In this document: one piece after another, positions 1 through 64,000 of the stretch
How the letters are laid out: every line of letters begins with the position of its first letter
How positions within the stretch are numbered: position 1 is the first letter of the stretch
DNA from: Mytilus edulis
Lineage: Eukaryota
Direction: 5' to 3'
NCBI RefSeq assembly: GCF_963676685.1
Contig: NC_092355.1
Location: 13,330,001 to 13,394,000, forward strand
Length of the DNA stretch: 64,000 nt
Notes under the pieces: model-generated
Seen by the model: the letters and a program-made list of their open reading frames with translations, nothing else
Told to the model about the DNA's origin: nothing
The model's database searches: none
Position numbers and translations under genes: made by a program

Positions 1-3000
1 GATATGCCTATTTTGGGACCATGCAAAAGTGTCGGTTTATGCAGGATGTTGGAATACTCAGGTGTCGGATTAGATAAAAAAAGAAGATGTGGTATGATTG
101 CCAATGAGATAACTATCCACAAAAGAAAGGTTACACTGCATAACGTTTTATTGGTGTAGTCTACAAAGATTTTATATTTGATACCTAAATGAACATATTA
201 TATATATTTGGAATGTTACACAAATACGTATAAATGATTTATTTTTTAAATGTACTCATTGTTGGTATGTTCTTACAAACCAGACCCGAGCAATTGGTGT
301 ATGTTAAGAAACCTTCAGACTAGATGCAGAATTAGAACTCAATTGCATGTTTCAATCAGATAAACTTTGATTCTTGTAGATGTTCGGTTGCTGTATTATA
401 TAAGGTATTCTCCGAAAGTCTTTAAATTCATCGACATCGATATTCTTTTAATATTGACCACCGACATAAAGTAAGCACCAAATTGTCAAACAACCGTTTA
501 ATGTAGGCCTTAATAATGATTTTCCTCTGAGTTTAGTATTTTTGTGATTTTACATTATAATTACAGTCTGGAATTCCCTTCAAGAAAGCTTCATCATAAA
601 CACTCGTATAGCTGTGAGATGGATTTTTGATGGAAGTACTTCCACCATGTCCAGAAGAAGGATGTTGCCCAACGAGTGTATCGATAAAACCAAACAAGAA
701 ACCTGAAGAAATAAAGAAAACTTTGATTATTCTCTTAACAGTCTGTTTGTTTAATCCGAATTGGATGAAAACCTGGTATACAACTCGATTAACAAATAGT
801 TTATGCCCTAAATGTACATGATGTTATCACGGCGTTCAAAGCGAGCAAAAACTACAAGTATACTTTTTATTTTGTTTGTTTGTTAAACTTTATTTGACAA
901 AACCTTTGGGAATTTTGATCCTCAATGCTCTTCAACTTCGTACTTTTTATGGCCTTTGTAACTTTTTGTGATTCGAGCATCAATAATGAGTTTTTTTGTA
1001 GACGAAACGCGCGGTAGGCGTAATCACAAAATTTAATCCTGGTATCTATGATGAGTTTTTTTTAAATATAAGTATTCACTTGTACCAATACGTATACATA
1101 TATAAACGCGTTATAGATACTAGAGTTACAGTTTTGTATTTGCGCCAGCCACGTGTTTAGGCTATAAAAGACTCATCAGTGACGCTCAGTCAAAAAAAGG
1201 TCAAAAGGCCAAATAAAAAACGTACTCTGACATATAATGATTTTCTGGTCGAATTTGTTTTTCCTGGGCTAAAATGATAGGACTTTTTTTTTTTCGATCT
1301 TGAAAGTCATCTGTTTTATACAATATGTTTTTTTTTTGTCAATTAAGTTTATAACATGTACGACGGAAAATTATGGACGAGTTCACTAAATGGCTCAGAA
1401 TAATATATACAACATTCCTTATGTCTACAAGATATTTTTGTAACAATATGGTCGTCAATAAAAAAATGATTGCTACAAAAAAGTGATGTGTACTTACGTT
1501 TTCTGTCATTTTGTAACATTTTATGGTATATATCATGATATAATCTTTCTACAGCTAAAAAAAAGGAACATTAGAATAATCATACATATTTTCATGACTT
1601 TGAGATGAAACTGAAAACATTTATTTCCCTGTTGTAAGAATGTATTATATGGACTTTTTTGCACGAGTCGGCAAAAGTCTTTGCAGTTTTCCTTTATTGT
1701 ACAGTATGACAAAACAATCTATTTTTTCAATTTGTTAATTCATGGCATAATACGAAATTAATTGACTTCCGAAAGGATGTTTTGTCCTTTTTTTAAACTA
1801 CTATATCTGATCCCTTCATATAACGGTATGGTAATAGAAATAAATTAAGGCTGCATTCAAAGCTCGGAAATATACCATGAGTTGTACATTGCAAATTAAA
1901 ACCAATTAACGATAATTGTTGGTACGATAAATCAGCGATCGCCAAACCGCTCATACCTATCAATAATAACATACCATTATAATTATCGTGCTTAACCCAT
2001 TCTTCTATCAACAGAATTGCATCTATAAATAAACGAAAAATATTTCTCATATGTTATTTGGCTTTTCTATCAACTTAAAAGATCCGTCAAAATTATATTC
2101 GCACTTTATATATTGCGTGCGTCAGAAGAGCTTTTCAAGAGTGACCTGCATCATCACTTTTTATGGTGATTAAGATTATTTGAATTTTCCTTGGAGTTCA
2201 GTATTTTTGTGTTTTTACTTTATGATACATGCATACCTCAGGATGTGTATGGCCAAGAGGGATCAATACTGAAAATCTAAATAATATACGGCCAAATTGT
2301 TTTAGGAATTGGAAGCTTAACATTCTAAAAAAATGTTCATTGATAAACGGGATATTGTAGACAAAACGTATTATCAATTTTATAGCACTGACTACTGAAG
2401 TGATTATTCACACGATGACCAACAGTACGTCTGAATGCGTGTTCGTCAATGTAAATACATCTTTATTTCGTGTGCCATACTTTGCGTTTGCAGCGATTTA
2501 ACCTGCACATTGACGAATTTTGCTCCGATGTGGTAAACACACTTATTTACACTGATACTCTTCTTCGCGTTTTGCTCTTTTGATCGCATTTTGCGGCGAT
2601 TCTAAATTGTAGTTTCAAATTCAATTGATGCAGATTAGTACAGCCTTTTAAATTCGCGTTATTTCTTTTATCGCGGAAATCGCGAAAATAAATTGCTCAC
2701 AAAATTTAGCTGGTTTACAGCACCCTAGGGTGGTACATAAGACTACAGGGAGATTAGTCTGTAAAACAGCTAAACGTTTTAATCACGTTTGATTGTGTAG
2801 AAAGCTTCTCTATGATGCAAATTCGCGTTTGTCAAACTACTATCTACATTTTAATCTTATCGTATTTTCCGTGTTGCTTATATTATACCAAATCCGGTAA
2901 TTAGTCTAATTCGGTTTGATTTTGACTAAAGACGACACTAAATTTCAATAACTATTTGAAAATAAACTGCATAACTATAAACGTAAGTTATTGATAAATC

Positions 3001-3207
3001 ACAAATTCTACTGAATGGTCAGCTTTCAATGCTTTCTTTGAAAAGACCATTGTTCATTGACGACTCAAAAACAATAGAGTTTAAAGAGATTTATGTGAGA
3101 CCATTGTTTAGTGGCTACTATGAGAAAGACATTGAACAGTAAAACATATAGTAGGGTTATTGGTAATTTTGTTTATTTATTTATTGTTTTACGTCAAGAA
3201 AGCTTAA

Positions 3208-3827
3208 GGGCATACGATACAGTTTTGAACCTGTATTTACAAGTTGATGAAAATTTGCATAAAGGCTATTTTGTACCTCATTAAATCAAATATGTAATAA
3301 AAAATATACCTTCATGTGCTACTTTTTGAGTAAAATGAGTTCGAAATTTTGTATATTTGCTCAAAATTCAGATTTGTGTCCGTATTTTCTTTTTCGAAAG
3401 AAAGACATAACTTTTTTGTTTCAAAAGATAAACACAAAATGGTTTTTGTTAAATAATCGGTAACTTCTGTATTTTATAAGTATCATTAAAAATTATGCCA
3501 TTTTTATTCCGAAATAACTCTATATTTATCAAACGTTCATGAATAGAGGAAAAAACGTCATTTTTTGCTGCATGTTTATCAAAATTAAAAAAATTGCGCT
3601 ATTTACAGTTTTATAAAATTTGGGTCACATAATCTCCTTGCAAAATGAAACAAATTGCTGTTTTAAAAAATAGGGGTCCATGCACTCGTTTTCAAATTAA
3701 ATCAGTTTGAATGATAAAAATCAGTCGAAAAATGCATCTTTTCCCGATTTGTCACAGTTTTACGTCGCGAAAATAACATTTTACGTTAGCAACGTCATTT
3801 ACTTCCCTGTAACTGTATCGTATGCCC
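3208..3827. mobile_element. Non-autonomous DNA transposon with TTAA target duplication (Kolobok-like)
   Basis: Perfect 17-bp TIR GGGCATACGATACAGTT; TTAA at 3204-3207 and 3828-3831; empty site in the paralogue near 51520. Confidence 0.85.
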
Positions 3828-4165
3828 TTAAGTGCCTGTTGAGAACCACCCATTAAAGAGGATAACTCTCAGAAGGACTTTGGTCAGTGATTATTTCGAG
3901 AATGAATTTTTATCAATATATGAGTTTAGAGAACTTTTTTTTATTTGAAATTTGCCTATATTGTATGCATAAGTAGTCGCGATAGATGGTTAAAGAAAGA
4001 TGCCTCGATCGCGGTGAAAACATGGTTAGGTGCGGGAAAAGATATCACGATTTAGATGTGATTGATTGATTAATTGTTGGTTACTTAACTTCCAGTGGTA
4101 AATATTTCATGCATGTCCAGGTCGTGAACAGGTTAACAATAAGTGCAATAGGTAGGTCTTGTAAA

Positions 4166-4426
4166 TAGTTATCACAGGTACCAGGATTATAATTAAATAC
4201 GCCAGACGCGTGTTTCGTCTACTTAAGACTCATCAGTGACGCTCAGATCAAACTAGTTATAAAGCCAAACAAGTACAAAGTGGAAGAGCATTGAGGACCC
4301 AAAATTCCCAAAAGTTATGCCAAATACGACTAAGGTAATCTATTCCTGGGATACAAAATCCTGATACTTTTATACGGATAAGGTAATCTATTCCTGGGTT
4401 AAAAAAATCCTTCGTTTTTCGAAAAA
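4166..4426 (-). mobile_element. Hammerhead-bearing retro-repeat insertion (retrozyme/Penelope-dependent)
   Basis: Absent from the paralogous site (~51812); flanked by TTGTAAA direct repeats (4159-4165, 4427-4433); same family as 12820-13200. Confidence 0.75.
4199..4244 (-). ncRNA. Minimal type I hammerhead ribozyme
   Basis: Minus strand: gcgtca CTGATGA gtct-taagt-agac GAAA cacgcg TC tggcgt. Complete catalytic core, 4-bp stem II, near-palindromic stem III, GUC cleavage triplet, stem I with G-U pairs. Confidence 0.8.
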
Positions 4427-5214
4427 TTGTAAAAGCGGCCATCCGGTATGATGATTGGGGAAATTTGGGCTGCCACTGGAAAATGATGGTATATTGGATA
4501 GAGACAGATATTTTGACTTGCAACAGGCCACCTGTGGACCACTTAAAGGGTTTTTGCAAGGGTTCATTGCGTGCAAAGAACGTGAAAATTTCTTCACAGG
4601 AGGCTTTAGATTTTATAAGATGTGAGTAATAATATCTCTATCAACATTTACGATGATTGCTGCAAAAATTAGGAAAAACAAACACCATTCAATTGTAAAT
4701 ATTGTATCATCCACTTAAAATCATTTGTTTTATTTGACTTTTAAATACTCGACAATATTTTATACAATATGTTTACTTACGATGTTTACGTGAAACACTA
4801 TTGCATGTTGTACCTGTAAAATGAAATAATATACTTTATCAAAATTGAAAAAGAAAAATGAAGTAAACTTATGCATGTGATATAGAAATTGTCTATGTGC
4901 ATACACTCTATTGATTTTATTTGTGTCATCCACGCAAACCTTTGCTATCTTACCATCATTAATTTTAATTCGAAATGCTTATTGAAGAATTATGCTTTAA
5001 ACAATATTTTAAAATCAATATTAAGTTTTATTATCTTTATCTTTGAATCGTTAATTACTCATCATATACATCATGATTGAAATTTTGTGACAAATTACAA
5101 AAGACCCAGCAGTGACGCCGAAATTTTTTTTTTTCTATATACAAACCAAGACATAATAGTAGTTACTGACATGTAATTGATAATGTAATATTAAAAAGAT
5201 GTGTCAGAGGTTTA

Positions 5215-5490
5215 TATAATACAGATACAGTTAAGTCTGCCTCCTATCTTGACTTACAACTAGAAATTAACAATGAGGGTCTGTTGAAAACAAAACTTTA
5301 AAACAGAAGACATGATTTCAGCTTTTAATTTCATATGAAGCAGACTTATCTGTATCTGTAGTATCGATGGGATAGATTCGTTCAACATAGTCGCCAAATT
5401 CTGTATTATTTAGTGAGAGAACATTATCTATATAGCGGAACGTAAAGTTAAAGGTTGCGGCTAACTTATTAACTTCATTCCTAAAATATT
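5215..5490. mobile_element. Penelope-like RT fragments in inverted arrangement
   Basis: Minus strand FNFTFRYIDNVLSLNN..IYP..DTTDT; the plus-strand piece 5215-5325 overlaps the same RT segment. Confidence 0.7.
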
Positions 5491-6975
5491 CCTTAATGAT
5501 AACCTTAATAAAGATTAAAAAAACAAAAATACCGATACTCACTTTGAAAACGAATTGAACGACGAGTGGTTGTAGTAGGAGGTTTTGCAGTATGGTGATC
5601 ATGGTCATGGTGATTACCGTGCCCGACAATGGTATGCTTGATAGTCGTTTCGAGCTGTTGGGCAGCTGAAAAAATAGCAATCAGCCCAGAAAGAAATTAA
5701 ATATCATCAGCAATTATTAATAGGAAATTGAATTGCACAATCAAAATCACAATCCGACCAAAGCGACACGTCTATAATTATATTTGACAAGGAAGAAAAC
5801 CACAAAGATCTGTATTCAATTTTAACAAAAAACTTACGACGAATAAAAAGTATACTGAATTGTTCCTAACTTATGATGAACTTTAGTCTTACGATTTGTT
5901 TTGTCAAACTTACATGTATCACTGTATGGTATTAAATATTATCAAAAGTCAAAATTCCCTAGCAAATGGCAAAAACGCTCAAACGCCAAACAATTGGATA
6001 CCAGTTGTGATATTCGTGACTTGGTACAAGCATTTTCTTATGTGGATTCAACTTATTGCTAACTAAACCTCTCACTTGTATGGTATTGCACAGAATTCCA
6101 TGATACTGACAACAATGTGCGAAAAAAACCAAACAGACAGAATAGGTTCAGACACGTTCTTTTTTTTTATTGGTCGAAACTGGGTTCTACTTTCATTAAA
6201 ACAATGAGGTACGATGAGGTACTTTTTTAATTATACAGGACAGAAAGTCTATTATACAAGATGTAAGCCAAGGATAAACGTCAAGTAACTAAACCCAATA
6301 AGACAAACTTCGAAAATAAAATAGAAACTCAAAGAGATTTCCGTACACTTAAACGCAAAATACAGATATCGTACACCGACTTGATTTCTATAGTATTTTT
6401 CAACTGAGCTCCGAGGAAAATTCAATCGCAAAATCCCTAATCAAATGGCAAAATCAAATGTCATAAAAACACATCAAATGACTGGACAACAACTGTCATA
6501 TTCCTGACTTAGTACAGGTCTTTTCAAATGTAGCAAATGGTTGATTGAACCTGGTTTTATAGCGCTAAACCTCTAACTTGTATGACAGTCGTATCAAATT
6601 CCGTTATATTTACAACGATGCGTGAACCAAACAGACATAACAAATAAAATAGTCAAAATATTGGTACAGCCGTCATCACTGTGTTACTATCTCAACAAAA
6701 CTAATCATTTAAAAAAGGGACAAAAGCATCTATCATATTAAAAAAAAAAAACATTCGTTGCCTGGCGTGTCTGGCGTCAGAAAATTTAAAAGTCACATAG
6801 GAAGATATTTTGTCGTTGAATGTTAATTCAGAACAATTATAATTTCACAGTGGAATGCTGGTTGATAGGAATATATAAAAAAAAAGTTATGTTAGAATTA
6901 ATTTCAGAAATAGACCGAGATTTAAAATCGTCATGCAAGTTGTTTAGAATTTTTAAAAATCCACATATGATTAAT

Positions 6976-9000
6976 CCCTCTTCTTCTTCTTCTTCTTCTT
7001 CTGAAAGTCCACCCTATCTGCAGGGTCACCGCATTTAAAAAAACTGTTTATTTTTAAAATTGCGTTATTTAAAATTCTATCTACTGGTTAAAATTTAAAA
7101 TAATATTAACAGAGTTAGAATAGGATAAAACTAAAAATTAGTTAAAACAGGAACTTGTATGTACACTATACATTTAAAATTATAAAATGGACAAAAGTAA
7201 TCTTATCAGTTGTTTAAATTCTCTTAGCAAAGGAAAGTGAAAGGAACTACTAATCTGTACTAGTAATTGGTTAAATGTATGGACTAGTATGGTTTCTTAA
7301 TAAGTTTAAATATATGTAATTAAAAGATAAAATGGTAAGGGATACGAATAAAACAAGAAACTTGTAAAAATTAGCAAAAGTTTTTAAATAGTTCATCTTG
7401 GGTGTCCTTGTATTGTCTATGGAATGAAGCATTAAAATCGCCAGCGATAATAATTGAATGAGTTCTTTGATATTTCAATAGTAATTCTTTTAAGATGTCC
7501 AAAGCTGCTCTATAAGCATCATGACCTTTGTCGGTACCTCTTGAGGGGAGATATACATTTATAAGACATATTGGGTCTTTTGTGGTTGAAATTTCGATAG
7601 CCTGGATTCTGTTATCTCCATCAGGAAGTTGAGAAAACATAGTTGACATGGACTTTCTATACAAAATTGCAATACCTCCTCTTGGTCTACTGATTGGAGA
7701 TAAGGGTTCATTATCATCAATTTGTCTCGAGAAATCTGAATGATGTTGTTTCAATAATTCTTTTTCATAATTAAAAAGCCAATGTTCTTGTATCAGTACA
7801 ATATCATGTTTATCAAGAATATCATCAAAGTAGTTTTTATTGGAATTAAAGCCTTTATGTTGAAAGAGACAATTCGGAGCGGACTTGATTTTCCTAAGGT
7901 TATATCATTCTTGTCACAGGGGCTGCTATATCTGGGTCCAGGAGGAATGTTTGACCTTTGTCTAAAAAAGGATTGTATATGTGTTGAACATTCTTGTTTG
8001 GCAATCCTACTGTGTCAGAACAATTTTCTGATATCATTGTCTCACTCCTTTGTTCAACAGCAAAACAGTTTTTACTATTTGAGTTTGAGGAATTTAATAT
8101 GGTATTGGGATCAGGATTTTCAGGGTAAACATATGGTTTTGGTGAATCTCTAGGAGGACCACTTTGTGAAGGAACATTCAGGTTTGCTTTCATTTCATTT
8201 CCTTTTCTGACAGCAAAACTGTTTTTACTATCTCCTGTAGAACTGTTACTAATTAAGACATTAGGAACATAGGAATAAGAATTTGTGATATGCTCTGGTA
8301 CATTTTTATCAGTAGATGTGTTTATCTGTACCTTTCCTTGAGTAGATGACATGTGGTGAATTTGAGAATGAAGATGAGTAGATGGAGTGACAGCAAAACT
8401 GTTTTTACTATCTCCTGATGAACTGTTACTTATGTCATTAGAAACGTAAGATTTTGTGATAAGCTCTGGTACAATTTTATTACCAGATGTGTTTATCTGT
8501 ACCTTTCCTTGAGTAGAGGACATGTGGTGAGTTTGAGAATGAGGATGAATTGATGGAGTGACAGCAATACTGTTATTACTATCCAAGGGAGATAATTGTG
8601 TTGCAACTGCAGCTCTATGATATATCATTTGTGGATGCTGGGCTTGCATGTGACTATTTGGTATGTTTTGTGACGGTACCATTTGAGTTCTGCTTGGTTG
8701 TCTAAACATATAAGGTGGTGGAGCTGGAACTGTCTGCTGGAATAAAGGATGAACTGGTTGTTGTAACCAATGGTTTTGCACTGAAGTTGGAGAAGGTTGA
8801 ACAACATGTTGAGAGTGTATTGTATGTACAGGGCCTTGTTGGTTCATATGTGCTGTGGCTTGCAGGTTGACTAGGTTTTGACTTTGTTGCCTAAGTGTGA
8901 AGAATTGATTTTCAAGGTGTTGCAGTCTCAAATTTGACATTTCACGCTCAAGGTCTCTGATTCTGTTATCCACTTGTGATACCATGTGATTATCCACTCG
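6976..9000 (-). mobile_element. 5'-truncated, internally deleted LINE (ORF1 remnant + APE endonuclease + 3' UTR with (GAA)n tail)
   Basis: Q/H/P/S-rich ORF with coiled-coil-like start (7900-9000). Endonuclease motifs QEHWL, GGIAIL, INVYLP and IIAGDFNA (7371-7880, frameshift near 7856). RT is absent. (GAA)7 at ~6980-7001; TAAT on both flanks. Confidence 0.8.
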
Positions 9001-9047
9001 TAATACCATTACGCGAGTAAAATACTTTTGTCGTTTGTCGTTTGTCG

Positions 9048-9965
9048 ATATTTTGTCGTTGAATGTTAATTCAGAACAATTACAATTTCACAGTGGAATG
9101 CTGGTATATAGGTATAAATAAAAAAAATCTAAAGTTATGTTAGAATTAATTTCAGAAATAGACCGAGATTTAAAATCGTCAAGCAAGTTGTTTAGAATTT
9201 TTTTAAATCCGCATATGATTAATACCATTACGCGAGTAAAATACTTTGGTCGTTTTTCGTTTAAATTGTTTTCAAAATTATAATAGAACAATAACATAAT
9301 GTCATATAATAGAACAATAACATAATGACGGGATCTTTTGAAGTACAGAGTCACGTCATAAGAACCAAAGATATACAGAAAGTCGCATATACAAAACACA
9401 CCAGCAAAAATTTAAGATACTACAAACACATTGACGGGATGTATAAGTTCAGAGCCACGTCAAATTGATATCACAGAAAACAAATCAAACGGTAAAAGTA
9501 ATATACATAATAGAACCAAGACAAATTAAAGAACAGTATAACACGTTGTTGAGATGATAACAAACGTCAGTACGCAGTATCTAGACATCAAGACCATCAG
9601 GTATTATTTGTGAAGTTGATACGGAATATTTATCAACAAGGTTTTGGTACTTTCCGATGGTTTTTTTTCAGAAAAAGGACAAAAAGTTATTTGACATACC
9701 CTTAGTTTATCAACTTTCTGCTCAGACATTGGTGACGTTTTACAAAGTCTGAGTAGGAGCTGCAAGCTCTTGAATATCAAATAAGTTGGGAAATGTATAC
9801 CCTATATGCAGATGAAGTTGGTATATTGCTAGAAAGGTGGGGGAAATTTATCATTTAAAAATCGTCTCGTCTCGTTTGTCATAGATTATGGTACTGAATT
9901 GACTGTGTATGTCAAATTCGAGATATTAATCTTAAAATGAGGCGGATGAAGCCGACTGTATTTCT
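9048..9965 (-). mobile_element. Rearranged Penelope-like RT remnant
   Basis: 9300-9960 aligns with 24480-25125; 9048-9224 duplicates ~6805-6975. Confidence 0.7.
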
Positions 9966-10229
9966 ATAATATTTGTCATAGGTGATGAATAACAGAAAAA
10001 AACAACAGATTCATCGACAGATTTTTTGGAATATACATAATAAGTTTGAGATCAACATCTTCTGGTAAGAAAAATAATATAACACACGACTCCTGCTCAC
10101 ATTGCTATGTCTTAGGAATTGTTATCAATTCATGCTCCGTTAATATTAACTTGATTTATATAAAGTCAACTTCACAAATCAAAATTCGACTCAATCATTA
10201 TAGCGTTTATTGATTTACATTTTATAAAA

Positions 10230-11125
10230 GTTTTATTTCTTATTTTATACATCAACAAATATGTACTGTATAGTACCTAAGGTAGATGGGGTGTCTAAAC
10301 TATAATCTATAGATTTTTTTAATAATTTGCCAAAATGTAGAATAAAAAAGAATGGATCACGGGGCTTATTTTCACGCTACTCGGTGTTCAAAATTGACAG
10401 ATTTTGTAAAGATTATGTATGGAAAACCCAATTTTCTGCATAAAAGCATTAAGTACATAATATTCCACATCTTCAATTTTGTACCCTGTTACAAGATTTT
10501 TCAGACAAAAAACATGTTGACCAATATTAAGATCCATAAATATTTGGTGTAATAATTTCCAATAATTTTTTACCCATGTGCATTCAAAGAAAAAATGATT
10601 ATAGCTATCAGATTTGAAACATAGCTCACAGTTTTCACTATTAATTACCTTCCAGCAATACAGATTATGGTTAATAGCTAAAATATTATGCAGTAGTTTC
10701 CATCTAAACATTTTTAATCTTTTATCTTTTAAAAAAAGACAGGTAAAAGATAGATTTTTCTTAATGAAATGTATGACATTTTCGCCTGAAAGTTGTTTTT
10801 TCCATGAGCAAAAACCTACTGGGAGCTCTTTATTTGACCTGATTATAATATAATAAATTTCTTTAAACTTAATTTTATCTAAATTGTAATACAATCCATT
10901 ACAAAACATTTTAATGTCTTGTGTTATGTTGATTTTAGTATGTTTTGATATATTGCTCTTTAATTTTTGGATCCAAATTTTGGGTAAAGCTTTTCGAAGA
11001 GAAATTAATTCAGCGATCTAGTTTTGTTTCTTTTTAAGTTTATCTATTATTTTATGAGAAATTTCTCCTTTATCATCAATTACATCATTAACAAAAATTA
11101 TCCTTTTTCAGTTGATTAATTTGTA
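10230..11125 (-). mobile_element. 3' end of L1/Tx1-type LINE ORF2 (zinc-knuckle region), decayed
   Basis: FRWKLLHNILAINHNL..W....CELC..DSYNHFFFEC..V..YW is the zf-RVT pattern; absent from copy B. Confidence 0.75.
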
Positions 11126-12819
11126 TAATATGACAATACACATAGTTTTTGACCAACTACATCTGCAAAAACTACTGCAAACGCCAGTCATCGTCGGATT
11201 CTACATTCGTTTAAACCATGAATTAAATAACAAAAAAGCAAAGAGCACAAAACCTTACCAGACACAAGAAATCATAATTGAACGGTGCACATCATTATCT
11301 ATCTGCAGAACAACTAAATAGTATGCACCATGGTCACGATTGTAAATGAGATAAATTATGAAGCCTTGACATATCAATCAATACATTTGCAATATGCAAA
11401 ATTATATCTGCATTCTTTCACGTTATTTCTTCAACCGTGAATATATTAGCTTGTAATTATTTGTAGGGATGAAGCACTGTCAATATAGCTCTTGAAAACG
11501 GATACATTTTGTCGAAATGGTTTTATTACGACCCGTAAATGATAAATTTATGTCGTCAGAAAAATGTTTGTACTAGCTATGAAACATCACATAATGTTTT
11601 AAAAGATTTTTCGAAATTACAATAATTATTATTATGTGATTTGGTTAGTGATGGGAATATTCGAAATTTAAATAGCACTTAATTATTATTCATTTTTTTC
11701 AAGAAAGTACACACTACAAGTTTTAGAAGTTTGAAGACAAATTACCACATAAAAACAAAAAAAAATAATTAGTTTGGTAAATATATAACTTAAGAATTAA
11801 GATCAATAAATAAAGCTGTGTTTAAAATAAGGAAATATTTTTTTGCAATAAAAAGGTTAACTGTATGTCAATCTTTAGGCGTTGAACATTTCTTGACTAA
11901 AAAATTAAACGTATGCCTTAATTTTAAGTGAAAAATGAATGAGCATAAATAGGAATACACTAGTTTTATATATAGCAGCTGAAGCATACTTCTTTTTGTG
12001 GGATTTTCTCGTTGTGTATAAGACCCATTGGTTGAATTCTACCCATTTCTGCTCTACGATCGGGTTGTTGTGTCTTTAACACATGCCCTATAATATTTCT
12101 CAATTTTATCAATTTGAACATTTGGTACTAGCAGATAGATTGATCGTGAATCTTTCTATATGGATTTATTTAGTGGAAATAATGGTAATATATCTAAAAG
12201 AGAAAAAAAATATTTGCGTATCCTATAATTAGCAGTATATTAAAAAAAAAATTATCTCGTTTACAAGTATCTAATAAGTCATACTATAATTTCGGCATAG
12301 AAAAGTATATACGATAGATTAAGATTAAAAGTATGCACAAATAATTCACACTTGAGACGATATAAACAGTTGCTAATAATCCCGATTTAACTTTTTTTTT
12401 TTAAATTCTTACCCGATTTCAAAGGAATATTTGTTCGACCATTTTTGGTATGAAACCGCAAGTGATGTACTATGATTTGTTAGCATTACACGTATAAGTT
12501 ACAATTGCTCAAAACATTCTTACTGCAAGATAACTCATAAGCTATATATGATGTCTTATATGAATTATGTATATAGTTTAGAAAATATATAATATACCTT
12601 ATAGAGTTTAGGTGTATATTACATCTCATATAATTGTGGCATGTTTAAAGCAATTATATTCGTCGGCAACTTAAAACGCTGATTGTTGAACGACTTTATT
12701 TGTTTTCATAACTATGCGATAATGAGAGTTTCATATTTTGCCCAAATGTATGATGCCTTAAATTAAAGGAAAATAAGAAAAGTAAACACAAACACATAAA
12801 AAAATCCGTTATAAAGTTT

Positions 12820-13200
12820 CACTGGTAAGTCTTATGTAGACGAAACGCGCGTCTGGCGTACTAAATTATAATCCTGGAACTTTTGGTAAGTATTTACACC
12901 ACTGGGTCGATGCCAATGCTGGTGGACATTTCGTCCCCGAGGGTATCACCAGCCCAGTAGTCAACACTCCGATGTTAACATGAATATCAATAATGTGGTC
13001 ATTTAACGAAACTTTGAATTTTTCGAAAAAATAAGGATTTTCCTTAGCCGTATTTGGCACAATTTTTGGGAATTTTGGGTCATCAATGCTCTTCAACTTT
13101 GTACTCGTTTTGCTTTATAAATATTTGGATATGAGCGTCACTGATGAGTCTGATGAATACGAAACGCGCGTCTGGCGTACTAAATTATAATCCTGGTACT
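12820..13200 (+). mobile_element. Retrozyme-like unit: two hammerhead motifs ~319 nt apart
   Basis: CGAAACGCGCGTCTGGCGTACTAAATTATAATCCTGG at 12841 and 13160. The first core is mutated (CTGGTAA); the second has CTGATGA (13141) with a weakened stem II. Confidence 0.75.
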
Positions 13201-14593
13201 TTTGATAACTATTATGGATTTTCGAATCAATTATTTAAATACATTTGCAATAGTAAATATAACATGCATACTTTAATAAATAAAAGTTAATACTTAACTG
13301 ACAATTAATTGGCACATGCTAGCTGAGGTAAAACTGTGCAATATTTTTATTTAAGGATTTATCGGGTGTTTCTTCATCATCACTGTACAGATTTATCATA
13401 ACAGTTGACATTTCTATGATTTTGAAAATCAAACATGCTGGTATGACTTGATCCAGAAAAGTAAAAGCAAAGAATTAAATTTATGTGTAACAAAAAAAAT
13501 TACATGAAACGAAAATAAGAGTAAACATATAAGAAAACGCCAAGAGGTATAAAAGAAAGCGCTGCGCCATGAGCTCAAGATACGTTTGTCGCAATATGAA
13601 TTGTTATTGTCCAAAAACTAGAAAAATGACTCTTTCTAGAATACAATTCCATAACTTGAAAGCGTACAATCTTACATTTATAAAAATCGAAATGGAGCTT
13701 ACGTCAATAGATATGAACAATTCAACAACATTTGTTTCAAACCTTTTTGAGTTATATTCCAACATGTTTACGACGGACTGACGGACGGACAAACAGGCGA
13801 AAAAAGGTAGACCATAAAACATGCCGCAAACGGGCTTATAAACAGAAAAAAAAAGATACCAAGAGGGCAATCAAAATAACGAGTTTAAGGGACAACGCCT
13901 TTGCAAAAAACCTATCACTTGGACAAAAAATAAATCAAAACATACATCTGAGCAACACCTATCTTACTTAAAAGAGGATGATCACATATGCTCTTCAAGA
14001 GTAAGTCGATCCTGTCAAATAAGTGACGCCAATTATTTTGTTTTAAAATTGGAATCACAAGTAACAGATAGAGTCTTTGATCTCTGTTAATGACTTAATT
14101 ATTTCAACCGAAAGGGTATTGCAAGAGACGCTCAAAGAGGCTAATTCTTCCCTCATTGTGATATTTTTCATTGCTGTTTCATTGCTTCAGAATATTATCA
14201 ACTATGAAATAAATAAAAAAAAGTACATTTTTTGTATCAGTTAAAAACATTTGTGGATTTTTTTTTCATCATGTAATATACAGTTGTCAGATCTGAAATT
14301 ATTGCAAAATGTCAAGTTAAAATAAAGACATGACAGCTACTATTTGTAAAATGTACAAATTTAAATGTAAAATTTGAAACAAGAAACCTCAATCTTTAAA
14401 ATAGAAATATCAAGGTGGAACTGGGAAATTTCAAGTTTTAAGTCAGAAATAACTTGCACTCTAAGACATTTGCAAATCTGAATTTATCGTTCGTATGAAT
14501 GACGTATCTGTCTAAACTTTATTTAGATTCAGATTTAGGTGACCCAACCTGATAAGGTAACACATGTGTCACCTGTTAGAAATGATAAGAACA

Positions 14594-17118
14594 ATGTCTT
14601 CTTATTTAACAGTATTTATATTTGGATATGCCTGTGGAATTGTATTGGCTCAGCATTCCTCTAAAACGGTTTGCATTTAAATTTTCATTTTAAAAATAAA
14701 ACATTATTTGCGCATTCAGTTCCGTAGAAATGTCATTAATCATGTTAATAATCGTTTTTTTTTTCTTTGTTTTAAGTTATAAATAAAGGCAACGGTAGTT
14801 TACCGCTGTTCTAAAATTCATAAATCGATTGAGAAGAAAACAAATCCGGGTTACAAACTAAAACTGAGGGAAACACATAAAAAATAAGAAGAAAACTACG
14901 ACACGTTCTCTTTCATTATTGATCAATATGCGTTATTGATGTCAGTGAGAAATATCTCTCCCAAAGTCACAAATTTAGACAAGGAAGTAAACAATTAAAG
15001 ACCACTGTGTTGTCTTCAACAATTATCTAAGACCATACCGGAAAGTCAGCAATAAAAGACCCCGAAAGGACAAATGTAAAACAATTCATCGAAAATAATT
15101 ACATTGGGTTTAATACACTACAATGCATAGGCTCCTGACTCAGGACTCGCACGTACAGCACTCGCAACACCCTCTTGGTGTGTTTTGTGTTGACTCGATA
15201 TCTCATTTTTATATCATTAATAACATCATTGTCTGAAATGTTTGAAATGTTCCTTACATACAAGATTATTCGGAAAAAGAAATATGTCGTCAAATCACTT
15301 AAGTTAGAATTGAACATTGTTTCTGTTTTATGATTTTGAAAACCGCTTTTGTATCATCCATTTTTCATTTAAATTTGATATAATGAAATAGGTGTGTCAT
15401 CTACGGAGTAATCAGTTTTTTATAAATAATTCGTAAAAGGAACAGTGTAACAATAAGGAGTCTTTTTCCCACATTGAATATAAATACAATATTATGGGCA
15501 TGTATGTTTTTTCCGAGTTATCTTCCCTTGAAAAATATCTAGATCTACATATTTATGAAATAAACCGTAGCCGATTTAATCTTTATGTGTGTATAAGTAA
15601 GCGAAATAATAAAATGTATTATACTCTCATTGCATAACAGTATATAATATCAAGCATGACCTAATACATCAAGAATAAGACCACTGTTTGAACATTTTAT
15701 TGATCATTAGATATTAAAATGATCAAAATCAGATATAATTTTTGTCCCATGACATATATATATATTAAATTCTTATGGTACAGTTGTTCCATTTTTTTTT
15801 CTAAAGTTCTTCAACTTTGTTATTGATATAATCCAACTGTATCGAACATTGATAACTAAATAGTAAGCCTGCTATCATTCCTGAGATTCATTTTGTATAC
15901 TGCATTTTCAGTTCGATTGTGTAATTCACAAATGTGTTCTTGATTTATCACAAGTTACCATATTGTTTATACACCTTTCCATGTGTTTTATCTTGGTTTT
16001 TGCTCATATCCAACCCCGTCATATTGCTGTTTAAAATTCTAGTTGCCAGACATTACTGATAAGAATGGTGGATGGTGTATGATGAGAGGTGAATGTGGAA
16101 ATGATAAGTTAAGCTGTGCTTATGATGGACCACCTTCCCCACTTATCAATCCAGAGGCTGTTGGTATTTTAAATCAATACTGTCCTTTCATGGTCCCAGG
16201 TAGGTTAACTTATTGTTCTCCAACAAAGCATAGACATTCATTGTCGTATAAGTAGTCACCTCGCATGCGATGTCGTAAAAGAAAAACAACTGCAGTCATA
16301 CAACGATAAGGTATACCGTACGTAATTGAGGTATGGAACTCATAATTCGTGTATTGACTGCAGGTTATCCAACCACTAGTTTTGCCCAAACCCATTCAAT
16401 CCTTATTTAATCCACATCAGATGGGTTAAATACTGCATAGCTGAGGAAAACCAAATGTTTATCGATTTTGTATATAAACGGAAACTCTTGCACATCTCTA
16501 TTTCAAATCAGTGTTTGCATTTGACACTATTTTTCTAAAATAATTTCAGGGGATCAGCCTTCAACATGTTGTAACGCGGATCAAGTGTTTACTTTTAACA
16601 AAATCTTCGGGTTCGTAAAAGAAGAATTTACAAGATGTCCGGTATGTTTCGATAACTTCATCAGCATGTTTTGTCTATTAGTATGCAGTTCATATCAGAG
16701 TACCTTAGCAAGTGCCAATGTCACAATCGATAGTTTTACTAAGCAAAAAGTAGTGACGTCAGTCGATTATTACGTAGCACGTGATTATGTGGATGGAATG
16801 TTTAATTCATGTGCCAATGTTAGAACGCCTTATTCAAACGAAAAAGCAATTAGTCGCATGTGTGGTGAGACAGCATCAGCATGCACCCCAGAAAACTTTC
16901 TTAAGTTCGTAGGATCAAAGTCAAACAGGCTTGTTACGTATGATATATCTTTTAAAGAAACAGATAAACCTTTTGTTCGAGTTGGAAATAAAACATTCGT
17001 TCCTATGAATTACACCACTACACCGTGTACCGATAGATGCCAATGTAAGGATTGTAATACAACTGTTTGTCCACCACCACCTGCAAACACGAGCGTGCCT
17101 AAATGGAAGCTGTTCTGA
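14594..17118 (+). CDS. Stand-alone secreted NPC1 N-terminal-domain (sterol-binding fold) protein, ~266 aa
   Basis: Exon 1 14594-14668 (MSSYLTVFIFGYACGIVLAQHSSKT, signal-peptide-like, phase 0, donor GTTTGC; alternative in-frame ATG at 14582). Exon 2 16043-16199 (WCMMRGECG...SCAYDGPPSPL...YCP, phase 1). Exon 3 16550-17118 (TCCNADQ...RCPVCFDNFISMFCLLVCS...MFNSC...MCG...CQCKDC..VCPPPP). 18 Cys in the NPC1-NTD spacing; stop falls before TM1. Exon 1 is less certain than exons 2-3. Confidence 0.9.
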
Positions 17119-17182
17119 TGGGGAGAACAAGTAGCAAAGCAAAAGGCGTATTAGATGTATTTAATGTTGCAGCACACGAGCG

Positions 17183-17188
17183 AATAAA
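17183..17188 (+). promoter_or_regulatory. Polyadenylation signal of NPC1-NTD gene
   Basis: AATAAA 64 nt after the TGA. Confidence 0.55.
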
Positions 17189-18639
17189 ATTTAGATTACA
17201 ATTATGTCTGTTCATAGATCCTTTCTGGAGAGTAAATGATGCATGTAGGCAAACAATGCATGTTCCTAGTCAGTAATATGACAGATGTTATTCTATTCGT
17301 TTGATGTGTTTGAGCTTTTAATTTTGTTACTTGATAACAATCTTTCTGTTTTGAAATGTCCTCGGAGATGGTTTTTTTCGTTGTTTTAATAATCAAAAAC
17401 TCGTCCTTGTAAATGACGTCAGTTAAAACACTTACAAATGTAAATTAGTGTATGTTCTACGTGATTGACTGCTGTGTTTACGCCGTCAATTCAACATTGT
17501 TCAGTGAAAAATAGATATTGCAAATTTAGCACAAAATTAATTTTAAACTAAAAACAAGTTCCGTTTAGCGATTAACCATTAGGAAATTACTGTCAGTTGG
17601 CTGTTAAATTATACAATTTTTCATTGTATTCAATCCTGTTAATTTTTAAATGTTGTTATATATCGTGTTTATTTTCTCAAAATAGATCATTAAAATTAAC
17701 AGTATATTTTACGAAATCAGCAACGATAAACTTGATGGTAAATTGCATTCCCAATTTTATTTACAATCATCAACAACAATTTCTTTATATTCAAAACACT
17801 ATTAAATAATCATAGATTTGTACATGGAACTGTCCAAAAGAGGGGTGAAAGATACCAGAGGGACAATCAAACTCATAGATCGAATATAATCTGACAACGC
17901 CATGGCTAAGATATAAAAAGACAAACAGACAAATCATTGTACTATGACACAACATAGAAAGTTAAAGACTAAACAAAACAAACCACATCAGATCCTTTAT
18001 GTGATCTTATATGTTCCGGAAGGGTAGGCAAATCCTGCTCTTATTGTTGTCAATATCAGCTCTGGTATCATTAGAGATTCAGCTATATATCGGACTGAGT
18101 GCTTAAGCCCACATGCAAGATATGGGTCGAGGAATGATACAAGAGCCGATACGGAAAATTCCACGATATGATATATTTATCATGGCTAACGACATTGAAA
18201 CGAAAAACATAATAAACGGTTAATAATAAGATGGAAAAATAATTTGTTTATTTGCTTTCAATTTGTGTTTCTTTGTTTGGTTTTGCTTTTTTCTCCATAG
18301 TATAGCATTTCGATTATACCTCTGTAATATAGCATGGGAGCCCCATATAGTCTCCGGTTATTTGCACTGAGCAGCAATATGACAAAACTCAACGTATTCC
18401 AAACAAATATGTGAGAATAGTGTTAACGATATACTGCAAAAAAAATGTTTGTAATATATCATCTTATTTGGCCTCATACGTGTAAGGTTAATGTATTTTA
18501 TTTTCAATTTGACAAGAACAGCTAGTAATAATAGCTAGGCCATCACACAAAACAGCAATCAGACACTTGCTTCCTTCAAATAACATCCTGGTAAACCTGC
18601 GTTTAACCTGAACATACATGTTATTACAAAGGCCTTCAC

Positions 18640-19010
18640 GAGTTGGTTTACCACTATGGAATATCCGTTTCACAGATGATATCGGATATGTTCCTAATGA
18701 CGTTACTACAATCCCGTATCCTTTTCCCGACTGTGACCTACCACATTAGAATATTTACCGGGTTGGTAATAGCACGAGCAATTCGACGTTTGTCAGATAT
18801 GAAACATAATCTGCTTACACTTCCGATGCATATAATATCACCCCCTAGTGTTTGGTGGAGTGCGTGTTGCTCATTTTTGTTTCTATGTTGTGTTTTGTGT
18901 ACTATTGTGTGTCTGTTTGTCTTTATTTTTTTCTTTCTTTTTTAGCCATGGTATTGTCAGTTTATTTTCTATATATGAGTTTGAATGTCCCTTTGGTATC
19001 TTTCGATCCT
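18640..19010. mobile_element. Penelope-like 3'/pLTR-type repeat
   Basis: Same family as 17840-18040 (opposite strand), 21095-21450, 42310-42490 and 60640-60960. Confidence 0.6.
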
Positions 19011-19539
19011 TTTTTTTTTTTTTTGCTACTTGTATCAGAATAATATGTGTACTGTTTAGATAATTATTAAACAGCGTTTTGAATTCAAAGAAATTGGGGT
19101 CGATAGTTATATTATAAAATGAGGTAGGTAGTACTTCAATATACGATCATGTTTATCACAACTCATATATATATTGAGTCGATTCTAGTGGTCGTTTAAA
19201 GCTGATCGAACTACTGAAAAAACTATATAACAACATTGTCGCAATTACAGGATTAAATGAATGAACAACGATATAAATGTACATCTGCATTATATTTTGG
19301 TAATATACTTTTTAAGAAAAAAGAGTAAAATTTCGTGGAGTTTATTATGCTTATATGTAAAGTAAAAAAAAACACTATGTTGCTAAGTATCAAATACTGA
19401 CATGCAAATGATAGCCTTCGTGTATCTAAATCTTCATTGTTGTATTTTTAAGATAAAAACTGAAAAATTAAAAACTACTCAAAATCGGTATAAACAGTGA
19501 AAATCAATATCAACTAATCTGTCTTTTTTTAAGCTGATA

Positions 19540-19819
19540 TACCGTACAGCAGGTATACGAATTTATTTTGGCGTTTATTATTTTGGCAGATTTAAAACTT
19601 TTATCAATACCTTTGTATGTAAACTTTGGAATTCGTTATCAATACCTTTGTATGTAAACTTTGGAATTCGTTATCAATACCTTTGTATGTAAACTTTGGA
19701 ATTCGTTATCAATACCTTTGCATGTAAACTTTGGAATTCGCGTAATTTACCTAAAAGTTTGCGATTTTGTTCTATCCGCGAAAATTTACTCCCCGCGATT
19801 ATAACCCTCTATACAGTAT
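19540..19819. mobile_element. MITE containing a 35-bp x4 tandem expansion (19601-19740)
   Basis: Ends ATACCGTA.../...TACAGTAT; unit TTATCAATACCTTTGTATGTAAACTTTGGAATTCG; the paralogous MITE at 63623-63844 has a single unit. Confidence 0.7.
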
Positions 19820-20629
19820 GTCCTTGTTTGAAAACATATCCTAAATAACGTTAATTCAGTCACAATATATACCAAGGTCAATGCAGAAATATAAGTTGAT
19901 CACAATGTTCTTGAAAAATGTCAATTCCATTAATTAAATTGTTGTTTTATTTTTATTTGTTTCATCGGTAACCATACATATCCTATTTGTTTCCTCTAAC
20001 ATATCAATACATTGTTGTTTTTAGAATAATACGACACGTCATTTTTAGAGGAAACAATTATTTTTTTTATGAACATTTGATGTCAATATTAAATTTTGAC
20101 AAATGAAAAACTAAGATCAATCGTTGATGAAATAAGAATAAGGATGATAATGAATGGGATAAGAATAAGAGAAGTATATTAATACCTATGACACGACACG
20201 AAAGATCATATATTAATCACTCTGTCAGTATGCTGTTATACATTTCTTAAGAAATAAACACAACAATAGGAGACAAATGAAGAGACAAATGAAAATTTCA
20301 AGGTTACAAATACAAGATAATGTTGTCTTTTTTCTATATAGTTGTTTTGACAAAAACAAATCCTTTTTCGATCTCTGCACTTTTATTATGTTATTAGTTA
20401 AAAATTTGGTGTGCATTTGATAGAATGATTTAAAAAAAAAAAGACTTTTAAATTTAAAAATTGCTTGGAAGGGATAAAGATAAAGATATATGTGTTTATA
20501 GAATTACGAATAAACACCAGATTTTATCCAAAAAAATCATCTAAGCCTTTGCACTGCGACTTTCCAAGAGTGCATATGTTCAAACATACATGTATGCATG
20601 TGCTTCAGTCAGAAAGCTATAAAACAAGG

Positions 20630-21575
20630 TTAATCTACCTTATTCTTTAACTCTACTTTCCGCTATATAGATGATGTTCTTTCACTGAATAATTCAAAAT
20701 TTGGTGACTATGTCGAATGCATTTATCCCATTGAACTAGGGATAAAGGATACAACAGATACAGTTAAGTCGGCCTCATATCTTGACTTACATCTAGAAAT
20801 TGACAATAAGGGTCGATTGAAAACAAAACTTTACGACAAAAGAGATGATTTCAGCTTTCTAATTGTGAACTTTTCATTTCTAAAAATCATCATTCCAGCA
20901 GCACCTGCATACGGTGTATATATCTCCCAATTGAAACGATATTCCCGTGCATGCATTTCCCATCATGATTTTCTTGATAGAGGGTTATTGTTTACAAGGA
21001 TGCTTAAAAATTTAGAGTTCCAAATGGTGAAGTTGAAATCATATCTTCGTCAATTTTACGGACGCCATCACGAAATTGGTTGACCGTTATCGAATAAAAG
21101 AGGGACGAAAGATACCAAAGAGACAGTCAAACTCATAAATCTAAAACAAACTGACAACGCCATGGCTAAAAATGAAAAAGACAAACAGAAAAACAATAGT
21201 AAACATGACACAAAATAGAAAACTAAAGAATAAACAACACGAACCCCACCAAAAACTAGGGGTGATCTCAGGTGCTCCGGAAGGGTAAGCAGATCCTGCT
21301 CCACATGTGGCACCCGTCGTGTTGCTTATGTGATTACAAAATTTTAATCCAGTAAATAGTCTAATTCGGTAGGTCACATTCATGAAAGGGAAGGGAATTG
21401 TAGTTACGACGTAAGGAACATATCCGATATCATTTTTGAAACGGTTATTACTGCTTCACAAATGATATAGGATATGTTTTGTACGGCGTAACTATAGTCC
21501 CTTTCCCTTTCATAAATGTGACCTGCCAAGTTAGACTATTTAGCGGATTTGTTATCTCATAAGCAACACGACGGA
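20630..21575 (+). mobile_element. Penelope-like retroelement RT C-terminal remnant with inverted terminal repeat
   Basis: YIDDVLSLNN...LYDKRDDFSF.IVNF...PAYGVYISQL.RYSRAC; ~125-bp palindrome arms 21315-21441/21456-21575. Confidence 0.8.
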
Positions 21576-22164
21576 GCTTTCTATTTTTATTATTTTACTT
21601 TTTTTTTTATATTATTAAATCATTTTATCATTTTAAAGCTGCGCTCTATCTTTTTCAAATGATGGCATATATTGGGATCGTAAGTCTGATTAATTTTCTT
21701 GTATTTTTGAAAAAAAATACTATTGAATGTTGAAAAGTTCTTACATGCTATATAGCCGAATATCTTTTTAACATCAACGAAAGTATTAATACATAAAGCA
21801 AAGGTTTTAGCTGCTGTAGTATCTTTGATCTTCAATCAAATCAGATAAACAAGACACACTAAATTACTAAAATGAGGTCATCGTTTGAATTAGTGTATTT
21901 GTCGTTGCAATCAGTGCTGTTCTTTTCAAAAGAAAGAAATGATTGTTAAATTGATTGATTGATGTTTTGAGCTACTTTCAAAGCTATTGTGTTATTGTTT
22001 AGTTGTTCTTTTATTGAATGTGAAAATCGGAGTTTCTGTAGGGTAACCACCGATCTTCTGTAAGAAAATTGACTATAATTGGCAATACAGATTGGAATAT
22101 ACAGCACCAGCAATCTGCGAGACTTGAACCAACAAACACCTCTGTTTTCACCTAAAGTTAAATC

Positions 22165-22800
22165 AAAATAAAATTGAGAATGAAAAAGGGGAATTTGTCA
22201 AAGCGACAACAATCCGACCACAGAGCAGACAACAGCCGAAGGCCATCAAAGCTCTTCAATGTAGCGAGAACCTCTCGCACCCGGAGACGTCCTTCAGCTG
22301 CCCCCTAAACAAATATGTATACTAGTTCAGTGCAAATGGACGTCATACTAAACTCCGAATTATACACAAGAAACTATATTTGAAAAGCATGCAAGACTAA
22401 CAAAGGCCAGAAGCTCCTGACTTAGGACAGGCACAAAATTGCGGCAAGGTTACACATGTTTTTTTGAGATCTCAACTCTCTCTCTATACCTCTAGTCAAT
22501 GAAGAAAATACAAACGCACAACAATTCGCACAGTAAAGCTCAATGTAAGAAAAGTCCAAGTCCGATGTCATAATATGAATCAAAAGAAAATTAACAAAAT
22601 GACAATAATACACAAATAACAACGGACTACTAGCAGCTACTGACATGACAGCTCCAGACCTGAATTAAACTGATTGAAATATTATGTCTTCATCATATGA
22701 GTATCAAGCACAATCCCTCCTGTTAGGGGTTAAATATTATACCAACAAGAAATATATGAGAAAAGCATAACTTGTGTCATGACAACAATTGGTCTTAGAA
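22165..22800. mobile_element. Dispersed non-coding repeat
   Basis: Reverse-complement copy at ~32990-33450; fragment at ~11960-12110. Confidence 0.6.
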
Positions 22801-23997
22801 TAAAAACTTACTGAACTTCGAGGAAACGAAAAGTCCATAAACAAACGGCAATTTGAATACCAAAAGTTCAAACACACAAAACGAATGGACAACAACTGCC
22901 ATACTCTTGACTTGGTACAGGCATTTTCTTAAGTCGAATTTTATGGAATAAACCTGGTTTTAAAGCTAGCTATATAGCTAAACCATTCACTTGTATGACA
23001 GTCGCATCAAATTGGATTATATTATAATGTTCGCTATGTGATAAATATGTTCGATGATCGTTGAAATATGTCGTCTGATCTAAATGGGTTAATGGGTGGA
23101 TTTATAATAGATTCTCACATGACGTGCTTCATTCGCTTTGTAAACAACACCGTGATAAAATTATCGATATGTCTATACTTAGCGCAGACTCAGAGATAAA
23201 CATAATACTGGATGTTACAATATACCTCCCACGTAAATCCGTATTGGAATTAATTTTCAAACGCTTTGCCGATTTTATTGTTTTAAAATAGCATTTAAGA
23301 AAAGACAAACAAACTTTTATTTTAACTCGGATGCATATTAAAAAGAAATAATGCACAAGAGTTCGGAAAAATCAACAAAATCAAAATAAAATAATATTCC
23401 GCGAAAGTCTATTATTTTTTTTTTTTTGGCGGATTTTTGTCATTTCAAAACATGAAGTCATACAAATGAAAACACTAGAGTTGAAGGTTTTCCGTAGCGT
23501 GGACCATCGAAATTTGTATAATATTGTCTTAAAATTGATTTTTGAGGTAGGTTTTGTTTTATTTTCTATTCTATTGCATTATTCGCATATTTACTGATTT
23601 CAGCAAGTCAACATGACGGCTCCTTATTTACGAAACGTCAACTTTGGATTTGACGGAAGCTGACGAAAAAAACAATATGTAAATTAAGAATGACAAACGC
23701 TGGTTTTGAGAATTAAAAAGAATCATTAAACAGATATTCTAGCGGCTATTCAAGAAATTTTCAACGCTAGATACATATCTATTAGAATGTTTGAACTTTA
23801 TTTAACAGGGAGTAAAAAAGAACAGCCACACAGGAAAGAAAAAAAAACGCTCAGGATAAAATTCGAATATCACGGCCCAGGCCATGTGTAAATTTCCAAC
23901 AAATCTATGGCTTCCATGAATTATTTCTTAAATAGATAATGGCATGAATGTTGGTGTATTTATATACTTACTTAACATCTTCACAATCATCAGGAAA

Positions 23998-24430
23998 ATG
24001 TAAAATCACAAAAATACTGAACTTAGAGGAAAATCGATTCGGAAAGTCCATGATCACATGGCAAAGTCAAATTACAAAACGCATCAGAAACAAATGGAAC
24101 TGTCATTTCCTGACTTGGTACAGGCATTTTCAAATGTAGAAAATGGTAGTTTAAACCTGGTTTTATAGCACTAATCCTATCACTTTGATGACAGTCTCAT
24201 CAAATTCCGTTATATTTACATTGATGCGTTAACTAAACAGACACAATAAATGAAATAGTCAAAATATGGATACATCAGTCATCATCGTATAACAATTTTA
24301 AAAGGAACAATTTAACAGAACACAAAAACATCTATCTACAAACACATTGATTTGTGTGTCTGACGTCAGAAAATTGTCGTTCAATGTGCATACAAACAAT
24401 TTTGAAATTTACATAGGCAATGTTAGCATT
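23998..24430. mobile_element. Dispersed repeat (CACAAAAATACTGAACT... family)
   Basis: Copies at ~6400-6800, ~22810-23020, ~31640-31770(rc), ~46670-46995(rc), ~56160-56530(rc). Confidence 0.65.
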
Positions 24431-24479
24431 CAGGGTTATAAGAATCCACAATTAGTTAATTCCACTACGCATTGAATTA

Positions 24480-26345
24480 GAACAATACCATACTGACGGA
24501 ATCTTTTAAAGTACAGAGTCACGTTATAAGAACCAAAAAAATATAAAAAGTTGCATGTACAAAACACACCACCAAAAATGAAAGACAATACAAACACATT
24601 GACGAGATGTATAAGTACCGAGCCACGTCAAACGGATATCACATAAAACCATTCAACAGTAAAAGTAATATTATTAATAGAACAAAGACAAATGAAAGAA
24701 CTATAAAACACGTTGTTAAGCTGATAAACAACATCAGTACGCAGAATCTATACATCAAGACCATCGTGTATTATTTGTGAAGTTGATACGGAATATTTAT
24801 CAACAAGGTCTTGGCACCTTCCGATGAACTTTTTTAGAAAAAGGACGAGAAGTTCTTTGACATACCTCTGGTTCATCAACTTTCTACTCAGACACTGATG
24901 ACGTTTTACAAAGTCTGAGTAGGAGCTGCAAGCTCTTGAATATCGAATAATTTGGGAAATATATATCCCATATGCAGGTGAAGTTGAAATATTGCTACTA
25001 AGGTGGGGGAAATTTATAATTTCAAATTTAAAATAGTCTCGTTTGTCATATATTCTGGTACTGAGATGACTGTGTAAGTCAAATTCGAGATATAAGTCTA
25101 AAAATGAGGCGGAGAAAGCCGTGTCTGTTGTTTCTTTAATCTCTTGTTCTGGGGGATATATTATTCTAGTGCAATTTGGATGTAACAATTGTTTTCATTG
25201 GCTAAAAGATGCCGGCAAATGCACAGTTGACCAGGCGTAACTAAGGAGGGACCCGCTATTTTGTATTGATGAATCAACAAATGTTCGATTACTACTATAT
25301 AATCAAAAATAAAACAACACCTACCTCGAATTCGCCGTTTTAATGTAATTTTATCCGAATTTGAAGCGTATAGGTAAAGTAATAACCTCCAGTTTGTAAG
25401 TTTTCATTTGTATGACGTCACGTTTAGGCATGACGTCTTTGTGCCAAAATCATTCATGAAGTTTCGCGGATTTTGTTTTATTTGACAAATTAAGACATTT
25501 TATCAAGTTTTATCGTATTTTTTTCTTTTTGTAATGCATTAGACTCGGAATAACAGTACTGTAGTTGAAGAGTTGCCACCGTCATTTTTTATTTGACGGT
25601 CGCAAATCTCCGTTTTACTGTCTCCGCTACGCGTTGCCAGTAAAACTGCATTTGCGACCGTCAAATCTACAATTGACGGTGGCAACTCTTCAACTACAGT
25701 ACTGTTCCTCCTTAAATGGAACCGAATCAGAAAATTTCGGATTGTTTATGGAAAGTACATCATCAATATATCTGAAAGTGAAATTAAATAATCTGGCTTC
25801 TTTGATCCTTTTGTTTTTGACAAGTGTCTGGAGGAAATCTGATTCATAAGAAAATGAGAAGAGGTCGGCAAGAAGAGGCGCACAGTTTGTTCCCATAGGA
25901 ATGCCGACAATTTTTTTGGAAAAGTCTACCTCCAAACTCAACAAATATGTTGTCGATAAGAAACTGCAGCGTACTGACCACTTGTTCTTCTGTGTAGCAT
26001 GTTTTACCTTTTTGTTTGTCACTATTAACGAAATATGCCTTATGAAATCCGAAAGTAATAAATTTATAGCGTATGCTACCATTTTTATATTGAAAGGCAT
26101 TATGGATTATTTCTTTATTGCCGATTTTTCAATTTCACATGGGGAATGGTGGTATACAGGGTTGAAAAATCAAAAGTTTTGATAGAACTAATTTCAGAAA
26201 AAGACAGAGATTTAAAAATGTCTAGAAGTTTTTTAGAATTTTTAAGAATCCACATATGGTTAATACCACTACGCGAGTAAACAGTTTCACAGTATTTCTG
26301 AAGACCCTCTTTCACTGCGGACAGAATTTTAGTCAATCTAATAGA
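24480..26345 (-). mobile_element. Penelope-like retroelement RT pseudogene interrupted by a ~550-bp insertion (~25163-25713)
   Basis: TFDFSTLYTTIPH, GIPMGTNCAPLLADLF, FRYIDDVLSINN, ASFLDL, YDKRD, PAYGIYISQIIRYSRAC across three broken ORFs. Confidence 0.88.
25552..25706. repeat. Near-perfect palindrome / MITE
   Basis: 33-bp perfect inverted repeat AACAGTACTGTAGTTGAAGAGTTGCCACCGTCA plus inner ATTTGACGGTCGCAAAT inverted repeat. Confidence 0.85.
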
Positions 26346-27386
26346 CAATCGAAATGGTCGTTGTTGTTTGTAATATCATATTAGGTTTAGAACAGCAGAT
26401 ATTGAGGTGCCGTGGTAATTTTTGGTTTCACAGGTTTTGTAAAGGAAGTCGAATACTCGCTTCTTATACTACTTCTTCTTGATGTTATTACTTGGCACCT
26501 CGATAGCTTCACGTTTATCGGTAAGTTCGTCTTTGAGCTATATACGCTTCAAACCATGAATCTGACAAACTATATAGCTTTATTAATAAACTTTGTTATA
26601 AGTTTGATTCAATGTTACATAAATACAAGTATAGAAAGATACAATAACATAAAAAAAATAGTAGAGAAAGGAGAATATTGTTGGAACCAATGATAAGGCC
26701 TAAACTTACCTATACAGCTAGCGCTGGCATATAAAAGCTCAGAAGCTGTTGTAACTATCATAGCAAATGCTATTGTTATTTTACCCCATACATATATTTT
26801 AGCAATTTAGTATTGAAAATACATTACTAAGCTGTTATTTTGTACATATCATTTCAGTGAAATGAACTAAAGCCAGCTCAATTATATATGCATGATTGCA
26901 AAACTTAGATACCGTACTAACTATAGGCAACATTAGTATACCGCTGTTCCTAATTCATAAATCGATTTAGAGAAAACAAATCCGGCTTACCAACTAAAAC
27001 CAGGGAAACACAACAACAATAAGAGAGAAACAACTAAACAACAGAAACACTGAAGAACAACAAAACCAATCGACAATTAAACACACCCAAAAACGAACTA
27101 TAAGATAACAACTGCAATTTAAAGCGTTTTTAAACCGCCGGTCGGGATAAATATGTTATGTTTTTAATTATTTGTTTAATTTATTTCCATTTTGTTCATG
27201 TCTTTGTTCTTACAAATATCAACATACATGTAATTGCAATGGTAGTTTAAAGGCGTAAATAGTCCGTGAAAGGAAACATTTTTATTTCGGATAAATTAAT
27301 GTTCATATTCATATTAATAGTTAATCGGGATGTTGAACGGTAATACGTATGAACAACGAAATAGGCTATAACATTTAAGAACAACA

Positions 27387-27392
27387 TTTATT
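27387..27392 (-). promoter_or_regulatory. Polyadenylation signal of 7TM gene
   Basis: AATAAA on the minus strand ~60 nt after the stop. Confidence 0.5.
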
Positions 27393-27452
27393 ACATTTTA
27401 AGTACAACAAGTATGCACACACACTGTAAAGTTCCGACTTTCTCGTTTTTGT

Positions 27453-29537
27453 TCATTTGTTCACCGTAAGAAACACAACACCGTTCATTATTCCACCGGT
27501 TGCACCAACAAATATTGAAGCATATCGAAGACCCATTGGCGGTTCATTAACTGAAATCCATAGTCCTTCGATTGCATTTACACCAAACTGTATTACATGA
27601 ACCAACACAAACAGTGATAGTTTAAATGCAAGACGTCTTGAGTTGATCGCTGATTGTTGCCCAAAAGATTCATTCATAACTCTTGTCTGTCTTTTGATAT
27701 AACACCATATGACCAAGTACAAGGCTATTATGATGGCAAATGACAAAAATGCAACGAGACATACTTGTAGAAAATGGAAGGTCATCAACCCACGCTCTTC
27801 TTTTATCGAACAACTGAAAAATTGAAATTGAAAATAAGAACGATTAAAACGGATTAAACGTTTGACACATGTATAGCCTTTACGTAAAAATAACAAAAAT
27901 ACAACATTCAAGGTGACAATCACAAAATTATATAAAAAAAGGAATAGTAGATAGAACAAATATTTACCGAAGACACAATTATATTGTTCCAATTTTGTTT
28001 AAGTTTGTATGTTGCATGTTTAAGTAAACTCCTTTCGGTTTTTTTTGTTATATTATATTATCCCTGTAATATTGAATTGCTGTCATGTTATAAGTAAACA
28101 GAAATAATAGGTGATATGTTGGCATATCAGAAACATGAATTTATTTAATATGATTCACTTTTATATTTCACAAAGAATCATATTTCGTGTCATACCACAT
28201 GTACACATACATAACAGATGATTTAAAAACTTTTTCAATGATTTTAACAGTTTCGAAACAATCTTACGACAAGTTCTGTGAATTAAAAATCTTAATCAGC
28301 TCTGCAACATATAAATACAGAAGTATACGATTTAGTATATACAGGAGCATACATGGACATACGCACACTATACATCTATACAATTGTTTCGGATGACTCA
28401 ATTTTTATGCCCCACCTTCGATAGTAGAGGGGCATTATGTTTTCTGGTCTGTGCCTCCGTTCGTCCGTCCGTGTGTCCGTTCGTCCTGCTCAGGTTAAAG
28501 TCTTTAGTCAAGGTAGTTTTTGATGAAGTTGAAGTTCAATCAACTTGAAACTTACTACACATGTTCCCCATGATATGATCTTTCTAATTTTAATGCCAAA
28601 TTATAGTTTTGACCCCAATTTCACGGTCCACTGAACATAGAAAATGATAGTGCAAAGCTCAGGTTAAAGTTTTTGGTCAAGATAATTTTTTATGAAGTTA
28701 AAGTCCAACCAACTTGAAACTTAGTATACATGTTTCCTATGATATGATCTGTCTAAATTTAATTTCAAATTAAAGTATTGACCCCAATTTCACGGTCCAC
28801 TGAACATGGAAAGTTATAGTGCGAGTGTTGCATCCGTGTACTATGGACACATTCTTGTTTTAAACATTCTGAATGTATGTCATAATGCCTTTCTTTACAA
28901 AATTTATACTTTGTATTACAAATAAAGTTTTTTTTTATATGTGCTACCTGCGTTTTGTTCAGTATTTTGCTTGTTTACAGCAGTTTGCTTTTATCATATT
29001 TAGTACAAATACTACTTACAATGCTGGGTTTGGTGAAAACTTCCCAAAGAAGGCTAATGTTGTCAGTTCAATTACAGGAAATCCAATTGCAGGACAAAGT
29101 AGAAAAACATCCCACTTGCCTAACGGTAAATTCCGACTTCTAATCACAAGATTGAAAGCATTAATTGCTATCACGGTACTTAGAAAAACTTGCGAAAATG
29201 CAAATTCAAGTATTAACATTCCGTAAATTGAACATGCCAAATTAGTAATTCTGACATATTTAGCAATTCCTTGATGAATTCCAAATGCTGTTTGAGCTGC
29301 ATAAAATAGAAGATCACATACCACCGTATAAAGACTGAATCTTTCGATGACTTTCCATTTGAAGAAATTACCCTTGCTTGATCTGATGAGATAAATCAAG
29401 ACAATTGAAGAAATAATGATGCTGCAAAATGTTATAAAAATTATTGGTATACCAATTTCTAATGGTAATCCTTTAAAATCATATGGTGATAATGTTGTGG
29501 TGATTTGAAATGTATCATTATTGTGTTGCTCCATCAT
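27453..29537 (-). CDS. 7-transmembrane GPCR-like protein, 292 aa (resembles cAMP-receptor/GCR1/GPR157-like group)
   Basis: Exon 1 29537-29020 (donor GTAAGT, phase 2) joins exon 2 27813-27453 (acceptor ttttcAG) in frame (PNPA-F-CSIK). Four plus three hydrophobic helices, ERFSLYTVVCDLL before/in TM2, Cys at the top of TM3 and in ECL2, TGGIMNGVVF in TM7, N-terminal NDT sequon. The family label is tentative. Confidence 0.85.
28402..28860 (+). mobile_element. Helentron/DINE-1 (pearl-like) non-autonomous element in GPCR intron
   Basis: TTTTTATGCCCC..GGGGCAT inverted repeat, (GTCC/GTTC)n microsatellite, two ~170-bp core repeats (28489, 28658), 3' short palindrome before T-run. Confidence 0.75.
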
Positions 29538-29859
29538 TCTTCAACGCACGATAGAAAATGATCTGGTTTTTTTATATATATGATCAGATTACCGATGAGA
29601 ATAAACGTATATTATACTGGAGTACAATACTTTTTTAATGATGTTCGCTGCTAATAGTCAGGTTTTGACATATATTCGGAATCCTCAGGTTTTATCAATG
29701 TAGCCTTGATAAAAAAAAAATCCCGCTTACCTATTATTTCTTGTCACTATTTTATTACACATAGTTAAAAAAAAGCAATTTTTGGGAATCCTTGTTTTTT
29801 TCAAATTATTTTTACAGAAAACCTTGCAAAATGTTTAATGATTTACTAAACAGGGTTCA

Positions 29860-30460
29860 TTGTCTGGGCAAACAAAGATATAAATGGTAATACACCAAAA
29901 TTCCAGGGGTATAACAGAATACCATAACATTGTTTGTGACCGAGAGCTGAAATCATTCCTCAGTAAAGGACCTAAATACCGTCCCTTGTCAATTTTTAAT
30001 TGGAATGAGTGTGGTAACACCATCCACGACACACTCCGTACTTACTGCTCTTAATGAATAAAACGATAAAAATCTGATAAGACATCATTAGATTCCTTTT
30101 TTAATTCGTCAATGAACATAGTTGATATACGAATTCAGCATTTTAAATATCATCTTAATCCCATAACAACAACCATAATAGCCCTATGAATCTGTTTTTG
30201 TCCCGGCTGATAATGCTGTTAAAAATATCATAATGGTTTGACCACAACTGTACATTGAAGTTATAAATCACGATATCACCAATATAACAACTGACTTCAT
30301 TTTCGGAAAATGCCATCTGTAACAAAAAAGTCCCCATTTCAATTTCCAATTGTATTAACTTTTAGCTACCTCTTTACAAGCAGAACCAAATACAATGAAA
30401 CTATGTACTGGCTTCATAATATGCACAATCCTCCTTACAAATATTGATTTATTTCGCGTC
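29860..30460 (+). mobile_element. Highly decayed Penelope-like ORF fragment
   Basis: Readable remnants such as LSKGPKYR, VPADN and LYWL with many frameshifts; other decayed RT pieces at ~32640-32900 and ~37430-37700. Confidence 0.5.
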
Positions 30461-33400
30461 TTCAAACCTTATTATAGTGCCTTATTTTTAAGAGCTCTTC
30501 TGTTTTTTAGACAAAGCCGCAGACAATTCTTGTGCGTTTTGTAAATTGGGACGTGAAAATATGCATCCTTTAAGTCCAAACAGAAACCCCAATCTCCTTG
30601 TTGAACCGTAGAAGGGAAATACATTTTGAACTGTTATTTTAGGAGATACTTGTTGAGGGTTTTATATTTATTACTGGTCTCATGTCCCCTGTTTTCTTGC
30701 GGACAAGAACAAAAGTGCTGTAAAAATCGCATTTCTTTTCCTTTGAATGGATCATCATGTACATATTCTACAGCTTCGTTTTCAAAAATTAAATAAGAAG
30801 CCCCGTCACCAACTAACTGTTTGAGATTATCAATACCAAAAGTCTTTATCATCGATTTCTTGATACTTTAAAGAAATTACTAAATCTAGCTACCATCTTC
30901 TTACTTGTTTTGGCTCTCGAACTGTTTTCATCCGAGCGTCACTAGTTAGTCTTGTGTGGACGAAACGCACGTCTGGCGTATTACATTTTAAACCTGATAC
31001 CTTTTGTTAGCTATTATTCGTTTGCTTCTCTGTCCTATATGTTCTCCCATATATTTGTATTGTAGTCTTGTCATGTAATGTTGTCATTTTAATGTTATAT
31101 TTAACATTGCCATAAAAGCGAGAGGTTTGGCATGCCAAAAAACCAGGTTCAACCCACCATTTTTGTCTTAAAATGTGCTGTGCCCAGTCAGGATAATAAT
31201 CATCGTTATATTATAGTTCGTTGCTGTGTGTCTTACATTTTAATGGTGTGTTTCTGTTGTGTCGTTGTTCTCCTCTTATATTTAATGCGTTTCCTTCAGT
31301 TTTAGTATGTAACCCGGATTTGTCTTTTTTTTCTCTATCGATTTCTGAGTTTAGAACAGCGGTTTACTACTGTTGCCTTTATTTATCTCGCCGTGAAACA
31401 AATTTGGCAAACCTTGTATGTAGTAGTGTTAAACTAGCTTGCATCAATTGTGAGTACTCTTAGATTTACACAGTCAAACCGGGTTGGAAAAATGGTTGGA
31501 CGCCCGCAGATATATAAACCCCACCATATTCGTTATATTTTTGTTTATAGTCAGGAACCTGTTAGTAAGTGGTTGTAATTTGTTCATTTTTGTTCATTCA
31601 TTTATTGTAACTGAATATTTGATAACTGTAACAGTAGTATTTACCAAGTCAGGAATATGACAGTTGTGATTCATTCGTTAAATGTGTTTGAGTGTTGATT
31701 TTGCCATTTGATTAGGGACTTTCCGTTTTGAATTTTCCTCAGAGTTCAGTATTTTTGTGATTTTACTTTATACGTGTATAAACATATAATATCATATATC
31801 GATTAAGCGAAATTATATCTGGATTGCATACTTGAAGAGAGGAAATATATATAAACTATTAGAAGAAAACAACGGAACAACATGAACACTAAACTGCAAC
31901 AAAAACAAAAGCAAACATACATAAAACCTGACTTTTTGATTACAACTGTCATATACCGAACTTGGTGCAGGACAGTTAAAGAAACACTAGTGGCTTGGTT
32001 TTCTGGCAATGTTAAACAAATACCGCCAAAATTGCAACATAACCTGACACGAAAATAGTACAAATAAACACAGCCAGGACAGAAAAATAAATAAATGAAT
32101 ATATAATATTGGGTAAATGTCAGGTAAACTTTTTTGTATGAGTCTGAGAAACTGGGGAAGGACAAGGTTCTACCGGGCCCTTCCTCAATTTTGCGCCCAG
32201 TACAAAAAAGATTATATATTTATTATATTGATCTAATATTGTTTTTATACGGCAACTTAAATTAATACATTGATAGATTTTTAAATCGTAACACAAATGT
32301 CAAACTTATTGTAATCCCTTAATGAACCCCTGATTGTGGAGAAAGTGTTCTATGATGAAATTAACATTATACAAGATATAGCTATGTTACAATATTTAGG
32401 AAATAAACACAGCTAGCTGCTGTATAAATAATATTTTAGTGCATCACATCATTTAATTATAAAAATTACACGTATAAGAAACATCTTTGGTGATCAAAGG
32501 TTCTTCGAAAGGGTACCCAGATCTTGTTCCACATGTGCCATCAGTCGAACAACACAACTAAATATGTTTTAAAGTTCTCCAAAATGATGAGGCATCACAA
32601 AATAGCGAACTGGTAATTTATACTCTTATGCATGTGATTTTTTTTACTTCCTATTGTTAATTATCCATTTTTAGATGTTGACATTCCTTTGTCACAATAC
32701 TATGGTGTTTATATATCTCCACTTCTTCGATTCGGTCGTGTATGTAACATCGCATTTCACTAGAGTTTTCGATATCACAAAGTAGTCAAAATATTTACTA
32801 AATTTTATCATCGGTACAAAGACATCATTCGAAAATATAAATCAGCATGCAAGACATCTAATACGTCCGTGTATTTCACAACGAATATGTTATGGTAATA
32901 TTATTTACAAATGTCGACATTCACCTCAAACGGTAACCAAACCTTTACACAGACTATTTCGGGAAGAATATACTTACGATATACTTGTCTGGAGTCTGGA
33001 GCTGGCATGTCAGTCACTGCTAGTATTCCTTTGTTCATTTATGTATCATTGTCATTTTGCTTAATTTCATTTGTTACCTTTTCTAATATCGGACCTTGAC
33101 TTTTCAACTGAATTTTACTGCTACGTATTGCTATATGTTTCCTTGTTCTACATTGGTTAGAGGTATAGGTAAAGGGTTGAGATCTCACAAAACATGTTTG
33201 ACCCCGCCGCATTTTTGCGTCAGGAGTCTCTGGCCTTTGTTAGTCTTGTATCTTTTTTTTTTTAAATTATGTTATGGAGTTGAGTGATACATCCATTGTT
33301 ACTGATTAAGTACACATTTTTTTAAGGGCCAGCTATGGCACGATTTTCTTGCTGCTTTGAAGACCAATTGGTCGCCTCCGGATGTTGTCTGCTCTTTGGT

Positions 33401-33596
33401 CGGGTTGTTGTCTCTTTTACAAATTCCCGATTTTCATTTTGAATTTTATGTTGAAATCAAGCGATACAGTATCACTTAATTTGGGTTACAAACTCAAACA
33501 GTTGGAAGGCGGAAACACTATCGTAGAATATGATCATATACCCCCTGTGGAGATCCTGAATATAGCCCTTGATGGTGCAAACTTCCCTAAATAACG

Positions 33597-33900
33597 TGTA
33601 TGGTGTAATGGTGTATGGCATATGGTGCAATGGTAGAAGGTGTATGGCATATGGTGCAATGGTAGACGACGTATGGCATATGGTGCAATGCATGGTAGAC
33701 GGTGTATAGCATATGGTGCAATGATAGAAAACGTATGGCATATGGTGCAATAGTAGAAGGTGTATGGCATATGGTGCAATGGTAGAAGACGTATGGCATA
33801 TGGTGGGATGGTAAAGGTGTATGGTGCAATGGTAAAAGGTATATGGTACTATGGTGTAATGGTAGGAGGTGTATGGTGCTCTGGTGTATGGTGTAACGGA
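33597..33900. repeat. ~29-bp minisatellite
   Basis: Unit TGTATGGCATATGGTGCAATGGTAGAAGG, ~7 copies decaying rightwards. Confidence 0.9.
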
Positions 33901-36900
33901 AATAATGTAATTGTGAATGAGGAATGGTGTGATTGTGTAACGTGTATATAAAGTGTGGGAATCAAAGTTTAAAACTATGCAAATTATTGATACGAACTGA
34001 TGTTAAATTTTATACATTAATTTACAATATTGTGATCAAAATACATTTTTTTAAATCAATAAAAAGTTTTGTAGTCGCACGTTTTCGTTGATATTAAATT
34101 GCATTATGATTAATTTCTAATGGGGTACATAGAATGTGTTAGGTGTATGGTGCAAAGTTGTAATGTGTAAGGTGTAAACGTTGTATGGTGAATGGTGTAA
34201 TGGTGTATGTTGTTAGTGGGAAATTTACACCTTCCAAGGACTGACAATTACAATTACATTCAGTTCGTGTTTTAAAAGATAGGCAAAGACATCTTTCAAA
34301 AGTGATATTCAATCTCATAAGTCGCAAATAATCCTTAAATGACTAAGCAAAAAATAAACAGAAAATGATGAAAAGACAAACAACTTTACAAAACACAACA
34401 TTCAAAACTGAAGACTGAACAACACGAACCCCACTGAAAAATTGAACAATAAGATATTCTGGTAAGTGCTCCGGAAGGGTAAGTAAATACTAACTAGAAG
34501 TCGTACTTAATTTATGTTGATACTGATGCAACGTCTATCAAATGTAGTATCAGCAAGTAAATATGTTTTGCTGGTGACAATAAATGATTATTTGATTAGG
34601 TCTTTCCACTTTTTCTGTGGAATAACCTATTGTAATTGTTCTGATTATTTTTTTCTTCTTCCGCCAAATTTTTAAACTTGTGTTGTGTTTTCGCAAGATG
34701 TCGCGTAGATTGTTTGCTTTTTTTTGTGACTGACCTTGTTTAGTTGAAGATTTTTAGTGTTATCTCCTCCCCTGTCACCGTAAAATAAAGCGTACATGAT
34801 AAAACCATAGGGTCTTTTTAAAACTGTTTGTTGCTATATGACCTTAATAAATAGAAAACGGAAGTGACCCTAAGTAAACCGGAAGTAGCTATTTGCGCAA
34901 TTATTTCTTGGAAAAAGTACCTAGAAACTAAATGTTTTTTAAATATGCTTGATTTTAAACATATTTTATTGATTAAGATATGAAAAGGATTGAGCAACAG
35001 GCACAGCCTATAAAAGCTGTATTTAAAATAATGCAATATAGTGGAACATGCATGCATTTGTGAGCACACACGAGCAACTAAACTCATCATTTGTACCAGG
35101 ATTGAAAATGTGTATTTACACCTGATGAACGTTTCGTCTACAAAAGGCTCATCGGTGACGCTCGAATAAAAAAAAAATAAAAGGCAATTTCAGTACGAAG
35201 TTGAAAAATATTGAGGATCAACAATTCCCAACAGTTTTGCCAAAAACAGCTAAAGTTATATATTCCTGAGGTAAACATGAAAGTCTTGGTATTAAAAAAA
35301 AACATCAAAGTTTTTGTAACAGTTTATTTAGATTTATGACCATATCAATGGTAATTTATGTCAACACAACTGTGTTTATAAAAATTCCTTAACCCTGAAA
35401 CTGTTGAGCATTGGACAAATTGTCTCTCAGTCAATTTAGAAAAAAAAATACAAAAAAATGTGCAAGATTAATGAAAAAATAAGTTTATTGAATACCATTT
35501 ATACAGGTTCAAAGATATGTGTATGAAAATAGTTTTGTCTAAGTACAAATGAACGTTTGCATTTTAACATGCATTTTCGACCTTTTCAGCGTTTATATAA
35601 TTTTCAAAATAGAATTTACATTTGTTTTCATAATAAGGGGTGATCAGCTGATGTAGCAATAGTATTACCTGTTTGCGATCTCTTAAAACCGATAACATGT
35701 GTACTAGGAATGTCGTCTTAGGATGCAACTAAATATCCCGAATCTAAGAAAACAGGAACCTCATTGCCAAAACCAAAATCAAAATCGACGACAAAAACAA
35801 TTATGGGAAATCAGTTTAAAGTTAGCTAAGAATTAAGCAATACAAAACCTCCAAGGCACCGTGGTGAAGTTATGTGCTCTGGAAAGGTGAACAGATCTTG
35901 CTCTTCTTAAATTCCTGTATTGATGTTCGTACCAGCACTGTTTCAGTGATAGATCGCTTTATGTCACAATCGACGTAGCAGATTAGAAATTTGGTTTCCT
36001 AAAGTACAACTACTTGTCCATGGACACAAAGATTCCAATACTTTCAACCAACTCACATTGGTCCTCCGAAGTATTGACGAAACGTCTTAATTCAATTTGA
36101 ATCTTTACTCTATGTTATTCCATATAAAGTGTTGATGACAGCGAACGAAACGCCATATCGTACTAACCATGCTAACTGTACGATTCTAAAAATATTCATT
36201 AATTTGTTCATAAAAGAATATATTGGTATAGGTAATCTAGTTTCATAAAAACAACGTAGCAAATGATCATCAATGTCTTGTGATGTCTCGAATAAACCCC
36301 GTGTTTTACAACAGTAATGGTTTTAGAGACTCGTAATCCATTTCAATGTGTATAAAGACACACATTTGTCTCAAGAGGCATTTATACACTGTGAGAGTCA
36401 TGAGAAGTTATGAGTACAGCCATTCATCGTGTCGGTTTACAGTTAGCTTTTAAAACATATACTATTTTATTTTCAAAATACGTACCAAATTCACATATGA
36501 TTAGTATGCTTACTCATTTCATATTGTTTACTAGGCTGTGGAAAGGTACGTGAATGAATGTAGATAACGATATATATGTGGATCACATATCAGACAACGT
36601 GAGGTTTACTTAAGAAAAAAACGTTCGACAGTTCTGCGGTCTTATCAAACACAGGAACATAAAAATGAAGTAAACTATTATCTGAATTTCGCATGAGTAT
36701 ACATGGTATACGCACAAGTTTCATTTAAACTGAAGAAATTTTTCACGTCAATTAATTCAATTTAAAAGAATTTACATCACCAAAATGAATTTATTGTGAA
36801 AATATGAGATTATTCAAAATGTAAAATGGGTTTTGAATCCTTGTGAGGTATTCGTTTCTTTCAAACACAGGTTTTCTTACCTGCACCATATTTCATGGAT

Positions 36901-39900
36901 GAGTAATTATTATTAAGTATTCTAGGTAAGACCCGTCATATAATATCAGCACTAAGTTAAAAATCAATATGCCAGTTTTTTTTCTGACCTCGAACTCACT
37001 TTTATGTAGTGTTTTTTTGGGAATTTTGAATTTTGAGTTCACAGTTCCGTCCCTTTCTGAGATACTATAAGGTATATCTATAGGTCAACTATATATGTGA
37101 TGTGGATTCGAGAACTTTAAAGAACTTGTTGATGGTTTTAAATATCGATTTTCTGCGAAATGTTCTTTTATACCTTTGATTATTCAACCCTGTATACCTT
37201 TCCTTCCCCATTTATAATTGCTTAATCTAAGAGAAATAATCCACAATGCTTTCTAATATAGTAATGGTAGAATATGAAAATGCTATAAATGTTTAGCTGT
37301 GGGATACCATACGACATATTTTCTTGATAGTGATCAAAAAGGTAAAACATGCTACACCGAGAAAAAAGTGACCAGTATGCTGGAATAAATTGTAAACTTA
37401 TTTTAATATGAGTCGGAGTTCCTTCAGACACTTGCCAAAACACAAGAAGACCAAAAAAGCCAGATCATTTCATTTCACAATCCGATATTTTAATAAATTT
37501 ACCCTTGTTTAAGAGCAATATAACAATTTCACCTGCATGTGGGATAAATGTTTCCAAACTCATTCGTTATTCAAGGTTGCACCGGCTACTTAAACTTCAA
37601 TAAACGTTACCCGCGTCACCAAAGTTCATTGGATGATAAATAGTCAGTATCAACTTCACATAAATACATAACACTCCTGAAGTATTGATTATATGTACTG
37701 ACGTTGTTATTCATCCCCATTACGTGTTAAAGTTCTACTTTTATTTGTCTTTGTATATTTCTTGCCTTTTTTGGTAATATAATTATGGTGTGGCGCGGTA
37801 TTTATAAATTCCGCCATTGTGTTGTTTTAGTATGGTCATTTTGGTATTCATTTTTGCGTAAGTGCTTTGTTTATAAATTGTTTACAAGCCATTTGTTTTT
37901 TTTTTTTTTTAGTTGACGTAGTGTTCTTATAGAAAATGTATGGTGATTCAGATAAGAATACAATGTTTACTGCTGTACAAACTTTTTTCACATTTTTTAC
38001 CTCTTATCTCGTTTTCTGTGTTCGCACATTGTAACACATTTTACTAGAATTTAATGCAAGTGAAAGGTATAACGAGTGTTAAATCCAGGTTAAAATTGAC
38101 ATTTTCTACGTAAGGAAAATATACATCATTTTACTGTTCATTCATCAATGCTGAGTCCTCATCGATTTGATCGTTGCATAGTTTTTATAAGAAATAGATA
38201 CACTACATATTGGATGCCAGGAATTATTGTACATGTCACGGTTACCTAATGTGCATGTTCCATTGATCAATGCCAAACTGTATTACAAATGTACCTATAT
38301 TTGTTTTGGAGAGACGATTAAAAAGGCCACCTATTTGGTTTACGATCACAAGACGTTCCTGTCTGTCTTGTAGATTGCATTTGACCTTGACATTATTTTC
38401 ATTGTTTATTGATCAACATTAAATGTTAATGGGTAATGGTACTACTCAGACACTTTAATCAATAGACCAAATGTACTATGCAATGATTTTAAGATGTGCA
38501 TGTTATAAGGTTGGCAGGTTTTACTTTACCTTGATCTCAATTTCAAGTCATTTAATTTCAGGAGTCATTTATAAAATATTCTTTATGTGATTCATTCAAT
38601 TGCAATCTTAACTGAAAAGTTTACCACTGAGCTATGCTAAATTAAGCTAGCGGTATAGGGCATTCAATGAGGAGGAGAAAATATTTTGGCTCCCCCCTAG
38701 GTAAATTCGATCCTCTAATTCTTAATTATTTTTCATTGGATGTAAAACAAGCTATATATTTGTTTTGTAGATAACCTCACCGGCAATTTAAACTCTGCCA
38801 TAGCAGTTTGATTTGTTAGTTATGCACATTACAATTTGTTTCTTCATAATACACATGATACAGACAAAAAAGTTCACGATTGATATTTACGTACATTAAA
38901 TTTCGTCACATATAAGTATAACCGTACTAAAGGTCATGTTTCTATCAATAAGGTAATTATCTGTATATGAGATCACGATTTGGTGTCGAATTAGGATAAA
39001 TGGTGTGATAAGAAACTTCCCAAGGCAGCCGAGGTTATAAGGTTCCTAGTTTATTATAATAACCAACAATTCAAAAATGTTTACAACAATTGATATCGTT
39101 CTTGTATTGCTACCTTATCGACATATTTGTATTCGATGATAGCAACGACTTTTAAAGTGACTTGTCGAGAGTTTTGCTCCTGGTCATGCTGATATTTTAT
39201 TTATACATCCTGTAACATGAAAAAAAATGGTAATAGCAGAGTGTAACAATCAAAGTCAGAAAATAAACGTTCATGTCCATGTGGTCAACAGAACTTGTAT
39301 GTGTATATTCAGTTGCTTCTCCGTTTTTTTCAATTATTTTCTCTTAAAACATAATTTGATAAATAGTAGTTGCTTAAACACGCCAATGTGCTAACACGTC
39401 TTTCGCGTGTTCAACCAGATAGAGACGCTGTATCAATATTAACCGGGCGAAGTCATCATAATTGCATATTTTGTCATTTAACCGTATCAGGGATTATTTG
39501 ATCATATCATTTTATAAAAGGTAATAACGCCCGTAAGACGAAAGTCGAAAATTTCTGTTAATAAATAAAATCATTGCTGGTCATTTTCTTTTTATCTAAC
39601 CACCGTTTATCTGTATTCTTTTGCTATGCAGATGTAATTACTTAGGAACACATATATATTCAATGTAATAGTTTTTAACACACCGATATTCAATGATATC
39701 ATTTTTCTTCATTGTCCGTATAAATGGAACAACAACAATAGGATTATATACCTAACTGTGCTTCTATTAAGGTAGTAAAATCTAACCAAACATAAACAAA
39801 TCCTCTTTCTATAGTTTAAACATGATAGGATATTATTTGTGTTTCTTTCAAAACGGATTTCACACATACTCAAGCTTCCATATTATTTTATACATTAAAC

Positions 39901-40864
39901 AGGGCGAAATCATTCTTCCTTTAAGTTAAGGAAATTTGTCTAGGCCAGTGACGAAACTAGGACAAGGATTATGTTTCATAGATTCCAGATTGATATACAT
40001 TATTTTTTTGCAATTGCAATTATCTATGAAAAATACCTGACTTTCAATTGATACGCCAGACAAACGCTTCTTCTACATGAGCCAAAATACGGCGTTCGTG
40101 ACTGGGACATTGGCTCAAACCGAAATACAAATATAAAGTACCCAACAATAACTAGTGTACTAGTAAATAATTCAAATAGAAAAACCAACGGTCTAATCGA
40201 AATAAAAACAAGGAACGAGGAACACATATGAACCACATCAACAAACGACAGAGTTCCTGACTTAAGATAGGTGCAAAACAATGCAGCGGGTTTAAACCAA
40301 TATTTACCCTAACCTGACATAACAGTTTAACATCACAGCATAGAAAGACACACTATAAAAAATCAATTGAAATGGAAATAAACTCAATCAAAAGACAATT
40401 AACAAAAACAAATATACATACACTGAACATGCTAAACGAATAAATGTTATGCCTGCATATGTACGATTAGTCATGGATCAACTTATTGAGTAATTCGAAA
40501 AGTAGCACTGACCTTAACTTGTCCGAGTATGATCAGTTGAACAAAAGCTAAGTTATCGTAAGCAAGCTTGATGAGAATGATGAAATCAATGCAATACACA
40601 AATAGTTTGTATTTGCATCTTCACATGACATTGATCCGTTTTCATCTATTTCAAGTCTAATACAAAAACAATATGTGCCACGAGCCGTTATCAACTTATA
40701 AAAAAAAGATATGTGCTTCAGACCCATTTTAAAGAAAAATATGTCCTTTCAAGTATTTGTATTACTATTTCGAGCATGATATATTTATAGGAAGATGCTG
40801 ATACTAATTAAATAATACAGGTATCCATTAAGATCAATGGTCAAAGGTATGATAAATAAACTAA

Positions 40865-41045
40865 TGATAGATACCAGGACTAAATTTTGTATATACATAC
40901 GCCAGACGCGCGATTCGTCTTCAAAAGACTCATCAGTGACGCTCGAATCCAAAAACGTTAAAAAGGCCAAATAAAGAACGAAGTTGAAGAGCATTGGAGA
41001 CAAAAATTCCTGAAAGTTTTGCCAAATACAGCTAAGGTAATCTAT
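40865..41045 (-). mobile_element. Degenerate copy of hammerhead-bearing repeat
   Basis: CTGATGA gtct-tttga-agac GAAT cgcgcg TC tggcgt (GAAA>GAAT). Further decayed copies at ~860-1060(+), ~1115-1220(-), ~30930-31020(+), ~35095-35370(-), ~52435-52750(-), ~58020-58070(+). Confidence 0.7.
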
Positions 41046-41505
41046 ATTGTAATAAACAGTTACAAGCATCAAGGAGCCAAAAATACTCCAATATACTTAA
41101 AGCTACAGAAAAAAAAACTTGAAAATATATGGAGGTCAACATTTAATAAGAACAGCTTGGTATCATTATAAGTTTTTACCCTTTTTTTGTTTCATCTTGA
41201 ATGAACTGACAAAGGTGCTTTGAAACAAAGTTAATCTTAAGTTATATCTGGAATATTTAAACCAAGAAATTATCATCATGGTGAATTTTAATTATTGTTC
41301 ACCATTGAGTTTTGATTTGGTTCAAAGTCACAGTTACGATTTTCAATACTGGATATCATATCAGTATATATTATTTTGCATTATTTTATCATTGATCCAT
41401 ATGATATATACCTTACTACGTAAACACCAAAAAGAGTATTTCGGTCTGAAAGTGGCAATGGAAATACGTGTCATGTATTAAAAAAAAAGATCTTGTTGGT
41501 CGTCT

Positions 41506-41511
41506 TTTATT
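41506..41511 (-). promoter_or_regulatory. Polyadenylation signal of micro-exon gene
   Basis: AATAAA on the minus strand 22 nt after TAA. Confidence 0.5.
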
Positions 41512-41533
41512 ATGCCAACTACATTATGTATGA

Positions 41534-44500
41534 TTAGGCTGGGGCTGTGTGCTTCCTGGCATCATCTACAACAATACACAAATGTTATTACGAAGTTATG
41601 GTAGAGACGACTTCGTGAAATAGAGAACTGTAAACCAACTTATTTTCGCGAGCGTTTTATTTTTGTGACTTTCGCGAGAAGGAAAATAACTCGAATATAA
41701 ATCGTCGCGAAAATGTTAAACTTTTCAGAAAATCGCGAAACATAATAGCCGTGAAGTAATCTAGAAAGGATAAATCGCGAACTCAAGTTTCCTAATGAAA
41801 GATGGTTTACAGTATATTAGATAAAATGGTATTATAGATCTATAAAGATCTGAAGCAGCTTTGCAATGTTTAACTGATTTCATTAACAAGAGTTCGTTCC
41901 ACATATCAGAGACATATCAAATAGGGTTATAAAAATGATTGAACATAAGTATCTTTTCAGAAATCAGAAAATCCTACTTTAATCACATTCTGATGAACAA
42001 TTAACATTGAAATCAACATGAGAAATCAGCAAATAATTGAAAGCTTTATACACAGTATCGCGTTAATATTATTTGTATATGTTAGGTATTTGCAAATTTA
42101 GATGAAGACCCTTATTTGATATATTTTTTTAAAAATTATGCTTTTAGGACATTTATCCTATGTTTCAAGTTACAGTATGACCTCGACCTTAAGGGGAAAT
42201 GTCTGCAACTAATTCTGCAACCATATACCGAACGAAAACAAACACACGATCGAAAAAAAAAAAAACGTTTTAGATCATTAAGTTGAACATACATAACAAT
42301 CATCTATATTTGGTACGGGTGCCACATATGGAGCAGGATCTGCTTACCATTCCGGAGCCCTAGATATCACCCATTTGGTTGGGTTTGTGTTGCTTATTCT
42401 TTAGTTGTATATGTTGTGTCATTTGTACTATTGTTTGTATTTTTCATTTTTAGCCATGGCATTATCAGTTTATTTTCGATTGATGAGTTTTACTATATTT
42501 GGTACACTTTACCTACCTTCAATCCAGGCAAAAACAATCTGTCTACAGTAACTACTCAGTCTCACCAGACGTAATCGTACATGCGTATCTTTGAACAGGA
42601 AAAAAGGCTATACTAATACTATCGGATTAACATACATGTATATTTAAAAAAGCTATACAATATAAAAAAGAAGATGTGATATGATTGCCAATGAGCCAAC
42701 TGTCCACAATGCACCAAAATGACACAGACATTAACAACTATAGGTCACCGTATGGCCTTCAACAATGAGCAAAGTCCATACCGCATAGTCAGCTATAAAA
42801 GGCCCCGATTAGACAATGTAAAACAATTCAAACGAGAATAACGACCTTATTTATATAAAAAAATGAAAGAAAAACAAATATGTAACACATAAACAAACGA
42901 CAACCACTGAATTACAGGCTCCTTACTTGGGACAGACACATACATAAATAATTTGGCGGGGTTCTGTTGCAACTCAAATGAACAAAATATCGCTTATAAC
43001 TCACAACTGTAATTTAAGCGGGAGGTTAAGCTAGTAATAAACTAGGTGTACCCTACCACATGCTGTTGCTTTATATTTGTTTGTAAGTTATTACAATCCA
43101 ACGTTAAATTGTGTTTTATGGACTACCCTCTTTTTAAGTAACCTGAGTGTTCGGGATACATGTAAGTTCACTTTTATATACGGATAGGAAAACAAATCTA
43201 AAACAGCTGTACCAATCGTTACGTTGGTTTATAAAGTCATTTTTACGGCTTTACACTGTTTATATTTACCTTGGAAAATTCAAAATATGTAAGTAGGGTT
43301 AACCCAATCAGTTAATATTAAACTAACCAAGTTGGTGTTTGTAATGGAGACAGCTTTTTCCAGCAATATGTTTTAGAAAAAAAATGTGGAATGTATTTAT
43401 TTATAAACGATACAATGATTTACTTACAATCCGAGACCGAATCGTCATCTGAAAAAAGTTATGAAAGAATAAGGACTCAAAAAGTTCATGTAGATTTAGC
43501 TTTATATTTTTACAACCCAATTTCTAATCAAATTGTGATGGCATGGCTGTTATTTAGAATCGGATTGTACGTTCCTGTATTTCATGGTTTTAAACGAAAC
43601 TGAAACCTGCAGAAAAAACATATATAAACCTGTCCGTGTAAAGAATATACATGAAGTCTTAGCTCGTCTGTTCAGTCCCCGGTGGTTATCATCACCTCAG
43701 TAGTCAGTACTCCGGTGATGTCATGTTTGATAATACATCTTTTATATTGCCCGTAAATGAATTATGCAATTATAATATAACGTATGTCTCAATTACCTCA
43801 GTCAAAGTTTTTTTTATGTCATTTTTGTATCATATATTCCCTTAATTGTATCGGTTCTTACACGTTAATGGCTTTCAAATATTCGGATTTGAGCATTATT
43901 TGTTAATGTTAATAAAAAAAACGCTTCAGACGACTGGCATTTTTTACGTGTTCTTTTCGGTTTTTTAGTTTTTACGTAGTTAAAAAAAAACTTATTTGCT
44001 GGAAATAGTGGATTTTTTTATTGTTTCTTTTTTAACCTTACCATGTAGCCTATCGTGTTCCATTTCCTTATCCCCATTCGTCTCGGTTAAAGCATGGAAA
44101 CCCAGGGCTACTTCTAAGTACAATCTTTGGACATCTAAAAATAGACAAAATGCGATTTACAATAAATGCCGATTTTACAGATACTTTCACCTCGACTTCT
44201 TTATTTCAAATACATGTATAATGTATGTTTATCATGTTTATGTTTAATAATAGAATATGTTTTAATATACCTGTTGTAGGTTTAAAGGGGTATTATATAC
44301 GAGATATTTATATAAAAAATGATTTGTTTAGTTCAATCATTTAAGAAATAAAATAGTGCTTTTGGCAGCCAATTTTGTTCAATTCTGACAAAATAAAACA
44401 GATTTATCATGATTATGTTTACATCGGTTTATTATTTTTGAGAGATGACCAGTTAGATGTGTTTCAGACTAAAATTCACACTTAAAGCTGATACATATAA

Positions 44501-47500
44501 TAAATCATGATTATTATCAACACATTTGGTTTTTAGACTTGTTTATGTGTTTGATAATCGTTTACGTATGTTTTCAATCGAATATAAAAAAAAATGAAAC
44601 CTCGATTGGAATGACTTTTACGGCGTATGCAAATTTAAATCGACAATTATATGTTCATACTAAACATATTGACGACATCAGTTATTGCCCAAAAATTGAC
44701 ATACGCTGACCCTTTCTTTTATATTTCTTCCATTATGAACCATACATTTGTTAAACTCACACTTACCTGCGAAATGATGATGCCTTTCCCATCCGTTTAA
44801 TAAACTTATGACATCTAAAATAAGATTTGGCTGTATTAGTTATAATTTTACCAGTCTAGTAACAACAATGTACACAGAACATAAACCCGATGTCAATATT
44901 TTCACAGGATTATATGTTAGACACTGACTTATGTACTCTAATTTATGGAGTATTTGTATTTTTGGATGCCGTAGAACTTCGATTAAGAAAGAAGGAAGCT
45001 TCTTTTTGATAGCATGATCAAGGCATGTAGTAGCGGAAGTCGCCAATTTGAGTTTGTAATTGAGTAAAATAGGTTTTATATTCCATCAAAAGCTTCTTTT
45101 TGATAGCATGATCAAGGCATGTAGTAGCGGAAGTCGCCTATTTGACTTTGTAAGTGAGTAATATAGGTTTTATATTCCATCAAAAGCTTCTTTTTGATAG
45201 TATGATAAAGGCATGTAGTAGCGGAAGTCGCCTATTTGACTTTGTAATTGAGTAATAGAGGTTTTATATTCCATCAAAAGCTTCTTTTTGATAGTATGAT
45301 CAAGGCATGTAGTAGCGGAAGTCGCCTATTTGACTTTGTAAGTGCGTAATAGAGGTTTTATATTCCATCAAAAGCTTCTTTTTGATAGTATGATCAAGGC
45401 ATGTAGTAGCGGAAGTCGCCTGTTTGACTTTGTAATTGAGTAATAGATGTTTTATATTCCATCAAAAGCTTCTTTTTGATAGCATGATCAAGGCATGTAG
45501 TAGCGGAAGTCGCCTGTTTGACTTTGTAATTGAGTAATATAGGTTTTATATTCCATCAAAAGAAAACAAAGCATACTAATAAATAAATATTTATAAAAAA
45601 AATATAGATAAGAAAAATTGTGATTAATAGATATACAAACACAGAAACAGAACTAAAATGAGAAGGGAAATGTAAATCATTACAAATCACAAAACTTCTT
45701 GTCTGCCTTTGTCGGCCACATATCAATACAAGCTGACATAGAGTAATCATACCTTTTACTAGAAAAATATACAAAATAAAGCAATATGATATAGGTCAAC
45801 GATGCTTGTTAAAAGACCGAAATAAAATAAATAAAGGAATTATCAATTAGCTTTTTATTTCATAAGAGTTCTCTTTACTTACGGTTAGCATCTCGTAAGT
45901 CAGTACAGTGTTCTCCTAAAAATAAAACAAGGCGAAACAAAAGCACTTGCGCTTGAATATTTTTAAACATAACTAGGGTTTAAATCAGAAAATTCTTAAA
46001 CATCGTTTAATACACTTTTACGTTTTTCTATAGAAAATAATCTAAGGATCGTAAAATGACATTCGACCGTTTTAGTTGGAAATTATTTGATAAGGCCATT
46101 TCTTAACAATAAGGCTAAAAGACAACACAATTGAAAAATAAAGACTCAGCAAAACAAATTCCATCAAAACCCGGTATGATCTTTAGTGGTCTGTACGTGT
46201 AAGCAAATTATGCTTCACATGCGGCAATAAACATGATTAGGATGAATCATATATACCGGTTGTTAATGAATGATACATCATTGAGTAAAATACAACGTCT
46301 GATGTGCTCAGTGTTAATAAGGTCAATAATTTAAAAACAAATCGCCACCTATTGTTCGAAGACGCATTTCTATACAACTTTTAAGCTTTTAGTTACAGTA
46401 TGTGTTTTATTTCTTCAAATAATATAACATACCAGTTTCTGTAGGACTTTTCGTGTCATGTTTTGCAAGATCTGTTGATTACATTTATAAAAATATCAAT
46501 CACACAAGTCTAGTAAATAACATAAATAACATAAACAGTACACACTGTACTGCACCAGCTGTGTCTTGTCTATATGCCTTTTTGTATTTCTTTTTTAGCA
46601 ATGTTTTTCTATTTATAGCGATCAACATTGTATGACTTCCGTACCCTTGTTTTTGGCATTTTTTTTAAAGCGATTAAGATTATAACACAATGTTGACTGC
46701 TGTTCCCCTAATTTTGACATTTTTAACTATTATGTCTGTTTGTTTTGTTCACCCATCTTTGTCATCATAATGTAATTGTATTCGAATGTCATACATGTGA
46801 GAGGTTTAGTTATAATTAAAACCAGGTTAAATCAACCATTCTACATCAAAAAATGCCTGTTACAAGTTAGAAAAATAATATTTGTTTTCCATACGCTTGA
46901 TGTGTTTCAGTTTTTTTCATTTTGTCATTTCATCATGTTCATTGCGGAATTTCCGTTTTGAATTTTCCTAGTTCGGTATTTTTTATTTTACTTTTTTAGG
47001 GCAATACATGTCTCTTCAGTGATGCCCAAGTCAGATATTTAAAAATCAAAACCTCTTTAGGAAAAATGTTTGAATAGTTTAGTAAGTTTAATGACAATTA
47101 AAATGTACTCATGTTTGGAACATTTATAAAAAATATAAATTTAATCCTGTAAGTACCAATTTCTACTAATAGTTCACTAACAATGCTTTAGTCGTTTTGT
47201 ATTCATAGTTCTTCGGTTTAACGAAAATTCAGACCTGAGATAATAATATGAAATTTAACGTTAACGCATATCTTTAACATTTTTCACATATTTTAAACAT
47301 ATTATGACACAATCATATAAGCACTGTATGTTGTAATCAACAAATAACGGGTCTGCTTTAAGATATTTTTACACATCGTAATACATACTTAGTCGATGAT
47401 TTTAGCTTACTATTTTGATACATCCTCTAATGCAAAAAAAAAAGATTTATGTGCTTTTTTGCTCTGTATATAACTTTAAGTAAGACTAGCATATATTATC

Positions 47501-50500
47501 CTTTGTAACTTCTTATTCAATTTACTCAATGTAATGTAGTTCCCTATTATTATTTTTTTTTTTGCAATATATCTGAAAGAGGTGCGAACGATACCAAAGA
47601 TACATTTAAAGTCATAAGTCGTAACAAACTAACAATACCATGAAACAATACATTAGAAAACAATTTAGTTCATGAACTCTTCAATTTATCAAGCAAGATT
47701 ATACTTTGATAGACATCTTTGAACTGATGCACATACTACATACTAATTATAACTGGTTTCCCCCTCCCCCGAATATATGGTATTATAACTGCGTTCATGA
47801 TAGATAAAGGCAACAGTAGTATACCGCTGTTCAAAACTCATAAATCCATGGACAAAAAACAAAATCGGGATAACAAACTAAAACCGAGGGAAACGCATAG
47901 AAGATGGGAAGATGTAGTAAGAGTGTCAATGAGACAACTCTCCATCCAAGTCACAATTTATAAAAGTAAACTAGTTCAAGGTACGGTCTTCAACACAGAG
48001 CCTTGACTTACACCGAACAACAAGCTATAAAGGTCCCCTACATATTACTGGTGTCAAACCATTTAAACGGGAAAACCAACAGTATAATCTCTATAGAAAA
48101 CGAGAACCGAGAAACAATTATGAACCACATCAACAAAACACTACTGAACATCATATTCCTGACGTAACATTTTAATGGTACTAAACCTATCTGTTAGCCC
48201 CAAACATCATTCTTACCTTCAATCCAGATCATGATTTGTCTTCGGCATTCTGCATTCATGTGTGTGTTTATGTAGCTTTCAACATGAGTATCTACAAAAA
48301 TATTGATGAAAAACGAAATTTGATGTGTATCTATGACATTATGTGGTACATTGTGCATTACAATTACAGTTGAACCTGTGTAAGGATATACATATTTTGG
48401 GACCATGTACATGTATTGGTTAAAACAGGATCTTGAAATACTCAGGTGTCGGATTAGAAAGTATACACTGTATAACGTTTGATTTGTGAAGTTTACAAAA
48501 ATTTGATACTTCCAATAGGTTTAGTAAATAGCCAACTCTAAAGCACATTTCAAGACGAAAAAGTAAAAAAAACTAGGAAAAATCAAACGCTGTCAATCAA
48601 CGGAACACACGAAAAACAATACCATATTTCTATGAAAAAGTGCAGGGTTAAAGCTAGTTTTATGGCCAGGTAAGCTTCTTACTTGTATGACAGTTGGCTA
48701 TATAAGAAAATAACATTTATGTCTCTCTTAAAGGTTGGGAAAACGCGTACTTATTTTGTTTTAGATGTACATACATGTAGTGTAAGAATTTTCCTACATA
48801 CGTGACCCGAGAAAGTTGTGTTTGTAAACAAAATTTCAGACTGGGTTTAATTTGCACGTTAACTCATATAAATTTCGATTATTGCAATTGTTTGGTTACT
48901 GTCTTATACATGTTATATAAGTAAGGCTCCAAATTTCTTCATATTCATCGACAATAATATTCTTGAAATATTGACCACCGAAATAAGCACACAATTGTCA
49001 TACAACTCTTTTATATAGATTTTTTCATAATTACAGTCCGGATTTCCATTCAAGAAAGCTTCATCATAAACACTCGTATAGCTGTGAACTAATTGGTTGG
49101 AAGGATGACTTCCAACATTATCCAGAAAGAACCCTGTAAAAAATGAAGAAAAAAGACCATTTTAGATGTTTTGTTTTATTTAATTTTTTTTAACAATATG
49201 TTTGTTTAATTTGAATGGGACACCAATAGTTAACAAATAATACATGTCTTAAATGCACGTGATGTTATCGTTGGCAAAATAACAACAAGCATAATTTTGA
49301 ATCTTTTGCTTTAAGTTGGAGTTCGTATATTAAAAAATAAAAATCAACCAAAAATAAGGTAAAGAAAAAAAGTTTAATTCTTGAAATTTTTGGCTCCTTA
49401 TAGATGCTCATCCTTAAGAATGAAGCTATTCATAAATCATATAAGGATTGAATTTAGCTACACCGAGTTAAAAGGTACGTTTCAGGGTTGAGATACTGGC
49501 ATGGTTAACTTTTTTTCTCCGATTGTCCGTTGATATTTCAATATCTAAACAGGAACTCTTTCACGCAATGTAAACCTTTGACATGTTTGAAGAATATAGC
49601 TATCATTTTTAGAACCCTTTTTGAAATATAGATATTCACGCGTTTCAATACATGTACATATATACGTACTTTGACATATAATGAATTTCTGATCGAATAT
49701 ATTTTCTCATTGCTAAAATGACAGAATCTGTTTTAACTGTCTCAGGAATTTTCAATTTTGATTGTCACCTATTCCATTTAATATGTTTTCCGTCAGTTAA
49801 GTAAATAACGGGAACTTTGACTTGTTAACCTCATGACTAAGAATAATATTTTTTTTCTACATGATATTTTTATAAAAATTTAGTTTGCAATAAAAATTAG
49901 GGGCTACAAAATAGTTATGCGTACTTACGTTTTCTATCTTGTAATGATTTATGGTATATATCATGATATAATCTTTCTACAGCTGAAAGAAATAGTGGAA
50001 AAAACAAACATTAGAATTATCATACATATTTTCATGACTTGGAAATGAAAAGGACTAAAACATTTTTTTCCCAATGATTAGAATGTATTTATATACACCA
50101 GTCGACAAAAGTATTTGCATTGTTCCTTTGTTGTATCGTATGACAAAACAACCTGATTTTTTTCAATTTGCATAGTCGTGGCATTATACGAAATGAATTA
50201 CAAAAAAATGTAGCATTTGAAAGTATGATTTGTCTGTCCTTTAAAAACTTATTACGTCTGATTCCATCATATAGCTGTCTGATAACAGAAATGAATTAAA
50301 GCGAAATTCAAAGATGGCAAATATACATAACTTATGCATTGAAAATTTAAACTAGTTTGTAAAATTCATTTAAGATAATTTTTGTTATATAAACTGCTCA
50401 TTCATATCACAACTAACATACCATTATAATTATCGTGCTTAACCCATTCTTCTAACAACAGAATTGCATCTATAAATAAACGAAAATATGTGTCATATTG

Positions 50501-53500
50501 TTATTTTGCTTTTCTATCAATTTAAAAGATCCTTAAAAATAATAATATCACTTTATAGATTGCGTGCGTCAGAAGAGCTTTTCAAGAGTGACTTGCACCA
50601 AAATGTTTTATGGTGATTAAGATTATAAAACAATTTTTACTGCTGTACCCCTATTTTTGATATTTTTACCAATTATGTCTGTGCGTTTTGTTAACACATC
50701 AGTGTTTAAATAATTAAATTTGATGCGATTGTCATACAAAGGCGAGGTTTAGCTAGGTTTAAAAAGAGGTTTAATCTACTATTTTCTACATAAGAAAATG
50801 TTTGTACCAAGTCAAGAATATGACAATTGTTATCCATTCCTCTGTAAATACATCTTTATTTCGTGTGCCATACTTTGCGTTTGCATCTATCCAACCTGTA
50901 CATTAACGATTTTTTGCACTTATTTTAACAGATACTCTCATTTCCGTTTAGCTATTTTGGTCGCATTTTGCGGCGATTCTAAATTGCAATTTTCAAATTT
51001 AATTGATGCAGTTTAGTACATGGTCGCGGCCATTTAAATTCGCGTTATTTTTCTTATCGCGAAATCGTGAAAATAAATCGCTCACAACATTTAGCTGGTT
51101 TACTGCACCCTAAGGTGGTACATCAGATTACAGGGAGATAAGTCTGTAAAATCAGCTGAACGTTTTATTCACGTTTGATTGCGTAAAAAGCTTATGTTAT
51201 TACAAATCCGGTAATTAGTCTAATTCGGTTTGAATCTGACTAAAGACGACACAAAAATATCTATAAATATTTGTAAATGGACTGTATAACTATAAACGTA
51301 AGTTATGGATAAATTAAAAATTCTACTAATTGGTCAGTTTTCAATGCTTTCACTGAAAAGACCATTGCTCATTGACGATTCAAATGAAACCAGAGTTTAG
51401 AGAGTTTTCTATGATGCTATTGTTTAGTGATTACTACGAGAAAAAAACATTGAACAGTAATACATAGAGTAGGGTTATTGCTAATTATATTCATTATTTA
51501 TGTTATTACGTCGAGAAAGCCAAAGTGCCTGTTAAGAACCACCAATTTGAGATGATAACTCTCAGAATGACTTTGGTCAGTGATAATTTCAGAATGCATT
51601 TTTAGAAATATATGAGTTTTGAGTACGTTATTTTTTGTTATTAGTCTATATTGTATGCATAAGTAGACGCGGGAGTACGGCAAAAGATATCACGATTTAT
51701 AAGATATGGTTGAATGATTGATTGTTGGTTGGTTAACGTCCAGTGGTAAATATTACATGCATGCTCAGGACGAGAAAAGGTTAACAATAAATACAACAGG
51801 TAGGTCTAGTAAATGCGGCCATCCGGGATGATGGTCGGGGAAATTTGGACTGTCACGGTAAAAGGAGGGTATATTGGACAAGGGACATAAGTTTTGAGTT
51901 GCAACAGGCCATATAGACCACTCAAAGAGTTGTTGCATGCGTTCTTTGTATGCAAAGAGCATGACAATCTCTTTTCACAAGGCTTTCGATTTTATAGGAT
52001 GTGAGTAACAATAGCTCTATAAACCTTTACAATGATTGCTGCAAAAATTAGGAAAAGCAAACACTTACAAAGTGTAAATATGTTATCGTCAACTGAGAAA
52101 TCATTTGTTTTATTTGACGTTTAAATACTTGACAACATCATGACCATTAAGTTCAATATGTTTACTTACGCTGTTTACGTCTAACACTATGGCATGTGCT
52201 ACCTGTAAAAAGAAATATTATACTTTATTAAAATTGAAAAAAAAATGGAGTTAACTTATATATTTTATATATAATTTGTTTATGTGCATACACTCTATTA
52301 ATTTATATGTGTCATCCATACAAGTATGTGCTATCTAACAATCTGCAAGTAATTCTTAATGTGGGAATACAAATAATGGTTTAAAATTAATATGTCGTTT
52401 TGTCTTTTTTAACATTGAATCGTAGATTAATTCATCATAGATACCAGGTTGAAAGGTTGCATTTGCGCCAGCGTGTAGTCTACAAAAGACCGAATAGTGA
52501 TGCTGGAATAAAAAAAAGGTTAAAAAGTCCAAATAAAGTACGAAGTTGAATAGCAATGAGGACCACAAATTCCTTAAAGTTTAGCCAAATACCTCATTGT
52601 AAAGCTTTGTTTATCTATTATTGGCAACGACAAGCCTTAGTATTTTCAAAATGTAAAGATTTATAAACAGTTAATTTACAATTATGACCATCTCAATGAT
52701 AATACATGCCAACACAGAAGTGCTGACAACTTGACTAGTTATATAGTACCCTCTGTTCATTTTTTTTGGTAATTCGAAATACATGTTCGTATCTAGTCTT
52801 AATAATTTTACTGTAATGTTAGCATTTGCAATACTCAATTTCTTCAAATTGTGCTATGGTGTATAATTTGTATTTTGGTATCTAACTGCTTTAAATTTTC
52901 TTTATCAGCCAATAAAATCTATTTCCTTTGGTAAATAAGTAGGAATATTATAGATTATTGTCCTATATTTCGTCAACTAGTACCAACAAATATGTTTGTG
53001 CATGTTTTATTATTATTTTTGGTAGGAATCTATGGGTTTTTTTTTTGCTGAGTTTACCATTACTGATTAACCTTCATACCTCACTATGATTAAGTTAATA
53101 ATAACCGAATATAAGGCGAGTATAACTAATTAGATAATCTACATCAAATTCAAAGTTACATATATGGGAAAGTTTTGCATACTATCCTTCAGAAAAGGCA
53201 TGTCATATTGCTAGTAAATATAAAATTAAGAAATAAATAATCATTTCATATAGAATAAACAAACATGAAGCGATATGCACATAGAAATACGAGTTAGAAT
53301 AGTAAAAAGAAGATACAATGTAAATACTATAGTCGATTTTCATTACTGTTTATTCAAAAATTATTGCGATGTTTTAATTGTTGCGAAAACTGTGACAGGG
53401 TTATAATCGCAATAATTTGAACTCGAATTTTTATTTTTTTTTAATGTATTAGTAACAAAGACCAACTAGCAGTTATTGAACTGTCTGCTTTTGCTAGATA

Positions 53501-56500
53501 TAAGAAGATTTGGTATGAATGCCAATTTAGACAACTCATCATCCAAGTAAAAGTTTTCTCACACGAAACAACAAGCTTTAAATGGCATCAATAGACCATT
53601 TCCATATTACCGACTTTTGACTCCGGGTTCTTAAATTGTTAGACAGGTTACCTTATACGTGGTAGGACATCCTGGTACTATTCAATTCCGAACAACCAAA
53701 ATAAACTAAAAAAATTATATGATTTGAGCAATTTTAAAGAAAATTTTTTATTTCCGATGTTTGATTCATTTACAGGAAAGCATTTTAAAGGGTACCCAAC
53801 ACTTTTGCTGTATTTGATTTGGGTCGTGTTTTTTTTTTTTTATAAAGTTTAAACAAAATTTTTACTCTGATCTGTTGACAAAAATACAATTTATAAAAAT
53901 TAGAACCACACAATTTATAGGAATAATTTTGTTGGATATATAGCAGTTTGACAGACGTTAATTTTGATCGATGAAAAGCTTGATATTTCCTTACTAATAG
54001 TATGTGATTTAAATGTTCAGCTGATTTTTAAAAGTTAACTCTCTTAGGCGTTCTCAATATGAATTCAAAAGTCATTTTTTTTTATCGTAAATTTTAGTAT
54101 TAAGTATAAGATATCCAATTCAATTACTAGGTAAACAAAGCTGATTAAATTCAGATAGGCATCTTTAAGTTTTTTTATGACTTTTTCAAATCAACTTGGA
54201 TTTTCATCAAATTATGCAGCTATCTTAGTAATATATTGATAGTACTGAATCCCCGGTCACTATGTAGTTTGGTGTATTGCTGTCAAATTTAAGAATTAAA
54301 TTAATCTATGTCAAAAAAAGCTAGGATTTGTAATTTTGGACAAAATTAATAAGATAGTACACTTTAATTCTTTTTATAACTTTTTCAAATCAACTTGGAA
54401 TTTAATCAAACTATACAGCTACCTTGGTAATATATTAATCTTACTAAATACCAGGTCATTATGTAGTCAGATGTATTAATGTCATATTAAAGATTTAAAA
54501 TTAATATAGGTAAAAAAAAGCTTGGATTTGCAGTTCAGACAAAATTCAGATAGTACACTTTATTTTTTTTATAGCTTTTTTCAAATCAACTTGGATTTTC
54601 ATCAAACTATACAGCTACCTTGGTAATATATTGATCTTACTGAATCCCAGGTGGTTATGAAGTTTGGTGTATTGTTGTAAAATTTAAGAATTAAATAAAT
54701 CTAGATAAAAAAGCAAGTCTCTATGCATCAATAAATGACTGATAAACACGAATTAGTAGAAAGATATAAGAATATTTGGAATCTAGGGGGAAAAAAGTGT
54801 ATTTGCAGTTCGGACTATATTCAGATAGTACACTTTTATTCCTTTTATAACTTTTTCAAATCAGCTTGGATTTTCATCAAACTATGCAACTATCTTAGTA
54901 ATAAATTGATCTTACTCAATCACAAGTCGTTACGTAGTTTGGTGTATTGATGTCAAATTAAAGAATTAAATAAATCTAGATAAAAAAGCAAGTCTCTATG
55001 CATCAATAAATGACTGATAAACACGAATTAGTAGAAAGATATAAGAATATTTGGTATGAGTTTCAATGAGACACCTCTACCTCCAAGTCACAAGTTATAT
55101 TAGTAAACCATTATAGGTCAAATAAAGGCAACATTAGTATACCGCTGTTCAAAACTCATAAATCCATGGACAAAAAACAAAGTACGGTCTTCAACACGGA
55201 GCCTTAGATCACACCGAACACCAAGCTCTAAAGGGCCTAACAAAATACTAGTGTAAAACCATTCAAACGGGAAAACCAACGGTCTAATCTATATAAAGAA
55301 CGAGAAACAAGAAACACTTCTGAACCACAAGTTTACGTATAAGTCAAAACGTTTGCTCAGTTATTAGAAATAATATATAATAAGCACAAAACAATCATCA
55401 TTAGTTTTACAATTTTAATAGCCTTCAAGTTAATAAAGATTAAAAATAAAATATCCATACTTACTTTGAAAAAAAAATGAACGATGGGTGGTTGTAGTAG
55501 GAGGCTTTGTGGTGTGCTTGATAGTCGTTTCGTGATGATGTTTAGCTGGTGAAATAGCAATCAGTCCTGAATGAAATTATTAAAAGGAAATTGAATTGCA
55601 CCATCAAATTACAATCCGTTCAAAGCGATATAACATGTCTTTAACCAGGAATATATTTGACAAGAAAAACAAAACAGAAATATCTGTAATCAATTTTATA
55701 AATAAGTTTACGACATAACTTCTGTAAGTATACTGAATTGTTCGTAACTTTCGATGAAGTTTAGTCGTACAATTTGTTGTGAAACTTAACATGAGTGCAT
55801 ACTGATTGTCTCTTGACCAAATGTCGTACTTTTTTTTTGTAGTTATTTATTCATTGTAAATATTGTTCATCCTCAGTTTGATCTATTCAAAAGTGAAAAT
55901 CCCTTATCAAATGACACATTTAAACGCTGAAACACTTCAAAATTACTTCTACTGTTAAGTCTGTTTTTTGTTATATATATTTTACGTGACTATGTATTTA
56001 TGTATCCCGTCATACTTTGAACGACAACATTATTTCATGTCTACCTGTGCGAATTTCAAACGCGCAATTTTTACACCAGAACTTTAAACTTTTCATCCGC
56101 TATGGGTGGATTTAAAATAGATAATTAACATCGTTTAATATAAACAAAATGAGGATGTTAAATTTAATGTATGCCTTTTGTGCTTCTTCGTTACATTTGT
56201 TGTTTTTATAGTGATTAAGATGATAACACAATGTTGACTGTTGTACCCCTATTTTTGACTTATTTACCTATTGTGTCTGTTTGTTTTGTTCACGCATCGT
56301 TGACAATATAATGGAATTTGATGCGACTGTCATACAAGTGAAGGGTTTAGCTAGCTATAAAACCAGGTTCAATCCATTATTTTCTACATAAGAAAATGCC
56401 AGTAAGTCAGGAATATGACAGTTGTTATCTACTCGTTAGATGTGTTTGAGCTTTTGATTTTGCCATTTGATTGTGGACTTTCCTTTTTGAATTTTCCTCG

Positions 56501-59262
56501 GAGTTCAGTATTTTTGTGATTTTACTTTTTTTTCAAACGAACAGATAACAACCGGCATTTTACTGCCTTGTCACAGGCATTTTCTCATGTGTGCTAAACT
56601 TGGTGTTATAGCTAACGAAACCTCTCACTTGTATGGTTATCACCAAAAAAAAAATCAATGATATTGACAACGAGGTGCGAAAACAAATAAACAGACATAA
56701 TAGGTAAAGGTACGTTATTTTTTTTTATTTTTTTACTGGACGGACGGAACTGAGTATTACTTTCATTAAAACAATGAGGTACGATGAGGTGCTTTGTTAA
56801 TTAATATACGACAAGGAAGTCTGTTTTATAAGATAAAATCAAAAGACGAACGCCAAGTTACCAAATCTTAAATAGGCAAACTCTAGAAATGAAATAGATA
56901 CTCAAATAGATTTCCGTACACGATTTCAAAACACAAAATATAAATATCGTACACCGACTTGACTTCTATTATATTTTTCCATTTAGCTAAATAATATCAG
57001 ATTAAAGCAACGTATTTATCGATGGATTTTTTTGGAATATACAGAATTAGTTTTGAGATCAACATCTTCTGGTGAGAAAAAAAGTGAAAATATACAAATC
57101 TCCTGCTCACATTGCAATGTCGAACCAACTGTTATCCATAAACATTACACTCGATGGAAAGTCAATTTCACATAAAAGTCAATCATAATTCGACTCAATC
57201 ATTATAGCTTCAATCGATATAGATTTTTGAACGTATTTTTCGGACATGTTATGGATTGAGTTCGATTAAAAATGGTAAAATGAAAGGAAGGAGATGTGGT
57301 GTGATTGGCAATGAGAAACCTATCCACTGAAATTAACTGAATTGGATGTAATTAGCTACAGTCAGCCATAAGGCTTTCCGAAATGGTACCGACCAGAACA
57401 TGCACGACAAAGGCTTAATATAATGTGATAACCAATACCGTGGTGTCGTTAATTGTTGTAGTATAACTCATAACGTTGGAATTCTTCTTGCAGATTTACG
57501 CATTTGCTAGTCATGTTAGTTCTCTAAGTTTTTAACGTGCACTTTGGGGTAATAGTTTGGTTCATATCAAAAATAGTAGGATAACATTTAATTTTTCATA
57601 TAACGTTGTCAATTTGTCAAAATGAATAAGTTGTGCACAATATAATGACAATACATCTTTCCTTATCGTTATGCGGTATACGGAAATGTGAACTAAACGT
57701 CAAGTAATTAAATCTGATCTATTTAGAGCATGCTATTTGTTAACTGATACACACAACAATACACAACAATTGCACACTTACAATATACAAATGTTCAAAC
57801 ACAATCCCAGGCAAATTACTATGCTAGTAAACATGCAAATTTCTACTGATATAAATTATTAAAAACAAAGCAAAGAGAAAAGAAAATAGTCAAAGGAGGA
57901 TAACTATATTTTTGACGTTTAATATTACATTTCTTTAGCAGTAACACTTTCTGCCATCAATAACAAGTTGCCTACAATGCTATCAGCTATGTTTTTAGTT
58001 GGCAATCTACATGCGTTGATTCGAGCGTAACTCATGGGTCTAGTAAACACGAAACACCGGTCTTGCGTACAGCATTATGCATCTGCATTTTATAAGTATG
58101 AACTATTAGGGATATGCAAACTACAATACATTGCTGTCATATGTGATTGCTAATCGGTTTATGTTTGAAAATCAGGCTTGTTCTGATAGACATGTGAAAT
58201 AACTAAAAATAAAACGCTCAATATAATGTGATAAGTGCTAACCGGCCATTGTTTTATATTGTTTGCAGAAAAACAACAAAATAAACTAATTGTTAACTCG
58301 TTACATTTTTCGTAAAGATAGCAGATGTCAAAGGCACAATGTTTCGCCTCCATGTCATGTTGTAATTTCTATGATTGTTAAAAATAAAAAATAAAAGGTC
58401 TTTACGTCTTGATTGGTTATTGATTTCCAGAGAAATCACTTTAGTTTATTTTTCAATTAATGCTAAATCTGCTAGAGAATACACTCATAACTCTTCTTTT
58501 GTTTAACTATATATGTTCTGTATTGTTTGTTTACCTCTGAACATATCATTTGTATGCACTTGCGGCAAACGAGTTATATTTAAAACAATCGCTAGTTTAT
58601 TACAGAAAATATTTAATGATGCAGAAATCCTTGGTTTACATTCTTATAAGCTTGGTTTATCTATAATATACAGAGTACGATCGGTGACCCTCATTCCACA
58701 TTGTTCCACATTTCTTATCATTGCATATTGTCGGTTGTAGTATAGTTTTAAAAGTTTCAAGGTTAATGACGCAATTCCCTTATCACTTTTTATAAACTTT
58801 CTACAAATTGATGACTTTTTTTAACAGGGAAGAAACTGACCATTATCTTTTTAAATTAAAATCACATTCGATCTTATATACGATAATCGCCAAAGGGTAA
58901 TGGATTATGTTGGCCCTGACGGACAAGAAGAAACAGTAAAAGAAACCATGGCCAGTTATAGTGTATATAATTCTATTTACAACTTTTAACCAATACTAAC
59001 AGTAGCAGTAGCATTCGTATATGTTATAAGAGTCAAATCGTCCAATTCATGTGTTTTTACTGCAGATGATTGATTTGTATACGACAATAAATATAACGTT
59101 TTCGAGTAAACAAATTTGCAAACAGTACTTTAAACGCCAATTATCAAATGAATGTCTATTTTGACTAGTTCCACCTTCGTTTAAACCTGTTATTAAAATA
59201 CAAATAAGCATAGAGCACAAAATCTTACCAGACACAAGAAACCACAATTGAACGGTACACAT
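41534..59262 (-). CDS. Micro-exon gene, 14 coding exons, 260-aa predicted secreted His-rich protein with two internal repeats (unknown family)
   Basis: Exons (minus): 59262-59229, 55566-55465, 52202-52170, 50469-50422, 49982-49929, 49133-49035, 48291-48217, 46471-46433, 45915-45883, 44814-44767, 44134-44042, 43448-43428, 42588-42517, 41565-41534. All are GT-AG and phase 1; total 783 nt with no internal stop. Protein: MCTVQLWFLVSGLIAISPA-KHHHETTIKHTTKPPTTTTHRSFFFQSSTCHSVRRKQHAILLLEEWVKHDNYNAVERLYHDIYHKSLQDRKRFFLDNVGSHPSNQLVHSYTSVYDEAFLNGNPDYTHVESYINTHMNAECRRQIMIWIEDLAKHDTKSPTETGEHCTDLRDANHVISLLNGWERHHHFADVQRLYLEVALGFHALTETNGDKEMEHDRLHDDDSVSDYTHVRLRLVRLSSYCRQIVFAWIEDDARKHTAPA*. Exons 1-6 are conserved in the paralogue with only frame-preserving indels. 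Exons 9-14 repeat exons 3-8. AATAAA lies 22 nt after the stop. Confidence 0.88.
41627..41814. mobile_element. MITE
   Basis: ACTGTAAACCA...TGGTTTACAGT terminal inverted repeat with internal TTCGCG/CGCGAA motifs. Confidence 0.6.
42662..42960. mobile_element. Abundant short interspersed repeat (AAAAGAAGATGTGGTATGATTGCCAATGAG family)
   Basis: Related pieces at 75-124, ~47900-48160, ~55050-55330, ~57290. Confidence 0.65.
44997..45560. repeat. 94-bp tandem repeat, 6 copies, intronic
   Basis: AGCTTCTTTTTGATAG... recurs at 44997, 45091, 45185, 45279 etc.; copies differ by few bases. Confidence 0.95.
54175..55053. repeat. ~197-bp degenerate tandem repeat, ~4 copies
   Basis: CTTTTTCAAATCAACTTGGA... 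at ~54181, 54380, 54576, 54851; the ~100-bp segment 54680-54780 is duplicated at 54955-55053. Confidence 0.8.
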
Positions 59263-61344
59263 TATTCTCCGTCTGTAGAACAACTAAATAGTATGCACCA
59301 TTGTCACGATTGTAAATGAGATAAATTATGAGGCCTTGACATATCAGTCATTACATTTTCAATATTCATAATTATCTCTGCGTTCTATCTCGTTATTTGT
59401 TCAATCGTGAACATATGAGCTAGTTATTTTTGTAGGGATGTTACACTTTTGAGGCGATATAAAAAGTTGCTAATAATCCCGATATAACATCTTTTCTATA
59501 ATTCTTACCCGATTTTTTCATTTCCCAACCTGTTGATAATTTGTATTAAATCAACGTTTGGTTCGTTTAATCTCAGTTCTTCATTGGTAAAAATTCGATT
59601 ATGACGTCAAACTGTGTTGCTTTTTTCTGAATTTCTTAGTGTGAAAAAAAAGCGACCATGTCTGATGCCGTAACATAGCGAAAGCACATCTTTGTACTGT
59701 AGTAAAACTATGCATTTTTTTTATTTAAGGATTAGTTAAGTTTTTTTTCATATAACTGTTCCTATTTATCATAACTGTTTTAATTTCTATGAAATCAAAC
59801 ATTCTGGTACGACTTGACCAAGAGAAGTAAAAGCAAAGAAAACATGAATGGTTCTGATTAACTTAACAATTACTGCTGATTAAGTACCAAATTTAGGATC
59901 ACATTAATGTGTAACAAAACAAATAAGCATGAAGCCAAAACATAAATAAAATTAAACATATAAGAAAACGACAAAAAGTATACAAGAAAGTGCTTCGCCA
60001 TGAGCTCAAGATTCTTTTGTCGCAAAATCAACAAGTAAAGTTCGATATAACTCTTCAATAGCTTATTAGAAATTTATATAAAAAACACTTAAGCTAGTTT
60101 AGCTAAAAGATATTTTATTCATGTTTTGGCTTCATGCTTATTAATTTTGCAGTTGATAATATTCTGAAGCAAAGAAACAGTAATGAAAAATATCACAATA
60201 AGGGAAGAATTAGCTTGTTTGAGCGTCTATTGCAATACCCTTTCGAATGAGATAATTAAGTCATTAACAGATATCAAAGACTCCATCTGTTACTTGTGAT
60301 TCCAATTAACAAAATAATTGGCATCACTTGTTGGACAGGATCGGCTAACTCTTGAAGAGCATATGTGATCACCCTCTTTATTTTAGTAAGATACGTGTAG
60401 CAGTGTGTTTATGTCCACTTGCTATGTTCTTGCAAAGGCGTTGTCCCTTTAATTCGTTATTTTGATTGCTCTATCGGTGTCTTCCGTTTCTGTTTATAAG
60501 CTCGTTTCCTGGACGTTTTATGGTCTACCTTTATTCGCCCGCTTGTTCGTCCGTCAGTCCGTCGTACACATGTTGGACTATAACTAAAAAAGATTTGAAA
60601 CAAATTTTAGGAAATTTATTTGAATTGTTCATATATATTGTTCCTAATGACTTTACTACAATTCCGTTCCCTTTTCACGACTGTGACCTACCAAATTATA
60701 CTATTTACTGGGTTATTATAAGCATGAACAACACGAAATTTGCCACATATGAAACAAAAATTGCCTACCCTTCCGGAGCACATGTGATCATCTCCGTGAT
60801 TGGTGGGATTTGTGTTGCTCATCCTTTTTTTTCTATGCTGTGTTTTGTCTACCTTAATTTGTCTGTTTGTCTGGAATTTTTCTTTTTTAGCCATGGTATT
60901 GTCAGCTAGTTTTTTCTTATATATGAGTTTGAATGTCCCTCTGGTATCTTGGGCCCCTCTTTTGTTGCTATCTGAATATCATGTGTTTATTATTATATCG
61001 TTTTGAATTCAAAGAAATGTATGTACATAATTTTATGATAAAATAAGGTAGGTTGTACTTCAATATACGATCATGTTTATCATAACTCATTTATATATAC
61101 AGTCGATTCTAGTGGTCTCAAAGATGATCAAGCAAACGAGAAAAAAACCAACTAAATAACAACATTGTAGCAATCAGAGGATAAAATGAATAAATAACAA
61201 TATAATTTTACGTCTGAATCATATTTTGGAAATAAACATTTTTAGAATAAAAAGAGAAAAAATTTAGTTGAGTGTATTATGCTAATATGAAAATTGGAAA
61301 AACAATTTATTTGCTAAATATCAAATAAATGCATTGTCATGATA

Positions 61345-63486
61345 TGGAACGCCACAGCTGTCTTATGTGGAACTCTGATATTACGTTATGTTGTCTTACT
61401 ATAACTTGATTATATTTTGTCTTTACTTAATATGGTTTTGACATTACGTAATGATGTTTTGATATAACTCAATATGGAATAGTCATTACTTAATGATAAT
61501 TTGATATTACACGACATGGTTTCGTATTGACTTGATATAGTTTTGTCACTACTCAATACGGTTTTGTCATTATTCAATGTGGTTTCATCATTATTAAATG
61601 TGGTTGTGTCATTAGTCAATGTGGTTTTAACATTACTTGATGTGAAGGTGACTTAACGTTATGTAGTTGTTTCATTACATGATGTGGTTTTGTTATTTCG
61701 TAATGATGATTTGCCTATTCTTTATATGGTTTTAACATTACGTAATGATGTTTCACAATTTGACGATTTTACACTACATAATGTGTTTGTTTCATTATTT
61801 GGTGTGGTCCTGTCATTCTTTGATGTGGTTATGCCATTACTAGATGAGGTAAAACGACGTGACCAATTCGGAAAAACCTGTTCTATTTTTAGATAGATTT
61901 CAATGTTGTATACAATATGCCTTGGATGAGTGTGGCCATCAATCGAATTAAAATTCAAATTAAAGTTCGGGTTACTGTTCAATTAAAACTTTGAGTTAGT
62001 CTTCGATTTCGAATTCAAGACATTATTATAGAATTAAAGTTCTAGTTAGCATTGAGTTTGGAGTTGAACTTTATGATTTGATTTTTCTAATAGAATGAAT
62101 TTGAGTAGGCATTCACAGTTTCCCGCAAAAAATGTTTAACTATCCATGCAGGGTTATCGTTTCATTGAGATATGCTTACGTTCTTGAGATATACTTCCGC
62201 ATGTGTGTGCATATATATTAATGATTTTACACTTATATGTATATACATTTAACAAAACATTTTAATAGTATTAATTTATTTTCTTTAAAAAGTATTTGAA
62301 GAGTATTCATTGAAGAAATTAATTTATAACAATCGATAAGGAAAATTCGTTTGCACTTGATGATGTCTACGTATCATCATGTTTATAGATCGGTTAAAAT
62401 CCAAAAACGAATATTACTTAATTGAAATCTAGGCGATAGCAATACATCGGAATGACCTCACGGTCATCCGTTGTAAAAAGATTGACATTCGTATATGTTC
62501 AAATGATCATTTTCGTAAAAACAAAAAAATAGGAGACTTCTTATTTTATAGTACTGATGCTTTGTCGGTTAGTCCGAGCCCTCAATATCAAAAAAAGCAT
62601 CTACAAAAAAAAAAACACATTTTATTTTAATTTTGTTTTTACCGATAAATGTATCTATAAATGAACAGCCGGTCAACATTACGTTTTACACCGACAGCAG
62701 CAATATCAGTCGAGGGACAGTGTTCCGCGGAATATTTTACAAAATTATATAATACTGCTTCTATTAAAGAACTAAGAGGAAAACGGCAGGACCAAGTGGT
62801 TTGGGGATATGTCCAAAATGTTGTAAACTTTTAGTACTATTTTCTTATTATTGTCTGTCATTCCCCTTTTTTCATATCAAATAATATGAACAACCATTCG
62901 AACATTAATTTGAACTTTTACTCAATGGATAGCGATACCCATCCAAAAGGACATAAAACAAACGACATATTTAAATCTGTTTAAGAATAGAACATATTTT
63001 TCCGAAATGATCACGTGATTTTACCTCATCAAGTAATGGGATAACCACATCAAGGAATGACAGGACCACATCAAATTATAAAGCAAACACATCATGTAGT
63101 GTAAAATCGTAAAATTTTGAAACATCATCACGTAATATTAAAAACACATAAAGAATAGGCAAATCATCATTACGAAATAACAAAAACACATCATGTAATG
63201 AAACAACTACATAACGTAAAGTTACATTCACATCAAGTTATGTTAAAACCAAATTGACTTATGACACAACCACATTAAATAATGATGAAACCACATCGAG
63301 TAGGGACAAAACCATATTGAGTAATGACAAAATTATATCAAGTCAATACGAAACCATATCGTGTAATATCTTAACATCATTACGTACTGTCAAAACCATA
63401 TTAAGTAAAGACAAAATATCATCAAGTAATAGTAAGATAACATAACGTAATATCAGAGTTGCACATAAGACAGCTGTGGCGTTCCA
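61345..63486. mobile_element. Foldback-like non-autonomous DNA transposon, ~600-bp TIRs, TA target duplication
   Basis: TGGAACGCCACAGCTGTCTTATGTG... inverted at both ends (61345-61970 / 62900-63486); TIRs are built of 21-bp subrepeats; TA on both flanks and a single TA at the empty paralogous site (~19412). Confidence 0.85.
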
Positions 63487-64000
63487 TAGATCGTTAATCT
63501 AAATGATCATGGTTGGTTTTTTTTAACATAAAACACTTTTAAAATTAAATACGACTCAAAATCTGTATAAACAGTGAGTGTGAAAATAAATATCAACTAA
63601 TAAATCTGTTTGTTAAGCTGATATACCGTATAGCGGGTTATTTTCGCGGGTGTAAAATTTCGCGATTTTCATGGAATAAGATATACGACATATTTCTGCG
63701 TTTATTTTTTTGGCGGATTTCAAACTTTTATTTATACATTTGCATGTGAACTTTTGAATTGTTGGAATTCACTTTAACGATTTTGTTCTATCCGCGAAAA
63801 TAAGCGAAAATTTACACCTTGCGATCATAACCCACTATACGGTTAGTCGTTGTTTAAAAACATATCCTTAATAAAGTTAATTCGATTCAGTCACAGTTAT
63901 AATTCATATGTGTCATCTTCATTTACATTTAACCATCCCCTGTTTCCATTGAATCTACTTCATATAAATCGTTGTTTTATTTATACTCGTCTCACTGGAA

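What the first reader, a model, noticed from the sequence alone, without database searches (positions are those of the whole stretch)
14594..17188. Free-standing, secreted NPC1 N-terminal domain
Seen: signal peptide, all 18 NTD cysteines, the Pro-rich linker (CPPPPANTSVPKW), then TGA and AATAAA. No hydrophobic TM1 follows, and I found no further NPC1 exons downstream. Established: in NPC1/NPC1L1 this domain is the luminal sterol-binding part of a 13-TM transporter. Inference: a soluble sterol/lipid carrier derived by partial gene duplication, plausibly for dietary sterol capture.
Basis: partly seen in the sequence, partly recalled or inferred. Interest (0 to 1): 0.8.

Follow-up and report, generated by a model that had tools for sequence, protein, structure and literature searches.

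The report
Mussel secreted NPC1 N-terminal domain protein
This is a real, transcribed mussel gene for a small soluble protein made only of the sterol-binding head of the cholesterol transporter NPC1; a one-base frameshift cut it off from a longer membrane-free relative, and public databases already list it, without any study of its function.

Summary
A three-exon gene (14594-17118, + strand) in a Mytilus genome encodes 266 aa: a signal peptide, a complete NPC1_N domain with 18 cysteines, a Pro-rich linker and a stop. RNA contigs from three studies have both GT..AG introns removed and run through the stop. No TM, SSD, Patched or MLD exon lies in the window. Elsewhere in the genome such exons occur only in two full-length NPC1 genes 59 Mb away.

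The proposed origin, partial duplication of the 13-TM gene, is probably wrong. The +1 frame just past the linker still reads CLNGSCSDG. This is the linker motif of the nearest relatives, which in the oyster protein leads from the NTD straight into the middle luminal domain with no TM1. One extra base in the linker created PKWKLF-stop.

The truncated gene has stayed under constraint. dN/dS is 0.38 against a decaying paralogue, and the same C-terminus is found in three Mytilus species. The predicted fold matches the human NPC1 NTD (TM 0.82). However, several ligand and NPC2-docking positions are uniquely changed, so sterol binding is unproven.

Gene models of this protein, and of NTD-only proteins in horseshoe crabs, a tick and insects, already exist. 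I found no paper on them. Moderate interest.

The parts
14563..14593 (+). minimal 5' UTR (the longest RNA contig starts at 14563)
   Evidence: table 8: contigs start at 14563, 14584 and 14589
14594..14668 (+). exon 1 coding part: start codon and signal peptide MSSYLTVFIFGYACGIVLAQHSSKT, phase 0
   Evidence: joint 14667/8 to 16042/3, GT..AG; hydrophobic window at residue 1
14669..16042 (+). intron 1 (GT..AG, 1374 nt); holds a repeat piece at about 14780-14900 that is abundant in RNA from other loci
   Evidence: tables 2, 5 and 7
16043..16199 (+). exon 2: start of the NPC1_N domain (LPDITDKNGGWCMMRGECGNDKLSCAYDGPPSPLINPEAVGILNQYCPFMVP + 1 nt), 4 cysteines
   Evidence: (NPC1_N profile 3-46)
16200..16549 (+). 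intron 2 (GT..AG, 350 nt), at the same domain position as in the genome's full-length NPC1 genes
   Evidence: table 5; (all loci start at profile position about 48-49)
16550..17115 (+). exon 3 coding part: rest of the NPC1_N domain (14 cysteines, 5 N-glycosylation sequons) and the Pro-rich linker ending PKWKLF
   Evidence: (E 1.9e-39)
17071..17095 (+). linker spacer of 25 nt between the last NTD Cys codon (17068-17070) and the relic Cys codon (17096-17098). Relative P0012 has 8 codons (24 nt) here, so one extra base is inferred
17096..17134 (+). out-of-frame (+1) relic CLNGSCSDGENK-stop of the ancestral linker motif C-P-x-G-S-C-F-x-G, which in the oyster protein P0007 precedes the middle luminal domain
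   Evidence: (the only such motif in six frames of the window; present in only 4 of 166 NPC1_N proteins, all close relatives)
17116..17118 (+). stop codon TGA, created by the frameshift
   Evidence: contigs read through it without a joint
17119..17259 (+). 3' UTR. AATAAA lies at 17183-17188 and AGTAAA at 17231-17236. RNA contigs end at 17185 (two runs) and 17259 (one run)
   Evidence: table 8

Best explanation
A three-exon Mytilus gene encodes a 266-aa protein of the secretory pathway that is only an NPC1 N-terminal domain. It has a signal peptide, the nine-disulfide helical domain with a central lipid pocket, a short Pro/Thr-rich tail, and no membrane anchor. Shown: the gene is transcribed, spliced and terminated as read. 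It has the NPC1 NTD fold. It has been kept under purifying selection since truncation in at least three Mytilus species. Inferred with moderate confidence: it descends from a membrane-free NTD+MLD paralogue of the kind found in other molluscs, not directly from the 13-TM transporter. One extra base in the linker shifted the frame, produced PKWKLF-stop, and the MLD exons were later lost. Inferred with lower confidence: it acts as a soluble carrier or binder of a hydrophobic ligand, a sterol or related lipid, in an extracellular or lysosomal/digestive lumen. Its head-group recognition would be altered, and it probably does not use the NPC2 hand-off surface of NPC1.
For: Gene and transcript: Pfam NPC1_N E 1.9e-39 on exon 3. 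One spliced contig per run in three runs from three studies has both GT..AG introns removed, carries the stop inside the contig, and ends at 17185 or 17259. In 14 RNA-type runs from 7 studies the share of words (0.52-0.61) fits intron-less mRNA. Identical 266-aa models exist in M. galloprovincialis (VDH98572.1) and M. edulis (CAG2243517.1), and the same C-terminus occurs in M. coruscus.

No partner exons: SSD, Patched and MLD are found only at the two NPC1 genes at C12:72.15-72.24 Mb. tblastn of the NPC1 NTD-TM1 exon matches only the NTD part in the window.

Origin: the +1 frame at 17096 reads CLNGSCSDG, against CPNGSCFDG, CPDGSCFDG and CPHGSCFSG in P0012, the Saccostrea NTD+MLD protein P0007, and P0025. 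The motif is unique in the window and limited to these relatives. The spacer is 25 nt against 24. In the ML tree the solo clade (96/96) is sister to the Haliotis and Saccostrea NTD+MLD proteins (85/65). NTD+MLD architecture is confirmed by Pfam.

Constraint: exon 3 is 89.5% identical to paralogue L001, against 83.7% for the intron and 73.4% for the 3' flank. dN/dS is 0.38, Fisher p 0.0016. All 18 Cys are kept across species and paralogues.

Fold: AF2 pLDDT 88.4. The Foldseek top hit is human NPC1 NTD 3gkh (TM 0.82), followed by NPC1L1 NTD and yeast NCR1 NTD with ergosterol. The position of human Q79 is kept.
Against: Ligand binding was not tested. Positions equivalent to human N41, N86, P202 and L175 are S, I, T and R. 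These states are unique to the Mytilus solo clade among 56 aligned NTDs. P202A/F203A abolishes cholesterol binding in human NPC1 (PMC6062155), and L175Q/L176Q abolishes transfer from NPC2 (PMC6163316).

The AU test does not reject a clade of the solo genes with the Mytilus full-length NPC1 genes (p 0.33), so the origin rests mainly on the short relic motif. The source organisms of the nearest relatives (P0004, P0012, P0025) are unknown, and their MLD exons were not seen.

The second copy in this genome (L001) is broken, and copy number varies among Mytilus assemblies. The one raw-read RNA run gave no reads on the gene. Assembled contigs cannot prove the 3' end.
Confidence: 0.6

Rival explanations
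1. Partial duplication of the 13-TM NPC1 gene with a breakpoint or stop right at TM1. The protein would then be a direct fragment of the transporter.
For: In the full-length Mytilus genes the same exon runs from the NTD into TM1. KWKLF resembles the QWKIF that precedes TM1 in the Mya arenaria NPC1 model. The AU test does not reject a clade with the Mytilus NPC1 genes (p 0.33).
Against: Identity to the genome's own NPC1 NTDs is only 33-37%, and no trace of TM1 remains after the stop. The +1 frame relic CLNGSCSDG matches the TM-less linker of the nearest relatives at the expected spacing. The ML tree places the clade beside NTD+MLD proteins.
Confidence: 0.15
2. A transcribed relic: a truncated gene on its way to loss, with no function of its own.
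For: The sister copy at C12:18.58 Mb has ATG>CTG, a 30-bp deletion, a 1-bp frameshift and no exon 2. Some M. edulis models are frameshifted or shortened. Several conserved ligand positions are replaced. There is a long stem branch.
Against: dN/dS is 0.38 with p 0.0016, even though one partner is a pseudogene. The exon is more conserved than the intron and flank. All 18 cysteines and the unusual pocket residues are conserved in M. edulis, M. galloprovincialis and M. coruscus, with the same C-terminus. Spliced mRNA is present in many runs.
Confidence: 0.15
3. Short isoform or first exons of a longer gene whose MLD or TM exons lie further downstream.
For: A GT remains at 17131-17132, where the ancestral donor is expected. 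Contigs cannot prove transcript ends.
Against: There is no MLD, SSD or Patched exon in the window or anywhere on the chromosome outside 72.15-72.24 Mb. Three contigs read through the stop and past 17132. The coding frame is already closed before that GT.
Confidence: 0.03
4. A soluble NTD with a new, non-sterol role: binding another lipid or microbial product, or acting as a decoy or regulator of membrane NPC1 or NPC2.
For: Clade-specific replacements at N41, N86, L175 and P202 are conserved within Mytilus. The related fold in folate receptor and Juno shows how versatile the scaffold is in ligand choice.
Against: The pocket remains mostly hydrophobic, and the near-universal Gln (human Q79) is kept. 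There is no direct evidence for any other ligand.
Confidence: 0.2

Closest known systems
N-terminal domain of NPC1 / NPC1L1 / yeast NCR1 (Pfam PF16414; PDB 3gkh, 3qnt, 9f40)
   Same: Same domain by profile (136-166 bits). It has 18 cysteines at the conserved columns. The predicted fold has TM 0.79-0.83 to the solved NTDs. The Gln equivalent to human Q79 is kept, and a Pro-rich linker follows the domain.
   Different: It is not attached to any transporter: no TM1, MLD, SSD or CTD. Residues equivalent to N41, N86, L175, P202 and W27 are S, I, R, T and M.
TM-less NTD+MLD proteins of molluscs (RefSeq models 'NPC intracellular cholesterol transporter 1-like': Saccostrea echinata XP_061187964.1, Argopecten irradians XP_069106602.1, Littorina saxatilis XP_070208614.1, Haliotis rubra XP_046580963.1)
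   Same: They are among the nearest named relatives of the NTD. They are soluble or lipid-anchored and lack TM1. The linker motif CPxGSCFxG of the Saccostrea protein survives here out of frame.
   Different: The Mytilus gene has lost the MLD altogether and ends 16 residues after the last NTD cysteine.
NTD-only gene models in arthropods (Limulus polyphemus XP_013783069.1 and Tachypleus 255 aa, Ornithodoros turicata XP_064455043.1 267 aa, Sitodiplosis mosellana XP_055296329.1 265 aa, Lamprigera yunnana KAF5285860.1 277 aa)
   Same: Same architecture: signal peptide plus NPC1_N, ending just after the last cysteine motif.
   Different: They sit at separate places in the tree, near arthropod NPC1s, so they are probably of independent origin. 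They keep Pro at the P202 position and mostly a polar residue at N86.
NPC2 (ML-domain soluble lysosomal/secreted sterol carrier)
   Same: Functional analogy only: a small, disulfide-rich, signal-peptide-bearing soluble protein with a sterol-sized pocket.
   Different: Unrelated fold and family. Pfam finds only NPC1_N here. NPC2 buries the sterol side chain, whereas the NPC1 NTD buries the 3-beta-OH end (PMC6163316).
Folate receptor / Juno / riboflavin-binding protein fold
   Same: Distant structural similarity (Foldseek E about 0.01-0.1, TM about 0.3-0.4), and these are soluble or GPI-anchored ligand carriers.
   Different: Similarity is far weaker than to the NPC1 NTD, and there is no family membership.

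Membership tests
NPC1_N domain (Pfam PF16414) | Profile score above the curated cut-off (27 bits) | tested here: met
   136.3 bits on exon 3 alone and 19.1 bits on exon 2 alone. 165.9 bits for the 98%-identical whole protein P0001.
NPC1_N domain (Pfam PF16414) | Eighteen conserved cysteines (nine disulfides in solved NTDs, PMC3078110) | tested here: met
   4 + 14 cysteines in exons 2 and 3, at the conserved columns of a 56-sequence alignment. The disulfide bonds themselves cannot be tested here.
NPC1_N domain (Pfam PF16414) | NTD fold | tested here: met
   AF2 pLDDT 88.4, pTM 0.80. Foldseek hit 3gkh_A: E 1.6e-21, TM 0.82, rmsd 2.9 A.
NPC1_N domain (Pfam PF16414) | Sterol-pocket and hand-off residues of human NPC1 (W27, N41, Q79, N86, L175/L176, P202/F203) | tested here: inconclusive
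   Q79 is kept and F203 is Y. W27>M is common in other NTDs. N41>S, N86>I, L175>R and P202>T are unique to the Mytilus clade. Roles are taken from PMC6062155, PMC6163316 and PMC3078110. The role of N41 is from my own memory of Kwon et al. 2009, which is not held in the library.
NPC1_N domain (Pfam PF16414) | Binds cholesterol or another sterol | not testable with these tools
   Needs recombinant protein and a binding assay.
NPC1 / NPC1L1 transporters (13 TM, RND-like) | Sterol-sensing and Patched-type membrane domains | tested here: not met
   No PF12349 or PF02460 match in the window at E <= 1. Matches are found only elsewhere in the genome.
NPC1 / NPC1L1 transporters (13 TM, RND-like) | TM1 after the linker, then the middle and C-terminal luminal domains | tested here: not met
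   The stop comes 16 residues after the last NTD cysteine, and there is no hydrophobic segment. tblastn and PF22314 find no TM1 or MLD sequence in the window.
Mollusc TM-less NTD+MLD paralogues | NPC1_N followed directly by NPC1_MLD in one protein | tested here: not met
   The MLD is absent. Only the linker relic remains, out of frame.
Mollusc TM-less NTD+MLD paralogues | Linker motif C-P-x-G-S-C-F-x-G after the Pro-rich stretch (Saccostrea subgroup) | tested here: met
   Present as CLNGSCSDG in the +1 frame at 17096-17122. It is unique in six frames of the window.
NPC2 / ML domain | ML (MD-2-related lipid-recognition) domain | tested here: not met
   The Pfam scan returns only NPC1_N.

The most novel reading that the evidence does not exclude
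Molluscs, and independently several arthropods, have repeatedly freed the luminal modules of NPC1 (NTD+MLD, NTD alone, NTD plus one TM, NTD tandems) as soluble proteins. The Mytilus NTD-only protein would then be a secreted or lysosomal lipid shuttle with retuned specificity, for example for dietary algal sterols. It would work in trans with membrane NPC1, much as separately expressed NTD-TM1 can restore transport to NTD-less NPC1 in cultured cells (PMC6062155).
Probability: 0.2. Interest if true: 0.7.

Novelty: new variant of a known kind. Interest (0 to 1): 0.45.

Why it matters
The NPC1 N-terminal domain is known as the sterol-receiving head of a large lysosomal or intestinal transporter. 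Here it is kept under selection as a soluble protein of its own, and similar unstudied models exist in other invertebrates. This suggests the domain can act away from the pump, which bears on how sterols are handed between carriers. Mussels feed on microalgae, so a secreted NTD could be part of dietary sterol handling, although the changed pocket residues leave the ligand open. The frameshift relic also gives a clean, datable example of a new protein architecture arising from a single inserted base.

Tried and rejected
I could therefore not fetch the DNA and source of the nearest relatives P0004, P0012 and P0025, nor the DNA of the Mytilus orthologues. As a result, dN/dS could only be computed against the in-genome paralogue L001.

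2. Four literature searches for free-standing NPC1 N-terminal domains, and for NPC1 in Mytilus, found nothing relevant. Kwon et al. 2009 is not held. Residue roles were taken from PMC3078110, PMC6062155 and PMC6163316.

3. The AU test of 'solo clade + Mytilus full-length NPC1' was inconclusive (p 0.33). The 146-row tree has an unresolved backbone.

4. The raw-read RNA run X24 had no reads on the exons, so no true 5' or 3' ends or strand could be read.

5. I first took the resemblance of KWKLF to QWKIF before TM1 of the Mya NPC1 as a sign of truncation at TM1. I rejected this as coincidence once the +1 frame relic was seen.

6. The spliced (joined) model was not typed or sent to any tool. Exons were searched one by one. 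Whole-protein steps (big search, PDB search, structure prediction) used the database protein P0001, which has the same length and ends and is 98% identical.

Full report
WHAT IS THERE

The window is AT-rich animal DNA. It lies at C12:13,330,001-13,394,000 of a 1.37-Gb assembly. The nearest database proteins are from Mytilus galloprovincialis, M. edulis and M. coruscus, so this is a mussel genome.

- Exon 1, 14594-14668, reads MSSYLTVFIFGYACGIVLAQHSSKT.
- Exon 2 is 16043-16199.
- Exon 3 is 16550-17118, with the stop TGA at 17116-17118.
- AATAAA lies at 17183-17188.

Pfam NPC1_N matches exon 3 alone with 136 bits (E 1.9e-39, profile positions 50-234) and exon 2 with profile positions 3-46. Exons 2 and 3 carry 4 + 14 = 18 cysteines. 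The only hydrophobic window is the N-terminal one.

Whole-protein analyses used P0001 (VDH98572.1, M. galloprovincialis, 266 aa). It has the same ends and is 98% identical.

TRANSCRIPTION AND GENE ENDS

In 14 RNA-type runs from 7 studies, 0.52-0.61 of the sampled words of 16043-17250 are present. That is what an mRNA without the 350-nt intron would give.

I laid four runs on 14001-19900. Three runs from three studies each hold one contig of 878-953 nt. Each contig starts at 14563-14589 and joins 14668 to 16043 and 16199 to 16550, both GT..AG. Each carries the stop internally and ends at 17185 (two runs) or 17259 (one run). The latter end is 23 nt after an AGTAAA. Intron bins have zero depth, so these contigs come from RNA. 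No joint leaves exon 3.

The one raw-read run had no reads on the gene, so true ends and strand were not seen. One contig carries an in-frame 6-nt insertion in the signal peptide.

NO PARTNER EXONS

Scans of the whole assembly find NPC1_N at four places:
- two full-length NPC1 genes in inverted orientation at C12:72.15 and 72.24 Mb;
- this gene;
- a second solo copy at C12:18.58 Mb.

SSD, Patched and NPC1_MLD matches accompany only the two genes at 72 Mb. In those genes the NTD exon runs on, in one open frame, into TM1 and beyond. tblastn of that exon against the window matches only the NTD part, at 33-37% identity.

ORIGIN

A search of 1.84 billion representative proteins with P0001 gave the nearest relatives outside Mytilus:
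- unnamed short contig proteins at 46-48% identity (P0004, P0012, P0025/P0155);
- among the nearest named relatives, mollusc proteins in which NPC1_N is followed directly by the NPC1 middle luminal domain, without TM1. These are from Saccostrea echinata (439 aa), Argopecten irradians (532 aa), Littorina saxatilis (495 aa) and Haliotis rubra (406 aa).

In the Saccostrea protein and in P0012 and P0025, the Pro-rich stretch is followed by the motif P-C-P-x-G-S-C-F-x-G. In the Saccostrea protein this leads into the MLD.

In the window, the frame one base ahead of the coding frame reads, from 17096, CLNGSCSDGENK-stop. The pattern C..GSC..G occurs once in all six frames of the 64-kb window. It occurs in only those four of 166 NPC1_N proteins. 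The distance from the last NTD cysteine codon to this relic cysteine codon is 25 nt, against 24 nt (8 codons) in P0012. One extra base in the linker therefore explains the new tail PKWKLF and the TGA.

The same tail, PKWK[LIV]F-stop, is present in the second copy in this genome, in three distinct M. edulis models and in M. coruscus. So the frameshift predates these duplications and species splits.

A focused maximum-likelihood tree puts the solo clade with P0155 and P0012 (96/96) and makes it sister to the Haliotis and Saccostrea NTD+MLD proteins (85/65). The two Mytilus NPC1 genes pair with each other (98/94). An AU test does not reject forcing the solo clade together with the Mytilus NPC1 genes (p 0.33). 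The origin therefore rests mainly on the relic motif. I give it about 0.7.

CONSTRAINT

The copy at C12:18.58 Mb (L001) lies in a duplicated block of more than 5 kb. In this genome it is broken. Its start codon is CTG, exon 3 has a 30-bp deletion and a 1-bp deletion, and exon 2 is not found.

Against this copy, exon 3 is 89.5% identical. The intron is 83.7% identical and the 3' flank 73.4%. dS is 0.22, dN is 0.086 and dN/dS is 0.38. The excess of synonymous change is significant (Fisher p 0.0016). Both copies already carry the truncation, so coding constraint continued after it. All 18 cysteines are kept in all Mytilus versions.

STRUCTURE AND LIGAND SITE

AlphaFold2 with a 56-sequence alignment gives pLDDT 88.4 and pTM 0.80. 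Foldseek's best matches are the human NPC1 NTD (3gkh, TM 0.82, rmsd 2.9 A), the NPC1L1 NTD and the yeast NCR1 NTD with ergosterol. Folate receptor and Juno follow far behind.

I aligned the protein to human NPC1 and compared 56 NTDs:
- The almost universal Gln (human Q79) is kept.
- N198 is kept, F203 is Y, and W27 is M, as in many NTDs.
- N41 is S, N86 is I, L175 is R and P202 is T. These four states occur only in the Mytilus solo clade, and they are conserved within it.

In human NPC1, P202A/F203A abolishes cholesterol binding (PMC6062155). L175Q/L176Q abolishes transfer from NPC2, and W27, Q79 and N86 line the site of the buried 3-beta-OH end (PMC6163316). W27 and F203 set the room near sterol C4 (PMC3078110).

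My reading is that a hydrophobic pocket is probably retained, but head-group recognition and the NPC2 docking patch have changed. Sterol binding is plausible and unproven.

HOW IT MOST LIKELY WORKS

Shown: the gene is spliced and expressed, and its product is an NTD-only protein with a signal peptide and no anchor, under constraint.

Inferred: after signal-peptide cleavage, a glycosylated protein of about 245 residues (5 sequons in exon 3) enters the secretory pathway. It has no KDEL-type tail, no TM segment and no GPI-type hydrophobic tail. It would then be released outside the cell or delivered to lysosomal or digestive compartments, where it would bind a hydrophobic ligand.

It could hand that ligand to membrane NPC1 in trans. 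This is conceivable because a separately expressed NTD-TM1 restores transport to NTD-less NPC1 in cells when it reaches lysosomes (PMC6062155). That construct was membrane-tethered, however.

WHAT IS KNOWN

The gene is already in GenBank and UniProt as 'hypothetical predicted protein', 'NPC1' or 'Niemann-Pick C1 N-terminal domain-containing protein'.

NTD-only models with signal peptides also exist in Limulus and Tachypleus (255 aa), Ornithodoros (267 aa), Sitodiplosis (265 aa) and Lamprigera (277 aa). An NTD plus one TM occurs in Strigamia, and a five-fold NTD repeat in Strongylocentrotus. These sit at different places in the tree, which suggests repeated origins.

I found no paper that describes any of them. 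The architecture is therefore catalogued but unstudied. The frameshift origin and the clade-specific pocket changes are, as far as I could find, new.

VERDICT

The finding is real and well delimited. It is probably wrong about the mode of origin, and its proposed function is untested. I class it as a new variant of a known kind, of moderate interest.

Noticed in passing
L001 (G000:C12:18577000-18586999), minus strand, about 5375-8440: Second solo NPC1-NTD copy in a duplicated block of more than 5 kb. Its start codon is CTG, exon 3 has a 30-bp deletion (removing the Gln79-equivalent helix start) and a 1-bp frameshift, and exon 2 is not found. It has the same KWKIF-stop tail. The M. edulis model CAG2211111.1 of this type is intact at the frameshift site, so the lesion may be polymorphic or lineage-specific.
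   Followed up: partly
G000:C12:72145000-72172000 (+) and 72223000-72241000 (-); L002, L003: Two full-length NPC1 genes lie in inverted orientation about 65 kb apart. They are each other's closest relatives in the NTD tree (98/94). In both, the NTD exon continues through the linker and TM1 in one open frame of 366-378 codons.
   Followed up: partly
proteins P0007, P0009, P0010, P0015, P0005, P0006 (not in the window): Mollusc proteins with NPC1_N followed directly by NPC1_MLD and no TM1 (Saccostrea, Argopecten with a hydrophobic C-terminal tail, Littorina, Haliotis). In Mya arenaria such a unit is fused in the gene model upstream of a full-length NPC1. In the tree, some of them pair with a full-length NPC1 (the Littorina protein with an unnamed one, the Mya unit with the NTD of its own model), which hints at repeated origin or gene conversion. 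No paper on them was found.
   Followed up: partly
protein P0163 (Strongylocentrotus purpuratus XP_030831391.1, 1220 aa): A sea-urchin 'uncharacterized protein' made of five tandem NPC1_N domains.
   Followed up: no
window 11109-11471, 13705-14216, 18689-19396 versus 59063-59440, 60640-60138 (inverted), 60639-61327: The flanks of the NTD gene recur near 59-61 kb at 77-83% identity, but the 14.2-18.7 kb segment holding the gene is missing there, at a junction near 60639/60640 with an inverted piece.
   Followed up: partly
window 7371-7754 (-), 10388-10909 (-): Open frames with endonuclease/exonuclease/phosphatase and zf-RVT matches: pieces of a non-LTR retrotransposon upstream of the gene.
   Followed up: no
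window about 14780-14900, 17290-17330, 17840-17910, 18650-19000: Short repeat pieces with very high summed depth and many loose ends in all RNA runs. These are interspersed repeats transcribed from many loci and are not part of this gene's mRNA.
   Followed up: no
window 14616: One RNA contig (run X1, the other organism label) carries an in-frame 6-nt insertion (TACATG) in the signal-peptide region and C>T at 14631. This is allelic or species variation.
   Followed up: no

Follow-up and report, generated by a model that had tools for sequence, protein, structure and literature searches.

A duplicated, histidine-rich module with predicted helices and a conserved Lys-Arg site in a Mytilus protein family

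In the available text of PMC13022425, mefp-12 is a histidine-rich helical mussel plaque protein with assembly driven by histidine, zinc, and pH. The Mytilus EP protein, or histidine-rich glycoprotein, is also secreted and rich in histidine (PMC4517812, available text). Tae and Dae amidases are described with a catalytic Cys-His pair (bioRxiv 2020.04.10.036376, in the portion available), and animal Dae amidases act in defence, some without the catalytic cysteine (bioRxiv 2021.05.13.443009). Here we describe a gene in a 64,000-nucleotide stretch of the Mytilus edulis genome (the window) that encodes two related modules. Saposin-like proteins have six cysteines in three disulfides, and insulin-type precursors have a dibasic site located between two cysteines.

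The window protein resembles mefp-12, as far as the latter is described in the available text of PMC13022425, in being Mytilus-restricted, about 9–10% histidine, helical, and supplied with a signal sequence. In that text mefp-12 has a coiled-coil histidine-rich helix of ~129 residues and six Cys/His zinc-finger-like alpha/beta domains, whereas the window protein has predicted helices of at most 17 residues, four cysteines, and no predicted strands; the two were compared by description only, and homology is not claimed. The EP protein has a C1q domain (PMC4517812, available text), and none was found in the window family in Pfam searches, where the M. galloprovincialis counterpart P0001 matched nothing at E ≤ 10. 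The weakly Tae/Dae amidase-like domain belongs to the paralog P0010/P0014 and is absent from the window gene. The six-cysteine saposin-like pattern is likewise not seen, family modules having mostly two cysteines and at most four. The records for the window protein (XP_071141377.1) and its counterpart (VDH98571.1) give no domain name or function and annotate neither the module nor the cut site nor the fusion.

Gene structure and module duplication

The gene lies on the minus strand and has 14 exons, from 59262 (ATG) to 41534 (stop), that were joined by coordinate (Table 1). All 13 introns are GT-AG and phase 1. The spliced product has 260 aa, including 25 histidines, the same count as in the original prediction, and agrees at every residue with P0018 (XP_071141377.1, 'uncharacterized protein [Mytilus edulis]'). 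The motifs quoted in that prediction are all on the minus strand, each in separate small exons. Its range of 41534–52202 holds the module exons but leaves out the coding exons at 59262–59229 and 55566–55465. One candidate for a separate family protein, P0016, was rejected as the window's own intron-containing frame.

Public contigs contain at least 10 of the 13 splice joints (41565 to 50422) among the matches listed. Of these ten, run X5 has all 10, X2 has 8, and X8 has 7 among the matches listed, and none of the three 5' joints appears among the contig matches listed. The spliced contigs come from runs presumed to be RNA, with no run recorded as RNA among the holders. Raw-read RNA run X21 contained 0 of the 10 joints, so expression is not general. 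Hydropathy over 11 residues peaks at 2.46 at residue 6, with no later transmembrane stretch, and a signal-like N-terminus without a membrane stretch was present in all five family proteins examined. The protein encoded by the window gene is likely secreted, judging from its sequence. The mature chain is 10.4% histidine, 4% tyrosine, and 2.5% glycine, and has four cysteines in total and a near-neutral pI of 6.4.

Modules 1 (108 aa) and 2 (95 aa) are bounded by Thr/Pro linkers and are encoded by blocks of 33/48/54/99/75 nt and 33/48/93/21/72 nt, respectively. Their local alignment score of 99, with 31 identities over 91 aligned residues, was reached in 0 of 5,000 shuffles (mean 29.7, sd 5.6, maximum 71), and the 33- and 48-nt phase-1 exons match. 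The internal exon-block duplication claimed originally is thus upheld, and the alignment agrees that two cysteines, three histidines, two tryptophans, and RLY are common to both modules. The Cys-to-Cys span ranges from 65 to 104 over 25 family modules, with the difference located in one loop.

Table 1. Positions of the window gene's coding exons and of the tandem paralog within the window
Feature	Position	Strand	Basis
Coding exon 1: ATG, signal-peptide-like stretch (first half)	59229..59262	-	Hydropathy
Exon 2: signal stretch (end), then N-terminal arm rich in His/Thr/Pro	55465..55566	-	Covered by X8 contig
Module 1, 33-nt exon with first Cys (Cys49)	52170..52202	-	
Module 1, 48-nt exon, predicted helix 1 (H-x-I ... 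W-x-x-H)	50422..50469	-	
Module 1, predicted helix 2 (RLY); Lys-Arg (residues 90-91) finished across intron	49929..49982	-	
Module 1, variable loop exon; run allele differs at 5' end	49035..49133	-	
Module 1, predicted helices 3-4, second Cys (Cys139), W-I-E	48217..48291	-	
Inter-module linker, 39-nt Thr/Pro exon	46433..46471	-	
Module 2, 33-nt exon with first Cys (Cys165)	45883..45915	-	
Module 2, 48-nt exon, predicted helix 1	44767..44814	-	
Module 2, predicted helix 2 and acidic/His loop, without Lys-Arg site	44042..44134	-	
Module 2, 21-nt exon, acidic loop	43428..43448	-	
Module 2, predicted helices 3-4, second Cys (Cys241)	42517..42588	-	
Final coding exon including stop	41534..41565	-	
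Tandem paralog, 5' part; runs on ~8.6 kb left of the window	565..11302	-	

Predicted fold and searches for relatives

An AlphaFold2 model of module 2 alone (pLDDT 75.7, pTM 0.68) has four predicted helices (residues 7–22, 26–37, 66–75, and 78–94; the longest is 17 residues) and no strands. Hydrophobic moments of these helices are 0.22–0.52, and the helical faces are conserved across modules. The full-length protein gave a low-confidence model (pLDDT 35.7). No Pfam family was above cut-off among 10 family proteins, and no NCBIfam family among six. PDB sequences gave no significant match (best E 0.25), and a Foldseek search of the module model against PDB and viral structures gave 0 matches at E ≤ 0.001. 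The best VIA-align result for the model (orange carotenoid protein; Z 6.3, rmsd 3.1, 61 aligned) is within background; it neither identifies a matching structure nor proves the fold to be new. A module profile searched against 1.84 billion representative proteins, in which non-Mytilus mytilids may be thinly represented, yielded five matches at E ≤ 0.001, all of them Mytilus family proteins. A degenerate EF-hand seen by eye in the module-2 loop was dropped, with no Pfam support and a loop length of 20–31.

Both cysteines are kept in all nine modules of this genome. A set of 27 distinct modules was excised using patterns that demand both cysteines and the C-terminal Trp-Glu; the 27/27 counts for these residues therefore hold by construction, and it is the nine genomic modules that support cysteine conservation. 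Two cysteines per module are present in 22 of 25 rows (four at most); rows P0015 and P0028, which lack exons, were left out of the trees and the 25-row counts. The small amphipathic helical bundle, the conserved cysteine pair, and the absence of a named relative all agree with what was originally predicted for the module.

The gene family and a paralog with an amidase-like domain

Five family genes, with nine modules, are present in the genome. The M. galloprovincialis counterpart of the window protein, P0001, is recorded as a 'hypothetical' protein. Weak matches to the family also occur on C5 and C7, and P0017 is a marginal match; a match on C3 was rejected as a family gene, having no exon-like structure. 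In this assembly the signal exon of the tandem paralog contains a TGA and its acceptor near 5686 lacks the AG, so this copy is probably a broken allele. Between older paralogs dN/dS is 0.18–0.27, showing purifying selection on the family. By contrast, the value is 0.63 in the comparison with the nearest paralog, the copy that appears to be broken here. Module-1 and module-2 rows are separated in the tree at 99/97 (96/93 without the long branch and 94/90 using core columns only). We infer that one six-exon phase-1 block doubled before the C10 and C12 genes diverged from each other.

The paralog P0010, a cluster of eight records from five Mytilus species, has module 1, a His/Thr repeat linker, and a different C-terminal domain, with no module 2. 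The fusion is known from annotation, its junction sites are canonical and phase 1, and no module-2 exons were found within 35 kb after the junction. The C-terminal domain of P0010/P0014 matches NCBIfam BPSL0067 (NF033857) at 19.4–20.4 bits (E 5e-4 to 1e-3), short of the curated 27-bit cut-off, over profile positions 12–78 of 115; the P0010-type domain has no match in Pfam or PDB sequences. We take the BPSL0067 family to be linked to Tae2 amidases, and the second domain of P0010 is possibly a relic of a bacterial cell-wall enzyme. Related amidase-like exons are found at four further loci of the genome, with no module exons in the surrounding 10-kb stretches. After the block doubled, we infer, module 2 of one copy gave way to a block of amidase-like exons, joined at the phase-1 intron that follows the linker.

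Proposed role and alternative explanations

We tentatively favor a processed module with surface histidines that would act as a metal- or pH-switched anchor for mucus-type defence secretions. The secreted protein would have two duplicated, predicted four-helix modules, of which the first would be cut by a convertase at Lys-Arg, its halves being held by the predicted disulfide. Surface histidines would bind zinc or copper between molecules, this binding would switch on as the protein leaves an acidic granule for the pH of seawater, and the protein would be anchored in a mucus-type defence secretion. Assembly of this sort has a precedent in mefp-12, and a defence role of the partner domain has one in the animal Dae amidases. 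The defence setting is suggested because of the amidase-like partner domain and the mucin-like Thr/His linkers. Against it, the BPSL0067 match is below cut-off and in the paralog, not the window protein, and the histidine richness equally suits structural byssus or shell proteins. A more far-reaching version, which we consider distinctly doubtful, is a new extracellular domain, a convertase-cut four-helix bundle serving as a disulfide-held, two-chain, swappable, metal/pH-switched anchor, with one conserved paralog that deploys a domesticated bacterial cell-wall amidase domain.

It is rather unlikely that the protein is instead a structural byssus, shell matrix, or egg/larval coat protein, with His-metal cross-links like those of mefp-12, the Lys-Arg cut as an assembly trigger, and no defence role. 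Such a protein would be expected to look much like this one (10% histidine, helical, Mytilus-restricted, and likely secreted), and uncharacterized histidine-rich plaque proteins are on record (PMC13022425, available text). The long coiled-coil helix and zinc-finger-like repeats described for mefp-12 in that text are nevertheless missing, tyrosine and glycine are scarce, and none of the 12 family accessions is named in the main texts searched. No paper on this family was found in main texts, and proteome tables in supplements could list it.

Lys-Arg is present in the loop of all 13 module-1 rows and in 0 of 12 module-2 rows. It lies 11–14 residues past the invariant Tyr and separates the two cysteines, one on each side, and each of the three module-1 lineages has it (in shuffles, a chance of 0.012–0.026 for each lineage). 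The site in the window protein, D-R-K-R, is plain dibasic and falls short of the complete R-x-x-R furin form. The sequence suggests that the first module is likely cut here. A dibasic site between halves predicted to be disulfide-linked is also the arrangement of convertase-processed two-chain precursors, and by analogy with insulin precursors the protein might be prohormone-like, yielding a two-chain signalling ligand or a released loop peptide, with histidine incidental. The conserved helical faces would suit such a ligand, but loop length ranges over 36–59 residues, and there is no defined released peptide because there is a single cut site. The insulin cysteine pattern with two flanking cut sites is absent, each first module having one cysteine pair and one site. 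There is no Pfam match, and hormones are not usually fused to a mucin-like linker and a further domain, making this explanation improbable.

The original prediction was that the conserved histidines could form a metal site, here read as one intramolecular three-histidine site per module, as in a metal carrier or small metalloenzyme. The three histidines are present in 22, 25 (W-x-x-H), and 17 of the 27 modules, and all three are found together in six of the nine genomic modules; paralog-3 module 2 and the two C10 modules have lost them jointly or singly. In the modelled module 2, His12 and His23 are at opposite ends of one helix, 11 residues and 16.5 Å apart in an ideal helix, so a single three-histidine site is unlikely; His68 faces solvent, 178 degrees from the hydrophobic face, and His12 is also off that face. 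Another cluster of His23, His25, and the C-terminal His (20–25 of 27 each) could converge. The fixed site made of the three conserved histidines seems very improbable, and the claim of one such conserved site is not sustained. Modules have 5–13 histidines with 1–7 close pairs each, at positions that drift. The histidines likely bind metal between molecules and not at one fixed site, and looser surface binding through histidine clusters may occur. Just as improbable is a helical domain that binds small hydrophobic ligands or membranes in the manner of saposin-type or nematode polyprotein units. It would account for the four amphipathic helices, conserved Trp/Tyr core, predicted disulfide, and dibasic site, but the modules have two cysteines and not six, and the pI is near-neutral. 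No such family or saposin-type fold is among the best 50 structural rows (best Z 6.3), although such a fold may still be present.

The family defines an unnamed compact helical module, predicted to be disulfide-closed, with traceable exon shuffling in which a duplication came first and an unrelated domain then took the place of one copy. Should neither the switched assembly nor the amidase link be true, it would be one more lineage-restricted secreted mussel family. If the metal/pH-switched assembly of the favored anchoring module is true, the module would be a building block for mussel-inspired materials, and if the amidase link is true, a horizontally acquired antibacterial domain would have been given a host-made anchor.

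Gene structure and internal duplication

The window's gene is real, spliced and under selection. The motifs of the original prediction are spread over small minus-strand exons in an AT-rich animal genome and belong to a gene with 14 coding exons and 13 introns, all GT-AG and phase-1. The spliced product (260 aa) has exactly the sequence of the uncharacterized Mytilus edulis protein P0018 (XP_071141377.1) and contains the 25 histidines originally counted. Ten splice joints (41565–50422) were checked in public sequencing runs. Contigs from three runs guessed to be RNA skip the introns and show these joints (X5, 10/10; X2, 8/10; X8, 7/10), the three 5' joints were absent among the matches listed for the run contigs, and a raw-read RNA run, X21, had 0/10. 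The protein opens with a hydrophobic, signal-like stretch, after which hydropathy identifies no membrane segment. The chain then runs through a His/Thr/Pro arm into module 1, and a short linker leads on to module 2.

The exon-block duplication proposed from the DNA alone was confirmed. Modules 1 and 2 align with a score of 99 (shuffle mean 29.7, maximum 71; 0/5000 as high) and 31/91 identities. Both exon blocks open with 33- and 48-nt exons and close with 75/72-nt exons, and the length gap between the modules falls in loop exons.

Locations of modules, family members and other features (L-numbers, stretches fetched from the genome, G000; C-numbers, its contigs)
Feature	Location	Strand	Remark
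Window's gene	window 59262–41534	-	14 coding exons
Module 1	residues 46–153 of 260-aa protein		
Module 2	residues 162–256 of 260-aa protein		
Tandem paralog	window 11302–565, running on left of window	-	TGA in signal exon; no AG at acceptor near 5686
Paralog 4 (P0010)	G000:C12:13284025–13271807 (L005, L006, L018)	-	
Distant two-module paralog (P0011)	G000:C10:14792618–14773327 (L008, L009, L013)	-	
Other BPSL0067-like exon copies	L019:4032–4208, L020:4165–4341, L021:4620–4733, L022:3693–4606		Contigs C14, C13, C7
Orphan signal exon	window 36484–36522	-	Paralog-3/4 type, with stop codon; remnant of another duplicate
Niemann-Pick C1 N-terminal domain match	window 16525–17115	+	197-aa open frame, E 4.6e-40; between window's gene and tandem paralog, opposite strand
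Hydrophobic frames	window 29019–29540, 27456–27998	-	Seven-helix receptor halves by eye; nothing above Pfam cut-off
Retroelement fragments	window 7374–11017 (-); 20634–21080 (+); 24751–26106 (-)		Pfam / by eye
94-nt minisatellite	window 44996–45559		In intron between module 2's first two exons
29-nt minisatellite	window 33584–33839		
21-nt minisatellite	window 61380–61852		

A family of Mytilus genes

Four tandem family genes occur on contig C12 (13.27–13.39 Mb) and one distant gene on C10, giving nine modules in the genome, and the 33/48-nt phase-1 exon pattern is kept in all five genes. In module exons, dN/dS is 0.18–0.27 between older paralogs and 0.63 when the window's gene is compared with its nearest neighbour. 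As assembled here, that neighbour carries a stop in its signal exon and has lost a splice acceptor. The first intron of the tandem paralog contains retroelement matches (endonuclease, E 1e-11; zf-RVT, E 2e-7); the remaining retroelement fragments are RT-like by eye, without a Pfam match. One database isoform, P0002, joins exons 1–4 of the window's gene to later exons of the tandem paralog, ~48 kb apart, and reflects either a chimeric annotation or genuine splicing between the paralogs.

One branch separates first from second modules in three tree builds (99/97, 96/93, 94/90); the tree lacks an outgroup, and a long-branch join is flagged in it. This split fits a single internal duplication that predates the divergence of the C10 and C12 genes. 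Protein searches recovered Mytilus proteins alone, apart from two rows set aside (the window's own intron-containing frame and one marginal match). A module profile search of the kind suggested originally, run over 1.84 billion representatives, yielded five matches, all Mytilus and none outside.

In paralog 4, module 1 is followed by a His/Thr repeat linker and another domain in place of module 2. The fusion junction has canonical splice sites, is in phase in the genome sequence, and has no module-2 exons downstream; eight records from five Mytilus species carry the fusion at annotation level. The C-terminal domain matches BPSL0067 weakly (19–20 bits; cut-off 27), a family that we take to belong with the Tae/Dae amidases. 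Related exons occur at four other loci, with module exons absent nearby, and share 30–49% identity as a small mussel family. Animal Dae proteins have a defence role, and the catalytic Cys is missing from some of them (bioRxiv 2021.05.13.443009; 2020.04.10.036376).

Fold, cysteines and histidines

The full-length model failed (pLDDT 35.7). Module 2, modelled from an eight-row alignment, is predicted as four helices with a low-confidence loop (pLDDT 75.7, pTM 0.68), in agreement with the helical bundle first proposed. Foldseek gave no match at E<=0.001 among PDB and viral models, the best hit of a wide structural scan (Z 6.3) was background for such models, and Pfam, NCBIfam, PDB sequences, and Atlas returned nothing for the module. 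The module is therefore unnamed, and its fold is at most a candidate for a new one.

The predicted Cys pair is retained in 9/9 genomic modules and probably forms a disulfide within each, as expected for a domain that is likely secreted. A single three-His metal site found no support. Individually the histidines occur in 22/27, 25/27, and 17/27 distinct modules; all three are together in 6/9 genomic modules, the exceptions being the two C10 modules and the second module of paralog 3. In the module 2 model, His12 and His23 lie at opposite ends of one helix; with ideal helix geometry their separation is 16.5 A, more than a single shared ion could bridge. His68 points 178 degrees off the hydrophobic face. 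Histidines number 5–13 per module, at shifting positions. This spacing, loss, and drift fit putative metal binding at the surface, between molecules, better than a fixed site, which we regard as improbable.

Proposed processing and readings of function

A Lys-Arg pair lies 11–14 residues past the invariant Tyr in 13/13 first modules and 0/12 second modules, and is present in all three first-module lineages (chance 0.012–0.026 per lineage in shuffles). Because it falls between the two Cys, convertase cleavage would give a two-chain unit. In P0011, two extra Cys of the first module flank this site, one per side, and a further Lys-Arg follows the signal stretch.

All readings of function are proposals. 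We tentatively favor a helical module that is secreted and processed; on passing from an acidic granule to seawater, its His coat would bind Zn or Cu between molecules and so anchor the protein in a mucus-type secretion. A byssus or shell material resembling mefp-12, a His-rich mussel plaque protein, is a less likely reading, as the mefp-12 architecture (PMC13022425) is unlike that of the two-module protein. The Lys-Arg pair notwithstanding, a prohormone-like precursor is more doubtful still. A lipid-binding helical domain is as improbable as the three-His site.

Under the favored anchoring model, paralog 4 may apply the same anchoring to a microbe-binding domain. Searches for the family, including by 12 accession numbers, found no paper in the main texts of open papers; supplements may list it. 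The module is Mytilus-restricted and undescribed, with a clear exon-shuffling history.

What the first reader, a model, noticed from the sequence alone, without database searches (positions are those of the whole stretch)
41534..59262. Hidden all-phase-1 micro-exon gene encoding an unrecognised secreted two-repeat protein
Seen: 14 coding exons of 21-102 nt over 17.7 kb splice into one 260-aa frame starting with a signal-peptide-like MCTVQLWFLVSGLIAISPA. Every internal exon is a multiple of 3 and every intron is phase 1. The ORF track misses the gene. Two independent supports: the paralogue preserves exons 1-6 with frame-keeping indels, and exons 9-14 repeat exons 3-8 with matching sizes (33/33, 48/48, 75/72 nt). 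Established: symmetric micro-exons with a signal peptide define the schistosome micro-exon genes (MEGs), which diversify by exon skipping. Inference: this is an analogous, probably lineage-specific bivalve system in which any internal exon could be skipped in frame. I recognise no known domain.
Basis: partly seen in the sequence, partly recalled or inferred. Interest (0 to 1): 0.92.

Follow-up and report, generated by a model that had tools for sequence, protein, structure and literature searches.

The report
Mussel secreted gene of short phase-1 exons
This is a real, transcribed blue-mussel gene whose 14 short same-phase exons encode a secreted, histidine-rich protein with two copies of an undescribed helical domain, but it is already annotated as "uncharacterized protein" and shows little sign of schistosome-style diversification by exon skipping.

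Summary
I rebuilt the gene independently on the minus strand. It has 14 exons from 59262 to 34 (41534), all with AG/GT sites, all introns in phase 1, and 783 coding bases giving 260 aa.

One RNA contig (654 nt, depth 521) carries the six junctions E8 to E14 exactly as modelled. The product is letter-for-letter RefSeq XP_071141377.1, "uncharacterized protein isoform X2 [Mytilus edulis]". So the gene is hidden from an ORF track but not from annotation.

It is one of four tandem paralogues within about 118 kb of chromosome piece C12. They share a roughly 95-110 aa helical "X" domain with a Cys pair and conserved His. Pfam, PDB sequence and fold searches gave no significant match. The oldest member is X-linker-Y and has a scallop homologue, so the domain is not limited to Mytilus.

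The MEG analogy is only partly supported. The exons are symmetric and a signal peptide is present. However, only 3 of 12 internal exons are 36 bp or shorter, the full-length mRNA dominates, and the exons encode a folded domain. The evidence for skipping is thin: one RefSeq isoform in M. galloprovincialis lacks E6-E8, and one minor contig lacks E10.

Earlier scan notes cover this same stretch only.

The parts
59229..59262 (-). Exon 1, coding part (34 nt): ATG and the first half of the signal peptide, MCTVQLWFLVS, plus the first base of a split Gly codon. The extent of the 5' UTR was not determined.
   Evidence: The donor is gtaaga. It is the first 11 residues of P0011.
55465..55566 (-). Exon 2 (102 nt): the end of the signal peptide (GLIAISPA) and a His/Thr/Pro-rich linker.
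   Evidence: The paralogue copy carries a +42 nt in-frame insertion.
52170..52202 (-). Exon 3 (33 nt): start of domain X1, with the first conserved Cys.
   Evidence: Splice sites are kept in gene B.
50422..50469 (-). Exon 4 (48 nt): the AILLLEEWVKHDNYN helix with the conserved W and His.
   Evidence: It is 98% identical to gene B. 48-nt copies are present in genes C and D.
49929..49982 (-). Exon 5 (54 nt): VERLYHDIYHKSLQDRK. It ends in the RK that becomes RKR across the splice junction.
   Evidence: Copies in B, C and D measure 57/60/60 nt.
49035..49133 (-). Exon 6 (99 nt): a variable loop followed by the conserved SYTSVYDEAF segment.
   Evidence: Copies measure 138 nt (B) and 66 nt (C, D), all in frame. 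It is present in P0011 and P0006.
48217..48291 (-). Exon 7 (75 nt): THVESYINTHMNAECRRQIMIWIE, with the second conserved Cys of X1.
   Evidence: 75-nt copies are present in B, C and D.
46433..46471 (-). Exon 8 (39 nt): a short inter-domain linker. The homologous exon is 57 nt in B and 234 nt in D.
   Evidence: The donor junction 46433|45915 is seen in RNA.
45883..45915 (-). Exon 9 (33 nt): start of domain X2, with a conserved Cys.
   Evidence: Both junctions are in the X3 contig.
44767..44814 (-). Exon 10 (48 nt): VISLLNGWERHHHFA. It is missing from one minor contig.
   Evidence: Both junctions are in the X3 main contig. The minor contig joins 45885 to 44136.
44042..44134 (-). Exon 11 (93 nt): VQRLYLEVALGFH...
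   Evidence: It occupies contig positions 388-480 and both junctions are seen. It served as the by-reference query that found the database proteins.
43428..43448 (-). Exon 12 (21 nt): DDSVSD, the smallest exon.
   Evidence: Both junctions are in the X3 contig.
42517..42588 (-). Exon 13 (72 nt): THVRLRLVRLSSYCRQIVFAWIE, with the second Cys of X2.
   Evidence: Both junctions are in the X3 contig. It repeats E7.
41491..41565 (-). Exon 14: 32 coding nt ending in TAA at 41536-41534, then a short 3' UTR with AATAAA at 41511-41506. The transcript ends near 41491.
   Evidence: The estimate of the end rests on the depth in bin 41300-41499 and on 174 contig nt after E11.
565..11292 (-). Gene B (tandem paralogue), exons 1-6: 11259-11292, 5543-5686, 4781-4813, 1975-2022, 1498-1554 and 565-702. 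Exons 7-14 lie up to 8.6 kb before the window start. TGA replaces the Trp codon at 11272-11274, and the E2 acceptor is ctg instead of cag.

Best explanation
This is an ordinary, functional, already annotated Mytilus edulis gene (product XP_071141377.1).

**Product.**
- The protein is 260 aa and secreted. The mature form is about 28 kDa with 10% His.
- It consists of a signal peptide, a Thr/Pro/His-rich linker, and two copies of an undescribed, mostly helical X domain of about 95-110 aa.
- Each X copy has one Cys near its start and one in its last helix, and I infer that these form a disulfide.
- The first copy has a family-conserved furin-type RKR/RRKR site in a loop. The mature protein may therefore be a two-chain, disulfide-linked form (inferred).
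- The conserved His, Asp and Glu suggest an extracellular metal-dependent binding or structural role (inferred, weak).

**Gene architecture.**
- The short exons with uniform phase 1 were inherited from the ancestral X-domain gene. That ancestor has the X-linker-Y form of gene D, and this form is also found in a scallop.
- The two-repeat form arose by tandem duplication of the six-exon block E3-E8. The duplication stayed in frame because the block boundaries share one phase.
- Whole-gene duplication then produced a four-gene cluster.

**Splicing.** The full-length mRNA is the main product. In-frame exon loss is possible and occasionally seen or annotated. It is best read as a by-product of exon symmetry rather than a programmed diversity generator.
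For: **Gene model.**
- The model and its phases were rebuilt independently.
- A spliced contig of depth 521 carries six exact junctions.
- The model is identical to P0011. The M. galloprovincialis orthologues P0006 and P0012 match it closely.

**Family and exon structure.**
- Genes A-D all lie on the minus strand of C12, and all X-domain exons in them are phase 1-1 and multiples of 3 in length.
- Whole-genome searches find X-domain exons only in this cluster.
- Between A and B, exons are 88.6% identical against 79.5% for introns, and dN/dS is 0.49.
- The two repeats align with invariant C, W, H, LY, DY.HV, C and WIED.
- The D type (P0016) is conserved in five Mytilus species. It is 38% identical to the scallop protein P0027 across X, linker and Y. 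The P0027 X part matches the X1 of P0011 at E=4e-5.

**Structure and sequence features.**
- AF2 of P0016 gives pLDDT 70-78 for helices at 51-66, 70-82 and 114-144. The loop 84-98 that holds RRKR is of low confidence.
- The N-terminus has a hydrophobic core (12-residue Kyte-Doolittle mean up to 2.19) followed by SPA|K.
Against: - Function is entirely inferred. There is no domain match, no confident fold for the A protein itself (pLDDT 34) and no tissue information.
- Three raw RNA runs of a sister species gave zero depth on the exons. Expression is therefore restricted, and it was verified in only one run.
- E1-E7 junctions were not seen in reads here.
- Isoforms that drop exons, or that mix exons from neighbouring paralogues, are annotated in two species. 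Regulated variant production is therefore not excluded.
Confidence: 0.7

Rival explanations
1. This is a MEG-like diversity generator. Because every exon in the whole tandem cluster is in phase 1, the mussel would deliberately produce a repertoire of secreted variants. It would do so by skipping internal exons and by splicing 5' exons of one paralogue onto the body of the next.
For: - All internal exons are symmetric.
- M. galloprovincialis LOC143055009 has isoform X1 (295 aa) and isoform X2 (205 aa). X2 lacks exactly E6+E7+E8, which is 270 nt.
- A minor X3 contig (depth 103 against 521) joins E9 to E11.
- M. edulis isoform X1 (P0004) combines A exons 1-4 with B exons 5-14.
- The D gene has isoforms starting with C-gene exons in both M. 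edulis and M. galloprovincialis, and these join at two different exon boundaries.
Against: - The exons are mostly longer than 36 bp.
- The main transcript is full length.
- Skipped exons carry invariant core residues (W, His, Cys), so the variants would be misfolded halves of a domain.
- The E10-less contig has AG where CC is expected at the junction. It matches none of genes A, B or C.
- RefSeq X isoforms are computed models. Chimeric ones could arise from protein-guided chaining, which is especially likely where B's own exons 1-2 are damaged.
- None of these junctions was checked in reads.
Confidence: 0.15
2. This is a precursor of processed products. The protein is cut at the conserved RKR/RRKR site, and perhaps elsewhere. 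This would release an N-terminal His/Thr-rich fragment and a C-terminal part, in the manner of a prohormone or propeptide. This reading is compatible with the best explanation rather than exclusive of it.
For: - The site is conserved: RKR at residues 89-91 in gene A, DRKR in B, KRKR in C, RRKR in D and RR in the scallop.
- It sits in a low-confidence loop between helices.
- It is followed by the most variable segment, E6, which measures 66-138 nt across the paralogues.
Against: - There is only one such site.
- There is no amidation signal and no repeated peptide.
- The flanking parts belong to one domain whose two Cys lie on opposite sides of the site. That pattern points to a nicked two-chain protein, not to released peptides.
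- There are no proteomic data.
Confidence: 0.25
3. This is an annotation or assembly artefact, or a dying gene with no function.
For: - The neighbouring copy B carries a stop codon and a lost acceptor in this assembly.
- dN/dS of 0.49 indicates only moderate constraint.
- There were no reads in three RNA runs.
Against: - A correctly spliced, polyadenylation-signal-terminated transcript is present at depth 521.
- The 260-aa frame is intact and 95% conserved in M. galloprovincialis.
- Exons are better conserved than introns.
- Splice sites are kept in four paralogues.
Confidence: 0.03

Closest known systems
Schistosome micro-exon genes (MEGs; DeMarco et al. 2010, as summarised in PMC8293314 and PMC4015677)
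   Same: - A signal peptide is followed by a run of short symmetric exons that can be removed without a frameshift.
- The genes form a tandemly expanded family.
- The family has no homologues outside a narrow taxon range.
   Different: - MEG exons are mainly 36 bp or less and make up as much as 75% of the coding sequence. Here only 3 of 12 internal exons are 36 bp or less, and they range from 21 to 102 nt.
- MEGs show up to seven sequenced splice variants per family. Here one dominant mRNA is seen.
- The exons here encode a conserved helical, Cys-paired domain rather than a short variable peptide.
- There is no sequence relationship.
Modular extracellular-protein genes with phase 1-1 exons (exon-shuffling modules; named from my own knowledge of Patthy's work, not tested here)
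   Same: - The product is a secreted protein.
- The intron after the signal peptide is in phase 1.
- A phase-compatible exon block was duplicated in tandem to make a second domain copy.
   Different: In classical modules, one exon or a few exons correspond to one whole domain bounded by phase-1 introns. Here the domain itself is cut by five further introns, all also in phase 1.
Its own family: Mytilus 'uncharacterized protein' genes XP_071141373/4 (D type), XP_071144012 (C type) and LOC143055008-11, plus Ylistrum balloti LOC132562843
   Same: - All share the X domain with the same conserved residues.
- In the three M. edulis paralogues examined, the exon cuts are the same.
- All have His/Thr/Pro/Ala/Lys-rich linkers.
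- The RKR-type site is conserved.
   Different: - Gene A has lost the C-terminal Cys-containing Y domain and carries a second X copy instead.
- Its inter-domain linker exon has shrunk to 39 nt, against 234 nt in D.
- It has a different signal-peptide exon from C and D.

Membership tests
Schistosome-type micro-exon gene (MEG) class | The coding region is composed mainly of very short exons (36 bp or less) | tested here: not met
   Internal exons measure 102, 33, 48, 54, 99, 75, 39, 33, 48, 93, 21 and 72 nt. Only three are 36 nt or less, and together they cover 87 of 783 coding nt. The definition comes from PMC8293314.
Schistosome-type micro-exon gene (MEG) class | Exons are symmetric, so removing one keeps the reading frame | tested here: met
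   All 12 internal exons are multiples of 3 and all 13 introns are in phase 1.
Schistosome-type micro-exon gene (MEG) class | A signal peptide is encoded at the 5' end and the product is secreted | tested here: inconclusive
   The N-terminus has a hydrophobic core followed by SPA|K. No SignalP tool was available and there are no protein data.
Schistosome-type micro-exon gene (MEG) class | Multiple splice variants arise from exon skipping and are demonstrated in transcripts | tested here: inconclusive
   There is one dominant full-length contig and one minor E10-less contig with an unexplained 2-nt difference. One RefSeq model isoform in M. galloprovincialis lacks E6-E8. Only 6 kb and one expressing run could be examined.
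Schistosome-type micro-exon gene (MEG) class | Homology to a schistosome MEG family | tested here: not met
   Profile and single-sequence searches of 1.8 to 5.8 billion proteins returned only Mytilus and one scallop protein, apart from one junk repeat (P0002) and one Y-domain-only protein (P0028).
Mytilus/pteriomorph X-domain family (unnamed; XP_071141373-77, XP_071144012, LOC143055008-11, LOC132562843) | X domain with conserved C ... I.LL..W..H ... V..LY ... DY.HV ... C....WIE | tested here: met
   The alignment of seven domain copies shows these residues. See also alignments A2 and A3, and BLASTP against the scallop protein P0027 at E=4e-5.
Mytilus/pteriomorph X-domain family (unnamed; XP_071141373-77, XP_071144012, LOC143055008-11, LOC132562843) | Location in the tandem cluster on C12 with the same exon cuts | tested here: met
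Any Pfam family or solved structure | A match above the curated cut-off, or a clear structural match | tested here: not met
   - Pfam best scores were 16-19 bits against cut-offs of 23-35.
- The PDB sequence profile gave 0 hits.
- The best VIA-align match was Z 5.4, and the tool's own note says that Z below about 13 for helical bundles may mean only a common arrangement.
- The ESM Atlas gave no usable hit.

The most novel reading that the evidence does not exclude
The whole four-gene cluster would work as one combinatorial cassette system. Every exon is in phase 1 and the paralogues lie head to tail on one strand. Read-through transcripts could therefore splice exon n of an upstream copy to exon n+1 of the next copy, as in the annotated A1-4/B5-14, C1-2/D3 and C1-4/D5 forms. 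They could also drop internal exons. The result would be a repertoire of secreted two-domain variants in a bivalve. This would include rescue of gene B, whose own signal-peptide exons are broken in this assembly.
Probability: 0.12. Interest if true: 0.8.

Novelty: new member of a known kind. Interest (0 to 1): 0.35.

Why it matters
The result turns an apparently hidden gene into a defined object. That object is an expressed, annotated but wholly uncharacterised family of secreted His-rich proteins, found in mussels and at least one scallop.

- The domain has no match in Pfam or the PDB, so it is a candidate for a new domain entry and for biochemical work. Relevant questions include metal binding, convertase processing and a possible role in a mussel secretion.
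- The uniform phase-1 architecture explains how the domain was duplicated in frame.
- The same architecture makes two ideas directly testable with long-read cDNA: exon skipping and splicing between paralogues.
- If those variants prove abundant, this would be the first MEG-like system outside flatworms. On present evidence that is unlikely.

Tried and rejected
- **Joined model not searched.** Exons were joined only inside local scripts, to check frame, identity, repeats and dN/dS. Whole-protein searches used the database record P0011, which was reached through a by-reference search with exon 11.
- **Pfam.** Nothing scored above the cut-offs on P0001, P0003, P0011, P0015, P0016 or P0022.
- **PDB sequence profile.** 0 hits.
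- **ESM Atlas.** No usable hit in two calls.
- **AlphaFold2.** The model of the A protein had pLDDT 34 and was unusable. The D-type model had pLDDT 41 overall, with only the X helices reaching 70-78.
- **Fold search.** pdb_via_wide gave only non-significant helical-bundle matches, with best Z 5.4. Interferons at Z of about 4 were rejected as chance.
- **Literature.** No relevant paper links micro-exon genes to bivalves. No paper mentions the accessions. DeMarco 2010 (PMC2909574) is not held.
- **Cathepsin-propeptide (I29) and hemerythrin ideas.** I considered both from motif resemblance and dropped them, because Pfam gave no hit even at E up to 10.
- **Runs X1-X14.** Their 0.06-0.07 word share cannot be taken as expression. 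The exons alone would give about 3.4% of words, and transcribed transposon fragments in the introns (42300-43100) account for much of the rest.
- **Raw RNA runs X21, X22 and X24.** They gave no depth on the exons.
- **The E10-less contig.** It could not be assigned to gene A, B or C.

Full report
**Where and what**

The window is G000:C12:13330001-13394000 of a 1.37-Gb genome. The contig length of 82,303,794 equals the contig that carries the Mytilus edulis RefSeq proteins found later. The organism is therefore the blue mussel. The window has 31.7% G+C and no N.

**Checking the observation**

The peptide MCTVQLWFLV is encoded on the minus strand from 59262. The sequence shows ATG...TCT G|gtaaga. 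The next exon starts after tcattcag at 55566.

I scanned the minus strand for AG...GT intervals that are open in phase 1. I then chose among candidates using similarity between the two repeats, and found the terminal exon with its TAA at 41534. This gave 14 exons:

| Exon | Coordinates |
|---|---|
| E1 | 59262-59229 |
| E2 | 55566-55465 |
| E3 | 52202-52170 |
| E4 | 50469-50422 |
| E5 | 49982-49929 |
| E6 | 49133-49035 |
| E7 | 48291-48217 |
| E8 | 46471-46433 |
| E9 | 45915-45883 |
| E10 | 44814-44767 |
| E11 | 44134-44042 |
| E12 | 43448-43428 |
| E13 | 42588-42517 |
| E14 | 41565-41534 |

Joined in a local script, they make 783 nt, or 260 codons plus a stop. Every intron is in phase 1 and every internal exon is a multiple of 3. 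The 60-aa ORF list does not reveal the gene.

**RNA evidence**

One run search and one read-laying run were allowed. On window:40900-46880, run X3 gave one contig of 654 nt at depth 521. X3 consists of Logan contigs from the organism whose DNA runs hold 73-86% of the window's words.

The contig carries six joints, all CT..AC on the plus strand, which is GT..AG on the minus strand. They lie at 46433|45915, 45883|44814, 44767|44134, 44042|43448, 43428|42588 and 42517|41565. These are exactly the E8-E14 boundaries of the model, including the 21-nt exon 12.

The contig runs 174 nt beyond E11. This fits a 3' UTR of about 45-50 nt ending just after the AATAAA at 41511. The 387 nt before E11 fit E5-E10 of the model plus 39 nt of E4, but this does not prove those junctions.

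Three raw RNA-seq runs of a sister species showed no depth on the exons, only on intronic transposon fragments. Expression is therefore restricted, and it was verified in one run only.

A second contig (depth 103) joins 45885 to 44136, which is E9 to E11 without E10. It has AG where the gene has CC at the junction. The E9 ends of genes B and C (TC, TA) do not fit either. It shows that an E10-less message of some allele or copy exists, and no more than that.

**Paralogues**

Window 48385-59440 is duplicated at 1-11471. I fetched 70 kb before the window and 30 kb after it. Exon-by-exon blastn and tblastn then showed four head-to-tail genes on the minus strand:

| Gene | Span (window coordinates) | Content |
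|---|---|---|
| A | 59262 to 41534 | This finding |
| B | 11292 to -8635 | All 14 exons |
| C | about -12800 to -37116 | X-linker-X |
| D | about -45975 to -58193 | X-linker-Y |

- Every X-domain exon copy keeps AG/GT, phase 1 and a length that is a multiple of 3. E4 measures 48 nt in all four genes, E5 measures 54/57/60/60, E6 measures 99/138/66/66, and E7 measures 75 in all four.
- Gene B differs from A by in-frame indels only. In this assembly it has TGA for Trp at codon 7 and has lost the E2 acceptor.
- Between A and B, exons are 88.6% identical against 79.5% for the flanking introns, and dN/dS is 0.49.
- Whole-genome DNA searches with E7, E10, E11 and E13, and a profile search, find X-domain exons nowhere else.

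**Reaching the protein databases without typing the joined model**

The joined step was left out of every search tool.

An alignment of exon 11 from genes A, B and C was searched against 1.84 billion representatives. It returned P0001 and P0003. From these, word-based searches and cluster look-ups gave the family.

- P0011 (XP_071141377.1, "uncharacterized protein isoform X2 [Mytilus edulis]", 260 aa) is identical to my model.
- VDH98571.1 of M. galloprovincialis is 95% identical over 260 aa.

The gene is therefore already annotated, though nothing is known about it. No paper in the library mentions these accessions. No relevant paper links micro-exon genes to bivalves.

**What the protein is**

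- Pfam gives nothing above its cut-offs for six family members.
- A PDB sequence profile gives no hit.
- The ESM Atlas gives no usable neighbour.
- AlphaFold2 on the A protein is unusable, at pLDDT 34 and all-helical.
- On the D-type protein, the X domain reaches pLDDT 70-78 as a bundle of about five helices. The loop 84-98 that holds RRKR has low confidence.
- The fold search gave only non-significant helical matches, with best Z 5.4.

The seven X copies share C, I.LL..W..H, V..LY, H, D, DY.HV, C and WIED. Mature A protein is 10.4% His, has a pI of 6.4 and has four Cys, two per repeat. A dibasic RKR/RRKR site after E5 is conserved in every first-copy X.

**Family history**

The D type is signal peptide, X, a TTAKPTHAHV-type linker, then a Cys-containing Y domain. 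It is conserved in five Mytilus species. It is 38% identical to a scallop protein over X, linker and Y. The scallop X part also matches the X1 of gene A at E=4e-5. The Y domain occurs with thrombospondin repeats in another protein (P0028).

The likely history (inference) is X-linker-Y, then X-linker-X (the C type), then the A/B type. The A/B type has a new leader and N-terminal linker, and a shrunken 39-57-nt inter-domain linker. The micro-exon character belongs to the X domain only. The linker and Y exons of gene D measure about 100-234 nt.

**Comparison with MEGs**

By the published summaries, MEGs have four features (PMC8293314; PMC4015677):
- They are made mainly of symmetric exons of 36 bp or less.
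- They encode secreted proteins.
- They show several sequenced skipping variants.
- They have no homologues outside schistosomes.

This gene shares the symmetry and the leader. Only 3 of 12 internal exons are 36 bp or less. One full-length mRNA dominates. The exons carry invariant core residues of a folded domain, so it is not a MEG.

It might still behave like one. M. galloprovincialis LOC143055009 has a RefSeq isoform lacking exactly E6-E8.

More curiously, RefSeq models in two species join 5' exons of one paralogue to the body of the next, always from exon n to exon n+1:
- A1-4/B5-14 in M. edulis
- C1-2/D3 in both species
- C1-4/D5 in M. galloprovincialis

These forms stay in frame only because the whole cluster is in phase 1. 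They are computed models and I could not test their junctions, so I keep this as the novel case at low probability.

**Verdict**

- This is a real, expressed, annotated but uncharacterised secreted two-X-domain protein, and a member of a small pteriomorph-bivalve family.
- Its uniform phase-1 short exons were inherited and then duplicated as a block.
- Programmed diversification is not shown.

Noticed in passing
window 11272-11274 and 5687-5689 (gene B): In this assembly, gene B has TGA in place of the Trp codon of its signal peptide and ctg instead of cag at the exon-2 acceptor. The other 12 exons are intact and in frame. The M. galloprovincialis orthologue (P0010) is intact.
   Followed up: partly
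window 50422 (A-E4 donor) to 1554 (B-E5 acceptor); also outside the window at about -14900 to -50989: RefSeq isoforms join 5' exons of one paralogue to the body of the next. XP_071141376.1 combines A exons 1-4 with B exons 5-14. XP_071141374.1 combines C exons 1-2 with D from exon 3. M. galloprovincialis LOC143055008 X2 and X3 do the same at two different junctions. Whether these are real read-through splicing or model artefacts is not known.
   Followed up: partly
window 49929-49133 (E5/E6 junction): The split codon creates RKR. An RKR/KRKR/RRKR site is conserved at this place in all first-copy X domains, and RR in the scallop. It sits in a low-confidence loop and is followed by the most length-variable exon.
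   Followed up: partly
window 44996-45562 (intron 9): A tandem array of about six copies of a 94-bp unit, 94-96% identical.
   Followed up: no
window 54143-55057 (intron 2): Tandemly repeated units of about 200-280 bp, 82-89% identical.
   Followed up: no
window 40900-41050, 42300-43100, 46500-46880: Intronic and flanking transposon-like fragments are covered at very high depth in all four RNA runs, with many differences. These are dispersed repeats transcribed elsewhere, and they inflate word-share figures for this locus.
   Followed up: no
G000:C12 13271807-13275449 (gene D, outside the window); also C14:21107032-21107313 and C13:7190614-7190733: The C-terminal Y domain of the D-type protein (about 135 aa, 6 Cys, no Pfam match) recurs elsewhere in the genome. 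It also occurs behind thrombospondin type-1 repeats in a Logan-derived protein (P0028). It is another undescribed domain.
   Followed up: no
window 44136/45885: A minor RNA contig (depth 103) joins E9 to E11 without E10. It reads AG where gene A has CC, B has TC and C has TA. Its source allele or copy is unexplained.
   Followed up: partly
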